From: a virus
Taxonomy: Duplodnaviria > Heunggongvirae > Uroviricota > Caudoviricetes
Virus record (IMG/VR): IMGVR_UViG_2703718846_000005
Coordinates: 1 to 17,376 of that record
Reading direction: 5' to 3' (one strand)
Length of the DNA stretch: 17,376 nucleotides
In this document: piece by piece, positions 1 to 17,376 of the stretch
Layout: every line of letters begins with the position of its first letter
Position numbering within the stretch: the first letter of the stretch is position 1
The notes under the pieces: generated by a model
The model's database searches: none
What the model was told of the DNA's origin: nothing
The model's input: only the letters and a program-made list of their open reading frames with translations
Program-made: the position numbers and the translations under genes

Positions 1-132
1 ATGGCGATGATACGTTGCGTGGATGCGATTTACATGCTGAATGGCTGGCAGCGGTCGGCGGGTGCTAAGGCAGAACTGGCACTGGCGGAGAAGCTGGGGC
101 ATGCGGTTATTTTACAGAAGGCGATGCAGTGA
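1..132 (+). CDS. 3' end of an upstream phage gene (5'-partial; identity not resolved)
   Basis: Open frame from window edge to TGA at 130-132 (..GWQRSAGAKAELALAEKLGHAVILQKAMQ*). Confidence 0.35.
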   Translation: MAMIRCVDAIYMLNGWQRSAGAKAELALAEKLGHAVILQKAMQ

Positions 133-134
133 AT

Positions 135-311
135 ATGTTCTGGATAATCAAAATTGAGCTGTTTGTTATTGTTTTCCTGATCAGTGCATTTCTGGCAGCG
201 GCTTTTATTATCTGGGAAAATCCTTTTCGACATATCAGTCCACTGTTTGCAATCAGGGTGTTAATAGCATCGGTTGTAGTGGTGTGGTTAATTTGTTTTG
301 CATTATTTTAA
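135..311 (+). CDS. Small hydrophobic (membrane) protein, hypothetical
   Basis: ORF track 129..311; ATG at 135; strongly hydrophobic product; AT-rich. Confidence 0.3.
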   Translation: MFWIIKIELFVIVFLISAFLAAAFIIWENPFRHISPLFAIRVLIASVVVVWLICFALF

Positions 312-324
312 TGGAGTTAATGTT

Positions 325-639
325 ATGAACGAAATCAAAGAAATGCCGGTAGAACGTGATGCATATGGATGCTGGACACATCCTGAATATGAAAAATTTT
401 GTGATGGCCGGGAATATATTTCGACGGAAGAATTTAATGCATGGATGAAGGTGAATAATCTTCAGTGGACCATTCGCGCAATGGATGAAGATGATTTTAA
501 TCCGGATGCGGATGGTCCTGATATTGCCGCATGGGAGCCGGAACGACCAGAGGGTGAGGGGTGGTTTATTGGCTCCATTCATGACACGGAAGACGGTCCG
601 GTTTGTATCTGGTTGCGGAATTGTGAGGTGACACAGTGA
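325..639 (+). CDS. Hypothetical phage early-region protein
   Basis: ATG 325 preceded by GGAG (313-316); acidic product; stop overlaps next start (GTGA). Confidence 0.55.
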   Translation: MNEIKEMPVERDAYGCWTHPEYEKFCDGREYISTEEFNAWMKVNNLQWTIRAMDEDDFNPDADGPDIAAWEPERPEGEGWFIGSIHDTEDGPVCIWLRNCEVTQ

Positions 640-965
640 ATCAGATTAACTGTCAGGCACTGCGTGAGGCGGCAGAAGCAATAAAAACAGCAGCCACACC
701 ACAAAAATTGCTGGCATTTCGTATGAAAGCCACACCGCAGGTTGTGCTGGCTTTGCTGGATGAGCTGGAAGCCAGAGACAAACGCATTGCAGAGATGGAA
801 GTAAGGGATGTGCAGTTACCGACTTGCTATGAGCCTCGATATGGTCATCCGATAAATACTGATGAGCGATGCGTCATGATACCCAGTGAGCATGGACGCT
901 GGCTTTATCTGGCTGACTTAGAGCATGCACTACGAGTGGCAGGTATTCGCATCAAAGGAGAGTGA
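636..965 (+). CDS. Hypothetical phage protein (possibly Ead/Ea22-like)
   Basis: GTG start overlapping upstream stop (GTGA, translational coupling); N-terminal ..QALREAAEA.. helical region reminiscent of Ead/Ea22-like prophage proteins (from memory, unverified). Confidence 0.5.
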   Translation: MNQINCQALREAAEAIKTAATPQKLLAFRMKATPQVVLALLDELEARDKRIAEMEVRDVQLPTCYEPRYGHPINTDERCVMIPSEHGRWLYLADLEHALRVAGIRIKGE

Positions 966-966
966 C

Positions 967-1323
967 GTGGAAATAACCCCAGAAGATGAGTCCGGGAATA
1001 TTGTTTTATTTCCGGTAAAAGAGGATGACCCACGTAATCAGGTGAATTTTCTTTATGAGCCATCGGAAAGACCATACTGCCATCACGCTTCTGTCCGGGT
1101 TGACGAAAAAGAGCGTCAGGTCCGCTGTAAAATCTGCGGTGCAGTTGTGGAGCTGTTTGACTGGATGCTCTCAGTGGCGAAAAGAGAAACCAGACTGGCA
1201 GATGATGTAAAACAATTGCGTCAGGAGGAACGGGAAAGACGTAAAAATATAGAAAAGCTAATTCAGATTGAGCGTAATGTGAAAGCGCGGATACGCAGGG
1301 CGACAAAACTTAGCCCAGAATAA
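967..1323 (+). CDS. Hypothetical phage protein with Cys-x17-C-x2-C motif and basic coiled-coil C-terminus
   Basis: GTG 967 one nt after upstream TGA, AAAGGAG at 954-960; in frame with ORF 925..1323. Confidence 0.5.
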   Translation: MEITPEDESGNIVLFPVKEDDPRNQVNFLYEPSERPYCHHASVRVDEKERQVRCKICGAVVELFDWMLSVAKRETRLADDVKQLRQEERERRKNIEKLIQIERNVKARIRRATKLSPE

Positions 1324-1413
1324 TCAACATTATTATTGAAAATATAATCCTTAACCGGAGGGATTTCTGCACCCTCAGAACATCAGGAGGCCGCCCGAAA
1401 TGGCGGTAAGACA

Positions 1414-1587
1414 ATGCGAAAAATCAAAATAGTTATCGAAACGAGGATTGTTGGTAACGTGCGTGAAGATGTATTTGAAGTGGATGATGACGCGACTCCT
1501 GAGGAAATAGAAAACGAGGCAATTGATGTTTTCTTTAATCACTGCAATTACTCAATTTACGAAATAAAAGACGAAGTGGAAGAGTAA
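1414..1587 (+). CDS. Small acidic hypothetical protein (57 aa)
   Basis: ATG 1414 to TAA 1585-1587 (MRKIKIVIETRIVGNVREDVFEVDDD...); below the 60-aa cutoff of the ORF track; stop abuts next start (TAAATG). Confidence 0.4.
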   Translation: MRKIKIVIETRIVGNVREDVFEVDDDATPEEIENEAIDVFFNHCNYSIYEIKDEVEE

Positions 1588-1950
1588 ATGGCGACTTTGA
1601 CCAAAGAAGAACGGTTTACCAAAGAGCAGTTAATAGCCCACGCAGAGGAGGCTATTGAATCACAGAGACTGTGCATACCAGGCACAATCGACCATGACCT
1701 CATTCGCGCATATAAGATGGATATTGCTGTTCTGGAAATTGCACTGCAATCGCTGGCAGCAGCGCCAGTTGGTAAATTTTATGAATACAAACCAGTGGGA
1801 TATCAGCGTCTGGTCGATGAGTTAACCATGCTGGTAAAGCAGTTAATCTGGCAACTGAGGAAAGCGAAGCCAGACTGCAAATTACCGGATAAGGCGATGA
1901 GTTATCTGGAGCGGAACGGACTGATAAGCGTGGAGGATATTTTACGATGA
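1588..1950 (+). CDS. Hypothetical phage protein (120 aa)
   Basis: ORF track; ATG directly after upstream stop; stop overlaps next ATG (ATGA). Confidence 0.55.
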
Positions 1951-2030
1951 CCTGGCCTGAAGCATTCACAACGGCAGGAATTGCAATGGCGGTGGCGCTG
2001 GTGGTGTATTCGATTTGCCGCTGGGGATAA
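1947..2030 (+). CDS. Small membrane peptide (27 aa), hypothetical
   Basis: ATGA overlap with upstream stop; hydrophobic [27 protein letters not shown]; followed by strong terminator. Confidence 0.3.
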
Positions 2031-2036
2031 CAAACA

Positions 2037-2066
2037 AAAACCCCGGATTGACGGTCCGGGGTTTTT
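2037..2066 (+). terminator. Rho-independent terminator closing the early small-ORF operon
   Basis: CCCCGGA-ttgacgg-TCCGGGG hairpin followed by TTTTT. Confidence 0.8.
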
Positions 2067-2289
2067 GAAGGAAACAAACAGAAACAACAATTGCCGTTAT
2101 CTGTTGCCACCAATGACAAGTAAACGTATCTCAGGCGAGCGCATTGCGCCGTTCTGACGCGGATACATTAGCCTGGGCAGAAGGTTCTGGAAATAAAAAA
2201 TAGCGTTTTCTTATCGGTGTCGGTAAGATTGTTGCGGGTGCTTGAGGCTGTCTGCCTCGGGCATGCCACTGTAAGGCAGACAGAGAAAA

Positions 2290-2356
2290 GCCCCAGTTAA
2301 CATTACGCGTCCTGCAAGACGCTTAACATTAATCTGAGGCTCAATCTATGAACGGC
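2290..2356 (-). ncRNA. sok: Sok-like antisense RNA (type I antitoxin) with its promoter
   Basis: Minus-strand promoter TTGCCT-17 nt-TAACCT (plus coords 2391-2386 and 2368-2363), matching my recollection of the R1 sok promoter TTGCGC-17-TATCCT; transcript would be antisense to the mok start region. Ends are approximate. Confidence 0.45.
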
Positions 2357-2560
2357 AAATCTAGGTTAGCCTCTTACGTGCCGAAAGGCAAGGAGAAGCA
2401 GGCTATGAAGCAGCAAAAGGCGATGTTAATCGCCCTGATCGTCATCTGTTTAACCGTCATTGTGACGGCACTGGTAACGAGGAAAGACCTCTGCGAGGTA
2501 CGAATCCGAACCGGCCAGACGGAGGTCGCTGTCTTCACAGCTTACGAACCTGAGGAGTAA
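2348..2560 (+). CDS. mok-like upstream reading frame, in frame with hok (70 codons)
   Basis: ATG 2348 opens a frame that contains the hok ATG 2405 and shares its stop; position matches mok of hok/sok loci. Confidence 0.4.
   Translation: MNGKSRLASYVPKGKEKQAMKQQKAMLIALIVICLTVIVTALVTRKDLCEVRIRTGQTEVAVFTAYEPEE
2405..2560 (+). CDS. hok: Hok/Gef-family type I toxin (51 aa)
   Basis: MKQQKAMLIALIVICLTVIVTALVTRKDLCEVRIRTGQTEVAVFTAYEPEE: single TM helix plus conserved C-terminal Hok motif; I recognise it as HokD/RelF-like; GGAGAAG SD upstream. Confidence 0.85.
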   Translation: MKQQKAMLIALIVICLTVIVTALVTRKDLCEVRIRTGQTEVAVFTAYEPEE

Positions 2561-2628
2561 GAGACCTGGCGGGGGAGAAATCCCTCGCCACCTCTGATGT
2601 GTCAGGCATCCTCAACGCACCCGCACTT

Positions 2629-2650
2629 AACCCGCTTCGGCGGGTTTTTC
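2629..2650 (+). terminator. Terminator at hok mRNA 3' end (copy 1 of 20-bp repeat)
   Basis: AACCCGC-ttcg-GCGGGTT hairpin followed by TTTT. Confidence 0.7.
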
Positions 2651-2717
2651 GTCGCATTATGAGGTTGTAATTTTAGCTACCATTAGACTATCCTAAGGAT
2701 CTCAAACAGATCTATTT

Positions 2718-2735
2718 TGCATCAAATTTGGTGCA
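2718..2735 (+). promoter_or_regulatory. Near-perfect 18-bp palindrome, candidate operator upstream of the Doc module
   Basis: TGCATCAAATTTGGTGCA (16/18 symmetric) about 40 bp upstream of ATG 2776; adjacent AGATCT-centred imperfect repeat. Confidence 0.4.
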
Positions 2736-2775
2736 TGGCTTTGCCAATAATCGGAAAACAAAAGGACTCATTAGT

Positions 2776-2955
2776 ATGAGCTGCCCACTCAAAAAACACA
2801 CGCGGTTGAGTATTCCGCCTCGCGATAAAAGCGTTGTGGCAGTCCCTCGCCCAGCGATTGATGAAAACTGCGCACATCGTGAACAAGTGAAAAATGCTTT
2901 TGATTTCGGTTTTTCTCGTTATGAGAAAGCCATGGAAGAACTTTCAAAAGTGTAA
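2776..2955 (+). CDS. Small protein (59 aa), candidate antitoxin partner of Doc
   Basis: ATG 2776 with AAGGA 10 nt upstream; stop 18 nt before doc start; position typical of an antitoxin, but sequence is not a recognisable Phd/YefM. Confidence 0.4.
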   Translation: MSCPLKKHTRLSIPPRDKSVVAVPRPAIDENCAHREQVKNAFDFGFSRYEKAMEELSKV

Positions 2956-2973
2956 TGATGGGTATTGTGCTCT

Positions 2974-3459
2974 ATGGCTGAGATTGTTGAAGGAGTGCAT
3001 TACCTTACGGTTGATGATCTTGTTGAAATCAATCGTTCCCTAATTGAATTACAGACGCCAGATGAGCCCGTTGGTGTTCTGAGTCCAGATAACTTAAGTT
3101 CTTCTCAGGCCCGTCCCAGCATGGTTCGATGGTATGAACAGACTAATGACATGTTTGTACTGGCATCGGTATTGATTGAAAGTCTGATTCAGAATCATCC
3201 GTTTGCTAATGCGAACAAACGAACAGCTATGATGGCTGGTTACGTCTTCTTGTTGTTGAATGGCTATGAGTTAACAGCACCAGGCGATGAAATCGTGGAA
3301 ATGGCAGAGGGACTGGCCTGCAAAACCTATACTCGAGAAGATCTCGAGAACTGGTTGTGTTATTGGTCTCGCGCGTATGACAGCCGGGAATTATGTAAAA
3401 CAGGCGCAACTATTGTTTTGTATGAAACTATCAAGCTTAAAATAGAACAGCAAAACTAA
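2974..3459 (+). CDS. doc: Doc (death-on-curing) family toxin, Fic fold
   Basis: Contains HPFANANKRTA, matching the Doc motif HxFx(D/N)(A/G)NKR; size about 160 aa; start could be TTG 2965 or ATG 2974. Confidence 0.8.
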   Translation: MAEIVEGVHYLTVDDLVEINRSLIELQTPDEPVGVLSPDNLSSSQARPSMVRWYEQTNDMFVLASVLIESLIQNHPFANANKRTAMMAGYVFLLLNGYELTAPGDEIVEMAEGLACKTYTREDLENWLCYWSRAYDSRELCKTGATIVLYETIKLKIEQQN

Positions 3460-3475
3460 AGGCGCTTCCAATGAA

Positions 3476-3500
3476 AACCCGCTTCGGCGGGTTTTGTTTT
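3476..3500 (+). terminator. Terminator after doc (copy 2 of 20-bp repeat)
   Basis: AAACCCGC-ttcg-GCGGGTTTTGTTTTTT; the 20 nt AACCCGCTTCGGCGGGTTTT are identical to 2629-2648. Confidence 0.7.
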
Positions 3501-3574
3501 TTCCGGGCATTCTGGTTTACAATCTGCACGCCAGCCTGAACAACTGGCACCTGCTGCGCCAGCAGAGAAAACAG

Positions 3575-3853
3575 ATGGCGCACAAGACCAAATTACACAA
3601 TTCTGATAATTCAGCCGCTTTTGCCAGCAGGCACGGGCGGCGTTCTCATGTATTCAAATCTGACTGGTACCAGCATCCCCCATGCACTGAAGAACAGGCC
3701 GAATGGCTGATTCAGTGTTACGGCAGGCGCGGATACGAGGTTAAGAAAGCCCTCAGCCTCGATTATCGTCACTGGATAATCTCTGTCAGGCTCCCTTATT
3801 CCGAACGCCCACCACACCCGTCCCGCACATTCCAGCAACGGATCTGGAGGTAA
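3575..3853 (+). CDS. Hypothetical protein (92 aa)
   Basis: ATG 3575 inside ORF 3494..3853; TACAAT -10-like element at 3515-3520; stop TAA overlaps the GGAGG SD of the next gene. Confidence 0.4.
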   Translation: MAHKTKLHNSDNSAAFASRHGRRSHVFKSDWYQHPPCTEEQAEWLIQCYGRRGYEVKKALSLDYRHWIISVRLPYSERPPHPSRTFQQRIWR

Positions 3854-3854
3854 C

Positions 3855-4904
3855 GTGCGGGTATTACTTCGACCTGTTCCGGTACCGGAACTCGGGCTGG
3901 TGGTCCTTAAGCCTGGTCGTGAATCCATGCAGGTATTTCATAACCCTCGAGTGCTGGTGGAGCCGGAACCGAAAAGCATGCGCGGTCTGCCGTCCGGAGT
4001 TGTTCCTGCTGTTCGCCAGCCGCTGGCGGAAGATAAATCATTACTGCCATTTTTCAGCGATGAGCGGGTGATTCGTGCTGCTGGCGGCGCTGGCGCACTG
4101 TCTGACTGGCTGTTGCGTCATGTCAAATCCTGCCAGTGGCCTCATGGTGACTATCATCACAGTGAAACCGTCATACATCGTTACGGTACCGGCGCAATGG
4201 TGTTGTGCTGGCACTGTGACAACCAGCTGCGTGACCAGACATCCGAATCACTCGGGCAGCTTGCTCAACAAAATCTGACAGCCTGGATGATTGACGTCAT
4301 ACGCCATGCAATGAATGGCACACAGGAGCGGGAATTATCGCTGGCTGAACTGTACTGCTGGGCTGCTGTAAATGATGTAGTGGATGCCATGACCGAAAAT
4401 ATGGCGCGTCGAATCCTGAAGCTTCCGGGTGAAAAAATCCACTCAGTATACCGCGAGAGTAACATCATACCGGGAGAACAGACAGCCACCAGCATACTGA
4501 AGCAGCGCACAAAAAATTTTGCGCCGTTGCCTCACGCCCACCAGCAACAGAACCCACCACAGGAAAAGACGGTTGTAAGTATCACAGTTGATCCGGAGTC
4601 ACCGGAATCATTCATGAAGCGGCCTAAACGTCGCCGCTGGGTGAATGAGAAATACACGCGCTGGGTAAAGACACAGCCGTGTACGTGTTGTGGTAAGCCA
4701 GCAGACGATCCCCATCACCTGATTGGTCACGGTCAGGGCGGAATGGGGACAAAAGCCCACGATATTTTTACGTTGCCGCTGTGTCGGGAACATCACAACG
4801 AACTTCATGCAGATCCGCAGGCGTTCGAAGAAAAGCATGGTTCTCAGGTTGATTTAATTTTTCGTTTTCTTGATCACGCCTTTGCAACTGGCGTACTCGG
4901 ATAA
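3855..4904 (+). CDS. DUF968-like prophage protein with C-terminal HNH-type Cys/His motif
   Basis: GTG 3855 with GGAGG SD; C-terminus CTCCGKPADDPHHLIGHGQGGMGTKAHDIFTLPLCREHHNELH; resembles Qin YdfU-type proteins (from memory). Confidence 0.65.
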   Translation: MRVLLRPVPVPELGLVVLKPGRESMQVFHNPRVLVEPEPKSMRGLPSGVVPAVRQPLAEDKSLLPFFSDERVIRAAGGAGALSDWLLRHVKSCQWPHGDYHHSETVIHRYGTGAMVLCWHCDNQLRDQTSESLGQLAQQNLTAWMIDVIRHAMNGTQERELSLAELYCWAAVNDVVDAMTENMARRILKLPGEKIHSVYRESNIIPGEQTATSILKQRTKNFAPLPHAHQQQNPPQEKTVVSITVDPESPESFMKRPKRRRWVNEKYTRWVKTQPCTCCGKPADDPHHLIGHGQGGMGTKAHDIFTLPLCREHHNELHADPQAFEEKHGSQVDLIFRFLDHAFATGVLG

Positions 4905-4916
4905 AAGAGGTTACTG

Positions 4917-5291
4917 ATGGGGATAGAATTTGTTTTGCCTTACCCGCCGACGGTAAACACCTACTGGCGACGCCGTGGCAGCACATATTTTATATCGGAA
5001 GCCGGTAAGCGTTATCGCCGTGATGTGGCACTTATAGTTCGCCAGCAGAGGCTGAAATTAAACCTGTCCGGAAGGCTGGCGATAACGGTTATTGCCGAGC
5101 CTCCGGATAAGCGCCGTCGTGATCTGGACAATATCCTGAAAGCGCCACTGGATGCACTGACACATGCGGGGTTGCTCATAGACGATGAGCAGTTTGATGA
5201 AATCAATATTGTGCGCGGTCAGCTCGTTCCTGGTGGGCGGCTGGGCGTGAAGATTTACGAAATAATGCATGACGGGCAGGTCCAAAAATGA
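4917..5291 (+). CDS. rusA: Holliday junction resolvase RusA
   Basis: ..RRRDLDNILKAPLDALTHAGLLIDDEQ.. matches the RusA catalytic region; AAGAGG SD; stop overlaps Q start (ATGA). Confidence 0.9.
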   Translation: MGIEFVLPYPPTVNTYWRRRGSTYFISEAGKRYRRDVALIVRQQRLKLNLSGRLAITVIAEPPDKRRRDLDNILKAPLDALTHAGLLIDDEQFDEINIVRGQLVPGGRLGVKIYEIMHDGQVQK

Positions 5292-6109
5292 AACTGGAAG
5301 ATTTACCGAAATACTATTCCCCAAAATCGCCAGGCCTGACTGATGTATCCGCCTCGACGTCAAAAGATGCACTGAGTATCACTGATGTGATGGCTGCGCA
5401 GGGGATGACACAGAACCGGGCTGAGATGGGATTTTCTGCGTTCCTGGGGAAAATGGGTATTAGTATGAATGACAGGGTGCGGGCAACAGAATTACTGACA
5501 GATTATGCATTAAGTCAGTGCGATCGTGTGGCGGCGTTAAGGAAACTTCCGGCAGAAATAAAACCGGCAGTGATGCGTATTATGGCTTCGTATGCTTTTG
5601 AGGATTATGCCCGCAGCGCAGCGAGTAAAAAGCAGTGCCCTTGTTGCCATGGGGAAAAATTTATTGAAAGCGAAGTTTTTACAAACAAGGTTCAGTATCC
5701 GGATGGTAAGCCGCCAGTATGGGCAAAGTGTACAAAAGGCGTGTATCCGTCTTACTGGGAAGAATGGAAAAAAATCCGGGAGGTGGTGAAAGTTTCCTGT
5801 CCTGAATGTAAAGGGAAGGGGGAGATCTCCACTGCCTGTAAAGACTGCCGTGGGCGTGGTGTTGCCATTCATCGTGAAGAGTCAGAAAAACGGGGTATGC
5901 CTGTTATCAGGGGCTGCCGGCGTTGTGGCGGTCGTGGCTATGAAAGACTGCCATCAACGGAGGCATTTAATGCCATATGCAAAGTGACGAGTGCTATCAC
6001 GCTTGATACATGGAAAAAATCAGTGAAACGCTTTTACGATACGTTGGTGGTTCGGTTTGACATTGAAGAGGCATGGGCGGAGCGGCAGTTAAAGATGGTA
6101 ACGCGATAG
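5288..6109 (+). CDS. Late-gene antiterminator Q (Phage_antitermQ-like) with four CxxCxGxG zinc-finger repeats
   Basis: N-terminus MKLEDLPKYYSPKSP typical of Q antiterminators of E. coli prophages; sits immediately upstream of the late promoter. Confidence 0.8.
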   Translation: MKLEDLPKYYSPKSPGLTDVSASTSKDALSITDVMAAQGMTQNRAEMGFSAFLGKMGISMNDRVRATELLTDYALSQCDRVAALRKLPAEIKPAVMRIMASYAFEDYARSAASKKQCPCCHGEKFIESEVFTNKVQYPDGKPPVWAKCTKGVYPSYWEEWKKIREVVKVSCPECKGKGEISTACKDCRGRGVAIHREESEKRGMPVIRGCRRCGGRGYERLPSTEAFNAICKVTSAITLDTWKKSVKRFYDTLVVRFDIEEAWAERQLKMVTR

Positions 6110-6112
6110 TGT

Positions 6113-6143
6113 TGTTGATTTTTCCCGAATCTGTGGTAAATTC
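6113..6143 (+). promoter_or_regulatory. pR'-like late promoter (extended -10), presumed qut region
   Basis: TTGATT (6116-6121), 16-nt spacer, TGgTAAATT extended -10 (6134-6143), immediately after Q stop; small hairpin CGCCC-taacgat-GGGCG at 6144-6160 just downstream. Confidence 0.4.
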
Positions 6144-6190
6144 GCCCTAACGATGGGCGTTTTGTGCCTGACGTTAGAAGAATTTTTACA

Positions 6191-6217
6191 ACCCGCCACC
6201 GAGCGGGTTTTTTATTG
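6191..6217 (+). terminator. tR'-like terminator of short late leader RNA
   Basis: CCCGC-caccgag-CGGG followed by TTTTTT, about 50 nt downstream of the predicted late start. Confidence 0.65.
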
Positions 6218-6336
6218 CCCGAAAAACGGTACAGAACATTAAACGCGCTGGTGGTTACGAATACCGGTCTTTCAGCTTGTATTTTTGTAAATCGATATAT
6301 ACTTATCTTGTGACCAGTAATGTCAGGGCAATTGAT

Positions 6337-7080
6337 ATGAATGAAGCCTGTTCTGTTGTTTTTGTTCATTCCCCGTTTGTTGTGCTCTTTGAAGGAAAAG
6401 AGCTCTCTCTTGAAAGTGGTAGTGCACTTCTTGTCAGGGGGGGAGCTGGATCGTTATTGCCCTTTTCGGAATGTTTTCGGCGAATAAGTCTCAGTGAATC
6501 GACAATTAGCCGTTACCTGTTGTGTGGAGACGAAAAACAGGATGTAGTTTTAGTCCGGCAAATACCACGATATCTTTGCGTGAGTTTTCCCAAGGCAGAA
6601 TTGATGGGCATCCTGATTGATTATCTTTGTGAGGAAAAGATTCATACGGACAATTTAGCGGAAATGCTTTCCTTTTCGTGTCTGGCGTTTTTCTCATCAG
6701 AGAAAATGTTTTCGTCGTTTCTGACCGCGTGTATTAGCAATATTAGTGACAGGCTTAGTGCATTGTTTCGTACGGACATTGCAGCAAACTGGACTCTGAG
6801 AGATGTGTCTTCGCGGTTATGTATCAGTGAAAGTTTGTTAAAAAAAAGACTGAAAGAAGAAGGCACCTGTTTCAGTGAGTTGTTGCTTACAGAGAGAATG
6901 AGAATGGCAGCAATGCTGTTGAATCAATCTCGTTGCGCCATCAACAGAATCGCTGCTCAGTGCGGCTATAATTTTACATCTTATTTTATCAGCGTATTCA
7001 GGAGTTATTTTGGTGTTACACCGGCAGGTTACAGGATGGCTGCATTCAATGAGATGAGTTTAAGTGTTACTCAAGAATAA
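6337..7080 (+). CDS. AraC/XylS-family transcriptional regulator (AppY/EnvY/GadX-like), AT-rich moron
   Basis: C-terminal dual HTH (..LLKKRLKEEGTCFSELLLTERMRMAAMLL..IAAQCGYNFTSYFISVFRSYFGVTPAGYR); N-terminus MNEACSVVFV resembles AppY-type regulators; visibly AT-richer than flanks. Confidence 0.85.
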   Translation: MNEACSVVFVHSPFVVLFEGKELSLESGSALLVRGGAGSLLPFSECFRRISLSESTISRYLLCGDEKQDVVLVRQIPRYLCVSFPKAELMGILIDYLCEEKIHTDNLAEMLSFSCLAFFSSEKMFSSFLTACISNISDRLSALFRTDIAANWTLRDVSSRLCISESLLKKRLKEEGTCFSELLLTERMRMAAMLLNQSRCAINRIAAQCGYNFTSYFISVFRSYFGVTPAGYRMAAFNEMSLSVTQE

Positions 7081-7102
7081 TTGAATTTTGCACTCATTGA
7101 AA

Positions 7103-7131
7103 AAGGCTCGCTCCGGCGGGCCTTTTTCATA
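7103..7131 (+). terminator. Terminator after the AraC-family gene
   Basis: GGCTCGC-tccg-GCGGGCC hairpin (one mismatch) followed by TTTTTC. Confidence 0.5.
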
Positions 7132-7264
7132 TCTGCGCCACGCCCGGCGCACATCAAAAAACCACAGAGCCTTTCAGGGGGGAGCTTACGGGATGGTCAG
7201 TGTGACTTTCTCTGTGGGCTGCTCATCCCGGGGCGAGGCTCACCCACTAAAAGGAAAAGTCACG

Positions 7265-7690
7265 ATGTTTGGTATTTTCAAAAAGAAAACCCGTAAGGCT
7301 ATTACTGAAGTGAAGAAAATGGAGAACCGCGACGCAGTGGAGGCGACCGTCTGGGGCGCGTATTCCATTGCATACGCTGACGACACCTGTGACGCGAAAG
7401 AAATTGCGGTACTGGAGAAAACCATTGCAGCACTTCCTGCCTTTGCGCCGTTCTCCGGTGAGATTGCACAAATGAGTGCAAATATCCGCGCCCGTTATGA
7501 AGCATCACCGCGTTCTGCCAATGCTGAAGCTCTTCGTCAGCTGGCTGATGTTGCAGGTACTGATGATGCAGTTAATGTGCTGTGCCTGTGTCTCGATATT
7601 GCTGACCAGGACGGTATTGGTCCGGATGAAGAAGCACAGCTCAAGAAAATTGCGCAGGCGCTGCAGTTGCCACTGGAGCAGTATCTGTGA
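7265..7690 (+). CDS. TerB-like (tellurite-resistance TerB family) protein
   Basis: ATG 7265 with AAAGGA SD; two TerB-like helical repeats (AYSIAYADDTCDAKEIAVLEKTI and VLCLCLDIADQDGIGPDEEAQLKKIAQAL) resembling TerB as I remember it. Confidence 0.65.
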   Translation: MFGIFKKKTRKAITEVKKMENRDAVEATVWGAYSIAYADDTCDAKEIAVLEKTIAALPAFAPFSGEIAQMSANIRARYEASPRSANAEALRQLADVAGTDDAVNVLCLCLDIADQDGIGPDEEAQLKKIAQALQLPLEQYL

Positions 7691-7845
7691 AAACTGCGCG
7701 CCTTGTGCTGGCTGCCATCCTGTTGTTTCTGGTAGTGGCGGTTGATTTCACCGGGCGCCTGATGTCGGTGCTGGCTGATGGCGTGCTGGTGGTGATGGTA
7801 GTGGTCGTGCTCCGGCCTTTATTCCGGAACAAAAACAACAGCTGA
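7687..7845 (+). CDS. Small membrane peptide (52 aa) translationally coupled to the TerB-like gene
   Basis: GTG overlaps TerB-like stop (GTGA); product VKTARLVLAAILLFLVVAVDFTGRLMSVLADGVLVVMVVVVLRPLFRNKNNS is predicted TM; terminator follows. Confidence 0.4.
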   Translation: MKTARLVLAAILLFLVVAVDFTGRLMSVLADGVLVVMVVVVLRPLFRNKNNS

Positions 7846-7852
7846 TTATTTG

Positions 7853-7882
7853 AGCGGGCATTGAAAGCCCGCTGCATTTTTA
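7853..7882 (+). terminator. Terminator of the TerB-like unit, overlapping the stop of the convergent minus-strand gene
   Basis: AGCGGGC-attgaa-GCCCGCT hairpin followed by TTTTTA; the minus-strand side lacks a U-run. Confidence 0.55.
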
Positions 7883-8560
7883 TTGCTGCTGTTCCTTAAT
7901 GCGTTCCGGTAGCACAAATGCCACTTCAAGGAACAGGCGGAGAAACGCCACAAACTCTTTTGCCTGTTCACTACTGGCCTCGAGTTCGTGCACAGCCTCA
8001 TTGCCTTCCATACGGATTCGGTGAGCCCAGTTTCTCATTGATTCCGTCAGTATGCCGTCCTGCCGTGCCAGTTCAATGCGTGACAGCAGATTGCCTTTTT
8101 CGTACCCCAGGGCACGGAGGGCAACCTCGAGGACGCTACGGCAGCCAACAATGATACGCGGGGCGGTTCTGCCGGACCGAACATCCTCCTGCAACTCAGT
8201 GAAGACTGCGCGAATTTTTTCGGGATAGTGGGGGGAGTCATCGGGCAGCCTGAGTTCAGGATAGATTTTGATGCTTCCCTCAAGTGGAGCATTCAGCACC
8301 CAGGCTTTGTTGTTGATGGCTTTTTTCATGTCCACCAGTTCACTGACTGAACATTCGAATGCGATCATTAATGGGTTGTTACATTCTGTGCAAAAGTCTG
8401 TTGAGTATGCTTTTGCTGATGTTATTTCAGAGGTGCGCGGCTGTTGCACGTAAAGCTTGTTTTCTGTAGCCGGGCGCCTGCTGTGGTACTGGGTGACCTC
8501 ATTCAGAGAAATATGAACCTGATGAAGGCAGTACGGGCATCTAATTTTCAGGGAGTACAT
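7880..8560 (-). CDS. Zn-ribbon plus DUF4145-domain protein (226 aa), candidate defence/abortive-infection-type protein
   Basis: N-terminal CPYC...CTEC zinc ribbon; C-terminus ..RSVLEVALRALG..LLSRIELARQDGILTESMRNWAHRIRMEGNEAVHE..AKEFVAFLRLFLEVAF matches the DUF4145 pattern from memory; start at minus ATG 8560-8558 with AAGAGG SD. Confidence 0.65.
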   Translation of the reverse strand: MYSLKIRCPYCLHQVHISLNEVTQYHSRRPATENKLYVQQPRTSEITSAKAYSTDFCTECNNPLMIAFECSVSELVDMKKAINNKAWVLNAPLEGSIKIYPELRLPDDSPHYPEKIRAVFTELQEDVRSGRTAPRIIVGCRSVLEVALRALGYEKGNLLSRIELARQDGILTESMRNWAHRIRMEGNEAVHELEASSEQAKEFVAFLRLFLEVAFVLPERIKEQQQ

Positions 8561-8767
8561 ATGACCTCTTCGACAGAAGTGATAACTGAATTTGAAAATT
8601 GCATAGCAGATTCTGCCATTGATTCTGTAGCAGCGATAGAACGAAGGTTTGCTGCTGCTCAGACCCGGTATGGTCATGATGCAGCCGTCAAGGGGCTGGC
8701 AATGGCGTTTGTTATTGCGGAGAACCGCCGTCGCTTTATTGAAGCGCAAATGACACTAAAGCAATAA
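8561..8767 (+). CDS. Hypothetical small helical protein (68 aa)
   Basis: ATG 8561 with GGGAG SD 5 nt upstream; tandem terminators follow; start codon abuts the divergent DUF4145 gene start (CATATG). Confidence 0.45.
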   Translation: MTSSTEVITEFENCIADSAIDSVAAIERRFAAAQTRYGHDAAVKGLAMAFVIAENRRRFIEAQMTLKQ

Positions 8768-8780
8768 ATAGCACCACACA

Positions 8781-8841
8781 AAAGGCATCTGTGGGTGCCT
8801 TTGACTGGGTGTTTTTTTACGGGCCGACAGAGGCCCTTTTT
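8781..8841 (+). terminator. Tandem rho-independent terminators
   Basis: AAAGGCA-8 nt loop-TGCCTTT then U-run; GGGCC-gacaga-GGCCC then TTTTTT. Confidence 0.6.
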
Positions 8842-8860
8842 TATTTACAGGAGAAAAAGT

Positions 8861-9250
8861 ATGTCTGAACCCTTATCCGGTTCCGGCACGGCTGCGGCGC
8901 TCGGCGGGGCGACGGTATTCGGGCTGTTTACCGGAACGGATTTCGGGATTGTGTTTGGTGCATTCGCAGGGGCGCTGTTTGTGGCCACGATACCACAGAA
9001 GATTTCTGTCTGGCGTGTGGCAGCGCATTTTCTGGTGTCGTTCATTGTTGGCGTGCTGGGGGCGGATGTGATGGCGTCTTACCTGGTTGAAAAACTGAAT
9101 CTCCACAGCACATCTCTCGACGCACTTTGCGCGGTACTGGTATCGGTGGTGTCGGTGAAGATTCTCTCATTCATCCACCAGCAGGATATCGCATCGCTGG
9201 TATCCGGGCTGTTCTCCCGTCTGCGGGGTGGAGGCGGTAATGTTAAGTAA
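8861..9250 (+). CDS. Putative holin (3 predicted TM segments, 129 aa)
   Basis: AGGAG SD before ATG 8861; three hydrophobic segments, charged C-terminus; first gene of lysis cluster. Confidence 0.6.
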   Translation: MSEPLSGSGTAAALGGATVFGLFTGTDFGIVFGAFAGALFVATIPQKISVWRVAAHFLVSFIVGVLGADVMASYLVEKLNLHSTSLDALCAVLVSVVSVKILSFIHQQDIASLVSGLFSRLRGGGGNVK

Positions 9251-9515
9251 CCTTCCCGGATTACTGAATGTGGTGTTAAGCACGGTTATCGTGCTGACGC
9301 TCTTTTTTTATCGTCGCCGTGATTCCAGACATAAACCGCTGATGTCATGGCTGGCCTGGCTACTGATGCTGCTTTATGCCTTTGCACCACTCAGCTATCT
9401 GTGCGGTCGCCCGTTAGCGGCGAACTGGCTGGCGGTGGGGCTTAATCTGCTGTTCTGCGTGCTGGTGATACGTGCACGCGGGAACGTTTCAAAAATCCTT
9501 TCATTCCGGAGGTGA
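9240..9515 (+). CDS. Second holin/antiholin-like membrane protein (91 aa)
   Basis: ATG 9240 overlaps holin stop; three hydrophobic segments; basic C-terminus. Confidence 0.5.
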   Translation: MLSNLPGLLNVVLSTVIVLTLFFYRRRDSRHKPLMSWLAWLLMLLYAFAPLSYLCGRPLAANWLAVGLNLLFCVLVIRARGNVSKILSFRR

Positions 9516-9517
9516 GC

Positions 9518-9895
9518 ATGTCGGGTAAATTCAGATTCAGTCGTCGCAGTGAAAAAAATCTGGAGGGCGTCAAACCACAGCTGGTTGCTGTTGTTCGCCG
9601 TGCGCTGGAGCTGACGGAGGTTGATTTCGGTATTACGGAAGGTCTGCGCAGTAAGTATCGCCAGAAACAGCTGGTTGCAGAAGGTAAGAGCCAGACCATG
9701 AACAGCCGCCACCTGACCGGTGATGCTGTGGATGTTGTGGCTTATGTTGGCAGCCAGGTGTCATGGGACTGGCCTCTGTACGAGAAAATCGCACAGGCAT
9801 TTAAGCAAGCTGCCGCAGAGCTTGGAACTGCCATCGAATGGGGCGGTGACTGGCGGACGCTTAAAGACGGCCCACATTTTCAATTGAAGCGATAG
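9518..9895 (+). CDS. Endolysin, peptidase M15 family (L-alanyl-D-glutamate peptidase / VanY-like)
   Basis: SRHLTGDAVDV (SxHxxGxAxD zinc-binding motif) and ..WGGDWRTLKDGPHFQL; GGAGG SD before ATG 9518. Confidence 0.8.
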   Translation: MSGKFRFSRRSEKNLEGVKPQLVAVVRRALELTEVDFGITEGLRSKYRQKQLVAEGKSQTMNSRHLTGDAVDVVAYVGSQVSWDWPLYEKIAQAFKQAAAELGTAIEWGGDWRTLKDGPHFQLKR

Positions 9896-9912
9896 CTTGC
9901 AAAACATACAGG

Positions 9913-9934
9913 GCCGCCATGAGCGGCTTTTTTA
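9913..9934 (+). terminator. Terminator after endolysin
   Basis: GCCGC-catga-GCGGC followed by TTTTTT. Confidence 0.65.
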
Positions 9935-9965
9935 TTGCTCAAAAAACGAAAGAACGGAGGTACGT

Positions 9966-10247
9966 ATGTACGCACTGAAAAAAATCACGGTAACTAAAGA
10001 TGGTCGTCAGGTTGAAGAAGTGCATGTTCTGGGGAATATGTATCGTCTGGAGTTCTATCCGCGTGACACTCATCTTGCAGCAAAAATTGAGTATTGCCTG
10101 GGCGGGGATATTCCATGTATTCCGGTAGAAAAAGAGGATGAGGCTTACATTACCACGCTGACCGGAGACACGGTGCGTTGTATCTGTCGCGGTGACAGTA
10201 AAGCCAGGAATGAAATAGCCAGATGCCGCACCCAAGGCAGTAAATAA
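9966..10247 (+). CDS. Hypothetical Cys-containing protein (93 aa)
   Basis: ACGGAGG SD before ATG 9966; bounded by terminators on both sides. Confidence 0.5.
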   Translation: MYALKKITVTKDGRQVEEVHVLGNMYRLEFYPRDTHLAAKIEYCLGGDIPCIPVEKEDEAYITTLTGDTVRCICRGDSKARNEIARCRTQGSK

Positions 10248-10254
10248 AAAACAA

Positions 10255-10287
10255 AACCCCGGCTGCTGGAACAGTCCGGGGTTTTTA
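10255..10287 (+). terminator. Strong rho-independent terminator
   Basis: CCCCGG-13 nt loop-CCGGGG followed by TTTTT. Confidence 0.85.
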
Positions 10288-10377
10288 GTTTTCACGTCAA
10301 AGAGGAAATTGTGAGTAGTGAGTACGGAGAAAATCCTCGTGGGAAAGTATAAAAGATTCTTTTTGAGGTTGTCCATT

Positions 10378-10491
10378 ATGAAAGGTATTGAAGTGGAAAC
10401 TCCCGCGAGCCTTGATTTGACAAGGGCTGCGGCCTTTGCAATTCGCCTTGTGGCGGTCGCTGTTCTGATTTGGGCTGTGCGTTGGTGGTGA
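10378..10491 (+). CDS. Small TM peptide (37 aa)
   Basis: GAGG SD before ATG 10378; MKGIEVETPASLDLTRAAAFAIRLVAVAVLIWAVRWW; stop 1 nt before the lipoprotein start. Confidence 0.35.
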   Translation: MKGIEVETPASLDLTRAAAFAIRLVAVAVLIWAVRWW

Positions 10492-10492
10492 C

Positions 10493-10675
10493 ATGAGCCG
10501 AAAACACTGGACACACAGAATGCCTCGAACGGCGGTGAAATGGGCGCTGATAGCGATACTGGTGCCTTTTTTCCTGGTGGGATGTGTCAGCCTGGATAAA
10601 GCGCGCCAGCTTTTTGATACAGCTTCTCAGGTCTGTGAAATTGTCGACGGTGTTCGGCAGTGTCTGCAGAACTGA
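10493..10675 (+). CDS. Small predicted lipoprotein (60 aa)
   Basis: Basic n-region, hydrophobic core ALIAILVPFFLVG, lipobox LVGC; short mature part with 3 Cys; not proline-rich like lambda Rz1. Confidence 0.5.
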   Translation: MSRKHWTHRMPRTAVKWALIAILVPFFLVGCVSLDKARQLFDTASQVCEIVDGVRQCLQN

Positions 10676-10846
10676 TCGCCTGTAAGAGCAGAATATTTTG
10701 CTGAAAAATGAAGGATGCGCCGGCGTCCGGAAAGCATGAAATTCTGTGTTTGTGGCTACTCAATTAAATAAATTCTTTCTGTCGCCGCGAATACTCAAAT
10801 GTTGATCAGCGCCCGGTGCGGCGACGAGCTTCGATATCAGGAGACG

Positions 10847-11146
10847 ATGATGGAAAAAACAGAAAACAAACCGATTGTAATTGGTGCTGATGCTGCTCCG
10901 TTTAAGTTTGAGTTGTCTCAACTGGTGGAGATGCGCATCAGTGATGAATGGGGGGAGGTTAAAGCCCGCGCGCAGTATGCGGATGGCGAAAACCAGTACT
11001 TGATCCACTACAAAGCAGCTGATGGTCGCGCCACGACGGAGTGGTTTGGTGAGTCAATGCTGGAAGCAACGGAAGATGATCGCCATCCTGGCTGTCCGGT
11101 ATTTGCTGGTATGAAATTGCCGGAAGGTGCGGTTGTTACAGAGTAA
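10847..11146 (+). CDS. Hypothetical acidic protein (about 99 aa)
   Basis: AGGAGA SD (10838-10844) before ATG 10847/10850; in ORF 10799..11146. Confidence 0.5.
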   Translation: MMEKTENKPIVIGADAAPFKFELSQLVEMRISDEWGEVKARAQYADGENQYLIHYKAADGRATTEWFGESMLEATEDDRHPGCPVFAGMKLPEGAVVTE

Positions 11147-11351
11147 CAGACATTACAGCAGCCCTTCAGCGAGGGGCTGCGATAATGTGAGAAATAAAAA
11201 ACCGGTCACAGGGAACAGCCACACAGAACCGGCCGGCGAAGACCGCCAATATCACCCGAGCATCGGTACAACATACTTATGACAATAGACGGTATTGATG
11301 TAAATGCAATGTTATGCATCGACGAAAATAAAAAACCGGCAGGGGAAATCC

Positions 11352-11492
11352 ATGGAAGATTTGCCGGTGGCGAAAGAGGGCCATGTTTTTAACCTTAGTC
11401 GCAGAGTTACGGAGTGCAACTACGAATGCTGCCGGTATATGGCTGAATGGCGTTTCAATGATGTGCATCATGTTATGCGCAAACGAAAGTGA
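11352..11492 (+). CDS. Small Cys-rich ORF (46 aa), doubtful
   Basis: Internal ATG of ORF 11304..11492; weak SD. Confidence 0.2.
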   Translation: MEDLPVAKEGHVFNLSRRVTECNYECCRYMAEWRFNDVHHVMRKRK

Positions 11493-11504
11493 TAATCGCT
11501 CCCG

Positions 11505-11690
11505 TTTTCACGGGTCCTTTCCGGGAGTTGAAACACCGGGGGTCGTAGGACGCGCAAAAACGCGCTATTTATGAAAATTTTCAGGGAACCATGTCCGGTT
11601 TCACTACTGGTTAACTATATGAAAAATATAAAAACAAGCTTTTTGTGAACCGGACATGTACAAAAAACGAACATGCAAACCGGACATGAG
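11505..11690 (+). promoter_or_regulatory. cos site region (cosQ-like, cosN region, cosB with IHF-like A/T tract and three R-like repeats)
   Basis: TTTTCACGGGTCCTTTCCGG and GCTATTTATGAAAATTTTC match the lambda right/left end sequences as I remember them; 10-bp motif ACCGGACATG occurs at 11649-11658 and 11679-11688 and inverted at 11590-11599; lies directly upstream of the Nu1-like gene. Confidence 0.6.
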
Positions 11691-11732
11691 CGGTTTTCTG
11701 ATTGTGAGGTGAGAGTTTTTGCGAGGTGAGTC

Positions 11733-12242
11733 GTGGCTACGCAGACTGAAGTTGCCAGGCATTTGAGTCTGACCGATCGCCAGCTTCGCAGATTGCAGAA
11801 ATTGCCGGGTGCCCCGGTCTCGAATAAACGGGGGCATCATGACTTGGATGCCTGGCGTGATTTTTACATATCGTATCTGAGGAGAAGTAAAAATGATGTG
11901 TCTGATGGTGATAGCGAAGAAGACTATGAAGAAAAATTACTTATCGCCAGATGGAAATTGACTGAAGAACAGGCAATAGCACAGCAATTAAAAAATCAGG
12001 TAACTGAAGGCAGACTTATTGATTCAGGGTTCTGCGTTTTCGCCCTCAGCAAACTGGCGATGGCATTGTCCAGTACGCTTGATTCCATTCCTTTATCCAT
12101 GCAGCGACAGTTCCCGGATTTAACCCCGCGTCATATTGATTATCTGAAAACCCTTATCGCAAAGGGAGCGAATCAGTGTGCGCGGGCAGGGGATAAATTG
12201 CCGGAGTTACTCGATGAATATATCCGAACAACAGTTGAATAA
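11733..12242 (+). CDS. Terminase small subunit (lambda Nu1-like)
   Basis: GTG start with GAGGTGAG SD; ..FCVFALSKLAMALSSTLDSIPLSMQRQFPDLTPRHIDYLK.. closely parallels lambda gpNu1; overlaps the large-subunit start as in lambda. Confidence 0.9.
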   Translation: MATQTEVARHLSLTDRQLRRLQKLPGAPVSNKRGHHDLDAWRDFYISYLRRSKNDVSDGDSEEDYEEKLLIARWKLTEEQAIAQQLKNQVTEGRLIDSGFCVFALSKLAMALSSTLDSIPLSMQRQFPDLTPRHIDYLKTLIAKGANQCARAGDKLPELLDEYIRTTVE

Positions 12243-14574
12243 TATGATGATCGCCGTCACAACCGCATTACAGCCACTAATAAGGGCATTGCCGGTCACG
12301 CCGGTTGAATGGGCTGATCAAAATTATTATCTGCCTAAAGAATCGTCATACGGTGAAGGAGAGTGGAAAACCCTGCCGTTTCAGGTCGCCATTATGAACA
12401 GCATGGGGCACGACAGGATCCGCACTGTTAATCTGATTAAATCGGCGCGTGTGGGTTACACCAAAATGCTGCTGGGCGTGGTCGGGTATTTTATTGAGCA
12501 TAAATCCCGTAACAGCCTGCTCTTCCAGCCGACAGATTCCGCAGCTGAAGATTTTATGAAAGCGCATGTGGAAGCAACGCTCCGGGATGTCCCCAGCCTT
12601 AAAGCGTTATCGCCATGGCTGGGCAGAAAACATCGGGACAACACACTCACCCTGAAGCGTTTTTCCTCCGGCGTGGGGTTCTGGTGCCTGGGGGGGGCCG
12701 CTGCTAAAAACTACCGTGAAAAATCTGTGGATGTGGTCTGCTATGACGAACTCTCCTCGTTTGAACCGGATGTGGAAAAAGAAGGCTCGCCGACGCTGCT
12801 TGGCGATAAACGTATCGAAGGCTCGGTATGGCCTAAATCCATACGCGGCTCAACGCCAAAAATTAAAGGCTCCTGCCAGATTGAGAAAGCGGCGAATGAA
12901 TCTGCGCATTTCATGCGGTTTTATGTCCCTTGCCCTCATTGCGGGGAGGCCCAGTATCTGAAGTTTGGCGATGATGCGACGCCGTTTGGCCTGAAATGGG
13001 AGAAGGGTAAACCCGAAACGGTGTATTACCTGTGTGAACATAATGGCTGTGTGATCCGCCAGTCGGAACTTGACCAGACCGACGGATGCTGGATTTGTGA
13101 CAATACCGGGATGTGGACGCGTGACGGCCTGACATTTTACAGTGCCGGTGATGAGGAAATCCCGCCACCGCGCTCAATTTCGTACCACATCTGGACGGCA
13201 TACAGCCCGTTCACCACCTGGGTACAGATTGTTTATGACTGGCTCGATGCACTGAAGGATCCGAATGGCGTCAAGACGTTCATTAACACCACGCTCGGGG
13301 AGCCCTATGAAGAGGCCGTGGCAGAAAAACTGAGCTTTGAGTTGTTGCTGGAAAAAGTCTGCCACTATGGCGCGCAGGTTCCCCTGCGGGTGGTTTACCT
13401 GACCGCAGGGATAGACTCCCAGAAAGATCGCTATGAAATTTATGTTTGGGGCTGGGCTCCCGGCGAAGAAGCCTTTCTGATTGACAAGCAAATTATCATG
13501 GGGCGACCGGAGGACGAGGACACCCTTAAACGTGTTGATGCGGTGATCCGGAAAAAATACCGCCATGCTGACGGTACTGAAATTTCCATTTCCCGCGTCT
13601 GCTGGGATACCGGTGGTATCGACCAGGACATTGTGTATCAGCGATCCAGAAAACACGGCACTTTTTTTGTGCTTCCCATAAAAGGGGCATCGGTGTATGG
13701 CAAGCCGGTGATCACCATGCCCAAAAAGCGCAACCAGCGTGGTGTGTTTTTGTGTGAGGTGGGCTCCGATACCGTCAAGGAAATGCTGTACGCCCGTTTT
13801 GCCCTGCCGGTGGTTTCTGCCAGTGAAGCAGCTCCGTATACCTTCCGTTTTCCGGATAACCCGGACATTTTTTCGGAAGAAGAGGCGCGTCAAATCGTAG
13901 CGGAAGAACTGGTGGAAAAGGTGGTTAACGGCAGGGTGAAACTGCTGTGGGATAAAAAAGGGCGACGCAACGAAGCCCTCGACTGCCTGGTATATGCTTA
14001 TGCCGCCCTGCGCGTTTCGGTACAGCGGTGGCAACTGGACCTTGAAGCACTGGCGATGGCACGAAAAGATGAGCAGGATGAGGATGATATGAGCATGGAA
14101 GAGATCGCGGCTGCACTGAGTGGAGGATATTCCAGTGCCAGGGCATCCGCCAATGAGTCGTGGCGGTATTTTATGGGAAAACGAAAATTTGTGGCCAGTC
14201 GCCTGGCGTCACAGATGTTTGCCTGCTGGCTGGAGGAAGCCCTTATTCGTGGTGTGATCCGTCCGCCGAAATCCCGTTTCTCATTCTGGGAGGCTCGTTC
14301 CGGGTGGTGCCGTGCCGAGTGGATTGGTGCCGGTCGTATGGCGATTGATGGCCTTAAGGAAGTGCAGGAAGCGGTGATGCGCATTGAAGGCGGCCTGAGT
14401 ACATACGAGAAAGAGCTGGCCCTGATGGGGGATGACTATCAGGAGATTTTCCGCCAGCAGCTACGGGAAACTCAGGAGCGACAGGCTGCCGGTCTTCCGC
14501 GTCCGGTCTGGATAAAGGACGCGTTTCAACAGCAGATCCGACAGACAACGGGAGAAAAAGGCGATGCGCTGTAA
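12214..14574 (+). CDS. Terminase large subunit (lambda gpA-like) fused in frame to the C-terminal part of the portal protein (gpB-like)
   Basis: N-terminus MNISEQQLNN..VEWADQNYYLPKES..GDKRIEGSVWPKSIRGSTPK.. follows lambda gpA for about 637 aa; from about 14128 the frame continues as ..YSSARASANESWRYFMGKRKFVASR..MAIDGLKEVQEAVMRIEGGLSTYEKE.., which matches the lambda portal C-terminus (from memory). Confidence 0.85.
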   Translation: MNISEQQLNNMMIAVTTALQPLIRALPVTPVEWADQNYYLPKESSYGEGEWKTLPFQVAIMNSMGHDRIRTVNLIKSARVGYTKMLLGVVGYFIEHKSRNSLLFQPTDSAAEDFMKAHVEATLRDVPSLKALSPWLGRKHRDNTLTLKRFSSGVGFWCLGGAAAKNYREKSVDVVCYDELSSFEPDVEKEGSPTLLGDKRIEGSVWPKSIRGSTPKIKGSCQIEKAANESAHFMRFYVPCPHCGEAQYLKFGDDATPFGLKWEKGKPETVYYLCEHNGCVIRQSELDQTDGCWICDNTGMWTRDGLTFYSAGDEEIPPPRSISYHIWTAYSPFTTWVQIVYDWLDALKDPNGVKTFINTTLGEPYEEAVAEKLSFELLLEKVCHYGAQVPLRVVYLTAGIDSQKDRYEIYVWGWAPGEEAFLIDKQIIMGRPEDEDTLKRVDAVIRKKYRHADGTEISISRVCWDTGGIDQDIVYQRSRKHGTFFVLPIKGASVYGKPVITMPKKRNQRGVFLCEVGSDTVKEMLYARFALPVVSASEAAPYTFRFPDNPDIFSEEEARQIVAEELVEKVVNGRVKLLWDKKGRRNEALDCLVYAYAALRVSVQRWQLDLEALAMARKDEQDEDDMSMEEIAAALSGGYSSARASANESWRYFMGKRKFVASRLASQMFACWLEEALIRGVIRPPKSRFSFWEARSGWCRAEWIGAGRMAIDGLKEVQEAVMRIEGGLSTYEKELALMGDDYQEIFRQQLRETQERQAAGLPRPVWIKDAFQQQIRQTTGEKGDAL

Positions 14575-15523
14575 TTTATCACATATTGCCGCGATGGCAT
14601 TTAATGAGCCGCTTTTACTGGAACCCGCCTATGCGCGGGTTTTCTTTTGCGCACTGGGTAAGGAGATGGGGGCGGGCAGCCTTGCCGTTCCGCAGCAGGC
14701 CGTTCAGCTTGATGCCGATGGTATGCAGCTGGCGGTTACCGATTATATGACTGGTGGTCCGCGTCCGGTAAAGAGTTACCAGGTGAAAAATGGTATTGCC
14801 ATTCTGCCGGTGAGCGGCACGTTGGTACATAAAATGGGTACCCTGCGGCCATATTCCGGTATGACCGGTTATGACGGTCTGACTGCCCGTCTTAAGTCAG
14901 CGGTGAACGACCCGGATGTACGCGGCATTTTACTGGATATCGACAGTCCGGGTGGTCAGGCTGCCGGGGCGTTTGACTGTGCTGACATGATTTACCGTCT
15001 GCGGGAACAGAAGCCCGTGTGGGCGCTGTGTAATGACATGGCCTGTTCAGCCGCCATGTTGCTGGCGGCGGCCTGTACGCGTCGGCTGGTCACGCAGACG
15101 GCAAAAATTGGTTCGATTGGTGTGATGATGGCGCACACCAGTTACGAGAAACAACTGGCACAGGAAGGCGTGGATATCACGCTGATTTACTCCGGGCAGC
15201 ACAAGGTTGACGGCAACAGTATTCAGGCGTTGCCGACAGGTGTGCGTGCGGATTTTCAGCGCCGTATTGATGAGGCCCGCCGGATGTTTGTCGACAAGGT
15301 GGCGCTTTATACGGGGCTGAGTTCAGAGGCGGTGATGAATACCGAGGCTGCCGTTTATGACGGTCAGGCAGGCATTGATACAGGCCTGGCTGATCAACTG
15401 ATTAATGCTGCAGATGCCGTTGATGTACCATATTATTCTGAAAGCCAGACAGAATACATCCGCAGTGGTCATGAGAACGGTGGCGACAGTGGTGACAGGT
15501 CCGGCAGGAGAATATGCTTTTGA
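14564..15523 (+). CDS. Head maturation protease/scaffold gpC-like (S49 peptidase family), C-terminally truncated at a deletion junction
   Basis: ..HIAAMAFNEPLLLEPAYARVFFCAL..ILPVSGTLV..SGMTGYDGL..GVMMAHTSYEKQLAQEGVDITLIYSGQHKVDGN.. parallels lambda gpC to about aa 290, then diverges into 30 unrelated codons. Confidence 0.75.
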   Translation: MRCNLSHIAAMAFNEPLLLEPAYARVFFCALGKEMGAGSLAVPQQAVQLDADGMQLAVTDYMTGGPRPVKSYQVKNGIAILPVSGTLVHKMGTLRPYSGMTGYDGLTARLKSAVNDPDVRGILLDIDSPGGQAAGAFDCADMIYRLREQKPVWALCNDMACSAAMLLAAACTRRLVTQTAKIGSIGVMMAHTSYEKQLAQEGVDITLIYSGQHKVDGNSIQALPTGVRADFQRRIDEARRMFVDKVALYTGLSSEAVMNTEAAVYDGQAGIDTGLADQLINAADAVDVPYYSESQTEYIRSGHENGGDSGDRSGRRICF

Positions 15524-16793
15524 AGCTCAGACCGGAAAATATGACGTTTATCTTCGGTCGTGTATTGAAAGGGAATACTGTGTCGGTGATATTTCGGTTT
15601 ACCACGATTCAACGCCCGGCACGCTGAATGATTTTCTGACAGCCATCGATGAAGGTGACCTCAAACCCGACGTGGTGAAACGTTTTGAGGAAATGGTGGC
15701 GCAGGCGCAGCAGAGCGCGGAAACGGCAACAGAAAGCGAACGACAGGCAGGGCAACATGCAGACGCTGCCGCCCGGGTAAAAGAAGATGTAAAAAAACTG
15801 GTGGAAGGTGTTCAGCAGAACGCCGACGCGGTTGCGGAGGGTAAACAACAGGCCGAAACTCTGGTCTCACAGGTTGAGGATACCGCCGCAGAGGTCAGGC
15901 AGGATGCTGAAGCCGCGAAAAAGGCCGCATCTGATGCAGAGCATGTCAGGGAGGATATTGACACTGCGTTATCTGCGACACTGAAAACGGCGAATCGCCT
16001 GTCAGAGCTGGCTGATGAAGGTGAAGAGGCTCAGCAGGAATCCCGTGATAATCTTGGACTGAAAAGCGCAGCCACAATGACGCCACAGAGCGACATTCGT
16101 GACCGGACTGAAGGCCGTCTGGCGACACCTGGCGCATTTGGTTTTGGGCATATTTTTTTGCCCGCAGAGCGTATCCGTTTTAACACAGAGGATGATTTTC
16201 TGTCCTGGGTAAGGAATGCGACGCCGGGTGAATATTTTGTTGAGGGTGACAGTAAAATCATATCCGGAGGTGTGTTGTTTAACGGGATGGTCCGCATCCG
16301 GTGGGTTGAGGCACGCAATAATCCACCGGAGCCGCGATATACAGCAAAGGCCATTATTTTCTACGGTATTAATGGCGATGTTTATTACAACCGCTACTGG
16401 ACAACAGGTAATGGTTATCTGACTGGCTGGGAAAATCTGAAGATGACCTCACAGGACATTATCTCTCTTCTGTCCGGTATTGCTCCCGGTACCACGGACG
16501 GCTGGTACGGTGCAGGCAGTCTTGTACTGGCGGCTTATAACGGTAAGGGAGACGCAGACACCGACCGCCGGATAAAACGCGGTTACAGCTATCCGGGGTC
16601 ACGCCTGAGCGCGGTTGAATTTATGTGTCACGGCACGACCGGTAGCGGGGTTGGATATAACGGCAGCGTTTCCGTATATGTGCGGGGTTCTGGTGGTGGT
16701 ATGCCGGGGTCATATCGGGCACTGTCAGGTGACGGGCTCGGGTCTGCCGGGTCAGCCAGTGTCATGATTGGTTTGTTCATACGTATTGCGTAG
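15426..16793 (+). pseudogene. Side tail fibre protein (Stf-like), lacking native N-terminus and start; joined out of frame to gpC remnant
   Basis: ..ILKARQNTSAVV..DISVYHDSTPGTLNDFLTAIDEGD.. matches lambda Stf from about residue 20; Ala/Glu/Gln-rich coiled-coil then C-terminal domain; only fortuitous upstream ATGs (15405) lie in gpC-derived sequence. Confidence 0.65.
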
Positions 16794-16800
16794 GTGTTTT

Positions 16801-17376
16801 ATGGAAATAAAACGCATCGAAAATGCGCGTTATCTTGAAAATGGCGCGATTGACTGTGGGGTGTTGTTTGATGGCATGGATGAACCGGTTCCGTATACGG
16901 CAACTGCCACGGATACAGCAGAGACAGGGCAGCGAGTCTGGCAGGAACTGCAAAGCGGCAAGTGGGGAGAAATAACGCCGTTCACCGTCACGTCAGAGAT
17001 GCTGGAAGCAGCAAAAGCAGCCAAACGCCGGGAAATTGAAGCATGGCGTACAGAGCAGGAGGCGCAGCCATTCATTTTTGAATGGAACGGTCATAGCTGG
17101 AACGGGGGACCGGATTCGATGGCCCGTCTTTATCCGGTGGCGATGGCGTCGAAATCCGACACAGCACGGGACGTCATGACGTGGGGTGATGCGGAAAATC
17201 AGCAGGTAAAGTTGTCAATGCAACAACTGGATGAGTTGCTTACTGCAATGGTTCAGGCGCAGGTTGATCGCAATGATGAAATTTATCGCCGCCAGCGGGA
17301 AATGAAAGATGCGTTAAATGCACTGGATGGTTTGAACTCGATCAGAAAACTAGTTATTAGCCCAGAAAATTTTTGA
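16801..17376 (+). CDS. Tail fibre assembly protein (Tfa-like chaperone)
   Basis: ATG 16801 just after stf stop; size and position typical of Tfa; ends at window edge with TGA. Confidence 0.7.
   Translation: MEIKRIENARYLENGAIDCGVLFDGMDEPVPYTATATDTAETGQRVWQELQSGKWGEITPFTVTSEMLEAAKAAKRREIEAWRTEQEAQPFIFEWNGHSWNGGPDSMARLYPVAMASKSDTARDVMTWGDAENQQVKLSMQQLDELLTAMVQAQVDRNDEIYRRQREMKDALNALDGLNSIRKLVISPENF

Follow-up and report, generated by a model that had tools for sequence, protein, structure and literature searches.

Within the window, the whole 17,376-nucleotide stretch that was analysed, a moron-like cassette of 847 bp occupies positions 2649 to 3495 of the plus strand. It lies in the early-right (nin) region of a lambda-like (lambdoid) prophage of E. 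coli and comprises a promoter-like leader, a gene for a 59-residue protein, a gene for a Doc-family toxin and a terminator of its own; colinear prophages with both flanks in place lack it. The left flank is a hok/sok type I toxin-antitoxin locus, which is outside the cassette and is described here as context. The sok antisense-RNA region (2236 to 2410, plus strand) scored 110.4 bits against Rfam RF01794 (gathering score 59). The adjoining hokD gene (2405 to 2560, plus strand), which is annotated under that name in RefSeq at near-identical loci, encodes a 51-aa membrane toxin of the Hok/Gef family (Pfam HOK_GEF, E = 3e-23), and an ORF starting at 2348 and longer than hokD represents the mok-type overlapping frame. 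On the right, a gene for a hypothetical protein of 92 aa (3575 to 3853, plus strand) is followed by a DUF968 gene (3855 to 4904) and then by RusA and antiterminator Q. By tblastn, the annotation of loci L001 to L004 and Pfam, this 92-aa gene is the one that adjoins the hok terminator at uninterrupted junctions.

The second gene of the cassette (2974 to 3459, plus strand, with ATG at 2974 and a stop codon ending at 3459) encodes a Doc-family toxin, already so named in RefSeq as a "type II toxin-antitoxin system death-on-curing family toxin". A reading made from the sequence only, before any search, had proposed this family on the strength of the motif HPFANANKR, and HMM searches upheld it. The product matched TIGR01550 (DOC_P1) at 128.5 bits (cut-off 38.65) and Pfam Fic/Doc (PF02661) at 46.6 bits (cut-off 24), and it also matched PHROG 577, a "Doc-like toxin" family, with E = 1.8e-51. 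The sequence-only reading had the ORF in the right place, but its length of 162 aa included the stop codon and the protein has 161 residues. The motif is intact at residues 75 to 83 and fits the active-site signature H-x-F-x-(D/N)-(A/G)-N-K-R; among 48 homologs H75, F77, N79, N81 and K82 were invariant and R83 was at least 90% conserved. E. faecalis Doc (9vzc) was the nearest solved structure (E = 4.7e-13), and the alignment to solved Docs covers residues 6 to 116. The subfamily carries a C-terminal extension of 30 to 35 residues with invariant W131, D136, L140 and C141 that is absent in P1 Doc. AlphaFold2 predicted a mostly helical monomer with a mean pLDDT of 51.7, a value too low for the model to be relied on, from a shallow alignment in which all rows were at least 63% identical. 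PADLOC defence models returned only weak echoes of the Fic domain, and the Doc gene has no obvious Shine-Dalgarno sequence.

Upstream of Doc, in the same frame and separated from it by an 18-nt gap, is the gene for the 59-residue protein (2776 to 2955, plus strand), a putative antitoxin, preceded by the Shine-Dalgarno sequence AAGGA at 2762 to 2766. It is annotated in RefSeq as a "hypothetical protein" (WP_001277774) and belongs to PHROG 2208, a small family of unknown function with 38 representatives among 1.84 billion proteins. Judged by sequence conservation, this ORF is a real, conserved gene. The product was exactly 59 aa long at all 16 aligned loci, 12 of which came from genomes of species other than E. 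coli. Across the same loci the C-terminal pattern QVKNAF..F.RYEKAM..L.KV was invariant, the last 23 residues were almost invariant and the middle was variable. The N-terminal half contains a conserved basic proline-rich motif, K..RL.IP.RDK, which has no counterpart in Phd. AlphaFold2 modelled residues 1 to 33, which include five prolines, as coil and residues 34 to 57 as a single helix, with pLDDT above 90 over the last 20 residues. The protein is basic, with a pI of 9.1 compared to 4.5 for Doc.

The ORF had been described from the sequence as unlike Phd/YefM, and this description was accurate. Searches with it against Pfam, NCBIfam, PADLOC and PDB gave no match, Pfam matched none of 43 members of its family, and a PDB profile search with the family returned chance-level matches only (E of at least 0.38). 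No match to Phd/YefM PF02604 was detected. Homology to Phd was rejected, with hhalign probabilities of 0.9% against Phd and 0.66% against a 12-sequence Phd profile. An N-terminal dimerisation and DNA-binding domain of about 50 residues, as found in Phd, was also missing from the partner, where the predicted coil stands instead, and in the model the protein appears to lack a classical DNA-binding domain altogether. The C-terminal helix can be aligned by eye with residues 52 to 73 of Phd, but the best local hhalign match fell in another register, so this likeness was kept as an analogy only. Two further candidate roles were discarded. The motif (S/T)-x-x-x-E-(G/N) of VbhA/YhfG-type Fic inhibitors was absent from the window protein and occurred in 2 of the 43 family members, at unaligned sites. 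Residues 16 to 24 were considered as a mimic of the EF-Tu Thr382 loop, but the residue that would be the phospho-acceptor varies within the family.

The small gene is obligately coupled to this Doc subfamily. A member of the partner family was found directly upstream of a Doc gene of the same subfamily on 80 of 80 viral contigs and in 12 of 12 species genomes, and the reverse look-up from Doc homologs recovered a 59-aa ORF upstream in all three cases (a Salmonella prophage tail region, the topA-sodC region of Providencia and a Dickeya prophage). At every locus found via the partner, Doc began 7 to 18 nt downstream on the same strand, and in the window no terminator separates the partner gene from the Doc gene. 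Pairwise identities of the two proteins were correlated (r = 0.82, over 120 non-independent pairs). The subfamily spans many Enterobacterales genera, at 63 to 79% identity outside E. coli; carriers include prophages of E. coli O104:H4, O157:H7, O121:H19 and APEC O1, Salmonella prophages, and the chromosomes of Yersinia pestis and Providencia. Flanking genes were unrelated between loci, with fliF and an HD-domain gene on either side in Y. pestis, a transposase of the IS3 family in Serratia and tail genes in Hafnia and Kluyvera, and the pair was also present in prophage early regions. Such strict coupling in unrelated settings is the behaviour expected of a cognate antitoxin. Outside E. coli, none of 32 divergent viral contigs had hok next to the pair, which argues that the pair itself is a mobile unit.

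The cassette is associated with an exact 20-bp direct repeat, AACCCGCTTCGGCGGGTTTT, at 2629 to 2648 and 3476 to 3495, just as the sequence-only reading had stated. It occurs exactly twice in the window, with no further match even when three mismatches are allowed, and 0.01 matches would be expected by chance (200 shuffles). The left copy (plus strand) is the intrinsic terminator hairpin of the hok mRNA, CCCGC-TTCG-GCGGG followed by TTTTT, and the right copy (plus strand) is the intrinsic terminator of the cassette. Both copies had been taken to be terminators. The scan called the right one as terminator-like (stem 3474 to 3495, then GTTTTTT); the left one forms the same hairpin but falls below the T-run rule of the scan because only TTTTT precedes CG. 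No Rfam family reached its gathering score within the cassette, and the sub-threshold matches (rsmX, RydC, Leu leader and isrK) all lay on the two terminator hairpins. At the other end of the cassette, a candidate sigma-70 promoter, TTGTAA - 18 nt - TATCCT (2665 to 2694, plus strand), was picked out by eye and was not called by the consensus promoter scan. Both hexamers are kept, as TTGTGA and TATGCT, in a sister intergenic region that has diverged apart from them, and in other genera the corresponding position at related loci is taken by TGGTATTA(G/A), which resembles an extended -10 box.

Comparison with complete E. coli genomes revealed that the site exists in both occupied and empty forms. 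The cassette was carried by 125 of 5426 genomes, always on the chromosome. A 191-nt junction probe was at least 80% covered in 2284 of the 5426, and most of the sampled rows matched it as one uninterrupted piece. The cassette is present at L001, L002 and in the window and absent at L003, a colinear prophage in which hokD and a single terminator copy lead straight into the same downstream gene. Flanks of the empty site are about 95% identical to those in the window; no two prophages were found that differed only in the presence of the cassette. A check suggested at the outset, whether related prophages without the segment keep one copy of the repeat, was therefore answered positively by L003 and by most of the sampled rows of the 2284 genomes, and this uninterrupted junction with a single copy supports reading the segment as a cassette or moron. 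At L004 and L027 a different gene is found at the same junction, again between terminator copies, and across the loci the position after hok is empty or holds the present cassette, a lipoprotein-like gene or AT-rich filler. The right copy stays with Doc despite different downstream genes at L005, L006, L025 and L026, and it resembles a terminator belonging to the cassette more than a target site that was duplicated. The proposal that the cassette was captured beside the hok terminator thus gains from the empty colinear junctions, but the right copy is apparently no mark of that capture.

We consider it likely, with a probability of about 0.7, that positions 2649 to 3495 form a self-contained moron encoding a type II-like module in which the 59-residue protein is the cognate antitoxin and acts through its C-terminal helix. 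The architecture is typical of type II systems, with a small upstream gene that has a good Shine-Dalgarno sequence followed by the toxin gene. In this proposal the cassette, placed directly after the hok/sok terminator, would be transcribed from its own promoter-like region and end at its own intrinsic terminator. By family membership and homology to P1 Doc, the Doc enzyme would phosphorylate elongation factor Tu and stop translation. The partner would be mostly disordered except for one amphipathic helix at the C-terminus, through which it would bind Doc directly, and the mode of neutralisation would be like that of the C-terminal segment of Phd, without detectable homology to it. A 22-residue helical C-terminal segment of Phd is sufficient to bind and inhibit Doc (PMC9207808), and linear neutralising elements have been swapped between antitoxin scaffolds (PMC10440598). 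Positions F42, F46, Y49, M53 and L56 of the partner helix are followed by three residues to the C-terminus, and the hot spots of Phd (F56, F/M60, L/H63, N/L67 and L70) are likewise followed by three residues to its end (PMC9207808). On our own reading the two spacings can be overlaid, as a statistically unsupported analogy of a kind that any amphipathic helix could show. The partner is most likely the antitoxin of Doc; we infer the toxicity of Doc, its neutralisation, the binding mode, the promoter and a biological role in prophage retention or in defence against other phages. Several points speak against the proposal: the partner has no detectable similarity to any known antitoxin, the promoter was not called by the consensus scan, and in many classical pairs the charges are the other way round, whereas here the partner is basic and the toxin acidic. 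The usual autoregulation would also be left unexplained, since the partner has no evident DNA-binding fold.

The lack of likeness to antitoxins, together with the N-terminal motif that Phd does not have, might instead mean that the partner is an accessory factor of Doc (for instance a transcription factor, a subunit that targets or activates the enzyme, or a substrate) and that Doc does not inhibit growth or is held in check by other means, perhaps its own C-terminal extension with its four invariant residues. Fic/Doc enzymes with non-toxin roles and varied chemistry are known (PMC10440598). We regard this as distinctly unlikely, as a small gene that always lies directly upstream of its neighbour, closely spaced, and moves horizontally with it is the hallmark of toxin-antitoxin systems, a signature taken as predictive of an antitoxin in comparative genomic surveys (PMC2701414, PMC3141249), and the fully conserved catalytic motif of Doc leads one to expect that the unrestrained enzyme is harmful. 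A regulatory role was considered for the 18-bp near-palindrome TGCATCAAATTTGGTGCA (2718 to 2735, no strand assigned), which pairs at 8 of 9 positions and would fall in the 5' leader if the candidate promoter is used. The sequence-only reading had proposed it as a plausible autoregulatory operator, at which the partner, alone or with Doc, would repress the cassette promoter. Its place between the candidate promoter and the start codon fits this idea, type II modules are usually autoregulated, and other lineages of the module have lineage-specific upstream inverted repeats, some of them better placed and conserved within their lineage; in Providencia and Morganella, for example, TAATGAAAG-N4-CTTTCATTA separates the -35 from the -10 element, and where the species differ, both arms have changed to match. 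However, the window as a whole contains 2 such palindromes against 1.8 expected, and the chance of one in the shuffled 127-nt intergenic region is 0.02 without a loop, 0.10 with loops of 0 to 6 and about 0.2 when a more lenient statistic is used. In the sister E. coli variant (O104:H4, APEC O1, O157:H7 and O121:H19; L005/L006) the one part of the intergenic region that has been replaced is the part that holds the palindrome, although the partner is 88 to 90% identical and keeps its N-terminal motif. Inverted repeats upstream of the module at 14 loci had individual P values from 0.04 to 0.99, with no general enrichment. No DNA-binding fold is predicted for the partner, and the site would lie some 17 to 34 nt downstream of the likely transcription start, where a hairpin in the leader RNA is equally possible. 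Because it is near chance level and absent from the sister variant, the palindrome is not supported as a conserved operator, and we consider that role highly doubtful.

The history of the junction could also be read the other way round, with hok, terminator, partner, Doc and terminator as a long-linked block of certain lambdoid lineages in which the hairpin was reused as a module boundary, so that the repeat copies are not marks of insertion and the empty form arose by deletion or recombination between them. Precise deletion can occur between direct repeats of 20 bp, which could have driven such losses. The cassette follows hokD in every E. coli locus inspected, and this linkage is kept across three downstream sets (rem-like/DUF968; HTH and RelE, then NinB; DUF1367/DUF1364/DUF1133). 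Moreover, hok is upstream of the pair on 42 of 48 E. coli-type viral contigs. In the Citrobacter locus L015 Doc is followed by the same hairpin core, and neither hok nor another copy lies within 3 kb upstream, and in K-12 and many other genomes the match to the junction probe ends at the end of the terminator, which indicates that mosaic boundaries fall exactly there. Against an old block, the uninterrupted form is about 20-fold more frequent than the occupied one, the divergent contigs carry the pair without hok, and at least two other unrelated inserts are found at the same junction (L004/L027; L028), which fits a point of recurrent insertion or exchange better than repeated deletions. An ancestral block is possible but, in our judgement, on the unlikely side.

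Phd-Doc of bacteriophage P1 and its Salmonella and E. faecalis counterparts (PDB 3k33, 3dd7, 9vzc) are the closest known systems. They have a toxin of the same family (TIGR01550, signature H.F.(D/N)(A/G)NKR), the same order with the small gene first, carriage by temperate phages, and a partner ending in a helix, predicted and of about 24 residues in the present case, as does the Doc-neutralising C-terminal segment of Phd. Unlike Phd, the partner has no PF02604 match and a proline-rich basic tail in place of an N-terminal dimeric DNA-binding domain. P1 Doc, at 126 aa, is shorter than the 161-aa protein with its conserved extension, and the similarity is weak (E = 5.6e-5). Partners of Doc other than Phd are known from the MazE/AbrB-Doc system TasA-TasB (PMC1626090), from PanA, which has a Phd-C element (PMC10440598), and from antitoxins left unclassified and assigned to Doc on "guilt-by-association" grounds (PMC3141249). 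Together they demonstrate that Doc changes partners and that neutralisation needs no more than a short linear helical element; these partners differ in having a recognisable globular domain (AbrB, Panacea), whereas the 59-aa partner has none and matches none of them. A single-domain antitoxin without a DNA-binding domain is already known in PaaA2, from the paaR2-paaA2-parE2 system of an O157:H7 prophage. The inhibitors of class I Fic proteins, VbhA/YhfG, are also small (PMC5033356, PMC2701414). Like the partner, PaaA2 and VbhA/YhfG have about 55 to 63 residues, are mostly disordered or helical, and are encoded upstream of the toxin on enterobacterial mobile elements. PaaA2, however, is paired with a ParE toxin and a separate regulator gene, and no third gene is conserved at the Doc cassette; VbhA/YhfG act via (S/T)xxxE(G/N), a motif missing at conserved positions of the 59-aa family. 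Lambdoid morons, reportedly described by Juhala, Hendrix and colleagues in 2000, are said to be independently transcribed genes with their own promoter and terminator between two backbone genes. The cassette is similar in being present or absent in otherwise colinear prophages, in its own terminator and promoter-like leader, and in the other cargo at the same junction, and is different in that its terminator is identical over 20 bp to the preceding hok terminator, and the resulting direct repeat could promote gain as well as loss.

To our knowledge, Doc is among the best-studied toxin folds, and essentially all mechanistic work on it has been done with Phd as the partner. The toxin described here is of a known kind, and its partner family is uncharacterised: a Doc subfamily present in many Enterobacterales genera has an obligate partner that is unannotated, 59 residues long and without a known domain. 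If it is an antitoxin, few protein antitoxins would be smaller than this partner; it would represent a separate way of inhibiting Doc and offer a compact model for peptides that do the same, and many "hypothetical protein" annotations would become a named family. Type II modules are well known to exchange partners, so current ideas would not be overturned. A bolder proposal, which we consider speculative and rather unlikely, is that the protein represents a new minimal class of Doc antitoxin, disordered and lacking a DNA-binding domain, whose helix blocks Doc and whose K..RL.IP.RDK N-terminus has a separate job, perhaps as a protease degron or as a sensor that frees Doc upon infection by another phage. 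In that case the cassette would be an abortive-infection module carried by prophages and distributed over the Enterobacterales, with EHEC/EAEC prophages and the Yersinia pestis chromosome among its locations.

The RefSeq accessions of the locus were not mentioned in any paper found, and the partner is not described in the toxin-antitoxin surveys covered, which did not extend to Goulard et al. 2010 on Yersinia pestis toxins. Among phage GenBank records, a related pair was found only in one unannotated Salmonella phage, SW-37, at 72% DNA identity. The locus is also a clean example of lambdoid prophages swapping cargo at a terminator hairpin.

The window covers a lambdoid prophage of Escherichia coli from its early-right into its late region. 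The cassette lies behind a hok/sok locus (sok, 2236-2410, Rfam, 110 bits; hok, 2405-2560, Pfam Hok/Gef) and ahead of genes for a 92-aa hypothetical protein (3575-3853) and a DUF968 protein (3855-4904), which are followed by RusA and antiterminator Q. The nearest complete genomes matched at 99.4% over window 2300-3900, and their annotation gives the same order: hokD, a hypothetical protein of 59 aa, Doc, a hypothetical protein, DUF968, RusA and Q. In these genomes the 59-aa partner is a hypothetical protein (WP_001277774) and Doc is annotated as a "type II toxin-antitoxin system death-on-curing family toxin" (WP_000818168). The toxin is of a known kind and is annotated already.

The Doc ORF (2974-3459) encodes 161 residues, the 162 first reported from the sequence having included the stop codon, and carries the HPFANANKR motif at residues 75-83 as described. 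Its product scored 128.5 bits against TIGR01550 (cut-off 38.65) and 46.6 bits against PF02661 (cut-off 24), and it also matched PHROG 577 "Doc-like toxin"; the proposed Doc-family identity was borne out by all three, and on these profile matches it can be placed securely in the Doc branch of the Fic/Doc fold. The nearest solved structure was Enterococcus faecalis Doc (9vzc, E = 4.7e-13; PMC13034048), with P1 Doc distant (E = 5.6e-5). The toxin belongs to a tight subfamily of approximately 155-166 residues and 63-79% identity that is spread over the Enterobacterales, including Salmonella, Dickeya, Serratia, Providencia, Morganella, Pantoea, Xenorhabdus and others. Across 48 aligned members, the catalytic-motif residues are invariant, as are W131, D136, L140 and C141 in a subfamily-specific C-terminal extension (residues 131-161) past the end of the TIGR01550 model; the tail following this block is hypervariable. 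The extension might be part of the partner interface. An AlphaFold2 model of Doc, built from a shallow alignment (pLDDT 51.7), was too uncertain for use.

The partner ORF (2776-2955) shares its reading frame with Doc, and the 18 nt between the two consist of TAA-TGA and 15 nt. Pfam, NCBIfam, PADLOC and the PDB held nothing that matched its product, whose sole library match was PHROG 2208, of "unknown function" (E = 6.9e-41). A word-indexed search returned 15 clusters, with sources in E. coli, Salmonella or metagenomes only, and an exhaustive profile search across 1.84 billion representatives returned 38 family members, all small (38-121 residues) except for one 2917-residue outlier with repeated partial matches. 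None of 43 family members examined had a Pfam match. The family consensus is M..A..K..RL.IP.RDK..VA.P.PA....H..QV.NAF..GF.RYEKA.E.LSKV, in which a basic, proline-rich motif at the N terminus is followed by a variable middle and by a C-terminal third that is near-invariant among close members. AlphaFold2 predicted coil for residues 1-33 and a single helix for residues 34-57, with pLDDT above 90 for the last 20 residues; the predicted 24-residue helix is amphipathic and carries an invariant glycine about halfway along. With a pI of 9.1 (9.4 for the N-terminal half) the partner is basic, and Doc is acidic (pI 4.5), a charge pattern inverse to that of many classical pairs. Profile comparison with P1 Phd alone or with a 12-sequence Phd profile gave a probability below 1%, and the Fic-inhibitor motif (S/T)xxxE(G/N) is absent from the partner. 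The sequence-only reading was therefore correct that the partner is unlike Phd/YefM, and in these comparisons it resembles no described antitoxin family that could be tested here.

Gene coupling is the strongest evidence on the function of the partner. Three Doc homologs looked up in other genera were each directly preceded by a 59-aa ORF whose product is 59-76% identical to the window partner; they lie between Salmonella prophage tail genes, between topA and sodC on a Providencia chromosome and in a Dickeya prophage. A search of species-representative genomes with the partner found 12 loci, in Kluyvera, Serratia, Citrobacter, Hafnia, Rosenbergiella, Morganella, Yersinia pestis, Izhakiella and Providencia (four loci), and a Doc homolog was immediately downstream in every one; the same was true of all 80 loci kept from an IMG/VR search. 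In 16 aligned loci the partner always has 59 residues and the gap to Doc is 7-18 nt, and pairwise identities of partner and Doc are correlated (r = 0.82 over 120 pairs, which are non-independent). The flanking genes differ by lineage: an IS3-family transposase is found beside the Serratia pair, tail genes beside those of Hafnia and Kluyvera, and a DUF4041/T5orf172 gene at one Providencia locus. A constant pair among neighbors that are unrelated between lineages shows that the two genes move and persist as a unit, and from this we infer that the partner is the antitoxin of this Doc, with a probability of roughly 0.7. Two copies have non-phage chromosomal settings, one in Y. pestis NCTC5923 (L019, 3001-3667), between fliF and an HD-domain gene, and one in Providencia heimbachae (L010, 2318-2989), between topA and a Cu/Zn superoxide dismutase gene.

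The C-terminal 22 residues of Phd form two short helices on Doc and suffice for inhibition with picomolar binding (PMC9207808). A Phd-C-like element on an unrelated scaffold also neutralizes a Doc, and single-domain antitoxins consisting of the neutralizing element alone exist (PMC10440598). Given these precedents and the predicted C-terminal amphipathic helix of the partner, we propose that this helix would bind Doc directly and so neutralize it, acting as Phd-C does yet without being a Phd homolog. Partner residues F42, F46, Y49, M53 and L56 and the C-terminal end can be superposed on the Phd hot spots, but this would be possible for any amphipathic helix, and the profile comparison gave no support for homology. 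Candidate roles for the conserved N-terminal motif are to touch the acidic toxin at a second site, to mark the partner for degradation or to bind nucleic acid. Doc with a non-Phd partner is known in principle, with reports of MazE/AbrB (PMC1626090), PanA (PMC10440598) and unclassified partners (PMC3141249). No description of the PHROG 2208 family was found in the toxin-antitoxin literature searched, and as far as that literature shows, what is new here is a partner family that has no assigned domain and is strictly coupled to a Doc subfamily of wide taxonomic range.

The exact 20-bp direct repeat said to bracket the segment (AACCCGCTTCGGCGGGTTTT) is present at 2629 and 3476, with no third site when three mismatches were allowed and 0.01 expected from shuffles. 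Both copies had been read as terminator hairpins; the right copy passes a terminator scan, and the left forms the same hairpin but has a run of only five T after it. A junction probe with 2649-3495 deleted matched thousands of E. coli genomes, and a 191-nt version was at least 80% covered in 2284 of 5426 genomes, most of the sampled matches being one uninterrupted piece. The proposed check was for related prophages that lack the segment and keep one repeat copy, and in a colinear example (L003) the junction is uninterrupted at base level (...CACTTAACCCGCTTCGGCGGGTTTTTGTTTTTTCCTGGCATTCTGG...), with a single hairpin. The cassette was found in 125 E. coli genomes, chromosomal in all, with the window's flanks on both sides in 38. 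In O104:H4 C227-11, APEC O1, O157:H7 F6321 and O121:H19 16-9255, the pair follows hokD and the terminator but has other downstream genes; there the megablast match starts exactly at the partner start codon and the right-hand hairpin remains with Doc. At a Citrobacter locus the same hairpin core comes after Doc, and the 3 kb upstream contain neither hok nor a second copy. We conclude from comparison of these loci that the right copy belongs to the cassette as its own terminator and did not arise by target-site duplication, and that the shared hairpin is the point where modules join. In K-12 and many other strains the hok region is common only up to the hairpin end. The direct repeat could mediate gain or loss of the cassette alike.

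The near-palindrome at 2718-2735 (18 nt, 8 of 9 pairs), put forward as an autoregulatory operator, did not hold up. The window contains two such palindromes, with 1.8 expected, and the second, just inside the DUF968 gene (3875-3892, also 8 of 9 pairs), indicates that they occur near the chance rate. Shuffling the 127-nt intergenic region yielded one in 2% of cases without a loop, in 10% when loops of 0-6 were allowed and in about 20% with a permissive score. The two E. coli leader versions align over the first ~70 nt after the hok terminator, and both contain TTGT(A/G)A-18 nt-TAT(C/G)CT (window 2665-2694); they diverge completely over the palindrome stretch, which is replaced in the sister variant, and converge again near the ribosome-binding site. 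Because the partners of the two versions are 88-90% identical yet this stretch differs, a conserved operator is unlikely, and the palindrome may form a hairpin in the leader RNA or have arisen by chance. A consensus promoter scan of the cassette leader called no promoter. In Providencia and Morganella copies (L010, L018, L021 and L022), a strong promoter-like TTGACT...CATTAT lies ~60-85 nt ahead of the small gene, with a 22-bp palindrome (TAATGAAAG-N4-CTTTCATTA) filling the -35/-10 spacer and arms that covary between species (TAATGTAAC...TTACATTA), making this palindrome a better operator candidate than 2718-2735. Some inverted repeats upstream of the module in various lineages are well placed; general statistical enrichment was not found. 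Overall, the observation is confirmed and its interpretation partly supported: Doc identity, the non-Phd partner and the cassette hold, and the operator does not.

Other content occupies the same junction elsewhere. At the position equivalent to window 2648/3496, L004 (1730-2420) and L027 (180-800) carry a 130-aa lipoprotein-like gene with a lipoprotein-type signal (MKKLVLVAGVMIATVMLGGC...) and no Pfam match; the hairpin to its left is degenerate (CCCGCTTCGGCG-TTTTTT) and the one to its right intact. Strain FUJ80154 (L028, 195-520) has ~330 bp of AT-rich non-coding filler after a single terminator copy, the second being absent, which is a fourth state of the junction. In O104:H4 C227-11 (L005, 4735-5364), a second toxin-antitoxin pair, a RelE/ParE family toxin with an HTH protein, directly follows the Doc cassette in convergent orientation, placing three toxin systems (hok/sok, Doc and the RelE/ParE pair) within ~1.8 kb. 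Over the hok 3' untranslated region and terminator (window 2569-2650), Rfam scored isrK, a Salmonella prophage RNA that binds Hfq, at 26.4 bits; this is below the gathering score of 50, and the match was probably driven by the hairpin. Beyond antiterminator Q, genes for an AraC-family regulator (6277-7080) and a TerB-like protein (7088-7690), and for a DUF4145 protein on the opposite strand (7880-8749), look like more accessory cargo in the late-promoter region.

Follow-up and report, generated by a model that had tools for sequence, protein, structure and literature searches.

The Q-to-holin slot of a defective lambdoid prophage holds three independently swapped modules, one of them a candidate RAZR-like RNase cassette

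Organization of the slot

The window is the whole 17,376-nt stretch of viral DNA that was analysed (IMGVR_UViG_2703718846_000005:1-17376). It belongs to a defective E. coli-type prophage, which has lost the portal and gpW genes and apparently most head and tail genes as well. ORF calls and a Pfam search place about 2.7 kb of cargo between the gene for the late antiterminator Q (5288-6109) and the holin gene (8861-9250), as an earlier reading made from the sequence only had claimed; the holin start is corrected here to the ATG at 8861. The features of the slot and its borders are as follows. The minus-strand gene is called the RNase gene after its predicted activity, and its neighbour the partner gene.

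5288-6109, plus strand: late antiterminator Q of the QuuQ type, 273 aa (PF03589, E 1e-49); left border of the slot
6112-6216, plus strand: putative pR'-like late promoter region with two tR'-like hairpins (terminator scan, folds)
6143-6159 and 6190-6209, plus strand: terminator-like hairpins within the pR'-like region (scan, folds)
6337-7080, plus strand: module 1, AraC/XylS-family regulator, YdeO-like, 247 aa (PF12833 and PF00165, E about 1e-13)
7098-7129, no strand assigned: strong, symmetric A5-stem-U5 terminator hairpin 3' of the AraC gene (dG -23.7 kcal/mol, z -7.2)
7265-7690, plus strand: module 2a, tciA, TerB-domain protein, 141 aa (PF05099, 29 bits against a cutoff of 24.4)
7687-7845, plus strand: module 2b, tciB, 52-aa DUF3927 membrane peptide with two hydrophobic stretches (PF13064, E 1.2e-13)
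7851-7876, no strand assigned: hairpin between the convergent tciB and RNase genes, a plus-strand terminator for tciAB
7880-8560, minus strand: module 3a, Zn-ribbon and DUF4145 (HEPN) protein, RAZR-like, 226 aa (PF13643, E 2e-11); antisense to the late operon
8561-8767, plus strand: module 3b, conserved partner gene (68 aa), which lies head-to-head with the RNase gene and reads in the direction of the late operon
8781-8802 and 8821-8836, plus strand: two terminator-like hairpins 5' of the holin ribosome-binding site (scan, folds)
8861-9895, plus strand: lysis cassette with holin, second holin and M15 endolysin (PF16931, PF05449; annotation of related loci); right border of the slot

The pR'-like late promoter was recognised by eye and is putative. 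The segment 6112-6216 is 87.6% identical to the DNA directly 3' of quuQ in the Stx2a phage Stx2_EH1910. The hairpins at 8781-8836 are part of the conserved backbone upstream of the holin gene, which resumes at 8767/8768, and phiP27 has matching DNA 5' of its holin gene. The terminator scan listed 12 terminator-like sites, compared with an expectation of 4.4 from shuffled sequences. Terminators are present among the cargo genes, and a consensus scan predicted no sigma-70 promoter upstream of any of these genes, the AraC gene, tciA, the RNase gene and the partner gene included.

The sequence-only reading had named an AraC-family regulator, a TerB-like protein, a 52-aa membrane peptide and a Zn-ribbon/DUF4145 protein, and HMM searches confirmed all four domain calls, with DUF3927 as the family of the peptide. 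It had also assigned intrinsic terminators to individual cargo units. The AraC gene, tciB and the 68-aa ORF are indeed followed by hairpins; a terminator of the DUF4145 gene is doubtful, since the hairpin at 7851-7876 has no U-tract on the minus strand.

Variation of the slot among related prophages

The slot is homologous to the one in which Stx phages carry stx, as had been supposed. Phage Stx2_EH1910 has the same ydfU-rusA-quuQ backbone with stx2 in the homologous slot. The pR'-like segment is common to both; it is followed in Stx2_EH1910 by a methylase gene, tRNAs, stx2AB and iraM. Compared with the stx or moron slot of Stx phages, the window has other cargo, no toxin, and one cargo gene antisense to the late transcript.

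The cargo also proved variable among related prophages that have the same Q and/or holin backbone. The slot contains the AraC gene only in CEA224S, the AraC gene and a methylase in STEC308, tciAB only in SE11 and A10, the DUF4145 cassette without tciAB in A34, and the AraC gene, tciAB and iraM in 09-00049. Of 5,426 complete E. coli genomes, 65 contain the AraC gene, 165 tciAB, 6 the DUF4145 cassette and one all three. The existence of single-module prophages on the same backbone, together with these genome counts, indicates that the modules assort independently. Exact module junctions were located by blastn at 7104-7177, 7829/7877 and 8767. The same modules also occur in prophages whose terminase and portal genes are still present. 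The cargo occupies the lambdoid "moron" position, that is between Q/pR' and holin and variable among related phages.

The sequence-only reading took the TerB-like protein, the membrane peptide and the DUF4145 protein for one module, and TciA, TciB and the DUF4145 protein might act jointly as one multi-gene defence or stress system. The cassette adjoins tciAB in the window and in five of the six complete E. coli genomes that have it, which taken alone would point to a functional link, and DUF4145 genes are occasionally coupled to TerD-type anti-phage loci (Anantharaman et al. 2013). However, the five adjacent E. coli copies form one 96-98% identical block and thus count as one event. Strain A34 has the cassette without tciAB, the reverse holds for SE11, A10 and about 160 further genomes, and a screen with tciA and tciB panel proteins found neither gene in those non-E. 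coli cassette loci whose flanks it covered. Furthermore, the tciB and RNase genes are convergent with a terminator hairpin between them, and phage P1 carries tciABC without any DUF4145 gene. A joint system is largely refuted by this distribution, and we consider it very improbable. The slot consists of three independently swapped modules, not of one system.

The AraC module

The AraC region is AT-rich, as had been noted earlier, with GC content 0.40-0.44 against about 0.50 in the flanks. The module borders were placed by blastn at 6187 and 7156/7177. The terminator hairpin at 7098-7129 lies within approximately 50 bp that are common to the AraC and tciAB modules (7104-7156, blastn). The gene is conserved in 40 genomes at an identity of 99% or higher, and its product matches phrog_1450 (E 1e-56).

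Full-length alignment to the NCBIfam YdeO equivalog model gives 148 bits for the protein, short of the cutoff of 348. A distant blastn search of the 5,426 genomes retrieved the gene from the 65 mentioned above and gave no matches below 90% identity; thus at the DNA level it is not ydeO, psrA, psrB or patE. The bit score and the blastn results speak against orthology to a characterised regulator of the YdeO/PsrA/PsrB/PatE type.

The prophage-encoded regulators AppY, PatE, PsrA and PsrB and the chromosomal YdeO and GadX are activators of the GAD acid-resistance regulon. What the window protein has in common with them is the AraC HTH; this HTH is C-terminal, and the gene is AT-rich, prophage-borne and free-standing. 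The module, with its own strong terminator, probably encodes a regulator that acts on host genes in lysogenic conversion. The analogy of YdeO, AppY, PsrB and PatE prompts the guess that its target is the acid-resistance regulon.

The tciAB module

The start of tciA is corrected to 7265. Its product belongs to phrog_632 (E 5.5e-64), and the gene is 79-81% identical to tciA of phage P1 at the nucleotide level over its full length of 426 nt. The membrane peptide matches phrog_1470, "TciB-like" (E 4e-24). The GTG start of tciB overlaps the stop codon of tciA (GTGA), and the two genes are translationally coupled. Judged by these similarities, the TerB gene and the peptide gene are the P1 tciA/tciB pair and have already been named, although the sequence-only reading knew of no named defence system that combines them with DUF4145. 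The tciB family (DUF3927), the gene order and the tight coupling are as in the P1 array tciA-tciB-tciC. In P1, tciB is followed by the 108-nt tciC, whereas the window has no tciC and a terminator hairpin 3' of tciB instead; there is no plus-strand ORF of at least 40 aa between tciB and the RNase gene. The P1 tci region is also variable among P1-like phage-plasmids.

Two other TerB-containing systems were considered and rejected. The ter operon (terZABCDE) does not fit, as the TerB domain is only partly aligned (29 bits) and no other Ter-family match occurs among the Pfam-scanned ORFs. Shango combines a TerB protein with an ATPase and a helicase; PADLOC gives no match for TciA or TciB up to E 1, and the Pfam scan of the island ORFs gives neither ATPase nor helicase.

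The pair consists of a cytoplasmic TerB-domain protein and a small membrane peptide. As no promoter is predicted for it, the pair is probably expressed by Q-antiterminated late read-through. This would parallel the setting in P1, whose tciA has the C1 operators of the ban promoter on one side and ban on the other, whereas the window pair is inside a lambdoid late operon.

The predicted RNase cassette

The cassette consists of two genes in 890 bp. The DUF4145 protein has 226 aa with its start at 8560; the 289 aa given earlier correspond to the maximal ORF only. C8, C11, C57, C60, R183 and H191 are invariant in an alignment of 21 homologues, and R183 and H191 form an Rx7H motif in the HEPN domain. 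Pairwise identity averages 0.40 over the zinc-finger domain and 0.69 over the HEPN domain. In the AF2 model, the zinc ribbon has four beta-strands (residues 3-7, 14-18, 48-56 and 63-71), and the two cysteine pairs are separated by an insert, about 30 residues long, that is poorly modelled. In a fold search of the PDB with the C-terminal domain, HEPN proteins make up 12 of the 13 top matches, with E above 0.6; they include HepT toxins and 7AE6, which is the comparator structure in the RAZR paper (PMC13017515).

The combination of a zinc ribbon with DUF4145 is the architecture of RAZR, the ring-activated zinc-finger RNase of E. coli also known as PD-T7-4 (Zhang et al., Nature 2026, PMC13017515), and thus this part of the island also resembles a named system. 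The PADLOC check proposed by the sequence-only reading gave a weak PD-T7-4 match for the window protein (18.4 bits, E 2.8e-4), which spans profile positions 64-186, the HEPN part only. Relatives of the protein match the same model over both domains (positions 15-177) with E about 1e-6 and 20-30 bits. Neither sequence nor Foldseek searches of the PDB gave a significant match, and RAZR was not among the structures returned. Since the window match is restricted to the HEPN part and even the relatives that span both domains score at 20-30 bits, the profile evidence makes the product a remote homologue of RAZR/PD-T7-4, not a member of the family. The domain composition and the invariant residues suggest a HEPN RNase with a role in defence.

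The start codons of the partner and RNase genes abut (CAT|ATG), and each ribosome-binding site lies inside the first codons of the other gene. The 68-aa ORF had been counted as a fourth, separate unit; in IMG/VR, however, it is never found without the DUF4145 gene, which is present in all 12 loci that hold the partner gene. Homologues of the partner from Salmonella, Trabulsiella, Budvicia, Pantoea and metagenomes likewise adjoin the RNase start directly, as is the case in all loci with at least 47% RNase identity except for one lineage. This lineage (loci L007, L023 and L037; 62% RNase identity) retains the catalytic motif without an intact partner gene, and thus the partner is not indispensable. 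In a codon-position test of the partner gene, 40 of 55 differences fall at position 3, and 29 synonymous codons stand against 14 non-synonymous ones. The ORF is a real gene under purifying selection. It is small and previously undescribed, with no match in Pfam, PDB, NCBIfam, PHROG or PADLOC.

In 26 of 26 loci the flanking phage genes are on the strand opposite to the RNase gene, and the partner gene, where present, is sense to them. These loci represent at least nine distinct contexts in two slots, Q-to-holin and Rz-to-terminase.

The strict linkage of the small partner to the RNase gene could also mean that the two genes are a toxin-antitoxin (addiction) pair that stabilises the prophage or the slot; the RNase would be constitutively toxic and the small protein its antidote, and there would be no phage-triggered defence. 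HEPN RNases are common as toxins, in agreement with the HepT toxins among the top fold matches. However, no antitoxin domain, MNT or other, is present in the partner, the two genes are divergent and not co-transcribed, and one lineage has an intact Rx7H RNase and no intact partner. Moreover, RAZR, which among characterised proteins is the closest in architecture, is not toxic by itself and has to be triggered by a phage (PMC13017515). An addiction pair is therefore unlikely. Its specific form, a HEPN-MNT type II toxin-antitoxin system, was rejected: the partner is divergent, only 68 aa long, and contains neither an MNT nucleotidyltransferase nor any other known family.

Still less credible is the explanation that a dead prophage carries the island as decaying junk without one functional gene. 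The loss of gpW, portal and apparently most head and tail genes would agree with decay, as would the lack of predicted promoters. On the other hand, the five ORFs are intact without exception, the residues for catalysis and zinc binding are invariant, substitutions in the partner gene are strongly biased to third positions, the AraC gene is nearly identical in its 40 genomes, and the same modules are found in prophages that keep terminase and portal genes.

Candidate mechanism

We suggest that the interval is a Q-to-holin cargo hot spot of a lambdoid prophage with three separately acquired modules, and that the RNase is a prophage-borne abortive-infection protein switched off at the start of the prophage's own late transcription. 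The RNase activity, its trigger, its part in defence and the off-switch are inferred; the domains and motifs, the mosaicism, the pairing and orientation of the genes and the purifying selection are observations. The whole explanation, including the defence role of the RNase and the off-switch, has in our estimate a probability of about 0.6.

The RNase would be made in the lysogen and kept inactive. Its expression there is putative, as no sigma-70 promoter is predicted for the gene. A protein of a superinfecting phage would meet the hypervariable zinc-finger domain, acting as the sensor, and this would lead to RNA cleavage and abortion of the infection. On induction, the Q-modified polymerase would read the RNase gene antisense and the partner gene sense. 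Late transcription could then turn the RNase off by transcriptional interference, antisense RNA, the partner protein, or a combination of these.

A tentative and rather doubtful extension is that the 68-aa gene and the head-to-head antisense layout form a built-in self-immunity switch. Firstly, late transcription would silence the RNase by collision or antisense RNA. Secondly, the small protein would block triggering by the phage's own ring-forming proteins, for example the portal. Selection for self-immunity is moot in the window copy, as this prophage is defective and has lost portal and gpW.

Comparison with known systems

RAZR has a zinc-finger domain and a DUF4145 HEPN domain with catalytic residues R146 and H154. 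It is activated by ring-forming phage proteins (portal, recombinase), cleaves ssRNA and causes abortive infection, and its specificity is set by the zinc-finger domain, which varies more than any other region (PMC13017515). RAZR and the window protein are both small single polypeptides in which a conserved linker connects a Cys4 zinc ribbon at the N-terminus to a C-terminal DUF4145/HEPN domain. The catalytic spacing Rx7H is the same (R146/H154 in RAZR, R183/H191 in the window), and in both families the zinc-finger domain is far more variable than the HEPN domain. At 226 aa the window protein is longer than RAZR, which has about 211 aa. The published description of RAZR is that of a single-gene system, whereas the window RNase has a conserved head-to-head 68-aa partner in most lineages and, unlike RAZR, is embedded antisense in phage late operons.

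DS-38 (DefensePredictor, WP_001313577.1), a validated anti-phage defence of the E. coli accessory genome, is likewise a zinc-finger and HEPN nuclease. It has this combination of domains in common with the window protein, but to judge by length it is neither the same protein nor in the same cluster, since DS-38 is a 1,101-nt gene (about 366 aa, Table S6) and the window protein has 226 aa.

A precedent for the proposed switch exists in its logic. BstA is a prophage abortive-infection protein with a self-immunity element, aba, which is a DNA element inside bstA (PMC8585504). In both cases a prophage-borne abortive-infection protein must leave its own phage unharmed when the prophage is induced. 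The two are unrelated in sequence, and the candidate for this function here would be a separate protein gene and/or antisense transcription. If true, the self-immunity switch would add a new regulatory partner to the RAZR class and would be a general answer to the question of how prophages tolerate their own abortive-infection genes.

Cargo between Q and the lysis genes

The window is a lambdoid prophage with the following features.

Features of the window
2236-2560: hok/sok, a type I toxin-antitoxin locus, complete (sok by Rfam, 110 bits; HOK_GEF by Pfam, E 3e-23)
2965-3459, plus strand: Fic/Doc-family gene, 3' of hok/sok
3855-4904, plus strand: DUF968 protein
4917-5291, plus strand: RusA
5288-6109, plus strand: Q antiterminator, 273 aa
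6337-7080, plus strand: AraC HTH protein
7265-7690, plus strand: TerB protein (tciA)
7687-7845, plus strand: DUF3927 peptide (tciB), with a GTG start overlapping the TerB stop codon
7880-8560, minus strand: DUF4145 protein
8561-8767, plus strand: 68-aa ORF
From 8861 (ATG of the first holin), plus strand: two holins and an M15 endolysin
Downstream of the endolysin, plus strand: Nu1 and GpA terminase subunits, S49 protease, tail-fibre N-terminus

The interval from the Q stop codon (6109) to the holin ATG (8861) is about 2.7 kb long. All four units that the sequence-only reading had placed here, an AraC regulator, a TerB protein with a peptide, a DUF4145 protein and a 68-aa ORF, are present with the domains proposed, and base composition bears out the AT-richness of the AraC segment. 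Terminator-like hairpins were found 3' of the putative late promoter, the AraC gene (dG -23.7 kcal/mol), tciB and the 68-aa ORF; no convincing terminator of its own was found for the DUF4145 gene. The scan returned 12 terminator-like sites, with 4.4 expected. Rfam gave no significant match over the island, its only match being sok upstream, and no tRNA genes were found.

The suggestion that this is the slot where Stx phages carry stx is directly supported, because the Stx2a phage Stx2_EH1910 has the same ydfU-rusA-quuQ backbone as the window, and the segment after its quuQ is 87.6% identical to the first 170 bases 3' of Q. There the genes that come next are a methylase, tRNAs, stx2AB and iraM. 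The last of these, encoding an anti-adaptor that stabilises RpoS, stands in reverse orientation in the Q-to-lysis slot both of the 09-00049 prophage (L012 4927-5262) and of the Stx2a phage (L040 8053-8376), and is a further case of antisense cargo here.

This is a defective prophage: a 1,335-bp stretch of the related, intact 08-00022 prophage (portal gene at L001 14725-16248) is absent from the window at 14128/14129. The deletion takes out gpW together with the greater part of the portal gene, and leaves the large terminase subunit (GpA domains to residue 614) joined to the portal C-terminus in a 798-aa ORF (12178-14574); DNA packaging is impossible for this prophage. Further downstream, the S49 prohead-protease ORF overlaps or runs into an ORF opening with a tail-fibre N-terminal domain (14564-16793). 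It encodes 319 aa, compared with 506 aa for its counterpart in the Salmonella loci L004-L006, and the head and tail genes between the two ORFs appear to have been deleted. None of the complete E. coli genomes covers the window at 80% or more.

Mosaic structure of the island

The island is a mosaic of three modules: the AraC gene, tciAB, and a cassette formed by the DUF4145 gene and the 68-aa ORF.

Occurrence in 5,426 complete E. coli genomes (megablast, coverage at least 80%)
Whole island: 1 genome (strain 08-00022, 96.5% identity)
AraC module: 65 genomes
tciAB: 165 genomes, many on P1-like plasmids
DUF4145 gene with 68-aa ORF: 6 genomes

The combination of cargo genes differs among prophages that share the Q and/or holin backbone.

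Cargo of related prophages
CEA224S: AraC alone
STEC308: AraC and methylase
SE11, A10: tciAB alone
09-00049: AraC, tciAB and iraM
C5: methylase, tRNA, tciAB and cassette
A34: cassette without tciAB

The comparison across related prophages therefore shows variable cargo in the Q-to-holin interval, which supports the reading of this interval as variable cargo in the stx slot. The idea that the TerB protein, the peptide and the DUF4145 protein form one unnamed system is not supported, since the modules assort separately both across the 5,426 genomes and among the related prophages. An IMG/VR contig encoding a 100% identical DUF4145 protein is without the AraC module.

Pairwise blastn places the module joints at 6187, 7104-7177, 7829/7877 and 8767/8768, the right joint being the stop codon of the 68-aa ORF. 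About 50 bp within 7104-7177 are common to the AraC and tciAB modules and hold a strong symmetric terminator hairpin, which may be an exchange joint for cargo modules. The joint between the arrangement with tciAB only (SE11, A10) and the one bearing the cassette lies inside the 3' end of tciB (7830-7845), and therefore alternative TciB C-termini result; tciB is 159 nt long in the window, 153 nt in the tciAB-only arrangement and 165 nt in 09-00049.

The AraC and tciAB modules

Both of these modules are of familiar types. Over its whole length the AraC protein fits the YdeO model, with 148 bits against a cutoff of 348. Distant blastn with the gene returned 65 genomes, all with at least 90% identity, and nothing else, and for this reason it represents a separate, rare lineage; ydeO, psrA, psrB and patE were rejected as identifications, as none is related to it at the DNA level. 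Prophage AraC regulators are well known to feed the GAD acid-resistance regulon, and by analogy this regulon is a reasonable guess for the target. The coding sequence (6337-7080) shows 99% identity or more across 40 genomes, and in CEA224S the prophage backbone around it has only some 92% identity to the window, which suggests recent spread or strong constraint.

By similarity, the TerB protein and the peptide are TciA and TciB, known from phage P1. The tciA gene has 79-81% nucleotide identity to that of P1 and its product matches phrog_632 (E 5.5e-64); TciB matches phrog_1470 (E 4e-24). The third gene, tciC, is absent from the window, and neither TciA nor TciB matched any PADLOC model, including Shango. 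In P1 the C1-controlled ban promoter precedes the tci genes, and a survey lists tciABC as a variable region among P1-like plasmids. The pair is widespread, with about 3% of the complete E. coli genomes having it. Promoter prediction returned nothing for the 130-nt tciA leader, and thus expression by late read-through seems most likely. The fold of the leader (7131-7275) is not significant (z -1.3). The leader (7104-7263) travels with tciAB in other prophages, and it is 74% identical to the sequence 5' of an unrelated NMT1_3-family cargo gene of a different prophage lineage (L007 4695-4829). It is possibly a portable leader or a recombination joint. PP818812.1 (17432-18151), deposited as an Actinobacillus pleuropneumoniae phage, contains tciA at 92.8% nucleotide identity to the E. 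coli-type gene of the window, which is unexpected for this host.

The zinc-ribbon RNase candidate

Twenty homologues of 226-247 aa, drawn from a pool of 29, align over their full length with the DUF4145 protein. Therefore the true product is the 226-aa protein including the zinc ribbon. In two of the three E. coli annotations inspected (08-00022 and C5), PGAP calls a 162-aa protein starting at MIAFECSV (L001 8694-9182 and L002 5779-6267, corresponding to window 7880-8368) and the conserved zinc ribbon is lost; the A34 annotation has the full-length gene (225 aa). The short call is corrected here. Invariant residues in the alignment are C8, C11, C57 and C60, together with R183 and H191, which make up the Rx7H motif. 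Mean pairwise identity is 0.40 in the zinc-finger domain versus 0.69 in the HEPN domain.

The model of the C-terminal domain has pLDDT 82, and 12 of its 13 top PDB matches are HEPN proteins, including 1O3U (probability 0.92) and 7AE6, with E-values that are not significant. Sequence searches of PDB with the protein and with a 21-sequence profile gave chance matches only, and RAZR was not returned. Among 1.84 billion representative proteins, the family profile matched 102 clusters at E <=1e-30 and 2,333 at E <=1e-3.

The 68-aa partner gene

The ATG of the 68-aa ORF (8561) abuts the ATG of the RNase gene (8560) on the opposite strand (CAT|ATG), and the Shine-Dalgarno box of each gene lies within the first codons of the other. 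The ORF is a real gene under purifying selection: 40 of 55 nucleotide differences from the Salmonella copy fall at codon position 3, and the codon changes are 29 synonymous versus 14 non-synonymous, with only 2-6 synonymous in shifted frames. The sequence-only reading was right to list it as part of the cargo; it is not a separate unit, however, as it pairs with the RNase gene.

Assemblies, GTDB genomes, IMG/VR and metagenomic data supplied loci of the RNase family, on which an HMM of the small protein was run. At all loci with RNase identity of at least 47%, except for one lineage, a partner homologue abuts the RNase start or overlaps it by 1-2 nt. This pairing spans E. coli, Salmonella, Trabulsiella, Budvicia, Pantoea and uncultured phages. 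The exceptional lineage (62% RNase identity) has no intact copy, and an NMT1_3 gene is the neighbour; at two distant loci (33-36%) the HMM found no partner. A reverse search of IMG/VR with the small protein yielded 12 loci, and all 12 contigs also carry the RNase gene. The small protein matches no family in Pfam, PHROG, NCBIfam, PADLOC or PDB, the apparent PDB hits being repeat artefacts on designed WD40 proteins.

Orientation and possible regulation

At all 26 loci considered, representing at least nine distinct neighbourhoods in several genera, the flanking phage genes are on the strand opposite to the RNase gene, and the small gene, where present, is on the same strand as the phage genes. 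The cassette occupies two slots, Q-to-holin and Rz-to-small-terminase. It is about 890 bp long with practically no non-coding ends; therefore the RNase promoter lies inside the partner gene or comes from the flanks. Neither sigma-70 prediction nor alignment of eight cassettes revealed one (no conserved -35/-10 pair), and a TACAGT-like hexamer about 45 nt upstream of the RNase gene is too weak to be called a promoter.

A prophage with a RAZR-like gene must escape self-killing while assembling its own portal. We propose the following. The protein would be an abortive-infection RNase made in the lysogen and triggered, as in RAZR, by a superinfecting-phage protein acting via the zinc-finger domain. 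Once the carrier prophage is induced, RNA polymerase modified by Q would pass the terminators and transcribe the partner gene in the sense direction and the RNase gene in the antisense direction. RNase expression would fall and the small protein would be made, possibly as an inhibitor of the RNase.

The close pair could also be read as a classical toxin-antitoxin system. The lineage without an intact partner argues against this, as the partner is thus not strictly required; the same fact limits confidence in self-immunity too. An abortive-infection RNase held off at self-induction would belong to a known category, prophage abortive-infection systems with dedicated self-immunity, such as BstA/aba (PMC8585504). 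The 890-bp cassette is a concrete, cloneable object for studying how such RNases stay off when their own prophage is induced.

Relation to known systems

RAZR (PD-T7-4), described in 2026, is a single-protein sensor of large phage rings, portals among them. It combines a Cys4 zinc ribbon with a DUF4145 HEPN RNase whose catalytic residues are R146 and H154; the zinc-finger domain sets its specificity, and it is activated by assembly around phage portal or recombinase rings and acts by abortive infection (PMC13017515). The window protein has the same architecture: zinc ribbon, DUF4145 HEPN domain, Rx7H residues and a variable zinc finger. However, the relationship is remote: with the PD-T7-4 model of PADLOC the protein scores only 18 bits, in the HEPN part, and several relatives of 211-228 aa match that model across both domains at E 1e-6 to 6e-5. 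We conclude that the window protein belongs to a sister family within a Zn-ribbon/DUF4145 superfamily and is not RAZR itself. Relatives of about 210 aa from the 1.8-billion-protein search were considered as RAZR candidates, and none is a true PD-T7-4 member (20-30 bits). DS-38, a DefensePredictor protein with zinc-finger and HEPN domains, is ruled out by length (about 366 aa versus 226 aa). The cassette is a new variant among RAZR-type zinc-finger HEPN defence proteins; whereas RAZR is a single protein, this RNase is set apart by its conserved orphan partner gene and its fixed antisense position in phage late operons.

Follow-up and report, generated by a model that had tools for sequence, protein, structure and literature searches.

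The DNA examined here (IMG/VR record IMGVR_UViG_2703718846_000005; 17,376 nucleotides, the whole of which we call the window) carries a gene for a transcriptional regulator packed into a moron, a self-contained cargo in the slot between the Q and holin genes of lambdoid Escherichia coli prophages. It is near-certain that the product is a two-domain transcription factor of the AraC/XylS family, and by sequence comparison it belongs to an uncharacterized subfamily of the clade of YdeO, GadW, PatE, Psr, and AppY, here called the "CSV" clade. Prophage AraC regulators are a gene kind that is already known, of which this is an unstudied member.

We consider it fairly probable that this moron-encoded regulator switches on AT-rich promoters of the host, probably those of the GAD/acid-fitness system. 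We are near-certain of its identity, architecture, and placement; the GAD circuit as its target, extrapolated across 30–39% identity with the N-terminal (signal) domain as the divergent part, is a proposal to which we would give roughly even chances. The features on which the argument draws are collected in Table 1.

Table 1. Annotated features from the Q gene to the lysis genes, numbered by window position.
Feature	Position	Strand	Basis or description
Q antiterminator gene, 273 aa	5288..6109	+	Pfam PF03589 Antiterm, E 1e-49; phrog_127, E 5.7e-111
Putative lambda-type late promoter pR' with pause element	6115..6157	+	Direct reading against lambda 44.55–44.60 kb
Mobile moron cassette (terminator, leader, gene, terminator)	6187..7156 (~970 bp)	+	Local blastn
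tR'-like intrinsic terminator	6190..6215	+	7-bp GC stem and T6; terminator scan; -11.2 kcal/mol, z -3.15
Leader block, candidate own promoter or 5'UTR	6275..6336	+	7-locus alignment
AraC/XylS-family regulator gene, 247 aa	6337..7080	+	Pfam/NCBIfam, BLASTP, AlphaFold2, Foldseek, dN/dS
Strong intrinsic terminator closing the cassette	7098..7129	+	14-bp stem, A-run before, U-run after
Second, separate cargo insert, from cassette to holin	7157..8767		Pfam/PHROG; outside the regulator cassette
TerB-like gene	7265–7690	+	Within the second cargo insert
DUF3927/TciB-like gene	7687–7845	+	Within the second cargo insert
DUF4145 protein gene	7880–8749	-	Within the second cargo insert
Lysis genes bounding the Q-to-S slot on its downstream side: two holins, one M15 endolysin	8795..9895	+	Pfam Phage_holin_8, Phage_holin_3_7, Peptidase_M15_4

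The regulator gene and its product

The ORF is intact, from its ATG at 6337 to the TAA at 7078–7080, and the same 744-nt CDS is called by PGAP in other genomes. The product can be sub-divided into a beta-rich regulatory domain (aa 1 to ~130) and a C-terminal dual helix-turn-helix (HTH; aa ~136–235). Pfam recognizes the latter through HTH_18 (50.9 bits, cut-off 33.6) and HTH_AraC (50.0 bits, cut-off 26.6); since these matches span aa 158–233, the dual HTH is complete, as a preliminary description of this DNA had proposed.

The AlphaFold2 model has a mean pLDDT of 87.2. In Foldseek, it aligns with Rns, CsvR, and ToxT over the full length (E ~3e-12, ~250 aligned columns) and with the DNA-binding domain of GadX (3MKL) at a TM score of 0.91–0.93, normalized to the target, and an rmsd of ~1 Å. 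A component of a defense system is ruled out as the identity of the regulator, PADLOC having returned no match for it.

The 247-aa frame is unbroken in nearly all copies of the gene, and the two main alleles differ with a dN/dS of 0.27 at a dS of 0.23, which shows that they are under purifying selection.

Placement within the family

The best pairwise BLASTP match among characterized proteins is ECs0287 of strain Sakai, with 39% identity over 234 aa. Full-length identities are 36% to GadW, 36.5% to YdeO, 36–38% to PsrA (ECs1087), and 30% to AppY, and the alignments with all five proteins cover aa 1–232 of the regulator. By contrast, the match to GadX (40% over 132 aa) is C-terminal only, and the similarity to both GadX and EnvY is limited to the last ~125 aa, that is, to the DNA-binding domain. 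The earlier label of an AppY/EnvY/GadX-type regulator is thus roughly right, with ECs0287, GadW, YdeO, PsrA, and AppY as the full-length kin. We presume from its prophage position that ECs0287 is PatE (Z0321), a mapping for which our literature search gave no direct confirmation.

The regulator and its full-length relatives have in common an N-terminal M-x3-CSV motif, in which C5 is invariant in both alignments, and S6 and V7 are kept in the six relatives that match along the whole length but are missing from GadX and EnvY. At the other end of the protein, there is hardly any variation within the YdeO/GadW/PatE/Psr/AppY clade in the HTH1 helix SESLLKKRLKEEG or in the HTH2 helix SYFISVFR. The invariant K169 aligns with K170 of AppY, a residue essential for DNA binding (PMC10057817). 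The regulator also matches phrog_1450 over aa 3–233 (E 1e-56).

Within the clade, a neighbor-joining tree (without support values) sets the regulator on its own deep branch, at no more than 42% identity to any other subfamily. PatE-like groups (P0012, P0034–39) are 52–55% identical to ECs0287 and fall on its branch; Psr-like database groups (P0048–55) are 86–90% identical to PsrA and 36–37% identical to the regulator. Of the NCBIfam models, that for YdeO (NF007407) scores best, with 148.3 bits over aa 2–230 against an equivalog cut-off of 348; that for GadX (NF007432) gives 98.5 bits against 500 over aa 111–234 only; the regulator reaches none of the NCBIfam equivalog cut-offs.

A close ortholog of a characterized regulator, which would have undone the preliminary description, is ruled out by these scores together with pairwise identities of at most 39%. 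This holds for YdeO on both its bit score and its identity, for GadX on its bit score and its C-terminal match, and for PsrA/PsrB and PatE on their identities and their separate branches. Our survey further reveals, within E. coli, a number of unnamed subfamilies of the CSV clade that lie far from one another; the few members studied are, therefore, a small sample.

The cassette and its slot

The boundaries of the cassette were taken from local blastn against six E. coli prophage loci. The left edge lies at 6187–6203 in loci whose Q gene differs from that of the window, where homology with the other prophages sets in and the tR'-like terminator is situated. The right edge lies at 7156 in four of the six loci; it is found at 7128/7158 in RM10740 and at 7177 in STEC308, and 08-00022 runs through. 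The block from 6187/6190 to 7156 is 88–98% identical across prophages with unlike flanks, its downstream neighbors vary, and this backs the proposed separate acquisition of the gene independently of its GC content. The terminator that closes the cassette has a folding energy of -23.9 kcal/mol (z -5.49), which 0 of 200 shuffles equaled. Patchy presence between the Q and holin modules, deviant composition, and a terminator of its own are the characters of a moron in Hendrix's sense seen here. The second cargo insert is missing in CEA224S, 1303, and A19, and the common sequence restarts at window position 8767/8768.

The slot is nearly always the same in the viral contigs of IMG/VR that carry the gene. 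In 42 of 44 loci, the same strand carries a Q-like gene 244–1862 bp upstream, and in 34 of those a holin gene follows 114–1717 bp downstream. Three types of upstream gene occur, all of them Q-like PHROGs (127, 753, and 79). No partner gene is conserved beside the regulator across the contexts examined, which suggests that its targets lie elsewhere.

The only Rfam match in the window is sok at 2236–2410, so that no RNA gene is found in the Q-to-S slot, and ARAGORN reports no tRNA in the window. Stx phages and Sp4, unlike the present window, have RNA genes or tRNAs in this slot.

Upstream signals and expression

The gene that precedes the cassette belongs to a PHROG labeled "anti-termination protein Q-like", its ortholog in CEA224S is named "antitermination protein" by PGAP, and it ends 228 bp before the regulator starts. 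We infer that the region just past it acts as the late promoter pR'. Here, one reads a -35 hexamer TTGATT (6115–6120), a -10 hexamer TAAATT (6137–6142) preceded by TGG, and a sigma70-dependent pause element AACGAT-GGG (6149–6157). Written out, the element is TTGATT-16 nt-TAAATT-6 nt-AACGATGGG, and that of lambda is TTGACT-17 nt-TAAATT-6 nt-AACGATGGG; the two agree fully in the -10 hexamer, the 6-nt gap to AACGAT, and the GGG. Both sequences were read directly for this comparison, with coordinates checked; a global MAFFT alignment to lambda misplaces the promoter.

Between the tR'-like terminator and the start codon, positions 6215–6274 vary among the seven aligned loci, whereas the leader block hardly changes, not even in the divergent RM10740 allele; across alleles, conservation of the last 60 nt ahead of the ATG exceeds that of the coding sequence itself. 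The leader holds the hexamers TTGTAT (6277–6282) and TATACT (6298–6303), which are its best but at a 15-nt spacing that is poor for sigma70, and an AGGG Shine–Dalgarno sequence ~8 nt 5' of the ATG. A sigma70 consensus scan of 5900–7400 returned 0 sites, the scan being strict enough to pass over the lambda-like pR' as well (8/12 consensus matches).

The placement directly behind a late promoter is borne out by the pR', pause, and tR' elements and by the Q gene upstream. The dual expression proposed in the preliminary description fared less evenly: Q-dependent read-through is structurally well supported, and expression in the lysogen is suggested by the conserved leader of 60 nt and by the terminator that the cassette carries.

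Composition

The regulator gene is the lowest-GC gene-sized stretch of the window, with 41.8% GC against 49.8% for the window as a whole, 47–49% in the left flank, and 52% in the right flank. A GC content this low or lower is found in just 0.64% of all 744-bp windows, whose minimum, at 6268, overlaps the gene. Codon usage follows the same pattern, with a GC3s of 0.376 and a synonymous codon usage that departs from that of the pooled other genes of the window (chi2 81.5, df 41); genes of similar size give chi2 values of 42 (Q) and 50 (DUF968). The gene is, therefore, AT-richer than its surroundings and compositionally distinct from its flanks, as had been suspected. Further short AT-rich stretches occur in the window, for example 1201–1600 (40% GC) and the Fic gene (43%).

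Low GC should not be used as a guide to the date of acquisition since all of this gene family shares it, with values of 39.5% for ydeO, 41.8% for gadW, 41.0% for gadX, 42.3% for psrA, 35.2% for ECs0287, and 31.7% for appY.

Distribution

Among 5426 complete E. coli genomes, 65 carry the regulator gene, as do 44 viral contigs of IMG/VR; its flanks, by contrast, match more than 1700 of the complete genomes. The identical protein is found on at least 999 contigs. Sources of the allele at 99% identity or above are mostly cattle, sheep, and farm isolates, and those of the 91.7% allele are mostly pig ETEC and O139 strains. No deposited phage genome carries the subfamily (best match 40%), and no relative was found among GTDB species-representative genomes; the gene seems to be restricted to the E. 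coli/Escherichia accessory genome.

Proposed role and alternatives

Upon prophage induction, Q-modified RNA polymerase starting from pR' would pass tR', making the regulator the first late message. In the lysogen, low-level transcription may come from the conserved leader, probably silenced by H-NS and induced by stress or in stationary phase, as in the relatives. The regulator would then bind AT-rich promoters by means of recognition helices that hardly differ from those of its relatives and activate genes of the host, with gadE, hdeAB, and the acid-fitness island as the most probable targets; in LEE-positive hosts, a secondary repression of type III secretion might be expected, as by PatE, PsrA/B, and AppY.

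The same protein and cassette could serve another regulon, for instance one of fimbriae or adhesins, of further prophage cargo, or of metabolism for colonizing the ruminant or pig gut, perhaps with a small ligand of the fatty-acid type as in Rns and ToxT. We regard this as possible but rather unlikely. The deep branch with its 42% ceiling, the divergent N-terminal domain, and the host sources, skewed toward cattle, sheep, and farm for one allele and pig ETEC and O139 for the other, argue for such a regulon, as do the best full-length structural matches, all pilus or virulence regulators that bind fatty acids. Yet in its recognition helices the protein barely departs from the GAD-circuit regulators, the sequence is much nearer to YdeO, GadW, PatE, and Psr (36–39% full-length) than to Rns and ToxT (~20%), and every characterized member of the clade converges on gadE and hdeAB. 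That the closest solved full-length folds regulate pili and toxins, not acid resistance, counts against a GAD role.

Decidedly unlikely, in our view, is a ligand-sensing regulator with an Rns/ToxT-like pocket and a distinct regulon adapted to ruminant or pig hosts, which, as the first gene past tR', would be pulsed by Q antitermination in the induced subpopulation; if true, prophage induction would be coupled to a host-wide transcriptional switch.

The gene is co-oriented inside the late operon directly past tR', immediately ahead of the holins in many prophages, and might as the first late gene tune phage lysis, other late genes, or adjoining cargo during lytic growth. We hold this to be very improbable: the gene is dispensable for this type of phage, being absent from closely related prophages and present in few genomes although Q and lysis modules are widespread, and it occurs together with several lysis cassettes and with Q genes from three PHROG families, and so has no conserved cis target. 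It also has its own terminator, and appY, ECs0287, and the mEp332 homolog lie at the tail-fiber end instead.

We give least credence to a decaying passenger of defective prophages without current function, at which a few genomes whose copy is split or frameshifted (742-nt matches that carry two hypothetical-protein annotations), truncated cluster members, and the empty promoter scan might hint, against a frame intact in nearly all copies, an identical protein on so many contigs, the low dN/dS, a conserved leader, and a high-confidence model with a complete HTH.

For a host-directed regulator of AT-rich promoters, the precedents PatE, PsrA/B, and AppY provide a documented phage route to reprogramming E. 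coli, and the traits affected (acid resistance, biofilm formation, motility, and type III secretion) bear on stomach passage and livestock persistence. The regulator adds a fairly common subfamily, with alleles skewed to cattle/farm and pig isolates, and a clean architecture in which to ask whether expression comes by Q read-through from the late promoter or from the gene's own leader. The result would refine, not overturn, present understanding.

Comparison with known systems

PatE is Z0321 of EHEC O157:H7 OI-8 and presumably ECs0287 in Sakai prophage Sp1. Like the regulator, it is prophage-borne, 247 aa long, AT-rich, and two-domain in architecture, with the N-terminal CSV motif. ECs0287, however, lies at the tail-fiber/att end of its prophage and the regulator in the Q-to-holin slot. 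PatE activates gadE, gadBC, and hdeAB (PMC10877973).

The slot of psrA (ECs1087) in Sp4 is the same as that of the regulator, past Q (ECs1084) and ahead of the lysis genes, and, like Psr, the regulator occurs only in lambdoid prophages among all contexts examined. PsrA and PsrB are the prophage-encoded secretion regulators of EHEC O157:H7 OI-50 and OI-57; six additional Psr homologs are reportedly mentioned in the literature. PsrA and PsrB share 90% identity, in contrast to the 36–38% between PsrA and the regulator, and no effector or Pch association of the regulator was seen in the window. PsrA and PsrB induce GadE and YhiF, by which LEE type III secretion is repressed; PsrB binds at the promoters of hdeA and gadE, and PatE and PsrB activate gadE and hdeAB (PMC10877973).

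YdeO and GadW resemble the regulator in their 36% full-length identity, near-identical HTH recognition helices, and similarly low GC, but they are chromosomal and core; the regulator, by contrast, is accessory and carried by prophages, with its gene in 1.2% of complete E. coli genomes, and has no EvgAS/safA context like that of ydeO. AppY, from the cryptic prophage DLP12 of E. coli K-12, belongs to the same clade (30% identity) and is likewise an AraC regulator borne by a prophage; its gene, unlike the regulator's, lies at the far end of DLP12 past the tail-fiber genes. AppY directly activates gadE and gadY (PMC10057817). The literature thus bears out the expectation that prophage regulators of this clade rewire host regulons, here acid resistance and type III secretion (PMC10877973, PMC10057817).

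The solved full-length structures of Rns, CsvR, and ToxT, which a profile search of the PDB with the regulator also matches, have the same overall fold of an N-terminal beta-rich domain and a dual HTH, but only ~20% identity and a domain orientation unlike that in our model (TM ~0.42). These proteins bind fatty acids and control pili and toxins, with a ligand pocket in the N-terminal domain and H20/R75 in Rns and K31/K230 in ToxT as the carboxylate-binding residues. The sequence and profile alignment of the regulator with Rns starts only at Rns residue ~95, and the N-terminal 70 residues are not reached.

The slot itself, from Q, pR', and tR' to S, is that of stx, which in Stx phages lies between Q and holin, and of other lambdoid morons. 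Cargo of the stx type and the regulator both lie directly downstream of pR'/tR' and would, by that logic, be Q-driven on induction. Like these morons, the regulator cassette has its own terminator and an atypical composition; elsewhere, the cargo of the slot is a toxin, a porin, or a tRNA, whereas here it is a transcription factor.

Structural annotation and composition

For the regulator gene, an AraC/XylS-family gene carried as prophage cargo, PGAP calls the same CDS, 744 nt long, in further E. coli genomes. A longer ORF with a TTG start at 6277 is unlikely, because every full-length relative starts with M-x3-CSV, to which the N-terminal MNEACSV aligns. An AraC dual HTH occupies aa 158-233 and scores above the curated cut-offs of both Pfam models (HTH_18, 50.9 bits against 33.6; HTH_AraC, 50.0 bits against 26.6).

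Features of the regulator locus (window coordinates)
Feature	Position	Strand	Details
Q antiterminator gene, upstream neighbour	5288-6109		273 aa; Pfam PF03589 E 1e-49; phrog_127 E 5.7e-111
pR'-like late promoter	6115-6157		TTGATT-16 nt-TAAATT-CGCCCT-AACGAT-GGG
tR'-like terminator	6190-6215		GC hairpin + T6, at the tR' position
Leader			120 nt, after the tR'-like terminator
Shine-Dalgarno, weak			AGGG, ~8 nt 5' of the regulator ATG
Regulator gene	6337-7080	+	ATG 6337, TAA 7078-7080; 247 aa
Strong terminator closing the cassette	7098-7129		-23.9 kcal/mol, z -5.5
Second insert, between cassette and holin	7157-8767		1.6 kb; TerB-like, TciB-like/DUF3927 and DUF4145 genes

The preliminary description of a complete C-terminal dual HTH, in a gene AT-richer than its surroundings, is borne out by these matches and by the computed composition. 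The gene has 41.8% GC against 49.8% for the window, with flanks at 47-49% (left) and about 52% (right); a value this low occurs in just 0.64% of all 744-bp windows, and the lowest (40.9%, at 6268) overlaps the gene. Its GC3s (0.376) is among the window's lowest, and its synonymous codons give a chi2 of 81.5 (df 41) against the pooled other genes, about twice the value for the Q and DUF968 genes, which are similar in size. Low GC is, moreover, a trait of the whole regulator family (ydeO 39.5%, gadW 41.8%, gadX 41.0%, psrA 42.3%, ECs0287 35.2%, appY 31.7%); since the relatives are equally AT-rich, the composition fits a foreign, probably H-NS-targeted, class of genes.

Other short AT-rich stretches lie at 1201-1600 and in the Fic gene. 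The latter (2965-3459, nin region; 43% GC, GC3s 0.38) encodes a Fic/DOC-family protein (Pfam PF02661, E 6.9e-12) with no PADLOC match, and may be a further cargo gene. A hok/sok type I toxin-antitoxin locus is present at 2236-2560: Rfam sok scores 110 bits (gathering 59) at 2236-2410, overlapped by a 70-aa Hok-like ORF (2348-2560), and related prophages have a PGAP-annotated hokD in the corresponding position.

Family assignment

Reference proteins from K-12 and Sakai were compared directly with the regulator. Identity is highest over the protein as a whole to ECs0287 of Sakai Sp1 (39%, 234 aa), which, from its position, we take to be the PatE/Z0321 gene of OI-8. YdeO (36.5%), GadW (36%) and AppY (30%) also align at full length, as does PsrA (ECs1087) at 36-38% (tblastn, 36.5% over 233 aa; BLASTP against the annotated CDS, which is truncated, 38% over 181 aa). 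GadX and EnvY reach 40% over the C-terminal ~130 aa only, and YbcM 27%, again C-terminally. An AppY/EnvY/GadX-type label therefore holds for AppY along the whole protein, and for the other two only in the C-terminal part.

Among the NCBIfam models the YdeO equivalog fits best, covering aa 2-230 but with 148 bits where the cut-off is 348; GadX, HilD and other models match the C-terminal half alone. With no full-length identity above the 39% to ECs0287, the regulator is not an ortholog of YdeO, GadX, PsrA or PatE. A search of 5.8 billion proteins recovered a tight cluster: at least 999 contigs carry the exact sequence, variants extend down to 76% identity, and no homologues fall between 76% and 42%; the names given by all sources are generic. 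A profile search added further subfamilies from E. coli, which share 33-55% identity with one another and include PatE-like, Psr-like and YdeO-like groups, and in a neighbor-joining tree, calculated without support values, the regulator group forms its own deep branch beside the PatE-like and Psr-like groups. Nearly all organism-named sources of these mutually distant, nameless "CSV" AraC subfamilies are E. coli; those characterised so far sample only a small part of the clade.

The late promoter and the cassette

Four elements separate the Q stop codon from the regulator gene. Lambda pR' reads TTGACT-17 nt-TAAATT-TGACTC-AACGAT-GGG, and the window promoter has the identical -10 hexamer, sigma70-dependent pause element and spacing between them. 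With the tR'-like hairpin that follows, this confirms that the regulator lies directly behind the late promoter, as first gene after pR'/tR'; by analogy, the elements would act as in lambda. The Q protein carries three DnaJ-type CXXCXGXG zinc-finger motifs (Pfam DnaJ_CXXCXGXG 30.4 bits, just below the cut-off of 32.7); despite these, its promoter shares the -10 and pause element with lambda pR'.

Local blastn of six E. coli prophage loci delimits a cassette, a block of about 970 bp from 6187/6190 (6203 in one locus) to 7156, at 88-98% identity between differing flanks. The proposal of separate acquisition thus stands on cassette boundaries and not on GC alone. Upstream are three kinds of Q-like gene (phrog_127 in the window, phrog_753/DUF1133, phrog_79/QuuD-like); downstream, the holin follows directly, after a DNA methyltransferase, or, in the window, after the second insert. 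In 42 of 44 IMG/VR loci with the regulator, a Q-like gene of the same strand precedes it at a distance of 244-1862 bp, and in 34 of those a holin lies 114-1717 bp downstream, the remainder being mostly cut contigs.

The second insert is missing from several otherwise collinear prophages and is independent of the cassette. Its TerB-like gene belongs to phrog_632 ("tellurite resistance"), the DUF3927/TciB-like product has 52 aa, and the DUF4145 protein (289 aa, opposite strand) gives a weak PADLOC PD-T7-4 match (E 5.5e-4). In E. coli 08-00022, a prophage with the identical regulator carries the AcfC-family adhesin gene paa (locus 3864-4622) in its nin region; paa is absent from the window.

Three of the four hallmarks of a moron are present. 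For the fourth, an own promoter, a consensus scan called no sigma70 site in the conserved leader, yet in the divergent allele conservation is higher in the 60 nt 5' of the ATG than in the coding region or the distal part of the leader, which suggests a functional promoter or 5'UTR.

Prevalence and selection

Of 5426 complete E. coli genomes, 65 carry the gene, in every case chromosomally. By plain tally, the allele at 99% identity or above (40 genomes) comes mostly from cattle, sheep, beef, dairy-farm and STEC sources, and that at about 91.7% (23 genomes) mostly from pig ETEC and O139 (O139:H1) strains. The subfamily was not found in deposited phage genomes (best match 40%), nor the regulator in GTDB species representatives. 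Between the two alleles dS is 0.23 and dN 0.064 (dN/dS 0.27): the gene is under purifying selection. A few genomes have a frameshifted copy, a 742-nt match annotated as split or hypothetical proteins.

Predicted function

That this is a two-domain AraC regulator in the architecture described is near-certain. The AlphaFold2 model (48-sequence alignment) has a mean pLDDT of 87, and Foldseek matches it at full length to Rns, CsvR and ToxT (E ~3e-12) and to the GadX DNA-binding domain (TM 0.91-0.93, rmsd ~1 Å), in agreement with a PDB profile search. Across the clade, both recognition helices (SESLLKKRLKEEG and SYFISVFR) hardly vary. DNA binding by AppY has been shown experimentally to need K170 (PMC10057817), with which the invariant K169 of the regulator aligns.

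On induction, Q-modified polymerase would pass tR' and transcribe the regulator gene; in the lysogen, a weak promoter of its own would give regulated expression. The protein would then activate AT-rich host promoters. The likeliest targets are gadE, hdeAB and gadY, because the recognition helices are nearly the same and the biology of PatE, PsrA/B, AppY, YdeO and GadW converges (PMC10877973, PMC10057817, PMC4456613); we give this acid-resistance circuit about an even chance, and repression of the LEE, the type III secretion island, would follow in hosts that carry it. Another host regulon, possibly ligand-controlled as for Rns and ToxT, the full-length structural matches, is a rather unlikely alternative beside those shared helices. 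No conserved partner gene accompanies the regulator in the loci compared, which places its targets elsewhere in the genome; that it is directed at the phage is improbable. A remnant without function, to which the frameshifted copies might point, is the least probable reading of a gene under purifying selection.

Comparison with known cargo regulators

The kind of gene and the type of location are known, and this individual member is uncharacterised; with so clean an architecture, it suits an experimental decision on whether regulatory cargo of prophages is driven by Q or expressed autonomously. The regulator-bearing prophage of E. coli CEA224S (2763-3782 of the examined locus) and the psrA-carrying Sakai Sp4 (6298-7317 of its locus) share one chromosomal integration site, beside yccA. 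The site after the tail-fibre genes is the other classical cargo site, and there, unlike the regulator, lie appY, ECs0287 and the phage mEp332 homologue (3492-4244 of the examined locus, at the end of the genome, past the genes for tail-fibre assembly). Both classical slots are thus used by the clade, and the regulator subfamily shares with psrA of Sakai Sp4 the identical one between Q and the holin. In its working we liken the regulator to PatE, Psr and AppY.

Follow-up and report, generated by a model that had tools for sequence, protein, structure and literature searches.

In the late region of a prophage, a gene for a TerB-like protein of about 140 residues is followed by a gene for a small hydrophobic peptide whose start codon overlaps the stop codon of the first. 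Is this pair a new arrangement, and what could its two products do together? We analysed the window, a stretch of 17,376 nucleotides that makes up positions 1 to 17,376 of the IMG/VR record IMGVR_UViG_2703718846_000005, in which the pair occupies positions 7265–7845 of the plus strand.

The gene pair is a copy of tciA-tciB

We compared the two products with those of the tciA-tciB-tciC operon of phage P1 (GenBank AF234172, 70233–70929; genome annotation of Lobocka et al., 2004). The larger protein is identical to P1 TciA at 120 of 141 residues (85%, no gaps, E 2e-90), and the 52-residue peptide shows 44% amino acid identity to P1 TciB. In PHROGs the two proteins match phrog_632 ('tellurite resistance', 216 bits) and phrog_1470 ('TciB-like', 85 bits), RefSeq labels the pair 'TerB family protein' and 'DUF3927 family protein', and the order Q-tciA-tciB-holin is annotated in Escherichia phage Fostie and is also present in Klebsiella phage 5 LV-2017. 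An earlier note on this DNA had regarded the combination of a TerB-like protein with a transmembrane peptide as unrecognised; from these matches it is clear that it is a known and named operon. Judged by sequence similarity, the locus is almost certainly tciA-tciB, a phage accessory operon that received its name in P1, here in a copy with two genes. The pair of a TerB-like gene and an overlapping membrane-peptide gene is real and conserved, but the arrangement was already known: it was named about twenty years ago (2004, phage P1) and is annotated automatically wherever it is present. The discovery value of this copy is therefore small, as it is an ordinary representative of a widely annotated operon in the usual lambdoid cargo slot.

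The pair was found in 417 of 5426 complete E. coli genomes (about 8%), with up to six matching places per genome, and in 669 plasmid records; among those listed, nearly all were non-mobilizable and about 95–120 kb long, and the plasmid carriers that we inspected were P1-like or pKPHS1-like. It is also present in the N4-like Salmonella phage FSL SP-076, and the genome note of the N4-like coliphage Pollock mentions a tciA homolog as a curiosity. The two genes are kept as a unit in four unrelated lifestyles, those of lambdoid prophages, of N4-like phages and of two types of phage-plasmid, P1-like and pKPHS1-type.

The copy in the window and that of P1 have the same gene order and a TciB of the same DUF3927 family, and the stop and start codons overlap in both, although the overlap is GTGA in the window (4 nt, GTG start) and TGATG in P1 (1 nt, ATG start). 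P1 also has tciC, whereas in the window tciB is followed by a terminator that starts 8 nt past the stop codon, and a tblastn search of the window with P1 TciC found nothing; tciC-like third peptides occur only in some contexts. The window copy lies in the Q-holin late region of a lambdoid prophage, whereas that of P1 belongs to the C1-controlled ban operon. There it follows the ban promoters, which are under the control of C1 operators, and the annotation shows no plus-strand promoter of its own (GenBank AF234172). The conserved leader of about 135 nt that precedes the window copy is lacking in P1. In addition, TciA of the window carries the change G40D in its first ADG motif relative to P1.

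TciA has a TerB fold

The tciA gene extends from the ATG at 7265 to the TGA at 7690 (plus strand) and encodes a soluble, acidic protein of 141 residues (pI 4.7) with a TerB fold and a basic, disordered N-terminal tail. The TerB-like nature proposed in the earlier note was borne out by an HMM search, in which Pfam TerB (PF05099) matched two stretches of the protein with 29.0 bits (gathering score 24.4, E 1.4e-6), and by the AlphaFold model, an all-helical TerB-like fold whose best matches were TerB-like crystal structures. The comparison of folds was needed because a sequence search of PDB chains gave only chance-level matches to polynucleotide phosphorylase; in the NCBIfam library neither TciA nor TciB had a match.

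TciA had been described as containing two TerB-like acidic helical repeats. Two acidic motifs, ADDTCDAKE (residues 38–46) and ADQDGIGPDE (residues 113–122), are indeed each located in a helix-loop-helix of the model, but when the two halves of the protein were aligned with each other the score was no better than that of shuffles, so only the motifs and not their origin by repetition can be upheld. Residues E46, E66 and G117 were invariant across 22 diverse relatives. The second motif (A-D-G-x(5)-E type) is intact, whereas the first has an aspartate in place of the near-invariant G40. At this residue (7382–7384), which belongs to a putative metal-binding loop, relatives almost always have glycine (ADGTC rather than ADDTC); the aspartate is shared by 14 of 99 loci and is therefore a lineage variant, not an error.

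The N-terminal tail (residues 1–20) has a net charge of +6 and no ordered structure in the model. Relatives with as little as 35% identity still have its MFG-F-KK motif; the amphipathic moment of the tail was not significant, since 7% of shuffles reached it. Some gene callers propose a longer tciA product, starting at TTG 7088 or at the in-frame ATG 7193 (165 residues). We rejected it for two reasons. A 1-nt indel among the leader copies breaks the frame, so that an N-terminal extension cannot be conserved, and the homologs, that of P1 included, begin at the position corresponding to 7265, behind a proper Shine-Dalgarno sequence.

TciB is a conserved hydrophobic peptide

The tciB gene runs from the GTG at 7687 to the TGA at 7845 (plus strand) and encodes a DUF3927 peptide of 52 residues that is predicted to reside in the inner membrane; it scored 51.3 bits with Pfam DUF3927 (PF13064) against a threshold of 25. 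As the earlier note had it, the GTG of this peptide gene overlaps the stop of the TerB gene, the shared GTGA lying at exactly 7687–7690. TciB is very hydrophobic and basic (GRAVY 1.29, pI 11.6), with hydrophobic runs at residues 6–19 and 25–42. As to its topology, the AF2 model is one continuous helix of residues 2–49 (48 residues, pLDDT 90.5), but the hydrophobic span 6–42, inside which the charged residues D20, R24 and D31 are kept, may also form a hairpin, a tilted helix or an oligomer.

Among 17 close homologs (69–92% identical) the core VDFTGR..MS..AD.VLV and P44 are invariant, and across the loci the core reads VDFTG[RK]..MS..ADGVLV, with a proline near the C-terminus. This pattern of conservation suggests that TciB is more than a passive anchor. 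All DUF3927 homologs that we found are stand-alone peptides of about 50 residues, and the sole TerB-DUF3927 'fusion' (P0052) is a one-off frameshift product.

The overlap of the two genes is conserved

We collected 101 loci, of which 80 came from IMG/VR, 14 from GTDB genomes and six were fetched by hand, the window itself being the last. A tciB-like reading frame directly followed or overlapped tciA in 99 of them, so that the peptide gene is conserved among relatives, and the median pairwise Nei-Gojobori dN/dS was 0.05 for tciA and 0.35 for tciB. By these ratios both genes are under purifying selection, the peptide less strictly; its constant presence after tciA together with its dN/dS shows that tciB is not a chance reading frame. 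The stop and start codons overlapped or abutted in 98 of the 101 loci, in 90 cases as GTGA, in one as TTGA, in six as a one-base overlap with ATG (TGATG or TAATG) and in one by abutting. The three exceptions can be ascribed to decay or truncation: tciB was cut by a rearrangement in L065, tciA has a nonsense mutation at codon 22 in L078, and L100 is cut off by the end of its contig. Because close E. coli prophage relatives dominate the sample, fewer of these observations are independent than the counts suggest; the divergent lineages agree with the E. coli majority.

A Shine-Dalgarno sequence of tciB, GGAG, is situated at 7675–7678 (plus strand) inside the last tciA codons (Leu-Glu-Gln), 8 nt before the GTG, and a GGAG, GAGG or AGGA core was found at −16 to −4 of tciB in 81 of 98 loci. 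The core is absent in the P1, pKPHS1, SP-076 and Klebsiella copies, in which the stop-start overlap alone is kept, and this fits coupling of the two genes by termination and reinitiation.

Many two-gene toxin-antitoxin modules have the same layout, in which the gene for an acidic protein comes first and is overlapped by that for a basic hydrophobic peptide, and small phage membrane peptides are often toxic. TciB could thus be a membrane-damaging or division-blocking peptide, similar to hok, holin or Kil products, which is restrained by TciA as an antidote or serves to arrest the host. The charged residues kept in its hydrophobic stretch would suit such an activity, and 'inhibition of cell division' in the P1 name points the same way, although that name was given to tciA-tciB by homology only. 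We nevertheless hold this explanation to be decidedly improbable. Pfam, NCBIfam and PADLOC returned no toxin-antitoxin family, only TerB and DUF3927, and tciB is intact where tciA is inactivated, both in L078 and in the plasmid NZ_CP148543 with its frameshifted TerB gene; these two loci are not decisive, because the loss of coupling could silence tciB.

The plasmid locus (L105; NZ_CP148543.1, a 15.6-kb plasmid of E. coli, positions 1975–2643) carries the leader of the window copy together with a closely related tciB that is intact, while its frameshift-broken TerB gene belongs to another subfamily and is only about 38% identical to that of the window. It shows mosaic exchange of the TerB partner and persistence of tciB without an intact tciA.

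The pairing extends to distant relatives

A HMMER search of 1.84 billion cluster representatives gave 150 hits at E ≤1e-3 and seven at E ≤1e-30, and on this sequence evidence the close TciA family is narrow and largely enterobacterial. Around it is a wider circle of TerB-like proteins, stand-alone and about 145 residues long, that are 25–40% identical to TciA and share with it the N-terminal MFG-F-KK, E46, E66 and G117.

Three distant relatives were inspected in their contigs. In a metagenomic phage contig (L102, 3001–3795), a TerB-like gene (about 36% identity) is followed with an 8-nt overlap by a DUF3927 peptide gene and then by a second membrane peptide. In an element of Vibrio fortis (L101, 3001–3755), a TerB-like gene of about the same identity precedes a gene for a 50-residue hydrophobic peptide without the DUF3927 motif, and it adjoins genes for a T7-like DNA polymerase, a primase-helicase and a ligase. 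Downstream of the third relative, in a lambdoid contig, no peptide was found. The pairing of a TerB-like protein with a small peptide is old, since in the first two contigs relatives of only about 36% identity also precede a hydrophobic peptide of about 50 residues.

tciAB is bracketed by terminator-like hairpins and has a conserved leader

Upstream of tciA, at 7098–7129 (plus strand), there is a hairpin with flanking A- and T-runs that resembles a bidirectional intrinsic terminator (−23.9 kcal/mol, z −8.05; none of 200 shuffles was as stable). Homology to the other prophage copies begins at this hairpin, which looks, from the sequence, as if it closed the preceding AraC-like gene and marked the left edge of the conserved tciAB cassette. 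The letters of its stem vary across loci while the hairpin and T-run are kept (GGCTCGC/GCGGGCC, GGCTGCGCA/TGCGTGGCC, AAACCCGC/GCGGGTTT).

A second terminator-like hairpin with a T-run (7853–7882, plus strand) lies between tciB and the convergent DUF4145 gene, and closes the tciAB unit, so that the terminator noted previously right after the peptide gene was found again. Its stem at 7853–7873 has seven pairs, six of them G-C, and a loop of seven, and is followed by GCATTTTTAT, the T-run starting 3 nt after the stem (−17.3 kcal/mol, z −1.9). In 78 of 98 loci the 90 nt that follow the tciB stop contained a hairpin and T-run. With the two hairpins, tciAB is bracketed by terminator-like structures.

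Between the first hairpin and tciA lies a conserved non-coding leader (7130–7264, plus strand), which contains the Shine-Dalgarno sequence AAGGA at 7251–7255, 9 nt before the ATG. This leader of about 135 nt shows 82–97% nucleotide identity in the lambdoid copies, including those of Klebsiella phage 5 LV-2017 and phage Fostie, and in the same copies the synonymous sites of tciA are near saturation (dS about 1.3). Its invariant blocks are AACCACAGAGCCTTTCAGGG, GTGTGACT and CTGTGGGC. Rfam had no match in the leader, and structural evidence for an RNA was weak, with a z of −1.24 for the single-sequence fold and only three compensatory pairs in RNAalifold. No sigma-70 promoter was predicted in the leader, or anywhere on the plus strand between Q and tciA. 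The leader might act as a regulatory RNA that has escaped recognition, as an operator or as an atypical promoter.

These features bear on the explanation that tciAB is lysogenic-conversion or defence cargo, expressed from its own promoter in the lysogen and providing the host with Ter-like resistance to tellurite, pore-forming colicins or other phages. In its favour, the cassette is insulated by terminators on both sides, and the conserved leader could hold a promoter or operator; that no sigma-70 promoter was predicted there speaks against it, while a non-canonical promoter active in lysogens, which the leader might hide, would favour it.

tciAB lies between the Q gene and the lysis genes

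Judged by its gene content, the setting is, as the earlier note had assumed, the late region of a prophage. The prophage is lambdoid, and tciAB is placed in it as cargo after the gene for the late antiterminator Q and before those for lysis. Upstream of Q are a hok/sok locus and genes for a Fic/DOC protein, DUF968 and RusA. The Q gene (5288–6109) is followed by two terminator-like hairpins and then by three cargo units, namely a gene for an AraC-family regulator, tciAB and a convergent gene for a DUF4145 protein. Two holin genes, at 8795 and 9228, come next, and after them M15 peptidase and terminase genes. It is between Q and the holins that lambdoid phages usually accommodate inserted cargo, Shiga-toxin genes among it.

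The position next to the lysis genes raises the possibility that the pair regulates the timing of lysis in the manner of an antiholin. In lambdoid copies tciAB adjoins holins, here being placed immediately upstream of two holin genes, and TciB has two short hydrophobic segments, as small holins and antiholins do. However, in P1, pKPHS1-type plasmids, N4-like phages and the Vibrio element, the pair is found among replication and early genes, away from the lysis genes; the Q-holin interval is where lambdoid cargo is found anyway, and no holin family matches TciB. We rejected the lysis-regulator reading of tciAB because of these non-lambdoid contexts and regard it as extremely improbable.

The same neighbourhood is more favourable to lysogenic conversion, as tciAB adjoins other cargo, the AraC-like regulator and the DUF4145 protein, and has been retained in a prophage that seems to be defective. 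The terminase large subunit gene (12178–14574) is followed almost directly by the gene for a protein with a prophage tail-fibre N-terminal domain (15405–16793). The genes for portal, head and tail thus appear to have been lost, and on this gene order the prophage is probably defective.

Comparison with TerB proteins of known systems

TerB of the terZABCDEF clusters (IncHI2 R478, pKL53-L; PF05099; folds 2OU3 and 2H5N) shares with TciA the family, the fold, a length of about 140–150 residues and a similar N-terminal motif. The sequence relationship is distant: TciA is about 25–40% identical to the stand-alone TerB-like relatives of about 145 residues, and classical TerB falls outside that alignment. 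TerB reportedly interacts with TerC, an integral membrane protein (PMC11003894), and TerB proteins have been described as amphitropic (bioRxiv 10.1101/2025.09.30.679545). Whereas TerB works with its large integral membrane neighbour TerC, the neighbour of TciA is a peptide of 52 residues and the pair is carried by a phage. None of terC, terD, terE, terZ and terA was found in the window, where the neighbours are Q, the AraC-like regulator, the DUF4145 protein and the holins.

TerB domains also occur in the defence systems Shango, Bunzi and Dionysus, in the last of these with membrane and pore-forming partners (bioRxiv 10.1101/2025.09.30.679545). In Dionysus (DinB, the four-TM pore-forming DinC and the TM protein DinA), Shango (SngA) and Bunzi (BnzA), a TerB-like protein is encoded beside genes for membrane proteins, and 'membrane surveillance' has been proposed. 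These systems are host-encoded and comprise at least three genes, with enzymes or large pore formers, whereas tciAB is phage-encoded and has two genes. The earlier note had mentioned a connection to defence systems; it received no direct support, as neither TciA nor TciB matched a defence family in PADLOC-DB 2.0 at E up to 1.

A third parallel is DjlA of the E. coli inner membrane, in which a single TM helix is fused to a TerB-like domain at the cytoplasmic face. By analogy, TciA and TciB could be a split version of this layout. DjlA is one polypeptide with an N-terminal anchor and a C-terminal J-domain, and our comparison of it with the pair is one of layout.

Lysogenic conversion is what the database names imply, and the relationship to TerB speaks for it. 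The ter cluster has been linked to the inhibition of phages and to protection from channel-forming colicins, and the TerB domains of Shango, Bunzi and Dionysus suggest defence. In reviews, tellurite resistance or phage inhibition is likewise suggested for tciAB on the grounds of homology. On the other side, the tellurite-resistance constructs of one study all carry terBCDEF or more (PMC11003894), and terC, terD and terE are absent from the window; PADLOC had no match for either protein. Moreover, the operon is controlled by a repressor in P1, and the N4-like carriers, which we take to be virulent, have no lysogen to convert. The 'tellurite resistance' label of TciA in databases is unsupported, and we consider cargo of this kind unlikely.

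A possible role of the pair during lytic growth

In the literature we found no experimental test of tciA or tciB function. P1 formed plaques as before when tciA, tciB or tciC was knocked down by CRISPRi (PMC10695390), and one subgroup of P1-like phage-plasmids has lost the operon in about half of its members (PMC9603915), so the genes are not essential in P1 and any role of tciAB must be conditional. Peptides of TciA were detected in CsCl-purified P1 preparations (PMC9024508), which indicates that the protein is made during lytic growth.

The explanation that we favour as a whole, and to which we give about even credence, is that TciA and TciB are translationally coupled, form a membrane complex, are expressed in the lytic cycle and have a protective accessory role. 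Ribosomes finishing tciA would re-initiate on tciB, by which the two products would be made together at a fixed ratio. TciB would insert in the inner membrane and recruit or partner TciA at its cytoplasmic face; we infer this partnership from the parallels with TerB and TerC and with the membrane-anchored TerB-like domain of DjlA, the charged tail of TciA also speaks for it, and a complex of the two proteins is rather probable. Transcription would come mainly from Q-modified RNA polymerase reading through the flanking terminators, so that the pair would be made during lytic growth; the C1-repressed operon of P1, carriage by N4-like phages and the position behind Q and terminators, with no sigma-70 promoter predicted, are our reasons for this. 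The complex might then stabilise or condition the membrane of the infected cell until lysis, as an accessory and not an essential function, against threats such as pore-forming colicins, superinfecting phage or membrane-targeting abortive-infection effectors. That the pair has a protective role in the lytic cycle is a tentative proposal, and we lean somewhat against it when it is taken by itself.

A bolder form of this idea is that tciAB is a phage-borne membrane-surveillance or counter-defence device, in which a TerB-domain sensor is tethered by, or gates, a viroporin-like DUF3927 peptide, and which during infection neutralises membrane-depolarising abortive-infection effectors or colicins, or excludes superinfecting phages. 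We consider this joint reading speculative and quite unlikely. If it were true, the TerB domains of Shango, Bunzi and Dionysus would have a phage-side counterpart, and the 135-nt leader would be a dedicated regulatory element. For a TerB-fold protein paired with a membrane peptide of about 50 residues, working out the role could in any case help to explain the TerB domains in anti-phage systems. The best leads are the conserved leader, the occurrence of the pair in N4-like phages and the fact that even relatives of 36% identity show the pairing.

Other genes of the prophage

Some further features of the prophage were noticed in the course of the analysis. The window was covered by any one E. 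coli genome to at most 62%, at about 91–94% identity. The AraC-family regulator upstream of tciA (6277–7080, plus strand) has its own strong terminator; its closest NCBIfam models were YdeO (148 bits, far below the cutoff) and GadX, and it presumably resembles the prophage-encoded acid-resistance regulators of EHEC (PatE/Psr type). The DUF4145 protein (7880–8749, minus strand), whose gene is convergent with tciAB, belongs to phrog_1305 and gave a weak PADLOC match to PD-T7-4 (E 5.5e-4, 17.5 bits), so it may be single-gene defence cargo; its gene is kept beside tciAB only in the five closest E. coli matches (H1–H5). In the early region, Rfam detected a sok antitoxin RNA at 2236–2410 (plus strand, 110 bits), indicating a hok/sok type I toxin-antitoxin locus, and in a syntenic E. 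coli prophage hokD is annotated at this position. Among the nin-region genes, a Fic/DOC-family protein is encoded at 2965–3459 (plus strand; Pfam, 46.5 bits).

Follow-up and report, generated by a model that had tools for sequence, protein, structure and literature searches.

Divergent genes in the late region of a lambdoid prophage

The window, by which is meant the whole 17,376-nt stretch of DNA analysed here, is a lambdoid prophage whose plus strand carries, in order, DUF968, RusA, Q, an AraC-family gene, TerB and DUF3927, and then two holins, an M15 endolysin, Nu1 and gpA. Ahead of the holin and endolysin genes (8795..9895) lies a pair of divergent genes, one of which runs against this order. 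The features that bear on the pair are given below, with the evidence for each in parentheses.

5288..6209, plus strand: antiterminator Q gene (5288..6109) with a promoter-like site and two hairpins (Pfam Antiterm, E 1e-49; terminator scan)
7822..8767, no strand assigned: indel cassette of ~946 bp, holding an alternative DUF3927 3′ end, a terminator, the RNase gene and the partner gene (alignment of occupied and empty sites)
7853..7873, plus strand: intrinsic-terminator-like hairpin in the late sense, within the cassette (terminator scan, fold)
7880..8560, stop codon included, minus strand: putative RNase gene, encoding a 226-aa zinc-ribbon and DUF4145/HEPN protein (ORF, Pfam, PHROG, homologues, pN/pS)
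7883..8221, minus strand: HEPN (DUF4145) domain, residues 114-226 (predicted catalytic R183 and H191)
8348..8560, minus strand: zinc-ribbon domain, residues 1-71, with C8, C11, C57 and C60 (invariant cysteines, AF2 strands)
8561..8767, plus strand: partner gene, whose 68-aa product has three helices and belongs to no described family (homologues, pN/pS, AF2)
8821..8836, plus strand: terminator-like hairpin and T-run in the late sense, just upstream of the holin ribosome-binding site (conserved flank, present at empty sites too)

Directly after Q is a promoter-like sequence, TTGATT-16-TGgTAAATT, which was called by eye and not by scan, and terminator-like hairpins are found 3′ of the gene at 6143-6159 and 6190-6209. 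This layout mirrors the classical pR′-tR′ arrangement and would represent the start of a late operon transcribed antisense through the RNase gene. The original prediction that a Q-dependent late operon runs antisense to the minus-strand gene is thus supported by Q itself, the promoter-like site, the terminators that follow it and the lysis genes downstream. The plus strand as a whole has more terminator-like sites than expected (8 found versus 1.9). The cassette contains a terminator of its own, AGCGGGC-ATTGAAA-GCCCGCT followed by GCATTTTTAT (7853-7873), which is situated between the DUF3927 stop and the RNase stop and therefore lies just upstream, in the late direction, of the 3′ end of the RNase gene; in this position it would keep non-antiterminated transcription out of that gene. 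For the minus-strand gene itself, a consensus scan yielded no convincing sigma-70 promoter, and a relaxed promoter scan of eight homologous loci, confounded by the partner coding sequence, found no positionally conserved -35/-10 pair.

Several other features of the prophage are recorded here in their own right. The interval from the partner stop to the holin ribosome-binding site (8768-8860) holds consecutive hairpins, AAAGGCATCTGTGGGTGCCTTT, and GGGCCGACAGAGGCCC followed by a T-run, which are present at empty sites too and form a terminator just ahead of the lysis genes in this group of phages. The AraC-family helix-turn-helix gene (6277..7080; region 6280-7104) takes the place of the DNA methyltransferase, tRNA-Thr and tRNA-Gly genes found between Q and TerB in related prophages, and a tRNA search of the window found none. 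The early region includes a hok/sok type I toxin-antitoxin locus at 2236-2410 (Rfam sok, 110 bits), the only Rfam match in the window, and a Fic/DOC-family gene at 2965-3459. Finally, the prophage is a deletion derivative (12178-16793), lacking 1,335 bp relative to the E. coli E9 prophage. The missing segment comprises gpW and roughly two thirds of the portal gene, and its loss has created an in-frame fusion of terminase gpA with the C-terminus of the portal protein (ORF 12178..14574, 798 aa). The S49 protease gene breaks off near 15426, and a tail-fibre N-terminal gene (15405..16793) comes directly after it. The window prophage retains no portal, capsid or tail-shaft gene that is intact.

The minus-strand reading frame is conserved as protein

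The minus-strand ORF extends from an ATG at 8560-8558 to a TAA at 7882-7880 and has a Shine-Dalgarno sequence, AAGAGG (8570-8565), 4 nt 5′ of the start. Its 226-aa product, which begins MYSLKIRCPYC and also contains the sequence FCTEC, matches phrog_1305 over its full length (E 6.5e-24), and a database search returned 29 homologues with identities as low as 42%. Ka/Ks proper is not computable from these sequences, whose synonymous sites are saturated, and pN and pS are given instead: against five loci, pN is 0.16-0.34 and the saturated pS is 0.74-0.83, for a ratio of about 0.2-0.4. Such values indicate that the reading frame is under selection at the protein level. On the opposite strand, the longest ORFs within 7880-8560 are no more than 81 aa. 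The gene proposed from the sequence is therefore real, and the minus-strand frame, as opposed to a plus-strand one, is the true frame.

The position of the start codon has consequences for how the protein is seen in databases. Full-length homologues always begin M-[YF]-[ST], and because of this a 289-aa extension starting at a TTG (7880..8749) was rejected as a mechanical artefact. In E. coli C5 and E9, the RNase gene is the sole minus-strand CDS annotated in the homologous region of the prophage, and the PGAP models (8280-8768 of locus L001 and 9503-9991 of locus L011) start at Met65 and specify 162 aa, so that the zinc ribbon is missing from the annotated protein.

A zinc ribbon joined to a HEPN domain

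The original prediction described an N-terminal zinc ribbon and a C-terminal DUF4145 region, and this architecture holds. Pfam DUF4145 (PF13643) matches residues 137-206 at E 1.4e-11, and its 44.7 bits exceed the gathering score of 23.1. The four cysteines are kept wherever homologues cover them (C8 and C11 in 22/22, C57 and C60 in 27/27). In the AF2 model of the protein (pLDDT 81), strands at residues 3-7, 14-18, 48-56 and 63-71 flank two CxxC knuckles, each CxxC being situated between two β-strands, and the N-terminal domain is, as modelled, a classical zinc ribbon. It is followed by a helix (72-83), a proline-rich linker and an all-helical domain (114-225), as is characteristic of the all-α HEPN fold. 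The zinc ribbon is the most variable region of the protein, with a mean identity to homologues of 43% as compared with 74% for the HEPN domain.

The conserved residues of the HEPN domain make up the motif R-x-x-G-N-x-A-V-H, which in the window protein reads R-M-E-G-N-E-A-V-H. The predicted catalytic residues, R183 (8014-8012) and H191 (7990-7988), are invariant in 29/29 sequences, as is G186, and N187 is nearly so. The spacing of the arginine and histidine is R-x7-H, whereas the canonical HEPN spacing is R-x4-6-H.

In one respect the original prediction is outdated, namely in the statement that DUF4145 has no assigned mechanism. DUF4145 was placed in the HEPN superfamily in 2013, when fusions to zinc ribbons were already noted (PMC3710099), and the combination of a zinc finger with DUF4145 was characterised in 2026 as PD-T7-4 (PMC13017515).

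Relationship to the ring-activated RNase RAZR

PD-T7-4 was renamed RAZR by Zhang et al. in Nature in 2026 (PMC13017515). This ring-activated zinc-finger RNase from E. coli UMB1727 (PDB 9Y9C, 9Y6U; PMC13017515, PMC9519451) consists of an N-terminal Cys4 zinc finger and a C-terminal DUF4145/HEPN domain, in which R146 and H154 are catalytic (PMC13017515). It is inactive as linear oligomers and forms a 24-mer ring around phage rings of ~170 Å, built of Erf-like recombinase or portal proteins, whereupon it cleaves single-stranded RNA nonspecifically and thereby causes abortive infection (PMC13017515). Specificity is set by the zinc finger, the most variable region of the protein (PMC13017515).

The window protein resembles RAZR in several ways. 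Both have an N-terminal Cys4 zinc ribbon that is their most variable part, a proline-rich linker with the sequence P-x-x-D-x-P and a C-terminal DUF4145/HEPN domain bearing the motif R-x-x-G-N-x-A-V-H with R-x7-H spacing, and both are of the same size class. The PADLOC PD-T7-4 model finds the window protein weakly (E 2.8e-4, 18.4 bits) and across the HEPN half only (residues 99-225). The wider family of the window protein, which comprises 2,510 representatives at E <=1e-3, mostly full-length at 220-250 aa, includes intermediates that match the same model at E values down to 7e-8, some of them across the zinc finger, and that also match the RAZR chain 9y9c. Searches of PDB sequences with the window protein and with its family profile returned nothing relevant, missing 9y9c. 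When the window and RAZR families were aligned to each other with hhalign, a match was obtained over 112 columns spanning the linker and HEPN domain (E 2e-5, probability 77%), in which R183 corresponds to R146 and H191 to H154. For pairwise comparison, the RAZR-Ec sequence was rebuilt from 9y9c alignments together with an N-terminal and a C-terminal fragment cluster, and it reproduces the landmarks of the RAZR paper (AGN at 68-70, R146 and H154); blastp aligns the window protein with it at 21% identity over 118 HEPN residues (E 0.009).

There are also clear differences. The zinc-binding cysteines of RAZR are C16, C19, C49 and C52, as against C8, C11, C57 and C60, and the knuckles are separated by 29 residues in RAZR and by 45 in the window protein, which in addition has the extra helix at residues 72-83. 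Conversely, the C-terminal tail of RAZR (~30 residues, ITRPKEIEAMF...) is without a counterpart in the window protein. RAZR loci consist of a single gene that is co-oriented with, and overlaps, an integrase gene upstream, and they have no partner like the 68-aa ORF; the window clade, by contrast, is not a single-gene system, possessing a conserved divergent partner and lying antisense inside phage lytic operons. From these comparisons, it is concluded that the window protein is in all likelihood a remote RAZR homologue that shares its architecture and falls outside the narrow PD-T7-4 family. The similarity to RAZR, the sole relative that has been characterised, is low. No experimental work on any member of the window clade was found in the searchable literature.

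A separate observation concerns annotation. The RAZR homologues P0183-P0290 are present in the protein database at 133-169 aa instead of about 211-219 aa. Gene callers systematically begin RAZR-type genes at internal methionines, and the zinc-finger sensor is consequently missing from most database entries; this N-terminal truncation is common to the RAZR family and the window family.

A conserved head-to-head partner

The original prediction suggested that the 8561..8767 ORF be considered together with the minus-strand gene, and the two indeed belong together, the small gene being a head-to-head partner in most related lineages. Its ATG directly abuts that of the RNase gene on the opposite strand (CAT|ATG), and its Shine-Dalgarno sequence, AGGGAG (8550-8555), is located within the first codons of the RNase gene. 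Partner homologues with 38-100% identity are encoded head-to-head in the same way in lineages L001, L003-5, L009-13 and L015-31, with ATG-to-ATG gaps of -2 to +2 nt in related lineages, and they occur in E. coli, Salmonella, Trabulsiella, Budvicia, Pantoea, Paraburkholderia and metagenomic phages. The pN of the partner is 0.19-0.39 and its pS is 0.73-0.90, which points to purifying selection on a sequence that evolves as protein. A conserved core, DS..DS...I.R.FA..Q...G...A...LAM...I...RRR..E, precedes a variable tail, and AF2 models the protein as a three-helix bundle (pLDDT 87). Structure comparison gave no informative neighbour, and comparison with Pfam, PHROG, NCBIfam and PADLOC identified no family, the single weak PHROG match (E 0.02) not recurring.

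The association is not universal. In L006-8 and L014, the RNase gene is intact while the adjoining partner is without a start codon and has acquired a stop, and in L032, a homologue from Sphingomonadales with 43% identity, no partner lies beside the RNase gene. The partner is accordingly not an indispensable antitoxin.

This has a bearing on two alternative readings of the pair. One is that RNase and partner form an obligate two-component defence. Instead of regulating or inhibiting the RNase, the 68-aa protein would in that case be needed as its cofactor, for example as an adaptor for the sensor or as a factor in assembly. The tight physical linkage of the genes across distant phages and hosts would fit such a dependence, as would the similar pN/pS of the two genes. 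However, with start codons that abut on opposite strands, the two genes can have no transcript in common, and antisense overlap of their mRNAs is unavoidable. The lineage in which the RNase is intact and the partner broken, and the one with no partner at all, also speak against a requirement, and RAZR acts as a single protein (PMC13017515). An obligate cofactor is thus considered unlikely.

The other reading is that of a toxin-antitoxin or addiction module, in which a HEPN toxin and a small antitoxin would stabilise the prophage and would have no role in phage sensing. The partner is no nucleotidyltransferase, which sets it apart from HEPN-MNT and other HEPN toxin-antitoxin systems (5yep, 7ae2), and it differs from them further in being divergently encoded and dispensable in at least one lineage. 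Type II systems are defined by a co-transcribed pair whose antitoxin is indispensable while the toxin is intact; the cassette has neither property. Its divergent, non-operonic arrangement is itself atypical of type II systems, and the RNase remains intact where the partner is broken by mutation. Moreover, the variability of the zinc ribbon points to an arms race over target recognition, and overproduction of RAZR is not toxic (PMC13017515). An addiction module therefore seems quite improbable.

Distribution and orientation of the cassette

The cassette is sparsely distributed among otherwise similar prophages. It is present in about 6/5,426 complete E. coli genomes, five of which cover >=80% of the query and a sixth 79%; among the remaining E. 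coli matches listed, only the flanks aligned. Most related prophages are without it, and L002 serves as the annotated empty site. A scan of genome contigs with narrow peptide patterns yielded four loci. Where present, it occupies diverse positions: between Q and the lysis genes in three different Q/lysis gene sets, between the lysis genes and the small terminase, between DUF3164 and GemA/Mor in a Mu-like prophage, and in two other phage early regions. Among the loci examined here, the RNase gene is seen in phage contexts only. This distribution is mobile and defence-like.

Despite the variety of sites, the orientation is fixed. In 10/10 contexts with annotated flanks, the RNase gene is antisense to both flanking lytic genes and the partner is in the sense direction. 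An eleventh lineage, L024, carries the partner, with unannotated neighbours that place it outside this count. Under a coin-flip null, the probability of such uniformity is roughly 0.001-0.002, a value to be read with caution, as the contexts are in part dependent on one another.

The regularity in orientation also bears on a third alternative, according to which the minus-strand protein is the phage's own factor, acting in the lytic cycle either in RNA processing or as a regulator that binds DNA or RNA. Its confinement to phage contexts would accord with this, and phrog_1305 is labelled 'DNA binding protein' under DNA, RNA and nucleotide metabolism, but the label is based on no stated experiment. 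A lytic-cycle factor would hardly be expected to lie antisense to the lytic units in every annotated context, nor to be missing from most otherwise near-identical prophages, and the invariance of the catalytic HEPN motif likewise argues for something else. Such a role is regarded as very improbable.

A resemblance in placement exists to lambda bor and similar lysogenic-conversion 'morons', each a self-contained gene of the late region that is transcribed against the late operon and expressed from the prophage. The likeness is one of placement only, the RNase cassette also being situated between Q and the lysis genes or between the lysis genes and Nu1; bor encodes a lipoprotein and has neither a partner nor a nuclease.

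In L017, L019, L022 and L023, a truncated 5′ half resembling tRNA-Thr(UGU) and oriented in the late sense extends about 40 nt beyond the DUF4145 stop codon, which is itself located inside the anticodon stem, and a remnant of this element is found in L006. ARAGORN called no tRNA at this half in the four lineages. In a past event, as this arrangement suggests, the cassette may have entered a phage tRNA gene, or taken the place of part of one, in a tRNA cluster between Q and the lysis genes.

A proposed role in defence and its control during lytic growth

Taken together, and with moderate confidence, the cassette is interpreted by analogy as encoding a prophage-borne, RAZR-type abortive-infection RNase accompanied by a lytic-phase partner that would regulate or neutralise it. 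The analyses above support the domain architecture, the fold and the catalytic motif of the protein, its remote homology to RAZR, the mobility of the cassette, the linkage of the partner, the regular orientation and the anatomy of the late operon; we infer the RNase activity, the defence function, the type of trigger, the pattern of expression and the role of the partner, possibly one of self-immunity. In this abortive-infection model, sensing would fall to the variable zinc ribbon and nuclease activity to the conserved DUF4145/HEPN domain. On the pattern of RAZR, the RNase would be made in the lysogen and remain inactive until its zinc ribbon binds a protein of an infecting phage, upon which it would assemble into an active oligomer whose HEPN dimers, through R183 and H191, cleave RNA. 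The resulting arrest of translation would abort the infection.

The position of the cassette could provide for the opposite circumstance, in which the resident prophage itself enters the lytic cycle. The 7853-7873 terminator would be passed only by Q-antiterminated late transcription, and this late read-through would both interfere in antisense with the RNase gene and express the partner. Being back-to-back with the RNase gene on the other strand, the partner is always read with the surrounding lytic unit. It would then regulate or neutralise the RNase and thereby keep the prophage from aborting its own lytic cycle. Shut-off of the RNase gene on induction, as raised in the original prediction, is plausible given that the antisense orientation recurs in all ten annotated phage contexts.

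A more specific version of this proposal can be put forward tentatively. The cassette could conceivably be a self-contained lysogeny/lysis switch, in which antisense read-through silences the RNase gene while the partner directly neutralises pre-existing RNase, preventing it from being triggered by the prophage's own portal or recombinase rings. If so, the partner would be a protein-based form of cognate self-immunity, a natural anti-RAZR and a new protein family. For the copy in the window, self-protection is moot because this prophage is without an intact portal.

Comparison with known defence systems

A validated E. coli defence protein with HEPN and zinc-finger regions, DS-38/HEP2 of DefensePredictor (WP_001313577.1), has been compared with PD-T7-4 by its authors (PMC13092281). 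It is 366 aa in length, with an N-terminal HEPN domain of R-x4-H spacing (RNRVVH) and a C-terminal multi-cysteine region. An identity of the window protein with DS-38/HEP2 was rejected on the grounds of its different length and reversed domain order.

Two prophage systems are instructive with regard to self-targeting. HepS of the Salmonella prophage Gifsy-1 (PDB 9oik) has no zinc ribbon, unlike the window protein; according to its abstract, which describes neither a partner gene nor an antisense arrangement such as that of the window cassette, it avoids self-targeting by means of a non-triggering tail-tip variant (PMC13043305). The second system is BstA, a prophage abortive-infection protein whose self-targeting is solved by a cognate immunity element, aba (anti-BstA) (PMC8585504). 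In sequence, BstA and the window RNase are unrelated. The aba determinant is a stretch of DNA within bstA rather than a protein product. For the 68-aa partner, a role in self-immunity is hypothetical.

An RNase that combines a zinc finger with DUF4145 is already known in RAZR; what is new here is the small conserved partner and the fixed orientation rule. In the literature that could be searched, neither the conserved head-to-head partner nor the antisense placement inside lytic operons has been described. The ring-activation mechanism of RAZR was published only in 2026, and for a single-gene, integrase-linked system, whereas the window clade represents a divergent RAZR-like branch that lives inside temperate phages. 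Temperate phages build portal rings themselves, and the window clade therefore faces a self-targeting problem, to which the linked partner and fixed orientation suggest a built-in solution. Should the partner prove to be an inhibitor, it would offer a ready-made control tool for RAZR-type RNases, and would constitute a third kind of prophage self-immunity, beside the trigger-variant evasion of HepS and the aba element of BstA.

Follow-up and report, generated by a model that had tools for sequence, protein, structure and literature searches.

A predicted RAZR-like defense gene and a conserved 68-aa gene abut at their start codons, point away from each other and travel together as a small mobile cassette of prophages. 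We analyzed a 17,376-nt stretch of viral DNA (Caudoviricetes; IMG/VR record IMGVR_UViG_2703718846_000005, positions 1 to 17,376), referred to here as the window. The minus-strand gene of the pair encodes a DUF4145 protein, and the plus-strand gene encodes a small protein. The reading that we favor, to which we assign a probability of about 45%, is that the RAZR-like gene is expressed in the lysogen and that lytic read-through would both oppose it in antisense and make a candidate immunity protein, all within this one cassette.

At the junction of the two genes, ...AGGGAGTACATATGACCTCTTCG... spans positions 8550-8572. Within it, the minus-strand CAT (8558-8560) abuts the plus-strand ATG (8561-8563) with 0 nt between them, and each gene has a Shine-Dalgarno (SD) sequence that lies inside the first codons of the other (Table 1). 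Both features had been pointed out in the initial annotation, and both hold. The anti-SD duplex energy is -7.7 kcal/mol for the small ORF and -6.5 kcal/mol for the DUF4145 gene, compared with a mean of -2.9 kcal/mol and a 10th percentile of -6.4 kcal/mol for random 18-mers drawn from the window. Among 14 homologous loci, the small-ORF SD is at -4.9 kcal/mol or stronger in 9, and the SD of the DUF4145 gene is at -6.0 kcal/mol or stronger in 13. An in-frame indel of 3 nt removes the small-ORF SD in E. coli A34. Leaderless mRNAs were considered and rejected, since neither hexamer at -12 to -7 (CAGGGA on the plus strand, GAAGAG on the minus strand) resembles a -10 element and both genes have an SD.

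Homologous loci present the junction as CAT-ATG, CAT-N-ATG, CAT-NN-ATG or a shared CATG. In 13 sequence-distinct lineages the genes lie head-to-head with a start-codon spacing of -2, 0, +1 or +2 nt. This spacing is not due to chance, because it stays between -2 and +2 nt in all 13 lineages while synonymous sites are saturated. The junction nucleotides themselves are weakly conserved beyond coding constraints.

Table 1. Features of the two-gene cassette and its surroundings (positions in the window)
Feature	Position	Strand	Description
Two-gene cassette, ~930 bp	7841..8773	both	delimited by DNA alignment with the empty site L003
Terminator-like hairpin	7853..7873	+	AGCGGGC-ATTGAAA-GCCCGCT, then GCATTTTTAT; immediately beyond the DUF4145 3' end
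RAZR-like predicted defense gene, 226 aa	7880..8560	-	TAA stop at 7880-7882; Cys4 zinc ribbon and DUF4145/HEPN
SD of the small ORF, AGGGAG	8550..8555	+	5 nt before the ATG; antisense to DUF4145 codons 2-4 (Tyr-Ser-Leu)
CATATG junction	8558..8563	both	two start codons on adjacent triplets, zero intergenic bases
Small partner gene, 68 aa	8561..8767	+	stop at 8765-8767; predicted three-helix bundle
SD of the DUF4145 gene, GAAGAGG	8565..8571 (complement)	-	4 nt before the ATG; antisense to small-ORF codons 2-4 (Thr-Ser-Ser)
Terminator-like hairpin of the backbone	8821..8836	+	between the cassette and the holin gene
Holin gene	8861-9250		downstream of the cassette

Both members of the pair are conserved coding genes. 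In an alignment of 18 DUF4145 homologues, Met-1 is invariant and N-terminal down to 43% identity, and the small protein likewise keeps its Met-1 in all 14 homologues. Because of this invariance, we judge both start codons to be the true starts. The comparison of conservation and dN/dS across homologues that had been suggested in the initial annotation gave an omega of ~0.08 for the small ORF, in the sense frame only, indicating strong purifying selection. The sense frame is also the only one that is free of stops in 14/14 loci; in the codon-aligned antisense frame, omega is ~2 and half of the loci have stops.

The initial annotation had allowed that one of the two ORFs is spurious. The 68-aa ORF would then merely mirror, in antisense, a longer DUF4145 ORF, or the N-terminus of the DUF4145 protein would go untranslated. 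Such a view could draw on the minus-strand frame, which is open up to 8749 in the window, and on strain C5, where the PGAP call shortens the DUF4145 gene to 162 aa and leaves a 192-nt gap. It is countered by the frame statistics of the small ORF, by a 1-nt spacer in Salmonella that breaks the extended minus-strand frame, by the indel in A34, which keeps the frame, and by the Met-1 and Cys4 ribbon upstream of the PGAP start, which are invariant in 18 homologues. We consider the idea refuted and leave it next to no probability. These data also correct the public annotation, in which the DUF4145 call is truncated at 162 aa and the small-ORF call is over-extended to 95 aa.

The minus-strand protein has the predicted architecture of RAZR (PD-T7-4), a zinc ribbon joined to a DUF4145/HEPN domain. 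The cysteines of its N-terminal Cys4 ribbon (C8, C11, C57 and C60) are invariant in the 18 homologues, as are R183 and H191 in the C-terminal DUF4145/HEPN domain. It matches Pfam PF13643 (DUF4145) with an E-value of 1.4e-11 (44.7 bits vs a cut-off of 23.1) and phrog_1305 over the full length (6.5e-24). The match to the PADLOC model PD-T7-4 is weak (E = 2.8e-4) and covers residues 99-225 only, the HEPN half; 12/18 family members match this model, with a best E-value of 6.5e-5. An AF2 model places beta-strands at residues 2-24 and 48-71 in the ribbon region, and its best fold matches are the HEPN proteins 2q00 (probability 0.98) and 7ae6, the latter being the reference structure used in the RAZR paper (PMC13017515). 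For the zinc-ribbon region, Foldseek returned weak matches only, to ribosomal zinc-ribbon proteins. A RAZR structure in the PDB was found by none of the sequence, profile or fold searches.

RAZR is a ring-activated zinc-finger RNase that acts through abortive infection; ring-forming phage proteins such as portals activate it, it assembles as a 24-mer and it cleaves ssRNA (PMC13017515). The RAZR system of E. coli UMB1727 functions with one gene only, which often overlaps an integrase gene, and is not toxic alone; the paper mentions no partner or inhibitor (PMC13017515). The protein described here resembles RAZR in having an N-terminal Cys4 zinc ribbon followed by DUF4145/HEPN, and in R183/H191, which stand 8 positions apart just as the catalytic R146/H154 of RAZR do (PMC13017515). 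A length of ~210-230 aa and carriage on mobile elements are further likenesses, and the match to the PD-T7-4 model is weak but recurs among family members. The two differ in that the sequence match is confined to the HEPN half, that the zinc-ribbon region is ~37 residues longer in the protein here, and that the present subfamily lies antisense inside prophage operons with a conserved head-to-head small partner (13 lineages). RNase activity, ring assembly and triggers are features of RAZR, whereas the protein here is known from sequence and models.

The family of the small ORF has three predicted helices, is very rare and carries no annotation. In alignments, residues 1-61 form a conserved core and the C-terminal tail is variable, with a conserved basic patch, ENRRR, where the tail begins. 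The AF2 model has a pLDDT of 85.5. No family match was found in Pfam, PHROGs or PADLOC, and fold searches of the PDB and BFVD returned nothing with an E-value below 2.6. Neither an HTH nor any other nucleic-acid-binding family or fold was matched, and a tblastn search of 50,697 phage records returned nothing. The small gene also occurs without the DUF4145 gene in other phages, and one such solo copy lies in the early region of a Mu-like phage.

An otherwise collinear prophage of E. coli EC11 (L003) lacks the cassette, and its DUF3927 gene is followed directly by the holin leader. Among complete E. coli genomes the cassette is carried by only 6/5426. The 13 lineages with the head-to-head pair come from Enterobacterales, Paraburkholderia and metagenomes, and the pair is hosted at varied positions in lambdoid and Mu-like prophages, in at least 7 flanking contexts and two bacterial orders. 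It lies between Rz and Nu1 in Salmonella, between Rz and terminase on a metagenome contig, and upstream of gemA/mor in a Paraburkholderia Mu-like prophage. At other loci it is found between Q and holin, in a nin-like region, or just downstream of a cro-like gene.

The two genes are divergent at all loci. In 11/11 lineages with readable flanks, the small gene is co-directional with the phage operon and the DUF4145 gene is opposed to it; the flanks of L011 and L012 were read from cruder ORF maps for this count. Protein divergence of the two genes is correlated, with r = 0.83 over 66 locus pairs. On this comparative evidence, we conclude that the pair is inherited and moved as one mobile unit. 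Shared mobility and co-evolution of this kind suggest that the two genes are likely linked at the protein level as well as at the RNA level.

Two loci (L014/L015) retain an intact DUF4145 gene next to a decayed small partner (ATG to ATA; stop at codon 31). The small gene is therefore not indispensable. More distant homologues of the DUF4145 protein, in Klebsiella phage 2b LV-2017 and Burkholderia phage phi644-2, have upstream spacers of 90-130 nt and no head-to-head partner.

A scan for consensus sigma-70 sites gave a single weak hit on the plus strand, within the small ORF, and none on the minus strand. A PWM scan was run over 420 nt upstream of the DUF4145 start (11 loci) and 760 nt upstream of the small ORF (10 loci). 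No site exceeded shuffle noise, the top scores being 5-9 bits vs a shuffled median best of 8.3; this holds both for a sigma-70 promoter of the DUF4145 gene in or beyond the small ORF and for a promoter-like site of the small ORF inside the DUF4145 gene. A recurrent candidate in five enterobacterial loci ([A/G]TG[A/G]CA, 18-19 nt, then CAAAAT/TCAAAT, ending ~30 nt before the start) is explained by conserved codons (DS..., FEN). When small-ORF codons 6-58 were tested by synonymous recoding for an embedded promoter, no locus gave a significant result (Fisher p = 0.15).

Terminator-like hairpins lie on either side of the gene pair. The one next to the DUF4145 3' end is oriented to halt plus-strand transcription of the phage operon ahead of its antisense entry into the DUF4145 gene. 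Counterparts are present in A34, Trabulsiella and Budvicia and not at all loci. A general role for this terminator as an insulator of the antisense gene was rejected, as the hairpin is seen in only four lineages. The hairpin upstream of the holin gene is not part of the cassette, because the empty site has it too.

We propose the following sequence of events. In the lysogen, a weak promoter situated within the small ORF or farther out would drive the DUF4145 gene, whose 5' UTR, including the SD, would therefore be antisense to the first codons of the small ORF. The DUF4145 product would guard the host against superinfecting phages. Upon induction, a Q-antiterminated transcript coming from upstream (or, in other phages, one of the early operon) would run antisense over the 680-nt DUF4145 gene, and collision, promoter occlusion and duplex RNA would reduce DUF4145 expression. 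The same lytic transcript would deliver the small ORF with its own SD, and the small protein would then act on the RNase, most likely as an inhibitor. Inhibition would keep the prophage's own ring proteins from triggering abortive infection during its lytic cycle. The predicted defense gene is thus probably both silenced in antisense and neutralized by the phage's own lytic transcription.

From these considerations we infer that the small protein is a candidate self-immunity or anti-defense factor. Phages with the small gene alone would use it for anti-defense, and the location of a solo copy in the early region of a Mu-like phage is as expected for an anti-defense gene. A bolder version, in which the small protein founds a new inhibitor family of RAZR-like RNases, the abutting or overlapping starts act as a minimal lysogeny/lysis switch, and the solo copies are anti-RAZR genes, is tentative and on balance somewhat unlikely.

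Elements of this scheme had been put forward in the initial annotation, which supposed that the small ORF is expressed by late read-through, that the DUF4145 gene is expressed in the lysogen, and that the result would be an antisense switch. The switch is consistent with the orientation of the genes (11/11 lineages) and with the scan inside the DUF4145 gene, where no promoter-like site for the small ORF rose above shuffle noise, and it may operate as supposed. The word "late" is too narrow, as the cassette elsewhere sits in early operons, either immediately after a cro-like gene or ahead of gemA/mor. Nor did the initial annotation recognize the DUF4145 gene as RAZR-like or the pair as a single mobile cassette whose genes co-evolve.

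Some observations count against the reading that we favor. E. coli A34 does without the small-ORF SD, and L014/L015 keep the DUF4145 gene with a decayed partner. In the scans no sigma-70 promoter of the DUF4145 gene rose above noise, and the recoding test gave no hint of one embedded in the small ORF. RAZR acts on its own, with one gene, and the resemblance in sequence to PD-T7-4 is weak and limited to the HEPN half. The distant homologues in 2b LV-2017 and phi644-2 have no head-to-head partner.

Other explanations of the pair were weighed against the same data. Genome compaction alone would make the DUF4145 gene an antisense moron placed tightly beside a phage gene unrelated to it, and there would be neither a functional link nor a switch. 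A parallel is found in Stx phages, where a distant DUF4145 homologue, POCJ13 gp20, lies head-to-head with an 81-aa ORF (gp21) over a shared CATG; gp21 has no detectable homology to the small protein and occurs alone in phiSTEC1589, with homology breaking exactly at the ORF start. The complete gp20/gp21 type is present in at least 36/5426 complete E. coli genomes. By hhalign, the small protein and gp21 align with a probability of only 0.18, and an ALA.MAIE.ERR-like motif common to the two is an impression only. The solo copies of the small gene also speak for compaction. However, the pair is missing as a unit from sister prophages, recurs as a unit in its many lambdoid and Mu-like contexts, co-diverges, and has kept its spacing within 4 nt despite saturated synonymous sites. 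These data make compaction alone unlikely.

A functional link could also take forms other than inhibition. If the small protein regulated expression by binding the shared start region as DNA or RNA, for example as a repressor or translational regulator of DUF4145, the tight and conserved overlap of the translation-initiation regions, the conserved ENRRR patch and the co-inheritance of the genes would all be understandable. The searches for nucleic-acid-binding families and folds found no match, however, the junction sequence is poorly conserved apart from coding constraints, and the small gene stands alone in phages without the DUF4145 gene, so that we regard such a regulator as rather improbable. 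About as improbable is a positive role as sensor, adaptor or activator in a two-gene defense system. Many defense systems are multi-gene, and the small gene strictly co-occurs and co-diverges with the DUF4145 gene. But the genes are divergent, and a small gene within lytic operons would be made mainly when the resident phage is lytic; in addition, the DUF4145 gene stays intact after partner decay, RAZR is a single-gene system, and phages carry solo copies of the small gene.

Self-immunity through a linked element, as in the reading that we favor, has precedents among prophage defenses. BstA/aba combines prophage defense with cognate lytic-phase self-immunity (PMC8585504), and TerI/anti-TerI1,2 likewise provides cognate self-immunity (bioRxiv 10.1101/2025.02.27.640495). 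The cassette would resemble both in pairing a predicted prophage defense gene with a tightly linked element that may spare the phage's own lytic cycle. It differs from them in that aba is a DNA element inside bstA and the anti-TerI factors are proteins without sequence relation to the small protein; neither system has been described with abutting divergent start codons.

The cassette also recalls excludons, which are divergent genes with overlapping transcripts and mutually exclusive expression, defined from transcript maps (PMC12288877). With a zero gap, any SD-bearing transcript of one gene is antisense to the 5' end of the other, and a transcript of the phage operon is antisense to the whole DUF4145 gene; the likeness is one of geometry, whereas excludons rest on transcript maps. 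Classical excludons have an intergenic region and long overlapping UTRs, in contrast to the abutting starts and reciprocal SDs found here.

A HEPN RNase with a small linked gene is also reminiscent of type II toxin-antitoxin systems (HEPN-MNT). There, both genes run in the same direction within a single operon and viability depends on the antitoxin, whereas the present genes are divergent. We rejected a type II system, as the genes are divergent at every locus, the RNase gene outlives its partner (L014/L015), and RAZR is not toxic alone. T4 Dmd is a phage protein of ~60 aa that directly inhibits the host/plasmid RNase toxin RnlA/LsoA, which has a HEPN-type domain. Dmd differs from the small protein in having no known sequence or fold relation to it and in being encoded by the attacking phage, not beside the RNase gene.

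RAZR was characterized only in 2026 (Nature 2026), as a single-gene sensor of phage portal rings (PMC13017515). When a prophage carries such a sensor, its own ring proteins could trigger the RAZR-like enzyme on induction. The cassette offers a testable answer to this problem, with a conserved partner placed to be made when lytic transcription crosses the predicted defense gene in antisense. The regulatory layout is also unusually compact: the two divergent genes have no intergenic DNA, each SD is embedded in the opposite gene, and the arrangement is conserved in two bacterial orders. Should the small protein prove to be an inhibitor, it would be a first candidate anti-RAZR protein and a tool for studies of RAZR activation.

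The start codons of two divergent genes abut exactly in this window. At 8550-8572 the sequence reads AGGGAGTACATATGACCTCTTCG, in which the CAT that opens a minus-strand DUF4145 gene (226 aa) meets the ATG of a plus-strand 68-aa ORF with 0 nt between them. The predicted duplex energy with the 16S anti-Shine-Dalgarno is -7.7 kcal/mol for the plus-strand Shine-Dalgarno sequence (SD) and -6.5 kcal/mol for the minus-strand SD; random 18-mers from the window have a mean of -2.9 and a 10th percentile of -6.4 kcal/mol. The initial annotation's description of abutting divergent starts and SDs is accurate. Across 14 loci compared, the DUF4145 SD was at -6.0 kcal/mol or stronger in 13 and the small-ORF SD at -4.9 kcal/mol or stronger in 9; the small ORF of E. 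coli strain A34 lacks an SD. Reciprocal SDs are the rule among these loci. The feature is real: a RAZR-like zinc-finger HEPN defence gene lies head-to-head with a conserved, uncharacterised small partner in a ~930-bp cassette.

Features of the window around the head-to-head genes
Feature	Coordinates	Strand	Remark
RusA	4917-5291	+	
Antiterminator Q	5288-6109	+	
AraC-type gene (AraC-family regulator)	6277-7080	+	
TerB-like gene	7088-7690	+	
DUF3927/TciB-like gene	7687-7845	+	small protein
Terminator-like hairpin	7853-7873		upstream of the cassette genes in the plus-strand direction
DUF4145 gene	7880-8560	-	start codon CAT, 8558-8560
SD of small ORF	8550-8555	+	AGGGAG, 5 nt before plus-strand ATG
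Small ORF	8561-8767	+	start codon ATG, 8561-8563
SD of DUF4145 gene	complement of 8565-8571	-	GAAGAGG, 4 nt before minus-strand ATG
Hairpin	8781-8802	+	between cassette and holin gene
Hairpin, terminator-like	8821-8836	+	between cassette and holin gene; T-run
Two holins	8861-9250 and 9228-9515	+	downstream of cassette
M15 endolysin, then Nu1 and large terminase subunit		+	downstream of holins

The initial annotation had also proposed that one of the ORFs might be spurious. Conservation and dN/dS of each frame across homologues refute this and show that both genes are real and their starts correct. The same Met opens all 18 DUF4145 homologues aligned (identity down to 43%) and is followed by [YF][ST]xKxKCPHC; cysteines C8, C11, C57 and C60, together with R183 and H191, are invariant. 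Met-1 is also invariant in the small-ORF homologues, which share the core SE[VL]I..FE.CI.DS..DS.AAIE..FAL.Q...G.D.A[VI]KGLAMAF.I.ENRRR. When compared with the Salmonella, Trabulsiella and Budvicia copies (Nei-Gojobori), the sense frame of the small ORF showed dN of 0.10-0.29, saturated dS and omega (dN/dS) of ~0.08-0.09 where computable, whereas the codon-aligned antisense frame, the one that would lengthen the DUF4145 ORF, had an omega of ~2. The DUF4145 frame is open in the window to 8749, 63 codons upstream of the real start and through the whole small ORF (a 289-aa TTG ORF), and this extension is under no purifying selection. Half of the related loci do not keep it open, and in Salmonella the 1-nt spacer (CAT-A-ATG) breaks it. 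The sense frame of the small ORF alone is free of stops in 14/14 loci examined, and a 3-nt difference in A34 is in frame for DUF4145.

Public annotation of both genes is inconsistent. The common Met and invariant cysteines indicate that the 162-aa PGAP call for DUF4145 in E. coli strain C5 (L002 3681-4169), which leaves a 192-nt gap and omits the zinc ribbon, is truncated and that the back-to-back 225-aa call in A34 is correct. One NCBI record lengthens the small ORF to 95 aa.

The minus-strand protein matches Pfam DUF4145 (1.4e-11) and, over its full length (residues 2-225), phrog_1305 (6.5e-24). DUF4145 belongs to the HEPN family (PMC3710099). PD-T7-4, renamed RAZR (ring-activated zinc-finger RNase), combines an N-terminal Cys4 zinc ribbon with a DUF4145/HEPN RNase domain carrying catalytic R146 and H154. 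RAZR alone is not toxic; its activators are ring-forming phage proteins (portals, Gp77), and it assembles around the rings, cleaves RNA and aborts infection (PMC13017515). The window protein has the same architecture, and the Arg-to-His separation is 8 positions in both. The PADLOC PD-T7-4 model matches it weakly (2.8e-4, residues 99-225), with hits to 12 of 18 relatives (best 6.5e-5). The PDB entries closest to its AF2 model (pLDDT 76.8) are two HEPN proteins, 2q00 and 7ae6, and the RAZR study took 7ae6 as its reference structure (PMC13017515); no RAZR chain was retrieved from the PDB for direct comparison. These data suggest that the protein represents a RAZR-like but distinct prophage-borne subfamily.

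The small protein is predicted to form a three-helix bundle (pLDDT 85.5). Searches of Pfam, PHROGs, PADLOC, PDB and BFVD gave no match to it, nor did 50,697 phage records. Its family is very rare, with 14 clusters among 5.8 billion proteins and, in a set of 1.84 billion, ~10 credible representatives.

The window is a lambdoid, phiP27-like prophage, in which the DUF4145 gene is the only minus-strand gene among those listed from RusA to terminase. Q-dependent late transcription must therefore cross DUF4145 antisense before reaching the small ORF and the lysis genes. Three co-directional accessory genes (AraC-type, TerB-like and DUF3927/TciB-like) occupy the usual lambdoid moron position between Q and the cassette. 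The TerB-holin region has 84% DNA identity to a record named Actinobacillus phage vB_Apl-pPE4 (PP818812.1), an unexpected match for an E. coli prophage given the stated host. Further downstream (12178-16793), the ORF of the large terminase subunit has an unusual length of 798 aa, against ~640 aa for lambda gpA. An S49 head protease comes directly after it, then a gene for a tail-fibre N-terminal domain; a scan of the large ORFs showed no portal ORF. The head-tail region of the prophage may have been deleted or rearranged.

Of 5426 complete E. coli genomes, only 6 have the segment. Strain EC11 has a collinear prophage in which the holin leader directly follows the DUF3927 gene, and the ~930 bp that the window has in addition (about 7841-8773) contain exactly the two genes. 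Both hairpins before the holin gene are also present at this empty site and so belong to the phage backbone. Elsewhere the cassette lies between an Rz-like gene and Nu1 (Salmonella prophages), between Rz and terminase (a metagenome contig), between Q and holin (another lambdoid phage), just upstream of gemA/mor (a Paraburkholderia Mu-like prophage), in a nin-like region and immediately downstream of a cro-like gene; Trabulsiella, Budvicia and Pantoea hold further copies. The gap between start codons is -2 (shared CATG), 0, +1 or +2 nt in 13 sequence-distinct lineages. Identities of the two proteins correlate (Pearson r = 0.83, 66 pairs, 12 loci), indicating that they diverged together. The small gene is co-directional with the phage operon and the DUF4145 gene opposed to it in 11/11 lineages with readable flanks, as counted from gene calls plus a cruder long-ORF map for Trabulsiella and Budvicia, with Pantoea and two contigs (L034/L035) left out as too short or anomalous. 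The two genes form a mobile cassette that moves between prophage operons.

Each gene can occur without an intact partner. The small gene stands alone, with no DUF4145 gene, at two loci (L022 3001-3261 and L036 1252-1464): on one short contig and in the early region of a Mu-like phage, where it lies just upstream of gemA/mor with an ordinary upstream neighbour; in Mu itself, this region holds accessory, host-takeover-type genes. Conversely, in a lambdoid prophage (L014/L015, about 2400-2503) DUF4145 is intact, but its partner has decayed: the start codon is lost (CATA for CATG), and codon 31 is a stop. On a metagenome scaffold (L034 1500-1911), only the first ~105 residues of DUF4145 (the zinc ribbon) are left beside the small gene, and beyond them the sequence enters a gene called as P2 tail protein S, so the locus is either what recombination left behind or an assembly chimera. 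Neither gene strictly depends on the other, and the pair is therefore not a toxin-antitoxin system of the classical kind.

A more distantly related zinc-ribbon DUF4145 gene, gp20, is found in Stx phages of the POCJ13 and 75/02 type; its product is 31% identical to the window protein (hhalign probability 99.3 over the HEPN half). The gene follows ren in the early-right operon, in antisense orientation, and stands head-to-head with the 81-aa ORF gp21 (Shigella phage POCJ13, L039 1508-2426), with a shared CATG and strong reciprocal SDs. No homology between gp21 and the window small protein was detected (probability 0.18). phiSTEC1589-Stx1c has gp21 alone, and homology breaks off precisely at codon 2 or 3 of gp21. 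Among the 5426 complete E. coli genomes, at least 36 have the whole gp20/gp21 variant. In Klebsiella phage 2b LV-2017 and Burkholderia phage phi644-2, still remoter DUF4145 homologues are preceded by ordinary spacers of 90-130 nt and lack a head-to-head partner, so the layout is typical of one DUF4145 branch and not universal.

Because there is no intergenic DNA, any DUF4145 mRNA carrying its SD runs antisense to the opening codons of the small ORF, and any small-ORF mRNA is antisense to the DUF4145 start. No promoter-like site for the small ORF was found inside the DUF4145 gene; with the constant operon-wise orientation, this makes operon read-through the simplest source of its mRNA. The initial annotation had offered late read-through with an antisense switch as its other reading. 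On orientation and the small-ORF promoter result, this is better supported than a spurious ORF, although unproven, and "late" transcription is too narrow a term.

Several points weigh against such a switch: the A34 small ORF has no SD, and the defence gene outlives its partner in L014/L015. Further weak points are that promoter scans identified no promoter for the defence gene and that a synonymous-recoding test for a promoter lying within the small ORF gave no such signal (p = 0.15). Among other accounts of the small gene, an unrelated neighbour is unlikely; we doubt still more that its product is a regulator, and a positive co-factor is the least probable of these.

The proposed switch would run in three steps. 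The lysogen would express the defence gene. Lytic transcription would then reduce this expression by interference and duplex formation; in the window, the read-through transcript would be Q-antiterminated, pass the terminator-like hairpin at 7853-7873 and be antisense to the defence gene over its entire 680 nt. The same transcript would also yield the small protein, which may neutralise the RNase and so keep the ring proteins of the prophage itself from triggering it. Excludons are a known parallel for the RNA part of this switch, and BstA/aba and TerI/anti-TerI for the proposed combination of prophage defence and self-immunity.

Follow-up and report, generated by a model that had tools for sequence, protein, structure and literature searches.

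LP60, a small lipoprotein in the Rz/Rz1 slot of phiP27-type lysis cassettes and a candidate for the last step of phage lysis

The lysis cassette and its features

The window, that is, the whole analysed stretch of 17,376 nucleotides, contains a phiP27-type late lysis cassette of an E. coli prophage that lacks Rz/Rz1. In this cassette, two holin genes are followed by the gene for an M15 endolysin, a terminator (T1), a 93-aa insert, a second terminator (T2), the gene for a small membrane peptide that we denote TM50 and, finally, the gene for a small lipoprotein that we denote LP60 (Table 1). The start of the second holin gene overlaps the end of the first one, and the LP60 gene begins 1 nt past the TM50 stop codon. 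An earlier note on this DNA had described two holin-like proteins with three transmembrane segments (3-TM) and an M15 endolysin, followed by a terminator rather than by Rz/Rz1-like genes, and a second terminator ahead of the small genes; all these elements are present in the sequence.

Table 1. Features of the lysis cassette (window coordinates) and the evidence for each
Feature	Position	Strand	Evidence
Holin-like protein 1, 129 aa, Phage_holin_8	8861..9250	+	PF16931 E 3.7e-22; phrog_198 E 1.5e-41; 3 hydrophobic segments
Holin-like protein 2, 91 aa, 3-TM, Phage_holin_3_7	9240..9515	+	PF05449 '3TM holin' E 6.4e-21; phrog_217 E 4e-36; 3 hydrophobic segments
M15 endolysin, 125 aa	9518..9895	+	PF13539 E 2.8e-12; phrog_465 E 1e-74
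T1, intrinsic terminator 3′ of the endolysin gene	9910..9938	+	8-bp stem with 5 GC pairs, then TTTTATT
Soluble Cys-rich ORF between T1 and T2, 93 aa	9966..10247	+	phrog_33497 E 2.8e-54; no Pfam match
T2, hairpin with flanking A-tract and T-tract	10250..10287 (hairpin 10257-10281)	.	Sequence reading and terminator scan
Short upstream ORF, 13 codons here	10311..10352	+	Lies behind AAGAGGAAA; not conserved
TM50, 50-aa peptide with basic N-terminus and C-terminal transmembrane domain	10339..10491	+	Start alternation; GGAG; phrog_4493 E 1.1e-23
Sigma-70 promoter-like site TGGACA-18-TATACT	10346..10375	-	Inside the near-invariant 5′ end of TM50, directed at T2
LP60, 60-aa lipoprotein precursor	10493..10675	+	Lipobox LVGC; phrog_7528 E 1.3e-36

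Both upstream genes qualify as phage holins, with PF16931 and PF05449 matches above the cut-offs, three transmembrane domains (TMDs) each and a location 5′ of the endolysin gene. When a 130-aa homologue of holin 1 was deleted from Stx2e prophages, drug treatment no longer led to toxin release (PMC12571312). The hydrophobicity scan of the endolysin revealed no hydrophobic segment and hence no signal or SAR segment. The 93-aa ORF is an optional insert that is found in only ~22 of the ~155 non-redundant loci. Having an A-tract on one side and a T-tract on the other, T2 is bidirectional in form; its minus-strand sequence also forms a terminator fold, after which comes UUUUGUUUU.

Start sites, signals and conservation of the small genes

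The earlier note had proposed a 37-aa TM peptide in this region. A TM peptide ending at 10491 is indeed encoded, but the conserved start, GTG 10339, gives a product of 50 aa. This start codon alternates between GTG, ATG and TTG (16, 1 and 1 alleles, respectively), the GGAG Shine-Dalgarno sequence is conserved, and the 50-aa form matches its PHROG family end to end. Judging from these comparisons, TM50 most likely begins at GTG 10339 and not at ATG 10378; the latter is an internal Met codon that yields the 37-aa form annotated by RefSeq and may also be used as a start. A 57-aa reading from GTG 10318 was rejected because it is broken by a 5-nt indel and other leader variants. The same variation among clades removes the possible leader ORF of the earlier note as a real feature: there are 13 codons here, with the start at GTG 10311 rather than 10314, as opposed to 4 codons in the commonest variant and 8 in the lambdoid copies, and the ORF is absent from the L073 and L207 types.

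TM50 contains a single, C-terminal TMD (residues 31-47), with only 'RWW' after it, and evolves under purifying selection (dN/dS ~0.1). T2 travels with TM50 and lies ahead of it in P27-type, lambdoid, L073-type and L207-type contexts, with compensatory changes in the stem. TM50 is present in 867 of the 5426 complete E. coli genomes (~16%), including O157:H7 strains such as ATCC 43894, where it is located between R and Rz, and occurs together with full Rz/Rz1 in hundreds of EHEC genomes.

For the lipoprotein, the description in the earlier note holds in full: the lipobox is L28-V29-G30-C31, and the short mature part of 30 residues includes three cysteines, Cys31, Cys48 and Cys57, the last two of which are invariant. 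The n-region is long and basic; Met10 is not retained among remote homologues, which identifies Met1 as the start. Position +2 is never Asp (V, A, S, T or G in all homologues), which fits outer-membrane sorting. The signal peptide is the sole hydrophobic segment, and there is no C-terminal TMD; the mature part has a net charge of -1, that is, it is not cationic, and is moderately amphipathic (muH 0.4-0.5). AF2 predicts a single long helix with low confidence (pLDDT 65), and this model was judged too weak to serve as a fold-search query. The dN/dS value of 0.27 for LP60, and of 0.22 for the mature part alone, indicates purifying selection. Both LP60 and TM50 are more than chance ORFs, and their conservation extends over Escherichia, Salmonella, Citrobacter and Cronobacter.

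The family of LP60 is small and isolated. An exhaustive HMMER search of 1.84 billion proteins recovered only 23 representatives, all of them small lipoproteins of enterobacteria and none linking the family to Rz1 or to any other family, and the LP60 profile produced only chance matches to PDB sequences and no relative of a solved structure. The alignment of remote homologues was too diverse for a scan of the genome collection, and a narrower alignment yielded a single locus. LP60, TM50 (as 37, 50 and 57 aa), a 98-aa ORF and the 93-aa ORF match nothing in Pfam, NCBIfam or PADLOC, and among PHROGs match only families of 'unknown function'. The suggestion that the lipoprotein is entericidin-like or Bor-like thus finds no detectable homology in Pfam or NCBIfam to lean on, and literature searches with accessions, peptide strings and 'orphan o-spanin' phrases returned nothing.

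Exchange of LP60 with Rz/Rz1

Profile searches with the lysis genes of the window detected no match to Rz (PF03245) or Rz1 (PF06085). LP60 itself falls outside these families, with no Pfam or NCBIfam match at E<=1; a single LP60 homologue hit phrog_1275 'Rz-like spanin' with a non-significant E of 0.084. An embedded, out-of-frame Rz1-type ORF, for which the earlier note had proposed a search, is ruled out: LP60 is the sole lipobox ORF across all frames of the whole window, and no further one exists in the lysis region of the phiP27 genome either, so there is no canonical spanin. Likewise, a search of the window for i-spanin-like ORFs, with one TMD at the N-terminus, came up empty, and the late region of phiP27 contains no i-spanin-like ORF either. 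The isolated phages phiP27 and phiSTEC1575-Stx2k carry LP60 and lack Rz; a Raoultella P27-type cassette has neither gene.

LP60 is the last gene in ~130 non-redundant cassettes, among which three types of holin and two of endolysin are represented. In 38 non-redundant loci, the LP60 gene is immediately next to the endolysin gene or overlaps it; neither a TM peptide nor anything else intervenes, and nothing suitable lies downstream. In 37 of these minimal loci, LP60 begins 14-15 nt after the M15 stop codon and has its own Shine-Dalgarno sequence, and in the Salmonella locus L186, its start overlaps the stop of the GH108 gene as ATGA; upstream of LP60, these minimal cassettes contain no promoter-like site. 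M15 or GH108 endolysins, accompanied by PF16931+PF05449 holins and also by lambda-S-type PF05106 holins, precede LP60 or its remote subfamily, whose linkage is accordingly to lysis as such and not to one module. Among the 5426 complete E. coli genomes, LP60 is present in 352 (~6%), tracking the P27-type holin pair that is present in 395. It also occurs in Stx2e/Stx2k-converting phages.

The position that follows TM50 is occupied by alternative genes. In 78 non-redundant loci, the gene after TM50 is LP60; in lambdoid EHEC prophages and in one P27-type cassette (PF16931+PF05449+GH108; L207-209), it is Rz with an embedded Rz1. Conversely, phiP27 itself has LP60 but no TM50, as do 58 non-redundant loci. 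The homology stops precisely where the start codon of the next gene begins, and the TM50 junction is the same before LP60 or Rz. Thus, LP60 sits in the exact slot that is held by Rz/Rz1 in sister cassettes. Intact LP60 and intact Rz/Rz1 were never found together in the surveyed loci, most of which were retrieved via LP60 or TM50 themselves, the unbiased sets being small. In GER2 and L184, which carry Rz/Rz1, LP60 persists only as a frameshifted relic.

These distributions do not support the proposal in the earlier note of a functional pair made up of TM peptide and lipoprotein, be it an i-/o-spanin or a toxin with a partner: each occurs without the other, and the topology of TM50 is wrong for an i-spanin. 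The related proposal of a spanin equivalent survives for the lipoprotein, which is the best candidate, given its location in the Rz/Rz1 slot and its published listing as an o-spanin, but not for the pair.

Possible roles of LP60 and TM50

LP60 resembles the Rz1-type o-spanin of lambda in being an outer-membrane-type lipoprotein encoded distal to the endolysin, in the same slot of the lysis cassette; the lipobox, the absence of Asp at +2, the invariant periplasmic cysteines and the selection on the mature part are all o-spanin-like features. In contrast to Rz1, LP60 has no conserved i-spanin, that is, no adjacent protein with an N-terminal TMD and a periplasmic coiled coil in the window or in the 38 minimal loci, and its mature part is helical, not proline-rich and without similarity to PF06085. 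Furthermore, 30 residues are too few to bridge the periplasm, so the established spanin fusion mechanism cannot apply. The unimolecular spanin T1 gp11 is, like LP60, the product of a single gene that ends the lysis cassette and bears an N-terminal lipoprotein signal, but this type has a C-terminal TMD and a ~100-aa periplasmic domain, and LP60 has neither. The disruptin gp28 of phage phiKT is, similarly to LP60, a single small protein for which a role in breaching the outer membrane has been proposed in a phage without spanins, but it is described as cationic and antimicrobial-peptide-like (bioRxiv 10.1101/515445), whereas LP60 is a lipoprotein with a net charge of -1.

What is observed, namely the genes present, their conservation, signals and arrangement and the fact that LP60 and Rz/Rz1 exclude each other, frames a simple model, for which we infer the localization, timing and membrane-disrupting activity of LP60. 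Under this model, Q-antiterminated late transcription would pass T1 and T2; the two holins would make the inner membrane permeable, and the cytoplasmic M15 L-Ala-D-Glu peptidase would then break down the murein. LP60 would be exported by Sec, lipidated at Cys31 and, because there is no Asp at +2, sorted by Lol to the inner leaflet of the outer membrane. Once the murein is gone, LP60 could destabilize the outer membrane through its 29-residue amphipathic helix, possibly as oligomers disulphide-linked via Cys48 and Cys57, and would functionally replace the Rz/Rz1 spanin with no dedicated inner-membrane partner. The TM50 module (hairpin, leader and gene) would supply a small inner-membrane peptide ahead of whichever gene for the outer-membrane step is present. 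Since the conserved LP60 is exchanged for Rz/Rz1 among related phages, it probably acts as a minimal substitute for them that has no partner. That it is a partner-less outer-membrane lipoprotein performing the last step of lysis, and that TM50 is not its partner but a separate, portable and optional accessory peptide, strikes us as an even call.

Many phages lyse in the laboratory without spanins, and this cassette may simply be without a function for the outer-membrane step. Small outer-membrane lipoproteins encoded by morons are common just 3′ of lambdoid lysis genes, as is the case for lambda bor, and LP60 lies here behind two terminators, which favours a moron-type lipoprotein that serves the lysogen in superinfection exclusion, receptor masking or serum resistance (cf. 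Bor, Cor and T5 Llp) and plays no role in lysis; we consider this alternative unlikely. In that case, these phages would truly have no gene for outer-membrane disruption, in line with the ~15% of phages without a spanin given in bioRxiv 10.1101/515445. However, translation of LP60 in the minimal cassettes is coupled to that of the endolysin, or the two genes overlap, and a promoter-like site is missing. LP60 also keeps its position whichever of the three holin and two endolysin types is present, is not found intact alongside Rz/Rz1, being decayed where these occur, and shows no similarity to Bor/Iss or other named families.

The TM50 module invites comparison with type I toxin-antitoxin systems, to which LP60 would be unrelated. 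Like Hok and other type I toxins, TM50 is a small, hydrophobic peptide with a single TMD, a structured leader and, possibly, an antisense promoter and a bidirectional terminator: a putative antisense RNA of ~85 nt, running from the minus-strand site at 10375-10346 to the bidirectional hairpin, would cover the 5′ leader and the start. The TGGACA-18-TATACT site is kept in three diverged clades, T2 always accompanies the gene with its compensatory stem changes and minus-strand terminator fold, and the synonymous divergence is lower in TM50 codons 2-13 (pS 0.11) than downstream (0.30), which implies extra constraint there. However, one promoter-like match per region is no more than shuffled sequences give, the bases of the conserved hexamers at the same time specify conserved K-Y-K and L-S-I residues, and no separate promoter for TM50 was found. 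The search of the TM50 leader against Rfam, at gathering and permissive thresholds, identified no known sRNA or leader, with only weak, hairpin-driven matches and no family above threshold. The plus strand of the leader shows no significant structure (z -1.7, +0.3 and +0.4), and the stability of the minus strand comes mainly from the terminator. TM50 also differs from Hok in having no family match and a C-terminal TMD. Finally, the module is always in the late lysis operon, directly 5′ of Rz or LP60, the gene for the outer-membrane step, and this points to a role connected with lysis. To read TM50 as a type I toxin-like peptide is speculative, and we regard it as rather improbable.

Very improbable, in our assessment, is that LP60 is the o-spanin half of a very short two-component spanin, with TM50, the 44-aa TMpep2 of GH108-type cassettes or a 64-aa ORF of phiP27 as the partner. 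The same lipoprotein gene has already been listed, on bioinformatic grounds only, as the phiP27 o-spanin (20706-20861; a singleton family) in a 'separated' two-component spanin (Kongari et al. 2018, PMC6139136); the 62 periplasmic residues given there are the shortest two-component total and include the doubtful i-spanin. The proximity of the genes favours such pairing, with TM50 ending 1 nt before LP60 and TMpep2 (phrog_4906), which has an N-terminal TMD, ending 4 nt before it in 19 loci. No partner is conserved, however: in 38 non-redundant loci, LP60 comes straight after the endolysin. The C-terminal TMD of TM50 leaves <=3 periplasmic residues, and TM50 is also found beside complete Rz/Rz1, whereas the periplasmic part of TMpep2 amounts to only ~11 residues. 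As for the 64-aa ORF listed by Kongari et al., it is found in only 3 of ~200 loci, starts with TTG, matches none of the PHROGs and is antisense to a 90-aa ORF with a full-length match to phrog_36812; this i-spanin looks spurious.

The least probable alternative, a sub-variant of the partner-less reading, is that LP60 permeabilizes the envelope indirectly, for example via outer-membrane phospholipase A, in the manner of colicin lysis (bacteriocin release) proteins or entericidin B: these envelope-compromising lipoproteins are similarly small (mature ~20-35 aa; colicin lysis proteins have precursors of 45-60 aa and mature parts of ~30 aa) and LP60 is found in a lysis context, but their genes reside on plasmids or the chromosome rather than in phage lysis cassettes, release proteins are Gly/Ser-rich and have no extra cysteines, as opposed to the helical LP60 with its conserved cysteines, and LP60 has no detectable homology to them, with no match to Pfam Lysis_col or Entericidin at E<=1.

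Returning to LP60 as a partner-less lipoprotein, we tentatively extend this reading to a prediction that we consider possible although doubtful: LP60 alone would suffice for the outer-membrane step and so represent a further class of disruptor besides disruptins and the two-component and unimolecular spanins, interchangeable with Rz/Rz1 by modular recombination and controlling the release of phage and of Stx2e/Stx2k in hundreds of E. coli lineages, with the TM50 module acting as a regulator of this step or as an antisense-controlled membrane toxin. To our knowledge, the disruptin is the only described alternative by which phages without canonical spanins breach the outer membrane, and LP60 is a tiny, easily testable candidate for such a breach. 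TM50, in turn, is a conserved small membrane protein that has not been studied. In the Stx2e/Stx2k-converting phages that carry LP60, lysis decides toxin release. Should LP60 act by itself, the completion of lysis would not require any protein that physically spans the periplasm, and the published assignment of a two-component spanin to phiP27 would need correction.

The lysis cassette and its setting

The gene order described in the earlier note, with two three-TM holins, an M15 endolysin, terminators, a small transmembrane (TM) peptide and a lipoprotein, is fully borne out by the sequence, as are the lipobox and three cysteines of the lipoprotein, here LP60.

Features of the lysis cassette and its downstream genes
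Feature	Position	Strand	Remarks
PF16931 holin, 129 aa	8861-9250	+	three hydrophobic segments
PF05449 '3TM' holin, 91 aa	9240-9515	+	three hydrophobic segments
M15 peptidase, 125 aa	9518-9895	+	no hydrophobic segments
Terminator after M15 gene	9910-9938		
Soluble ORF, 93 aa	9966-10247	+	phrog_33497
Second hairpin	10257-10281		A-tract on one flank, T-tract on the other
Small TM peptide	stop at 10491	+	LP60 begins one base further on
LP60, 60-aa lipoprotein precursor	10493-10675	+	lipobox LVGC; Cys31, Cys48, Cys57

A prophage in E. coli strain C5 shares 99.4% identity with region 8780-10800; for two Stx-converting phages, phiSTEC1575-Stx2k and phiP27, the figure is about 89%. Given the Q antiterminator, DNA methylase and terminase nearby, the region belongs to a Q-dependent late operon. 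In a 2025 study, Stx2e prophages from which the homologous holin (130 aa) had been deleted no longer showed fluoroquinolone-induced toxin release, which indicates that the cassette is active in vivo. Just 5' of the cassette lies a minus-strand ORF (7880-8749) whose strain C5 counterpart is annotated as a DUF4145 protein, with TerB-family and DUF3927 genes upstream of it in C5; these accessory genes thus occupy, between Q and the holins, the position of the Stx genes in phiP27. Between the terminators, the Cys-rich 93-aa ORF is optional (about 22 of 155 loci) and behaves like an inserted moron. Elsewhere, a hok/sok type I toxin-antitoxin locus is found at 2236-2410 (+; Rfam sok model, 110 bits where the gathering score is 59), and the overlapping ORF 2348-2560 ends in a Hok-like peptide (MKQQKAMLIALIVICLTVIVTALVTRKDLCEVRIRTGQTEVAVFTAYEPEE).

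The view that the cassette is devoid of recognisable spanins is upheld: among the window proteins none matched Rz (PF03245) or Rz1 (PF06085), and no ORF in the window has i-spanin topology. The suggested check for an embedded out-of-frame Rz1-type ORF, run as a six-frame lipobox scan of the whole window, returned LP60 as the sole candidate. The same scan of the entire phiP27 genome yielded LP60 and two unrelated early-region candidates, the annotated 275-aa L05 lipoprotein and an adjoining 62-aa ORF.

LP60, the TM peptide and Rz/Rz1

The TM peptide and the lipoprotein had been considered a possible pair, an idea that does not survive a survey drawing on IMG/VR and assemblies, with about 155 non-redundant loci. 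In phiP27, LP60 is present and a reverse-strand gene takes the place of the TM peptide (TM50); LP60 also occurs without TM50 in 58 P27-type cassettes, those with the PF16931 and PF05449 holin pair. In 37 of these 58, it starts 14-15 nt past the M15 stop codon with its own Shine-Dalgarno sequence, and in a Salmonella prophage its start (ATG) and the stop codon of a GH108 endolysin gene overlap. Lambdoid prophages of EHEC (O157, O111 and O26), for their part, have a TM50 of 86% identity that lies after the gene for the SAR lysozyme R and before Rz/Rz1 and, as in the window, is joined to the following gene by TGA-N-ATG. Of 5426 complete E. coli genomes, 867 carry TM50, 352 carry LP60 and 395 carry the P27-type holin pair. 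The TM peptide is an independent portable module, a new point.

A further new point is that LP60 alternates with Rz/Rz1. Three loci (L207-209) encode holins of the PF16931 and PF05449 families, a GH108 endolysin with 80% identity to its counterparts in cassettes that have LP60, and a 92% identical TM50, followed by Rz with embedded Rz1 in place of LP60; DNA homology with these loci spans the hairpin, leader and TM50 and ends where the next gene begins, at its start codon. Members of the LP60 family are also found after endolysins in cassettes with lambda-S-type holins (PF05106; Lelliottia and one IMG/VR contig) or with holin pairs that have diverged strongly. In an unbiased set of 15 cassettes retrieved through the holin alone, LP60 was present in 12 (intact in 10), with representatives in Salmonella, Cronobacter and Citrobacter and absence in Raoultella. 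An intact LP60 together with Rz/Rz1 was never seen in the surveyed loci: in the Rz/Rz1-bearing phage GER2 and locus L184, only a frameshifted relic retaining the last TM50 codons persists. The GER2 relic (L024 3960-4170), which opens with these codons (cgtggtgatATG), is the fossil of a module swap. Such alternation in one slot, combined with the lack of intact co-occurrence, is what analogous modules that can replace one another would be expected to show.

Two loci add variations. In GER2, an ais-like gene for LPS core heptose(II)-phosphate phosphatase (L024 3323-3937, minus strand) is inserted between Rz/Rz1 and the relic. A Raoultella planticola prophage (L198 5406-5786) has the P27-type holin pair and GH108 endolysin, then neither LP60 nor Rz; the 116-126-aa soluble ORF in their place, without Pfam matches, is either another alternative or the mark of a cassette lacking an outer-membrane-step gene.

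The spanin-like nature of LP60 is not new, since Kongari et al. 2018 (PMC6139136) classed phiP27 as having a 'separated' two-component spanin whose members are singleton families, with the o-spanin at 20706-20861, the i-spanin at 20348-20542 and 62 combined periplasmic residues, the shortest of their set. This o-spanin is LP60 read from an internal Met. The i-spanin, a 64-aa TTG ORF, can be ruled out as the general partner: of about 200 loci just 3 have it, phiP27 itself accounting for two, and it has no PHROG matches and is antisense to a 90-aa ORF matching phrog_36812 over its full length. LP60 is without a conserved partner, which is likewise new.

The main rival explanation is that LP60 is a lipoprotein moron serving the lysogen. 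However, in minimal cassettes LP60 is translationally coupled to the endolysin and promoter-like sites are absent.

The TM50 module

When the TM peptide family is aligned over its P27-like, lambdoid, L073-type and L207-type leaders, four diverged types, position 10339 has a start codon in every variant (GTG in 16 alleles, ATG and TTG in one each), preceded by GGAG or GGGAGG; the most diverged relative has ATG there, with a canonical AAGGAG in front. The resulting 50-aa protein matches phrog_4493 over its full length (E 1.1e-23). Accordingly, the small TM gene of the earlier note is real, but it most likely starts at 10339 and encodes 50 rather than 37 aa. A 57-aa reading is disrupted by a 5-nt indel in lambdoid copies. 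From its basic N-terminus (MGKYKRFFLRL) the protein runs through an acidic linker to a single TMD (residues 31-47), after which only RWW remains. Between clades, 26 of the 40 variable sites 3' of Met14 are third codon positions, which, with a dN/dS of about 0.1, indicates a real gene. The two in-frame starts (50 and 37 aa) are reminiscent of holin/antiholin dual-start motifs, and TM50, immediately 5' of the outer-membrane-step gene, could be a lysis accessory or regulator. The 'leader ORF', previously placed at 10314, starts at GTG 10311; its length varies from 13 codons in the window to 8 in lambdoid copies and 4 in the commonest variant, and two clades lack it, so it does not encode a conserved peptide.

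The second hairpin always accompanies TM50, its stem preserved via compensatory changes. Furthermore, TM50 codons 2-13 are near-invariant in nucleotides (pS 0.11 vs 0.30 downstream): about 40 nt at the 5' end (10340-10378) hardly differ between clades, whereas downstream codons vary at many synonymous sites. Candidate causes of this extra constraint are an antisense promoter, an RNA structure occluding the internal start and a recombination linker. A type I toxin-antitoxin-like module, with an antisense RNA of about 85 nt over the Shine-Dalgarno sequence and start codon, is conceivable, because a minus-strand promoter-like site (TGGACA-18-TATACT) within these codons is kept in three clades and oriented towards the hairpin. 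It is nonetheless improbable: promoter-like matches are at chance level, the conserved hexamers also code for conserved TM50 residues, Rfam finds nothing and folding contributes the terminator only.

In GH108-type cassettes, a second, unrelated membrane peptide (44 aa, N-terminal TMD, phrog_4906) lies directly 5' of LP60 (L073 5862-5996, L193 5458-5592; 19 loci), in some loci alongside a 60-aa TM50 relative (phrog_1115). It would add only about 11 periplasmic residues.

Sequence and proposed role of LP60

Met10 is not retained in remote homologues, which makes Met1 the start of LP60. Purifying selection is evident from dN/dS (0.27 overall, 0.22 in the mature part). Pfam, NCBIfam, PADLOC and PDB hold no relatives, and an exhaustive search with a profile recovered from 1.84 billion representatives only 23 proteins, all small enterobacterial lipoproteins sharing the pattern lipobox-C...(E/D)K(A)R...A(A/S)xVC...(R/K)xC. 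AF2 gives a single helix at low confidence; the mature part is slightly acidic and moderately amphipathic.

A terminator-like hairpin (11 pairs and a T-run) within the signal-peptide coding part in relatives (6050-6075 in both L029 and L073), weaker in the window (about 10542-10567), could be either an internal attenuator or a by-product of encoding a hydrophobic stretch. Annotation of the gene is uneven. The phiP27 RefSeq CDS L32 (L002 4557-4712; genome 20630-20785) is in the wrong reading frame, overlapping the lipoprotein ORF (4600-4788; 20673-20861), and LP60 is unannotated in GER2 and in phage vB_Apl-pPE4 (PP818812.1, 'Actinobacillus phage vB_Apl-pPE4', L025). The recorded host of the latter, Actinobacillus pleuropneumoniae, looks doubtful; its cassette DNA is about 88% and its LP60 93% identical to those of the E. 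coli prophage in the window.

As already flagged, LP60 is likely a spanin equivalent; its place in the Rz/Rz1 slot and mutual exclusivity with Rz/Rz1 favour this part of the proposal, and the TM peptide drops out of it. From position, conservation and mutual exclusivity, we infer that LP60 would be made late, along with the other lysis proteins, lipidated and sorted to the outer membrane, where it would act, perhaps as an oligomer joined through cysteines, after the murein has been degraded. The inner membrane is out of its reach, so LP60 would be spanin-like in outcome, not in mechanism.

Follow-up and report, generated by a model that had tools for sequence, protein, structure and literature searches.

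The systems closest to the locus described here are the cos sites of lambda-like phages. In the complex cosB of lambda, 21, phi80 and Gifsy-1, the R2 repeat is oriented opposite to both R3 and R1 (PMC9026076). The lambda R3 repeat spans bp 50-65, and I1, the IHF site, is located between R3 and R2 (PMC4669245, PMC9026076). The segment between cosN and cosB, termed I2, is needed together with cosQ and cosN for the termination of packaging (PMC4669245). Furthermore, cohesive-end variability in lambda-like phages was reported at bp 7-12, and nucleases of the lambda family are known to tolerate changes of the cohesive end (PMC4669245).

Based on alignment to these systems and on comparison with related loci, the segment 11505-11690 of the window (i.e., the whole stretch of 17,376 nt that was analyzed) is interpreted as the lambda-type cos site of a lambdoid prophage of the E. 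coli type, featuring the order cosQ-cosN-I2-R3-I1-R2-R1 directly 5' of the terminase genes; the probability of this reading is estimated at roughly 85%. The subsite order is complete and is followed by genes encoding a Nu1-like TerS and a gpA-like TerL (Table 1), corresponding to the families PF07471, PF05876 and PF20454. Sites of this kind are thoroughly known. The predicted cohesive-end sequence and the putative small-terminase sites of the present locus differ from those of lambda.

Table 1. Predicted subsites of the cos region and adjacent terminase genes, with positions referring to the window.
Feature	Position	Strand	Remarks
cosQ, GGGTCCT	11512-11518	+	Identical to lambda 48473-48479, inside an identical 15-bp block (11510-11524)
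cosN	11539-11554		Axis of symmetry between 11546 and 11547; 5' cohesive end of 12 nt predicted at 11541-11552; hypervariable core 11543-11549
I2, CGCTATTTATGAAAATTTTC	11563-11582	+	20/20 identical to lambda bp 23-42
R3, CATGTCCGGTT	11590-11600	+	Exact inverted repeat with R2 and R1; first base at bp 50 from the predicted left end
I1, putative IHF site equivalent, TAACTATATGAAA	11612-11624	+	Homologous by position to lambda TAACTTAATGTTT and to TAACTTTTTGTT, the IHF site annotated in phage 21
R2, inverted copy, top strand AACCGGACATG	11648-11658	-	100% complementary to R3; 47 nt between the arms
Degenerate R-like copy, AAACGAACATG	11665-11675	-	9/11 positions; only partly kept in relatives
R1, second inverted copy	11678-11688	-	Oriented as R2; kept in relatives
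TerS, Nu1-like small terminase subunit, 169 aa, GTG start	11733-12242	+	Pfam PF07471, E = 4e-20, aa 49-150
TerL, gpA-like aa 1-638, fused in frame to portal codons 360-507	12214-14574	+	Pfam GpA_ATPase, GpA_nuclease

Two blocks conserved with lambda frame the cohesive-end region. The first block, TTTTCACGGGTCCTTTCCGG (11505-11524), aligns to lambda without gaps at 17 of 20 positions and includes 15 contiguous bases, ACGGGTCCTTTCCGG (11510-11524), that are the same as in the lambda right end. The second block, GCTATTTATGAAAATTTTC (11564-11582), is identical to lambda bp 24-42 at 19/19 positions, and addition of the preceding C extends the identity to 20/20. A previous interpretation of this DNA, made from the sequence without database searches (hereafter the sequence-only reading), had proposed a lambda-like cos site with a conserved cosQ and had named coincidental similarity of the blocks as an outcome that would speak against it; alignment to the lambda cos region, yielding 15 contiguous and 20/20 identical bases, bears out the proposal. 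The second block had been designated I1 in that reading. Its conservation with lambda was correctly recognized, but the designation was wrong, since the block matches the lambda segment between cosN and cosB (bp 24-42), i.e., I2, whereas I1 sits between R3 and R2. cosQ was kept in all related loci, and I2 was kept in phage 21 as well as in all related loci. The two blocks are separated by 39 nt as compared to 40 nt in lambda, and base-for-base alignment of the intervening region fails; the divergent cohesive-end region described earlier is thus confirmed, at nearly maintained spacing. The distance from cosQ to the predicted top-strand nick is 22 nt (23 nt in lambda).

Within cosN, partial two-fold rotational symmetry was found about the dyad between 11546 and 11547. 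Over 13 variants, this axis reached a symmetry score of 55, whereas other axes scored 12-39. The pair 11544/11549 switches from C-G to A-T with the symmetry kept in 12/13 variants, and one variant represents a perfect 10-bp palindrome about the same axis. In relatives that combine the same TerS with the lambda cosN, R3 is located at bp 50 and I2 at bp 23; transferred to the window, bp 1 falls on position 11541. Moreover, bridging variants combine the lambda left half over 11541-11546 with the right half of the window, namely ACCACG followed by GGGCGGCAGACG and CGCAGATTTTCA and, in L120, GCC followed by GGGCGGACGACG and CGCA. Based on dyad symmetry, spacing and bridging intermediates, 5'-GGTCGTAGGACG (11541-11552) is predicted as the cohesive end, provided that the enzyme shares the 12-bp stagger of its homologue. 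The homologous end in the intact prophage of Escherichia coli CEA224S, located at 1.09-1.12 Mb of NZ_CP166080, would be a 12-nt 5' overhang GGTCATAGCACG, equivalent to window positions 11541-11552.

Nicking of the same cos site in another register, giving the cohesive end GGGGTCGTAGGA (11539-11550), is an unlikely alternative to the register at 11541-11552, even though flanking CG and CGCG as well as a leading GGG, common to lambda and cdtI-type sites, would then align with lambda (CG, GGG... and CGCG over ACG, GGGCGGCGACCT and CGCG) and the variable positions would fall at bp 5-11, closer to the reported bp 7-12 (PMC4669245). Its axis between 11544 and 11545 scores 36 as compared to 55 for the axis between 11546 and 11547, and it entails a 2-bp shift of cosN versus I2 and R3 when measured against same-TerS relatives in which cosN is that of lambda. 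In the bridging variants (ACCACG, GGGCGGCAGACG, CGCAG.. and L120), moreover, the lambda GGGCGG comes to lie over 11541-11546. The register suggested by motif similarity is accordingly weaker than the one derived from spacing and dyad symmetry.

With the anchors located outside cosN, sequence variation is concentrated in the 7-bp core 11543-11549 between conserved flanks. At least 17 core variants were counted in approximately 37 contigs (within L093-L178) at 11543-11549 and homologous positions. The 69 lambda-type cosN sites associated with the same TerS feature essentially one end, GGGCGGCGACCT, and one single-base variant.

Downstream of I2, the cosB region is built from an 11-bp repeat unit, CATGTCCGGTT, of which the R3 and R1 copies share 12 bp. 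As reported in the sequence-only reading, the 10-mer ACCGGACATG occurs exactly at 11649 and 11679 on the plus strand and inverted at 11590 on the minus strand. These are the only three exact copies on both strands of the 17,376 bp, where the chance expectation for an exact 10-mer is ~0.03 (by arithmetic); one site with a single mismatch is located at 9517. Three exact R copies with I1 between R3 and R2 correspond to the composition of a complex cosB. R2 is opposite to R3, yet R1 is oriented as R2, so that R2 is not opposite to both of its partners. The lambda layout R3-I1-R2-R1 proposed earlier is therefore mirrored in its order, but not in the orientation of R1. Co-orientation of R2 and R1 was also observed in L118 and L122, which possess their own repeat sequence. 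Furthermore, R3 is ~3 bp nearer to cosN than in lambda and phage 21; together with the flipped R1, this suggests that the nucleoprotein geometry may differ. In approximately 78 IMG/VR loci encoding a TerS of 88-99% identity, R3, I1, R2 and R1 are invariant or nearly so, and the spacers drift. The degenerate fourth copy (11665-11675) is possibly vestigial.

The A/T-rich, IHF-like tract that had previously been noticed between the first two repeats corresponds to the I1 equivalent at 11612-11624. It deviates from the IHF consensus at two positions, and a consensus scan of the window retrieved 122 two-mismatch matches versus 158 expected, which does not discriminate. Assignment of I1 was therefore based on positional homology and on the homologous sites in L118, L119, L120 and L122, all of which match YAANNNNTTGATW perfectly. 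Two small open reading frames overlapping the cos site (11383-11574 on the plus and 11604-11840 on the minus strand) were rejected as spurious.

The TerS gene starts at bp 193 from the predicted end (lambda: 191). Its GTG start codon is preceded by a tandem 12-nt near-duplication, TTGTGAGGTGAG (11702-11713) and TTGCGAGGTGAG (11719-11730), which bears the Shine-Dalgarno sequence. The N-terminal 50 aa of the deduced TerS align to the helix-turn-helix of lambda Nu1 and phage 21 gp1, with R16, Q22, G26 and P28 being invariant. The N-terminus lies outside the Pfam Nu1 model and gave no BLAST alignment to lambda, 21, N15 or phi80; a phmmer search of TerS against the PDB returned noise only, leaving the N-terminal domain without a sequence relative there. 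The domain was modelled as a small winged-HTH-like fold (pLDDT ~82). In a Foldseek search with the full TerS model, it resembled MerR-type and excisionase-type winged HTH domains as well as DNA-binding domains of small terminases, none of these matches being significant (E = 0.27-3, best 0.27; TM-score normalized to the target 0.5-0.65).

Since a scan of representative genomes for TerS gave only four loci, IMG/VR was used. Six TerS variants were compared, including homologues of 60-82% identity originating from Klebsiella, Salmonella, Enterobacter, Citrobacter and E. coli. A recognition helix of the type ..RQ[LI]RRLQ, as present in the window and in the Citrobacter (L121) and Enterobacter (L120) homologues, is accompanied by the repeat (C/G)ATGTCCGGTT, and helices containing RDLQ or RNLQ (L122, L118, L119) are accompanied by CA(C/T)TTCCGGTT. 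Throughout these homologues, the layout R3 (forward)-I1-R2 (inverted) was kept. The covarying TerS residue aligns with R21 of phage 21 gp1 and N21 of lambda Nu1, and the repeat base at bp 56 is G in phage 21 and T in lambda; the pairing of Arg with G and of Asn/Asp with T thus appears to recur across TerS families. Moreover, isolated PhiR12 phages possess the same cosB and a TerS of 87.6% identity in combination with a lambda cosN. Based on the conservation footprint, helix covariation, geometry and the viability of the PhiR12 phages, the repeats R3, R2 and R1 very probably represent TerS sites, as had been suggested for the Nu1-like protein in the sequence-only reading. The tracking of one repeat base by TerS residue 20 in the recognition helix (Arg to G; Asp/Asn to T) provides a simple and testable recognition rule.

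The repeats are situated in the 5' untranslated region of the TerS gene and could in principle serve as operators for a regulator other than TerS, controlling late or terminase genes, or as sites of an Rpp-type hijacker; Rpp proteins of PICIs redirect packaging to alternative cosB sequences (PMC9026076). Such a function is considered highly improbable, since the repeat sequence follows the TerS recognition helix across the six TerS variants and since the repeats agree with the cosB of lambda and phage 21 in their position, their spacing and the inversion of R3 versus R2 around an IHF site. Furthermore, a promoter and terminator scan of 11200-11900 yielded no promoter-like site and nothing within the cos region, and no rpp-like gene is adjacent. 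PICI cos sites are characterized by an rpp neighbor and by the lack of an own terminase; at the present locus, TerS and TerL genes are located downstream and phage lysis genes upstream.

With the repeats interpreted as TerS sites, a packaging mechanism can be proposed in which the binding of TerS and IHF as well as the positions and the 12-nt stagger of the nicks are predicted by homology with lambda and phage 21. A dimer of the winged-HTH N-terminal domains of the Nu1-like TerS would bind the inverted pair R3 and R2, which an IHF-induced bend at I1 would draw together, and R1, perhaps along with the degenerate fourth copy, would supply additional TerS contacts. The TerS complex would then anchor two gpA-like TerL nuclease centers symmetrically on cosN, and these would introduce nicks, spaced by 12 bp, on either side of the 11546|11547 axis, giving the predicted 5' end. 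cosQ, cosN and I2 would act in termination at the downstream cos site.

Regarding the genomic context, holin and endolysin genes are located upstream of cos, and the region represents the late region of a lambdoid prophage. The window segment 11494-14129 is colinear with the intact E. coli CEA224S prophage at 95% identity. Compared to the latter, a deletion of 1335 bp has removed the TerL stop codon, W and the first 359 portal codons, resulting in the TerL(1-638)-portal(360-507) fusion. In addition, the gene of the S49 head protease is interrupted at 15426, where a tail-fibre gene (PF08400; open reading frame region 14564-16793) directly follows. The TerL-portal fusion and the deletion of capsid and tail genes render this prophage defective and unable to make virions. 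Given the loss of virion genes, its cos site could act only with a helper phage of matching TerS/TerL specificity. Further upstream, the segment 7157-8767, positioned between the genes for an AraC-type regulator and the holin, is absent from the CEA224S prophage; it adjoins a TerB-like open reading frame (7088-7690), contains a minus-strand DUF4145 open reading frame (7880-8749) and probably represents accessory cargo. A Fic/DOC open reading frame was found at 2965-3459.

In the complete E. coli genomes, the window-type cosQ-cosN-I2 module was detected in 111 of 5426 genomes at 193 places, nearly all of them devoid of an overlapping annotated feature. Among INPHARED phage records, window-type cosN was found only in the partial SerU-LTIIb (L005, KU052038) and in no other isolate; the presumed activity of the class is therefore deduced from intact-looking prophages only. 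In the SerU-LTIIb record, the open reading frame annotated as 'NU1-like protein' (1473-1691, within 1473-2158) actually corresponds to cosQ-cosN-I2-cosB. The true Nu1 homologue is the next gene, annotated as terS, which is directly followed by a tail-fibre gene, so that SerU-LTIIb constitutes a further truncated prophage with window-type cosN. A different arrangement was observed in L096 (IMGVR_UViG_2531839265_000009), where two window-type cos sites (493-521 on the plus and 1229-1257 on the minus strand) are oppositely oriented, their cosQ sides pointing toward one another across ~700 bp. The minus-strand cos continues into a short N15- or PICI-like cosB and then an HTH open reading frame (MNNKDCFVSQQEIAEHFKVNRTTIRAWTKQG); this double cos may represent two abutting packaging elements.

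The absence of W, half of the portal gene as well as capsid and tail genes from the prophage, and the restriction of this cosN to the partial SerU-LTIIb among the records of the phage collection, would be in line with mutational decay of cosN in a dead prophage, i.e., an inert fossil without a cutting specificity of its own. This explanation is very doubtful in view of the distribution of the class, which occurs with conserved flanks in the 111 complete E. coli genomes and in dozens of IMG/VR contigs, including prophages of 40-48 kb with intact head modules. Moreover, the close relatives L013, L014 and L098 have the same cos, identical in L013 and L014, and lack the deletions, variation is limited to the 7-bp core with dyad symmetry preserved, and a single TerL nuclease lineage strictly accompanies the cosN class. 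Judging from these comparisons, the divergent cosN represents a lineage and not decay.

The linkage to TerL was observed directly: in ~20 contigs with window-type cosN and TerL in reach, all nuclease domains were 95.5-100% identical to that of the window. The 55 TerL proteins encoded beside lambda- or cdtI-type cosN share ~72-78% identity with the window in the nuclease domain and 32-36% in the C-terminal tail, whereas the N-terminal part (80-97%) and the ATPase (~90-96%) are more similar. Between partners of cdtI-type and lambda-type cosN, the TerL nuclease domains are 92-94% identical. Since the cosN class is always accompanied by a distinct TerL nuclease domain, a nicking specificity differing from that of lambda, as considered in the sequence-only reading, is plausible, even though tolerance of altered cohesive ends is known for enzymes of this family (PMC4669245).

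In contrast to this linkage with TerL, the association with cosB is variable. In IMG/VR, window-type cosN is joined to at least five cosB types, namely that of the window, the genuine phage-21 type (e.g., in L109 and L113), GATCCGTTCTTCTTC, CACTTCCGGTT and GGTTGTTGT. The window-type TerS/cosB, in turn, is mostly joined to lambda cosN (69 loci) or cdtI-type cosN (six loci). Since both modules were found in mixed pairings, cosQ-cosN-I2 and cosB/TerS reassort; the conserved I2 block is the obvious place for their junction.

Sequence anatomy and its conservation, along with repeat/TerS-helix covariation and the linkage of cosN type to TerL nuclease type, are direct observations. A more far-reaching proposal, which is speculative in its entirety and rated as rather improbable, is that window-type cosN constitutes a second cohesive-end class in lambda-like phages, read by its own TerL nuclease lineage and reassorting independently of cosB/TerS specificity. 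Evolution of its 7-bp core would be diversifying, or at least free of constraint, with the dyad kept, and the end sequence would act as a compatibility barrier among co-resident lambdoid phages, helpers and hijackers. The cosB/TerS pair and the cosN class add two more natural specificity classes to the best-studied viral packaging system. The pairing of a cosN core that varies freely with a distinct nuclease domain bears on the question of how much sequence a gpA-type nuclease reads, and the mixed pairings document natural reassortment of cosQ-cosN-I2 versus cosB-TerS DNA-binding modules at I2. Furthermore, cos ends become predictable for ~2% of complete E. coli genomes, in which the site is presently unannotated. 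No description of the cosB class, the cosN class or the PhiR12 phages was found in the literature searched; coverage of subscription-journal work from the Feiss laboratory was thin, and an earlier description is possible.

Compared to lambda, the cos site of the window shows the same subsite order, an identical cosQ heptamer, the I2 identity of 20/20, an R3 starting at bp 50 and an R3-R2 center distance of 58 bp (59 bp in lambda and phage 21) around the homologous I1; the C-terminal part of TerS and TerL are homologous to the gpNu1/gpA terminase. In contrast, the predicted end, in its predicted register, matches that of lambda at 6/12 positions, with differences at bp 3, at bp 6 and in the right half. 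The repeat CATGTCCGGTT replaces the lambda R sequence CGTTTCCTTTCT, and R1 is co-oriented with R2 at a distance of 30 bp, whereas it is opposite in lambda at 42 bp. The TerS DNA-binding domain, which cannot be aligned to that of lambda by BLAST, has a wing shorter by 5 aa and an 8-aa deletion, and the nuclease domain of TerL shares 62% identity with gpA.

Phage 21 provides the nearest known R core, C(A/G)TGTCGG as compared to CATGTCCGG in the window. Both sites have the I2-to-R3 linker TTCAGGGAA in common and carry R3/R2 inverted around I1 at the same spacing. In both families, moreover, Arg at the helix position equivalent to gp1 R21 would pair with G at the fourth repeat base. However, the window repeat deviates from the phage 21 R consensus CATGTCGGnCC, the target of the gp1 DNA-binding domain, by one extra, inserted C and by another 3' half (GGTT versus GnCC in 21). 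Phage 21 also differs in the orientation of R1, which is flipped in the window, and in possessing the lambda cohesive end, and its gp1 DNA-binding domain is unrelated at the BLAST level, with tblastn alignment starting only from aa 64.

Finally, phages of the N15/Monarch class likewise feature a lambda-like cos with a TerS specificity of their own, Monarch having a three-R cosB and an IHF site, and their cohesive ends differ from that of lambda at two positions only (PMC4669245). Phage cdtI, the record of which begins at the presumed cos end, and related prophages carry the cohesive-end variant GGGCGGGAGCG(T/G), which is the one joined to the window TerS/cosB family in the six IMG/VR loci. The cdtI TerL nuclease remains close to the partners of lambda cosN (92-94% identity), whereas the nuclease of the window class is separated from these at 72-78%.

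Follow-up and report, generated by a model that had tools for sequence, protein, structure and literature searches.

An in-frame fusion of terminase and portal genes at a deletion junction in a lambda-like prophage remnant of Escherichia coli

Results

Genes and features of the locus

The window, by which we mean the whole 17,376-nt stretch analyzed (IMG/VR record IMGVR_UViG_2703718846_000005, positions 1 to 17,376), derives from the E. coli draft genome GCA_001575625.1, in which the element adjoins serT and hyaA. The source is a draft, multi-contig assembly, and the contig concerned (LOOR01000027.1) is 78.6 kb long and recorded for two samples. Its gene order is that of a lambdoid prophage (nin-Q-lysis-terminase) and is collinear with full prophages, with the Q antiterminator and lysis genes kept. 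The immunity, replication and integrase part of the prophage, to the left, lies off this contig. The features from cos to the end of the window, each with the evidence for it, are as follows.

11505-11690 (+): cos site (alignment to relatives and repeat count)
11733-12242 (+): terminase small subunit (Nu1 homologue), 169 aa, intact (Pfam Phage_Nu1, E 4e-20)
12214-14127 (+): terminase large subunit part of the fusion ORF, all 638 codons (Pfam and ungapped alignment)
14128-14129 (+): deletion junction 1 (BLAST against intact relatives and direct sequence reading)
14128-14574 (+): portal-derived tail of the fusion ORF, 148 codons corresponding to portal residues 360-507, with the portal's own stop kept (alignment and PDB match)
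14564-15523 (+): truncated head protease/scaffold gene, gpC-like, S49 peptidase (Pfam Peptidase_S49, E 4.8e-33)
15423-16793 (+): side tail fibre gene, 5′-truncated (Pfam phage_tail_N, E 1.1e-42, profile positions 20-133 of 134)
15427-15428 (+): deletion junction 2, out of frame, with 0-1 bp of microhomology (alignment to the C5 prophage and direct reading)
16801-17376 (+): DUF4376 protein, tail-fibre-assembly-like partner of the fibre and last gene of the remnant (gene calls and Pfam, source contig)

A tRNA-Ser(tga) gene (serT; positions 15323-15410 of locus L003) lies 160 nt past the window end, and hyaA is also found just beyond. Intact relatives of the element are carried by strain CEA224S (yccA/serT), by E. 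coli C5 (ssrA) and on contig AATQRI010000053.1. The CEA224S prophage occupies the same chromosomal locus as the remnant, with its integrase beside yccA. Across Nu1, A, the 3′ end of the portal gene and the 5′ half of C, the intact relatives and the window share 94-99% nucleotide identity. Unlike the window, all three encode a 638-aa A protein with its own stop codon, W, a 507-aa portal and a 538-aa C protein, and possess complete head and tail modules. The element has therefore lost virion-essential genes relative to collinear complete relatives, and it lies at an integration site at which other strains harbor complete prophages. Related head modules are very common: the region is covered to 80% or more in 1,247 of 5,426 complete E. 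coli genomes, and near-identical lambdoid head-gene clusters occur at a median of two, and up to seven, places per genome.

A terminase ORF that continues into portal sequence

The fusion ORF (12214-14574, +) encodes 786 aa from the ATG at 12214, or 798 aa from an alternative GTG at 12178, and its stop codon lies at 14572-14574. It consists of all 638 residues of the terminase large subunit followed, with no stop codon between them, by portal residues 360-507. The original prediction of an in-frame terminase-portal fusion at 14100-14160 was borne out, as pairwise alignment put the breakpoint in that interval and the deletion in frame. The breakpoint falls at 14128-14129, where 1,337 bp are missing relative to each of the three intact relatives. 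In BLAST comparisons, window positions 10263-14129 matched positions 1-3867 of an intact relative (L004) and positions 14128-15427 matched its positions 5203-6502, with the left match ending at 14129 and the right match starting at 14128. The overlap is a 2-bp microhomology, TA, common to the TAA stop of the terminase gene and the TAT codon for portal Tyr360, and at the junction the former has become the latter. The missing segment comprises the final base of that stop codon, the entire W gene, which had been predicted to be absent, and portal codons 1-359. The same junction was reproduced against the C5 prophage (locus L009), and matches in complete E. coli genomes begin exactly at 14128. At 97-99% identity, the terminase and portal content of the fusion is homology and no chance resemblance.

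The terminase part is identical to the complete 638-aa large subunit of the closest intact relative (P0001/L004) at 619 of 638 positions, with no gaps, and is collinear with residues 1-638 of the 641 of lambda gpA at 64% identity. Both catalytic domains are complete and far over the Pfam cut-offs: GpA_ATPase (PF05876) was matched at residues 48-291 (E 3.6e-53, profile positions 4-245 of 247) and GpA_nuclease (PF20454) at residues 322-602 (E 2e-68, profile positions 2-287 of 294). When aligned with 81 intact 638-aa homologues (82 sequences in all), the terminase part kept every family-invariant column and showed no residue private to the window. It was right to say that the ORF follows gpA, but the terminase does not stop short of its end, as had been thought; it is complete to the last residue (…ALSGG), after which intact relatives have their stop codon. 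Full-length collinearity, conserved residues and the cognate Nu1 gene and cos site directly upstream all place the protein in the gpA family. The feature of that family that it lacks is a free C-terminal docking end, since 148 residues follow the lost stop codon.

The added residues (639-786 of the fusion) are identical at 147 of 148 positions to residues 360-507 of the 507-aa portal of L004, in agreement with the claim that the last 150 or so residues derive from the portal. They represent the C-terminal end of that protein; the predicted loss of its N-terminal portion stands, with the share put at 359 of 507 residues (71%) rather than three quarters. The tail corresponds in position to lambda gpB 382-533 and aligned at gpB 382-526 with 71% identity. 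The Pfam portal model (PF05136, Phage_portal_2) gave no match to the tail at E ≤ 0.001, and its origin was recognized by direct alignment and by a PDB sequence search, which returned 8k38, 'Portal protein B', at residues 380-526 (E 7.8e-61). In gpB the stem is formed by residues 250-279 and 343-367 and the clip by residues 280-342 (PMC10721106), and these two parts make up the channel and outer face of the portal (PMC10721106). By these domain limits the tail retains most of the second wing segment, the crown and the C-terminal tail. Compared with gpB (PDB 8k38), to whose last 148 residues it is homologous, it is a fragment without the N-terminal wing, stem and clip and without a start codon of its own. 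It thus does not have the complete wing-stem-clip-crown fold of the dodecameric channel and, judged from what is encoded, cannot act as a portal.

Nu1 and cos are intact

Both Nu1 and cos had been predicted to be intact, and both are 100% identical to those of an intact relative (L004). In Nu1 the identity extends over 170 of 170 positions (169 aa plus the stop), and, as in lambda, the large-subunit gene starts within Nu1, the overlap being 29 nt. A 281-nt segment spanning cos is identical to that of L004 and is conserved in PhiR12_1 and CEA224S. It contains a cosQ-like sequence, ACGGGTCCTTTCCGG, at 11510-11524, a 12-mer, GGGTCGTAGGAC, at 11540-11551 that aligns with the cosN cohesive end of lambda, and an I2-like element, CGCTATTTATGAAAATTTTC. 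An 11-mer, AACCGGACATG, occurs three times, at 11590-11600 (−), 11648-11658 (+) and 11678-11688 (+), compared with 0.24 copies expected, and none of 200 shuffled sequences reached three copies. These copies appear to be arranged like R3, R2 and R1 of cosB, the sub-site assignments being based on the lambda-type alignment. The putative cosQ-like, cosN-position, I2-like and three R-type elements follow the order seen in lambda. At cosN the window has GGGTCGTAGGAC where lambda has GGGCGGCGACCT, and the intact relatives L004 and CEA224S differ from lambda in the same way.

A second deletion removes the morphogenetic genes

Only 1.3 kb downstream of junction 1 we found a second junction that was not part of the original prediction. 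Here codon 288 of the gpC protease gene meets codon ~20 of a tail-fibre gene, and 18,086 bp (~18.1 kb) are missing relative to the collinear C5 prophage, where window positions 14128-15427 correspond to L009 20081-21380 and positions 15429-17309 to L009 39467-41347. The loss encompasses the rest of C/Nu3, D, E, FI, FII, all tail genes, J, lom and the first stf/tfa pair. The gpC-like gene is authentic up to 15427 (codons 1-288 of 538; 99.4-99.5% nucleotide identity with L004 and C5) and then continues through 31 out-of-frame codons of tail-fibre DNA to a stop. About 20 codons are missing from the 5′ end of the side tail fibre gene, whose present ATG start codons lie inside gpC-derived DNA; from codon ~21 the gene is 97.6% identical to the second stf of the C5 prophage. 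Slipped mispairing between longer direct repeats was considered for both deletions and rejected, as the two sides of junction 1 have only 2 bp in common and those of junction 2 have 0-1 bp.

The fusion allele is confined to one draft assembly

A BLAST search with the sequence spanning junction 1 found it in none of 5,426 complete E. coli genomes, and the exact 30-nt junction had no match among GTDB representatives, a set with one genome per species and hence one of E. coli. In a search with the whole fusion protein, none of the best 120 hits covered more than 81% of the query, and the full-length, undisrupted homologues among them were 638 aa long with 79-81% query coverage. The fusion protein sits in a cluster whose representative has 638 aa, and a whole-protein search therefore cannot exclude other fusions; since such a search hides fusions behind the representative, an exact contig look-up was run in addition to the junction BLAST. 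By this look-up the exact fusion protein is encoded on one contig (two samples) among public assemblies. Among the 15 cluster members listed (40 of 1,036 read), the fusion is the only entry of 786 aa and the listed full-length members have 638 aa. 'Terminases' of 730-742 aa were considered as similar fusions and set aside, the one compared (P0008, 742 aa) having an internal tandem duplication of ~100 aa. At NCBI the fusion is recorded as KXQ52697.1/WP_061362018.1 under the name 'terminase gpA endonuclease subunit', which indicates neither the portal origin of its last 148 residues nor its place in a gutted prophage. A literature search with the WGS accession LOOR00000000 gave no match.

Discussion

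The analysis establishes where exactly both junctions lie, that Nu1, cos and the terminase part are complete, and that the allele, known from one draft assembly, is rare. The fusion is very probably the scar that an illegitimate deletion, recent and private to one strain, left in a decaying lambda-like prophage, with the frame kept by chance. By its gene content the element is a dead prophage remnant irrespective of any activity of the fusion, because the deletion at junction 2 removed the scaffold, capsid and tail genes. We propose that one E. coli strain acquired a lambda-like prophage at serT, beside hyaA. A first illegitimate (non-homologous) deletion of 1,337 bp would have run from the TA of the terminase stop codon to the TA of portal codon 360, destroying the stop and keeping the frame, so that translation of the 638-residue terminase would continue into the final 148 portal residues. 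A second illegitimate deletion, of ~18.1 kb, would have taken out everything between a point midway in the gpC protease gene and the start of a tail-fibre gene. Microhomologies of 2 bp and 0-1 bp are typical of illegitimate recombination, and the in-frame outcome is most simply put down to chance (about one in three for a random deletion) and not to selected design. The near-pristine state of the surviving genes (Nu1 and cos at 100%, the portal tail at 147/148, the gpC fragment at ~99.4%, no private terminase residues) argues for a recent event, although purifying selection would give the same picture of a terminase without degenerative substitutions, and with one genome the two are inseparable.

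Lambda offers a guide to what the fusion might do. The C-terminus of lambda gpA contacts the portal, its extreme end being the prohead-docking element (PMC4856287), and the Aam42 terminase, which lacks the last five residues, is competent for nicking but defective in prohead binding (PMC4856287). The fusion resembles gpA in the collinearity of residues 1-638, in both Pfam domains and in the similarly overlapping Nu1 gene upstream; it differs in that the stop is lost, 148 portal residues are added and the C-terminal docking end is not free. An intact terminase could still be made as part of the fusion, as originally proposed. Provided that transcription of the late operon persists, a complex of Nu1 and the fusion could form on cosB and nick cosN; nicking may survive because loss of the gpA C-terminus in lambda leaves it intact. 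Docking on a prohead is unlikely, because in lambda it needs the extreme gpA C-terminus, which is here internal; by this analogy the lost free end probably matters for docking, and the 148 added residues probably abolish it even if cos nicking survives. The remnant itself would make no portal, scaffold, capsid or tail, and there would be nothing to package into. To the extent that lambda genetics applies at 64% identity, the fusion may nick cos but would not be able to package.

Among alternative explanations, one is that A, W and B are intact in the strain and that the draft assembler joined non-adjacent stretches. The source is indeed a draft, multi-contig assembly, and the presence of several near-identical lambdoid head clusters per genome is a classic cause of mis-assembly. 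Yet the 2 bp shared at junction 1 are far under any assembler k-mer, and a repeat-collapse join would not be expected there; the second join, 1.3 kb away, is likewise homology-free, both flanks are collinear with real prophages, and the contig is on record for two samples. We therefore regard an artefact as very unlikely. That the C-terminal 148 residues are a natural extension of this terminase family deserves practically no credence. The silence of Pfam, which gave the tail no portal label, is all that we found in its favor, whereas all 81 aligned homologues and every intact relative examined have terminases of 638 aa that end in …ALSGG, and the tail matches the adjacent portal of L004 almost residue for residue as well as that of lambda.

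It is also very improbable that the fusion is a retained functional gene, be it as a cos-cleaving terminase through which related helper phages could mobilize the remnant and the adjoining chromosome, or as a dominant-negative terminase/portal fragment that disturbs the packaging of superinfecting relatives and thereby serves as a defence encoded by the prophage. The in-frame join, the intact Nu1, cos and conserved terminase residues, the retention of Q and the lysis genes, and the abundance of phages with the same head module would all fit such a role. Against it, the allele is found on one contig and in no complete genome, with no sign of spread or maintenance; about a third of random deletions would be in frame, and the neighboring deletion is out of frame and destructive. 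In addition, the terminase has its C-terminal docking end buried (PMC4856287) and the retained portal piece is without clip and stem (PMC10721106). Satellite hallmark families (cos-type PICI or similar), such as an integrase or regulator of its own, a primase-replicase or genes that redirect a helper, are absent from the gene calls of the source contig, from which the left part of the prophage is missing, and a satellite or PICI reading was rejected on gene content and on collinearity with full prophages. An active chimera that nicks cos, and thereby makes the remnant and the hya region mobilizable or poisons the packaging of superinfecting relatives, is accordingly given very little weight.

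As a deletion scar in a decaying prophage, the fusion invites comparison with the defective lambdoid prophages of E. coli K-12, DLP12, Rac and Qin. Like cryptic lambdoid prophages, the remnant lies at a tRNA-associated site (serT), with complete relatives at the same locus elsewhere, and keeps its nin region, Q, lysis and terminase genes, its morphogenetic genes having been lost by deletions. Unlike the classic K-12 remnants, it contains an in-frame chimera of two genes, its genes are essentially without point-mutation decay and its allele is private to one assembly; on the latter two grounds it looks much younger than they are.

The finding matters little beyond annotation, and would be of wider interest only if the fusion interferes with related phages; in that case, poisoning of packaging by a wing/crown piece of the portal, carried on a docking-blocked terminase, would be an accidental form of defence by a prophage remnant. 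For annotation, prophage predictors may score this gutted region as terminase-positive. The locus provides a clean, datable example of prophage decay, with two homology-free deletions amid pristine surviving genes, and the naturally C-terminally blocked terminase could be used to separate cos nicking from prohead docking.

Structure of the terminase-portal fusion

The reading frame concerned is:
12178-14574, + strand: fusion ORF that gives 798 aa if started at a GTG or 786 aa if started at the ATG at 12214; this start overlaps the 3' end of the Nu1-like gene upstream

Across 14100-14160 the ORF translates as …MEEIAAALSGG followed directly by YSSARASANESW…, reading through from …ALSGG as the original prediction had it. 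Residues 1-638 gave a gap-free alignment with the whole 638-aa terminase large subunit (P0001; 619/638 identical) of L004, a locus on contig AATQRI010000053.1 and the closest intact relative found, and residues 639-786 aligned to the C-terminal residues 360-507 of the 507-aa L004 portal (147/148 identical), which bears out the proposed order of terminase, then portal. Alignment with the lambda proteins, suggested earlier as a check, agreed, placing gpA 1-638 (of 641) on residues 1-637 with 64% identity and gpB 382-526 on residues 639-786 with 71%. The gpA ATPase and gpA nuclease domains are both complete (Pfam), and the only solved structures matching the portal tail were lambda 'Portal protein B' (8k38, E 7.8e-61) and another portal (8vhx). 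By sequence, the left part is a bona fide terminase that differs from the lambda-type gpA family in the absence of a free C-terminus; the right part, compared with lambda-type gpB, is a portal fragment and no portal.

The original prediction would have been refuted by a tail native to this terminase family, and that possibility was rejected. Full-length homologues without internal duplication among the best 120 database hits were 638 aa long and covered only 79-81% of the query, and the C-terminus was …ALSGG in 81/81 aligned 638-aa homologues; the 148-aa tail is therefore no feature of this family, and the portal identity and the 8k38 match also speak against it. The same search returned four E. 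coli proteins of 730-742 aa (P0008, P0010, P0012 and P0017) deposited as 'terminase large subunit' that are ~100 aa too long. P0008, the one compared, owes its excess length to a tandem duplication inside the protein (roughly residues 289-388), a different form of damage to a terminase allele of E. coli prophages.

Two deletions in the head and tail genes

Positions 1-3867 of L004 matched 10263-14129 of the window and positions 5203-6502 matched 14128-15427, the two pieces overlapping by the dinucleotide TA at 14128-14129. Intact relatives end the terminase gene with …GGA GGA TAA and have TAT as portal codon 360 (…GTC AGT TAT TCC AGT…); the window reads …GGA GGA TAT TCC AGT…. A deletion of 1,337 bp has taken out the final base of the terminase stop codon, all of W (the head-tail joining gene) and codons 1-359 of the portal gene, putting the two reading frames in register, so that the predicted in-frame loss of a W-like gene and the front of the portal is confirmed. 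The size and position of the deletion were identical when measured against E. coli CEA224S and the E. coli C5 prophage. When a 161-nt probe across the junction was used, none of 5,426 complete E. coli genomes spanned it, matches starting exactly at 14128; the junction was likewise found in no species-representative genome.

A larger deletion downstream was absent from the original prediction. The gpC-like S49 protease gene has a normal start at 14564, overlapping the portal stop, and is ~99.4% identical to its relatives only as far as 15427 (codon 288 of 538). From 15429 on, the window corresponds to the C5 prophage's second side-tail-fibre gene, entered at ~codon 21, and then to the DUF4376 partner of that gene. 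The join at 15427-15428 (context 14564-16793) puts gpC codon 288 onto ~codon 20 of the fibre gene, out of frame and with 0-1 bp of microhomology, and the opening ATG codons of the truncated fibre ORF sit in gpC-derived DNA that is read in another frame (MLQMPLMY…). Compared with the C5 prophage, which is collinear, the window lacks 18,086 bp, an interval in which C5 carries the remainder of C/Nu3, D, E, FI, FII, all of its tail genes, J, lom and its first stf/tfa pair. Two homology-free deletions are thus present, one of which replaces a stop by a sense codon, so that two adjacent genes are fused in frame. Given the loss of scaffold, capsid and tail genes, the element is a gutted prophage remnant.

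The lambda-type head module (Nu1-A-W-B-C-D-E-FI) is common to CEA224S, AATQRI010000053.1 and C5. In CEA224S and AATQRI010000053.1 this module is combined with a P2-like contractile tail (baseplate J/W/V, sheath, tube), in C5 with a lambda-type non-contractile one, and the fibre genes of the window are of the C5 type. This is a case of head/tail module mosaicism inside one lineage.

Locus, cos region and upstream genes

The tRNA-Ser(UGA) gene and the hya operon lie directly past the window end, and the same yccA/serT locus in strain CEA224S holds a complete relative. The source contig, LOOR01000027.1, starts only ~235 bp left of the window (contig position ~235 is window position 1), inside prophage DNA just right of the relatives' replication genes. 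The part with the integrase, immunity and replication functions therefore lies outside the visible sequence and is perhaps lost or located on a different contig.

The upstream genes are typical lambdoid ones: Hok/Gef, Fic, DUF968, RusA, a Q-type antiterminator, an AraC-type regulator, two holins, an M15 endolysin and then Nu1. In 2348-3459, ahead of the DUF968-RusA-Q block, the gene for a toxin of the Hok/Gef family (70 aa) is followed by a 59-aa ORF and a Fic-domain protein (161 aa). The interval between the Q antiterminator and the holins is a cargo position in Stx phages; here (6337-8370) it encodes the AraC-type regulator (247 aa), a protein with a faint TerB match, a DUF3927 protein and, on the minus strand, a DUF4145 protein, possibly moron or defence cargo.

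Nu1 and the 281 nt covering cos are each 100% identical to those of L004, and the earlier claim that both are intact therefore holds at sequence level. The cos region contains a cosQ-like ACGGGTCCTTTCCGG, a 12-mer where the lambda cohesive end sits, an I2-like CGCTATTTATGAAAATTTTC and three copies of AACCGGACATG (0.24 expected), one inverted and two direct, resembling the cosB R3, R2 and R1 sites. Phage PhiR12_1 has the lambda cohesive end GGGCGGCGACCT; at this position (11540-11551) the lineage of the window instead has GGGTCGTAGGAC, with a close variant in strain CEA224S. On either side, the cosQ-like and I2-like elements and the R repeats are conserved, and the comparison suggests a differing cohesive-end sequence within an otherwise lambda-type cos.

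Origin and predicted properties of the fusion

The join was presumably made by illegitimate recombination, its in-frame outcome being a matter of chance (roughly 1 in 3). Every residue of the terminase part occurs in at least one of the 81 intact homologues, and the surviving genes are almost pristine, the portal tail differing at a single residue. The exact fusion protein is on record in one contig (two samples) among public assemblies, and its 786-aa length is unique among the cluster members listed, the full-length ones being 638 aa. All of this speaks for an event that is recent and private to the strain.

Provided that the late operon is transcribed, Nu1 and the fusion could, by analogy with lambda, still assemble at cosB and nick cosN. 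Lambda Aam42 gpA, which is without the last five residues, is nicking-competent and forms Complex I but does not bind proheads, because the gpA C-terminus contacts the portal (PMC4856287). Docking by the fusion is probably lost, since this C-terminus now lies inside the protein, with 148 residues after it. The appended piece comprises most of the second wing segment and the crown of gpB (domain limits from PMC10721106); without stem and clip, it should be unable to form a portal. The remnant itself, without portal, scaffold, capsid and tail genes, would be unable to package anything.

The window derives from an E. coli draft assembly (GCA_001575625.1), and the terminase-portal join could in principle be an assembly artefact. 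We regard this as very unlikely, as the join shares only 2 bp, far fewer than the word size of any assembler, and another join free of homology occurs 1.3 kb away. It is also very unlikely that the fusion has been retained for a function, such as allowing helper phages to mobilise the remnant or interfering with such phages: the intact reading frame is the sole point in favor, but distribution is limited to a single genome.

Prophage decay by deletion is a well-known kind of event. This chimera seems to have escaped notice so far; it is annotated simply as a terminase (KXQ52697.1/WP_061362018.1, 'terminase gpA endonuclease subunit'). The main value of the finding is correct annotation, and the protein might also serve as a naturally occurring tool for studying cos nicking apart from prohead docking. 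Taken as a whole, the element represents a young defective lambdoid prophage.

Follow-up and report, generated by a model that had tools for sequence, protein, structure and literature searches.

An apparently recent deletion scar joins a prohead protease gene to a truncated tail fibre gene in an Escherichia coli prophage at serT

How does the gene of a head protease come to lie directly against that of a tail fibre, and do the fibre genes beyond it still have a use? The question is raised by a stretch of 17,376 nucleotides, here called the window, in which a lambda gpC-like protease gene gives way to an Stf-type tail fibre gene in another reading frame. The initial annotation read this place as the second of two deletions, joining the two genes out of frame. 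Both parts of that reading held, and we assign a probability of about 0.93 to the explanation as a whole: the joint was left by a recent deletion, confined to one strain, of about 14.6 kb within a mosaic temperate prophage.

An exact-protein look-up placed the window in contig LOOR01000027.1 of the E. coli draft assembly GCA_001575625.1, with base 1 of the window at base 235 of the record. Directly 3' of the last prophage gene lies the tRNA-Ser(tga) gene serT, followed by hyaABCDEF-appCBA. As is to be expected of a cryptic prophage, the element adjoins a recognisable attachment site (serT, upstream of hyaA), has lost essential morphogenesis genes (19 are absent, and those for the protease, fibre, portal and gpW are incomplete or gone) and has undeleted counterparts, with collinear flanks in nine assemblies and flank identities of up to 100% on both sides. 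It is a mosaic temperate prophage: the early and lysis genes are lambdoid, the packaging and head genes are of lambda type, and the contractile tail is of P2 type. Several accessory genes are carried in addition (Table 1). In the relatives L016, L019 and L020, the place downstream of Q that the AraC-type gene takes in the window is occupied by an N6/N4 DNA methyltransferase gene; the genes for the TerB-like, DUF3927 and DUF4145 proteins are common to the window and these three.

Table 1. Positions of the genes, gene remnants and joints discussed here, numbered from the first base of the window.
Feature	Position	Strand	Description
hok/gef	2348-2560		Accessory gene, early/Q-proximal regions
Fic-domain protein	2974-3459		Accessory gene, early/Q-proximal regions
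AraC-type regulator	6337-7080		Accessory gene, downstream of Q
TerB-like protein	7265-7690		Accessory gene
DUF3927	7687-7845		Accessory gene
DUF4145	7880-8368	-	Accessory gene
TerL-portal chimera	12214..14574	+	In frame, 786 aa; product of deletion 1
Deletion joint 1	14128..14129	.	1,337-bp deletion at TA; gpW and portal codons 1-359 removed
S49 prohead protease/scaffold gene (gpC-like), 5' part	14564..15427	+	Codons 1-288 of 538
Protease-derived ATG (gATGta)	15423..15425	+	In frame with fibre codon 20; start used in the public record (456 aa, WP_072320152.1)
Deletion joint 2	15426..15427	.	TA in both parents, 2-nt microhomology; from alignments with the intact protease and fibre genes
Out-of-frame tail of the protease ORF	15428..15523	+	Fibre DNA read out of frame for 31 codons, ending in TGA; from translations
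5'-truncated Stf-type tail fibre gene	15426..16793	+	Codons 20-474 plus stop
Remaining N-terminal collar domain	~15426-15767	+	Followed by the distal, presumed receptor-binding part
DUF4376 gene	16801..17376	+	191 aa; last prophage gene before serT; PF14301, E = 6.3e-17

A megablast comparison of window positions 14400-17376 with 5,426 complete E. coli genomes gave matches that fall into two separate groups, divided at the place that had been reported. Matches labelled 'S49 family peptidase / portal' (identity up to 99.8%) stop at 15427, and the first position of those labelled 'Prophage tail fiber N-terminal domain / DUF4376' is 15429 (strain C5) or 15426 (PapRG-04-4). None of the 5,426 genomes has both sides of the joint in one place, and the exact 37-mer across the joint was not found in GTDB at one genome per species. 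The closest undeleted relatives set the limits to the base. On the protease side the sequence is identical up to 15427 (no mismatch in 1,300 nt), positions 14128-15427 being 100% identical to the intact portal-protease region of L016, L018, L020, L022 and L024, and on the fibre side it matches from 15426 onwards (0-2 mismatches in 1,368 nt). With the protease frame beginning at 14564 and that of the fibre in phase with 15423, the two differ by +1. The protease ORF accordingly consists of 288 native and 31 foreign codons, with its stop at 15521-15523.

The truncated protease retains its S49 domain (PF01343, residues 146-287, E = 4.8e-33) and matches profile positions 4-287 of 583 of PHROG 53, 'head maturation protease'. 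It is no longer a full-length gpC-like protein, as 288 of 538 codons are left and the C-terminal repeat/scaffold-like part is lost. In the intact 538-aa protease, this half contains 3.6 tandem copies of a 138-nt (46-aa) unit (L018, 15152-15652), and the whole array is gone from the window. The protease of PapRG-04-4 is 46 aa shorter, which corresponds to about one repeat unit fewer. The 319-aa protease chimera is on no record in an exact look-up of ~15 billion proteins, and the public record of LOOR01000027.1 gives no product for the truncated protease ORF.

The undeleted state is known from at least nine other E. coli assemblies, in which the prophage occupies the same serT-hya site and ends in an identical 191-aa DUF4376 protein. 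There, the P2-type tail genes are complete (I, fibre H, Tfa, sheath, tube, assembly chaperone, tape measure, U, X and D) and are followed by the gene for a 474-aa fibre and then by the DUF4376 gene. The left half of the family, retrieved through the Nu1 protein of the window, reads Nu1, TerL (638 aa), gpW, portal (507 aa), S49 protease (538 aa), decoration protein, major capsid protein, FI, an FII-like protein, three further proteins, gp25/W and J. Both halves lie on one contig in two assemblies, and by record coordinates the segment missing from the window measures 14,590 bp (AASHVW010000020.1) or 14,715 bp (UCWD01000024.1). Lost with it are protease codons 289-538 (250 codons), 19 whole genes and fibre codons 1-19. 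The lost genes are the lambda-type D, E, FI and FII together with the P2-type contractile tail (V, W, J, I, H, Tfa, sheath, tube, tape measure, U, X and D), and they include the primary fibre and the true Tfa of the prophage. All the intervening head and tail genes are absent, as the initial annotation had stated. The tail that was lost is not that of lambda: a mosaic myovirus, and not a lambda-type siphovirus, was the parent, and its head genes are of lambda type. A description of the parent as 'phiP27-like' was also dropped, since the annotation of phiP27 corresponds only in the lysis genes and the terminal fibre cassette. In the complete genome of PapRG-04-4, the same interval is ~25.75 kb long and includes a satellite-like insertion of ~10.6 kb. 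This element (L003, ~15762-26320) lies between the head-completion and baseplate genes and carries genes for an integrase, a BRO-N protein, an Icd-like protein, a RepA helicase, an SSB and a small terminase, and has major capsid and decoration protein genes of its own. The element is reminiscent of capsid-forming PICIs.

We propose that a 14.6-kb deletion joined codon 288 of the S49 protease to codon 20 of the last-but-one gene of the prophage, which encodes a second fibre, of the Stf type. The two parental sequences share only TA at the joint. No longer in-register repeat was found within ±150 nt of either parental breakpoint, the sole shared 10-mer being out of register at +32 and +79, and no insertion sequence (IS) end, att core or other IS or att sequence is present at the joint. 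The 2-bp microhomology points to illegitimate joining rather than to homologous, site-specific or IS-mediated recombination; judged from the junction itself, end joining and replication slippage are candidate routes, as is the action of a topoisomerase.

The first deletion lies 1.3 kb upstream, at 14128-14129, where the TerL stop codon has been replaced in frame by portal codon 360. The resulting chimera matches the Pfam families GpA_ATPase and GpA_nuclease, and its residues 625-766 correspond to profile positions 317-457 of TIGR01539 (portal_lambda). This 786-aa protein is found on one contig among ~15 billion proteins, under a public record that names it simply 'terminase'. After both deletions, the prophage is without any head-shell or tail genes. 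Both joints (14128-14129 and 15426-15427) fall on TA, and at each of them one parental side reads GGA|TA. No IS remnant or longer repeat was found that would account for the TA at both joints. It is a slight oddity, not expected from simple random breakage, and may be due to chance. An IS630/mariner-type origin of the two joints was considered and dropped, as there is neither an IS remnant nor a CTAG context and several extra steps would be needed.

The receptor-binding region of the fibre beyond the joint had been described as apparently intact; the fibre gene itself is not. In the undeleted gene, the native start with its AGGAAA Shine-Dalgarno sequence precedes the breakpoint by 57 nt; neither survives in the window. 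The remnant gives a strong match to PF08400 (phage_tail_N; E = 7.1e-43, 146.3 bits against a cut-off of 26.6) over profile positions 20-133 of 134, whereas the intact gene covers positions 1-133; the collar domain is therefore incomplete at its start. Residues 1-93 of the intact fibre align with the collar domain of lambda Stf (PDB 9E7M/9MGH, E = 1.2e-16), which in lambda (residues 1-91) makes up the ring by which the fibres are held on the tail (PMC12617516). The missing residues 1-19 (MSVLISGVLTDGAGLPMSG) are the most conserved stretch of this domain and include its conserved first strand.

A genuine start with a promoter of its own, which would have marked an independent gene, was likewise not found. 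The calculated duplex energy at the protease-derived ATG is +0.4 kcal/mol, against -4.3 at the native fibre start and -7.4 at the protease start; this ATG and the two upstream of it (-1.5 and +0.6 kcal/mol) are essentially without anti-Shine-Dalgarno complementarity. A promoter scan gave no promoter-like site upstream of the remnant; its one weak site falls within the fibre gene (15565-15593), and shuffled sequence would be expected to give more. The native gene has no detectable promoter of its own in the scan either, and it lies 24 nt behind gene D in the tail operon. The remnant is thus a 5'-truncated fragment and not an intact independent gene. Having lost its own start, its ribosome-binding site and the first strand of the tail-attachment domain, it would be poorly translated and unable to serve the prophage as a fibre, although the in-frame ATG at the joint could allow some truncated fibre protein to be made; the DNA could still be a substrate for recombination. 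The 456-aa product from this ATG is the only ORF reading on record, on one contig among ~15 billion proteins, and WP_072320152.1 shows it as an ordinary protein with the protease-derived ATG in frame. A 462-aa ORF from the ATG at 15405 is on no record in the exact look-up. One 458-aa member of the fibre cluster (P0012) starts at fibre Met17, which may represent another truncation or just a different start call.

The last gene of the prophage had been taken for a Tfa chaperone. Its product is a DUF4376 protein with no match to Caudo_TAP (PF02413) in Pfam and no significant BLASTP similarity to the Tfa of the prophage family itself, the true Tfa having been deleted. The chaperone role, however, is plausible: DUF4376 proteins encoded directly behind fibre genes act as chaperones in Alteromonas phages V22 and A5 (PMC7289586, PMC10579305), and the PHROGs family of the E. 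coli protein is labelled 'tail fiber protein'. By this analogy we regard it as a putative fibre chaperone. A single-sequence AlphaFold2 model reached a mean pLDDT of 57.9, too poor for a fold comparison, and NCBIfam has no model for either the fibre or the DUF4376 protein. The identical 191-aa protein was found on 40 contigs in the exact look-up. The last ~90 nt of its gene (~17217-17309) are 87-95% identical in many E. coli genomes with otherwise different genes, and this conserved 3' end may act as a right-hand anchor for cassette exchange.

The deletion appears to be very recent and private to one strain, as indicated by the lack of substitutions in its flanks and by chimeras that occur only once. 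Compared with the undeleted prophage of GCA_017004375.1, the window shows no differences in 1,300 nt left of the joint, in 1,368 nt of the fibre gene (0/1368 against L009) and in 576 nt of the DUF4376 gene. In the hya-app flank, 3 differences in 9.3 kb separate the strain from GCA_040338435.1. We propose that the fibre and DUF4376 genes survive because they lie distal to the breakpoint and because the event is too young for decay. Their intact look accordingly says nothing about selection.

It could instead be argued that the fibre and DUF4376 genes were kept because they are useful, either as a tail-less, receptor-masking fibre translated from the ATG born at the joint or as a selected donor module. 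The reading frame is open from 15423 to the native stop, and the DUF4376 gene is intact. The remnant also retains ~330 nt of the conserved N-domain as well as the conserved 3' end of the DUF4376 gene, so that shared homology arms lie on both sides of a variable part: the N-domain stretch (80-96% identity) occurs in 66 of the 5,426 genomes and the distal part in six. At least four different backbones, of prophages or phages, end in the cassette, namely the prophage family of the window, phiP27, a lambdoid prophage at ssrA (C5) and a myovirus-type prophage (GmM062), and it appears to be a typical exchangeable fibre module. There are precedents for both uses. Infecting lambda takes up stf/tfa DNA from Rac and Qin by marker rescue at ~2e-6, mainly in a Red-dependent manner (De Paepe et al. 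2014, PMC3945230), and StfE2 of e14 blocks T2 adsorption (PMC12529663).

Against retention for use stands, first of all, the absence of any substitution relative to the undeleted copy, which leaves no time for selection to show, and the joint is a singleton that does not recur among the other assemblies with the prophage. The remnant has neither a Shine-Dalgarno sequence nor a promoter, and ribosomes translating the protease ORF would pass the ATG at 15423 in another frame and stop at 15523. As to a donor role, most of the distal 247 residues show 45% amino-acid identity or less to any sequenced phage, mostly 35-45% to the fibres of sequenced phages; the best phage match is phiP27, with 55% over the first 64 of the 247 residues only. 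No transfer from the remnant could be recognised, as it equals the undeleted allele and close copies of the distal part are absent from sequenced phages. Nor was there any trace of recent exchange with other fibre genes, which the initial annotation had envisaged, the fibre being 100% identical to the undeleted copy. The wider idea of cryptic prophages as a reservoir of fibre modules is sound but not new, being known for Rac and Qin of K-12, and the remnant itself gives no sign of it. We consider retention for use very unlikely. Also very unlikely is the specific proposal that the 456-aa anchorless fibre and the DUF4376 protein are made from read-through late transcripts and mask a receptor, or that the pair is rescued for a host-range switch; if it were true, a tail-less fibre could exclude phages that use the masked receptor, as reported for StfE2.

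Among the phages that match the distal fibre part (window 16050-16790) are virulent ones, namely Av-05, the jumbo phage Goslar and E. coli phages from marmots, and this part contains no Pfam domain. In the ssrA lambdoid prophage of E. coli C5, the fibre/DUF4376 pair comes second, behind an Stf/Tfa pair. A terminator-like hairpin (GCCGGCGAAAGCTGGC then TTTTTT; L002, 2907-2922) stands in front of the fibre/DUF4376 pair, which suggests that the cassette can sit behind the end of the late operon.

Could the joint be an artefact, with an intact prophage misrepresented by a chimeric contig? The source is a draft in which the 78.6-kb contig begins only 234 nt before the window, and the joint is known from this one assembly. 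Misjoins, however, occur at shared repeats, and the two sides share 2 nt and no in-register k-mer within 150 nt. The same contig also has a second clean deletion joint 1.3 kb upstream, and the flanks are collinear, in order and orientation, with a single prophage at its normal chromosomal site. Accordingly, we consider an assembly error very improbable. That the compact arrangement is native to a satellite-like or otherwise distinct element, with the longer versions produced by insertion, is hardly tenable: such elements do exist in the prophage family, as the PapRG-04-4 insertion demonstrates, but the genes flanking the joints are fragments here (S49 288/538; PF08400 from position 20; TerL stop replaced by portal codon 360) and full-length in relatives and reference families, and the long form consists of complete, ordered operons.

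A deletion scar of recent date is thus the reading we retain. There is little general biology to be learned from it, as it is an ordinary scar, of a well-known kind, in a freshly crippled prophage. Its value is that of a clean 'time-zero' example, in which an identical undeleted parent makes the breakpoints and the lost genes known to the base. It also calls for caution in annotation, a 5'-truncated fibre having been recorded as an ordinary protein.

Deletional decay of prophages, with remnants of packaging genes left beside fibre genes, is textbook knowledge from DLP12, e14, Rac and Qin. In DLP12 of K-12 (nohD-aaaD'-tfaD), packaging genes (a Nu1 homologue and a TerL remnant) abut a fibre-related gene, and the head and tail genes between them have been deleted, as in the window. 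DLP12, however, is old, fixed in its lineage and heavily decayed, with aaaD a pseudogene of 309 nt, whereas the window joint is a singleton with zero substitutions in its flanks. The positions of the joints also differ, that of DLP12 being in the terminase and that of the window in the protease gene of a parent with a contractile tail. The e14 element of K-12 likewise contains chimeric ORFs made by deletion: ymfN is a chimera of a replication protein and a terminase, and the portal remnant beeE' is joined to jayE', a remnant of a P2-type baseplate J gene. Fibre genes (stfP/tfaP/tfaE/stfE/pinE) are kept at its end, as they are in the window. Only e14 has an invertible fibre segment with the Pin recombinase, the window being without an invertase, and only e14 has a fibre chimera, StfE2, with a reported anti-T2 function (PMC12529663).

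Like Rac and Qin, the window carries fibre genes in a defective prophage that are partly homologous to those of incoming phages; unlike these known donors, its cassette has a distal part without a close relative among sequenced phages. The DUF4376 protein is encoded immediately downstream of the fibre gene, as in Alteromonas phages V22 (gp27) and A5 (gp9). The relationship to these chaperones is distant and recognised via the Pfam domain only, and the role of the E. coli protein is predicted. With lambda Stf, the intact parental fibre shares the collar domain (residues 1-93) and the PF08400 match. In contrast to lambda Stf, the collar in the window is without residues 1-19, the parental tail is of the P2 contractile type, the distal part bears no relation to the lambda/T4 gp37-type tip, and the partner is a DUF4376 protein and not Tfa.

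The same cassette is present in phiP27 (NC_003356), an Stx2e phage that is intact and inducible. This phage differs in its packaging and head genes, which are not of the Nu1/gpA/gpC-type set, and its tail gene order is unlike that of P2. Its genes L56 and L57 nevertheless encode the same pair of an Stf-N fibre and a DUF4376-type protein; they follow the primary fibre/Tfa pair and are the final structural genes ahead of attR, with 75% nucleotide identity to the window over 61% of the region.
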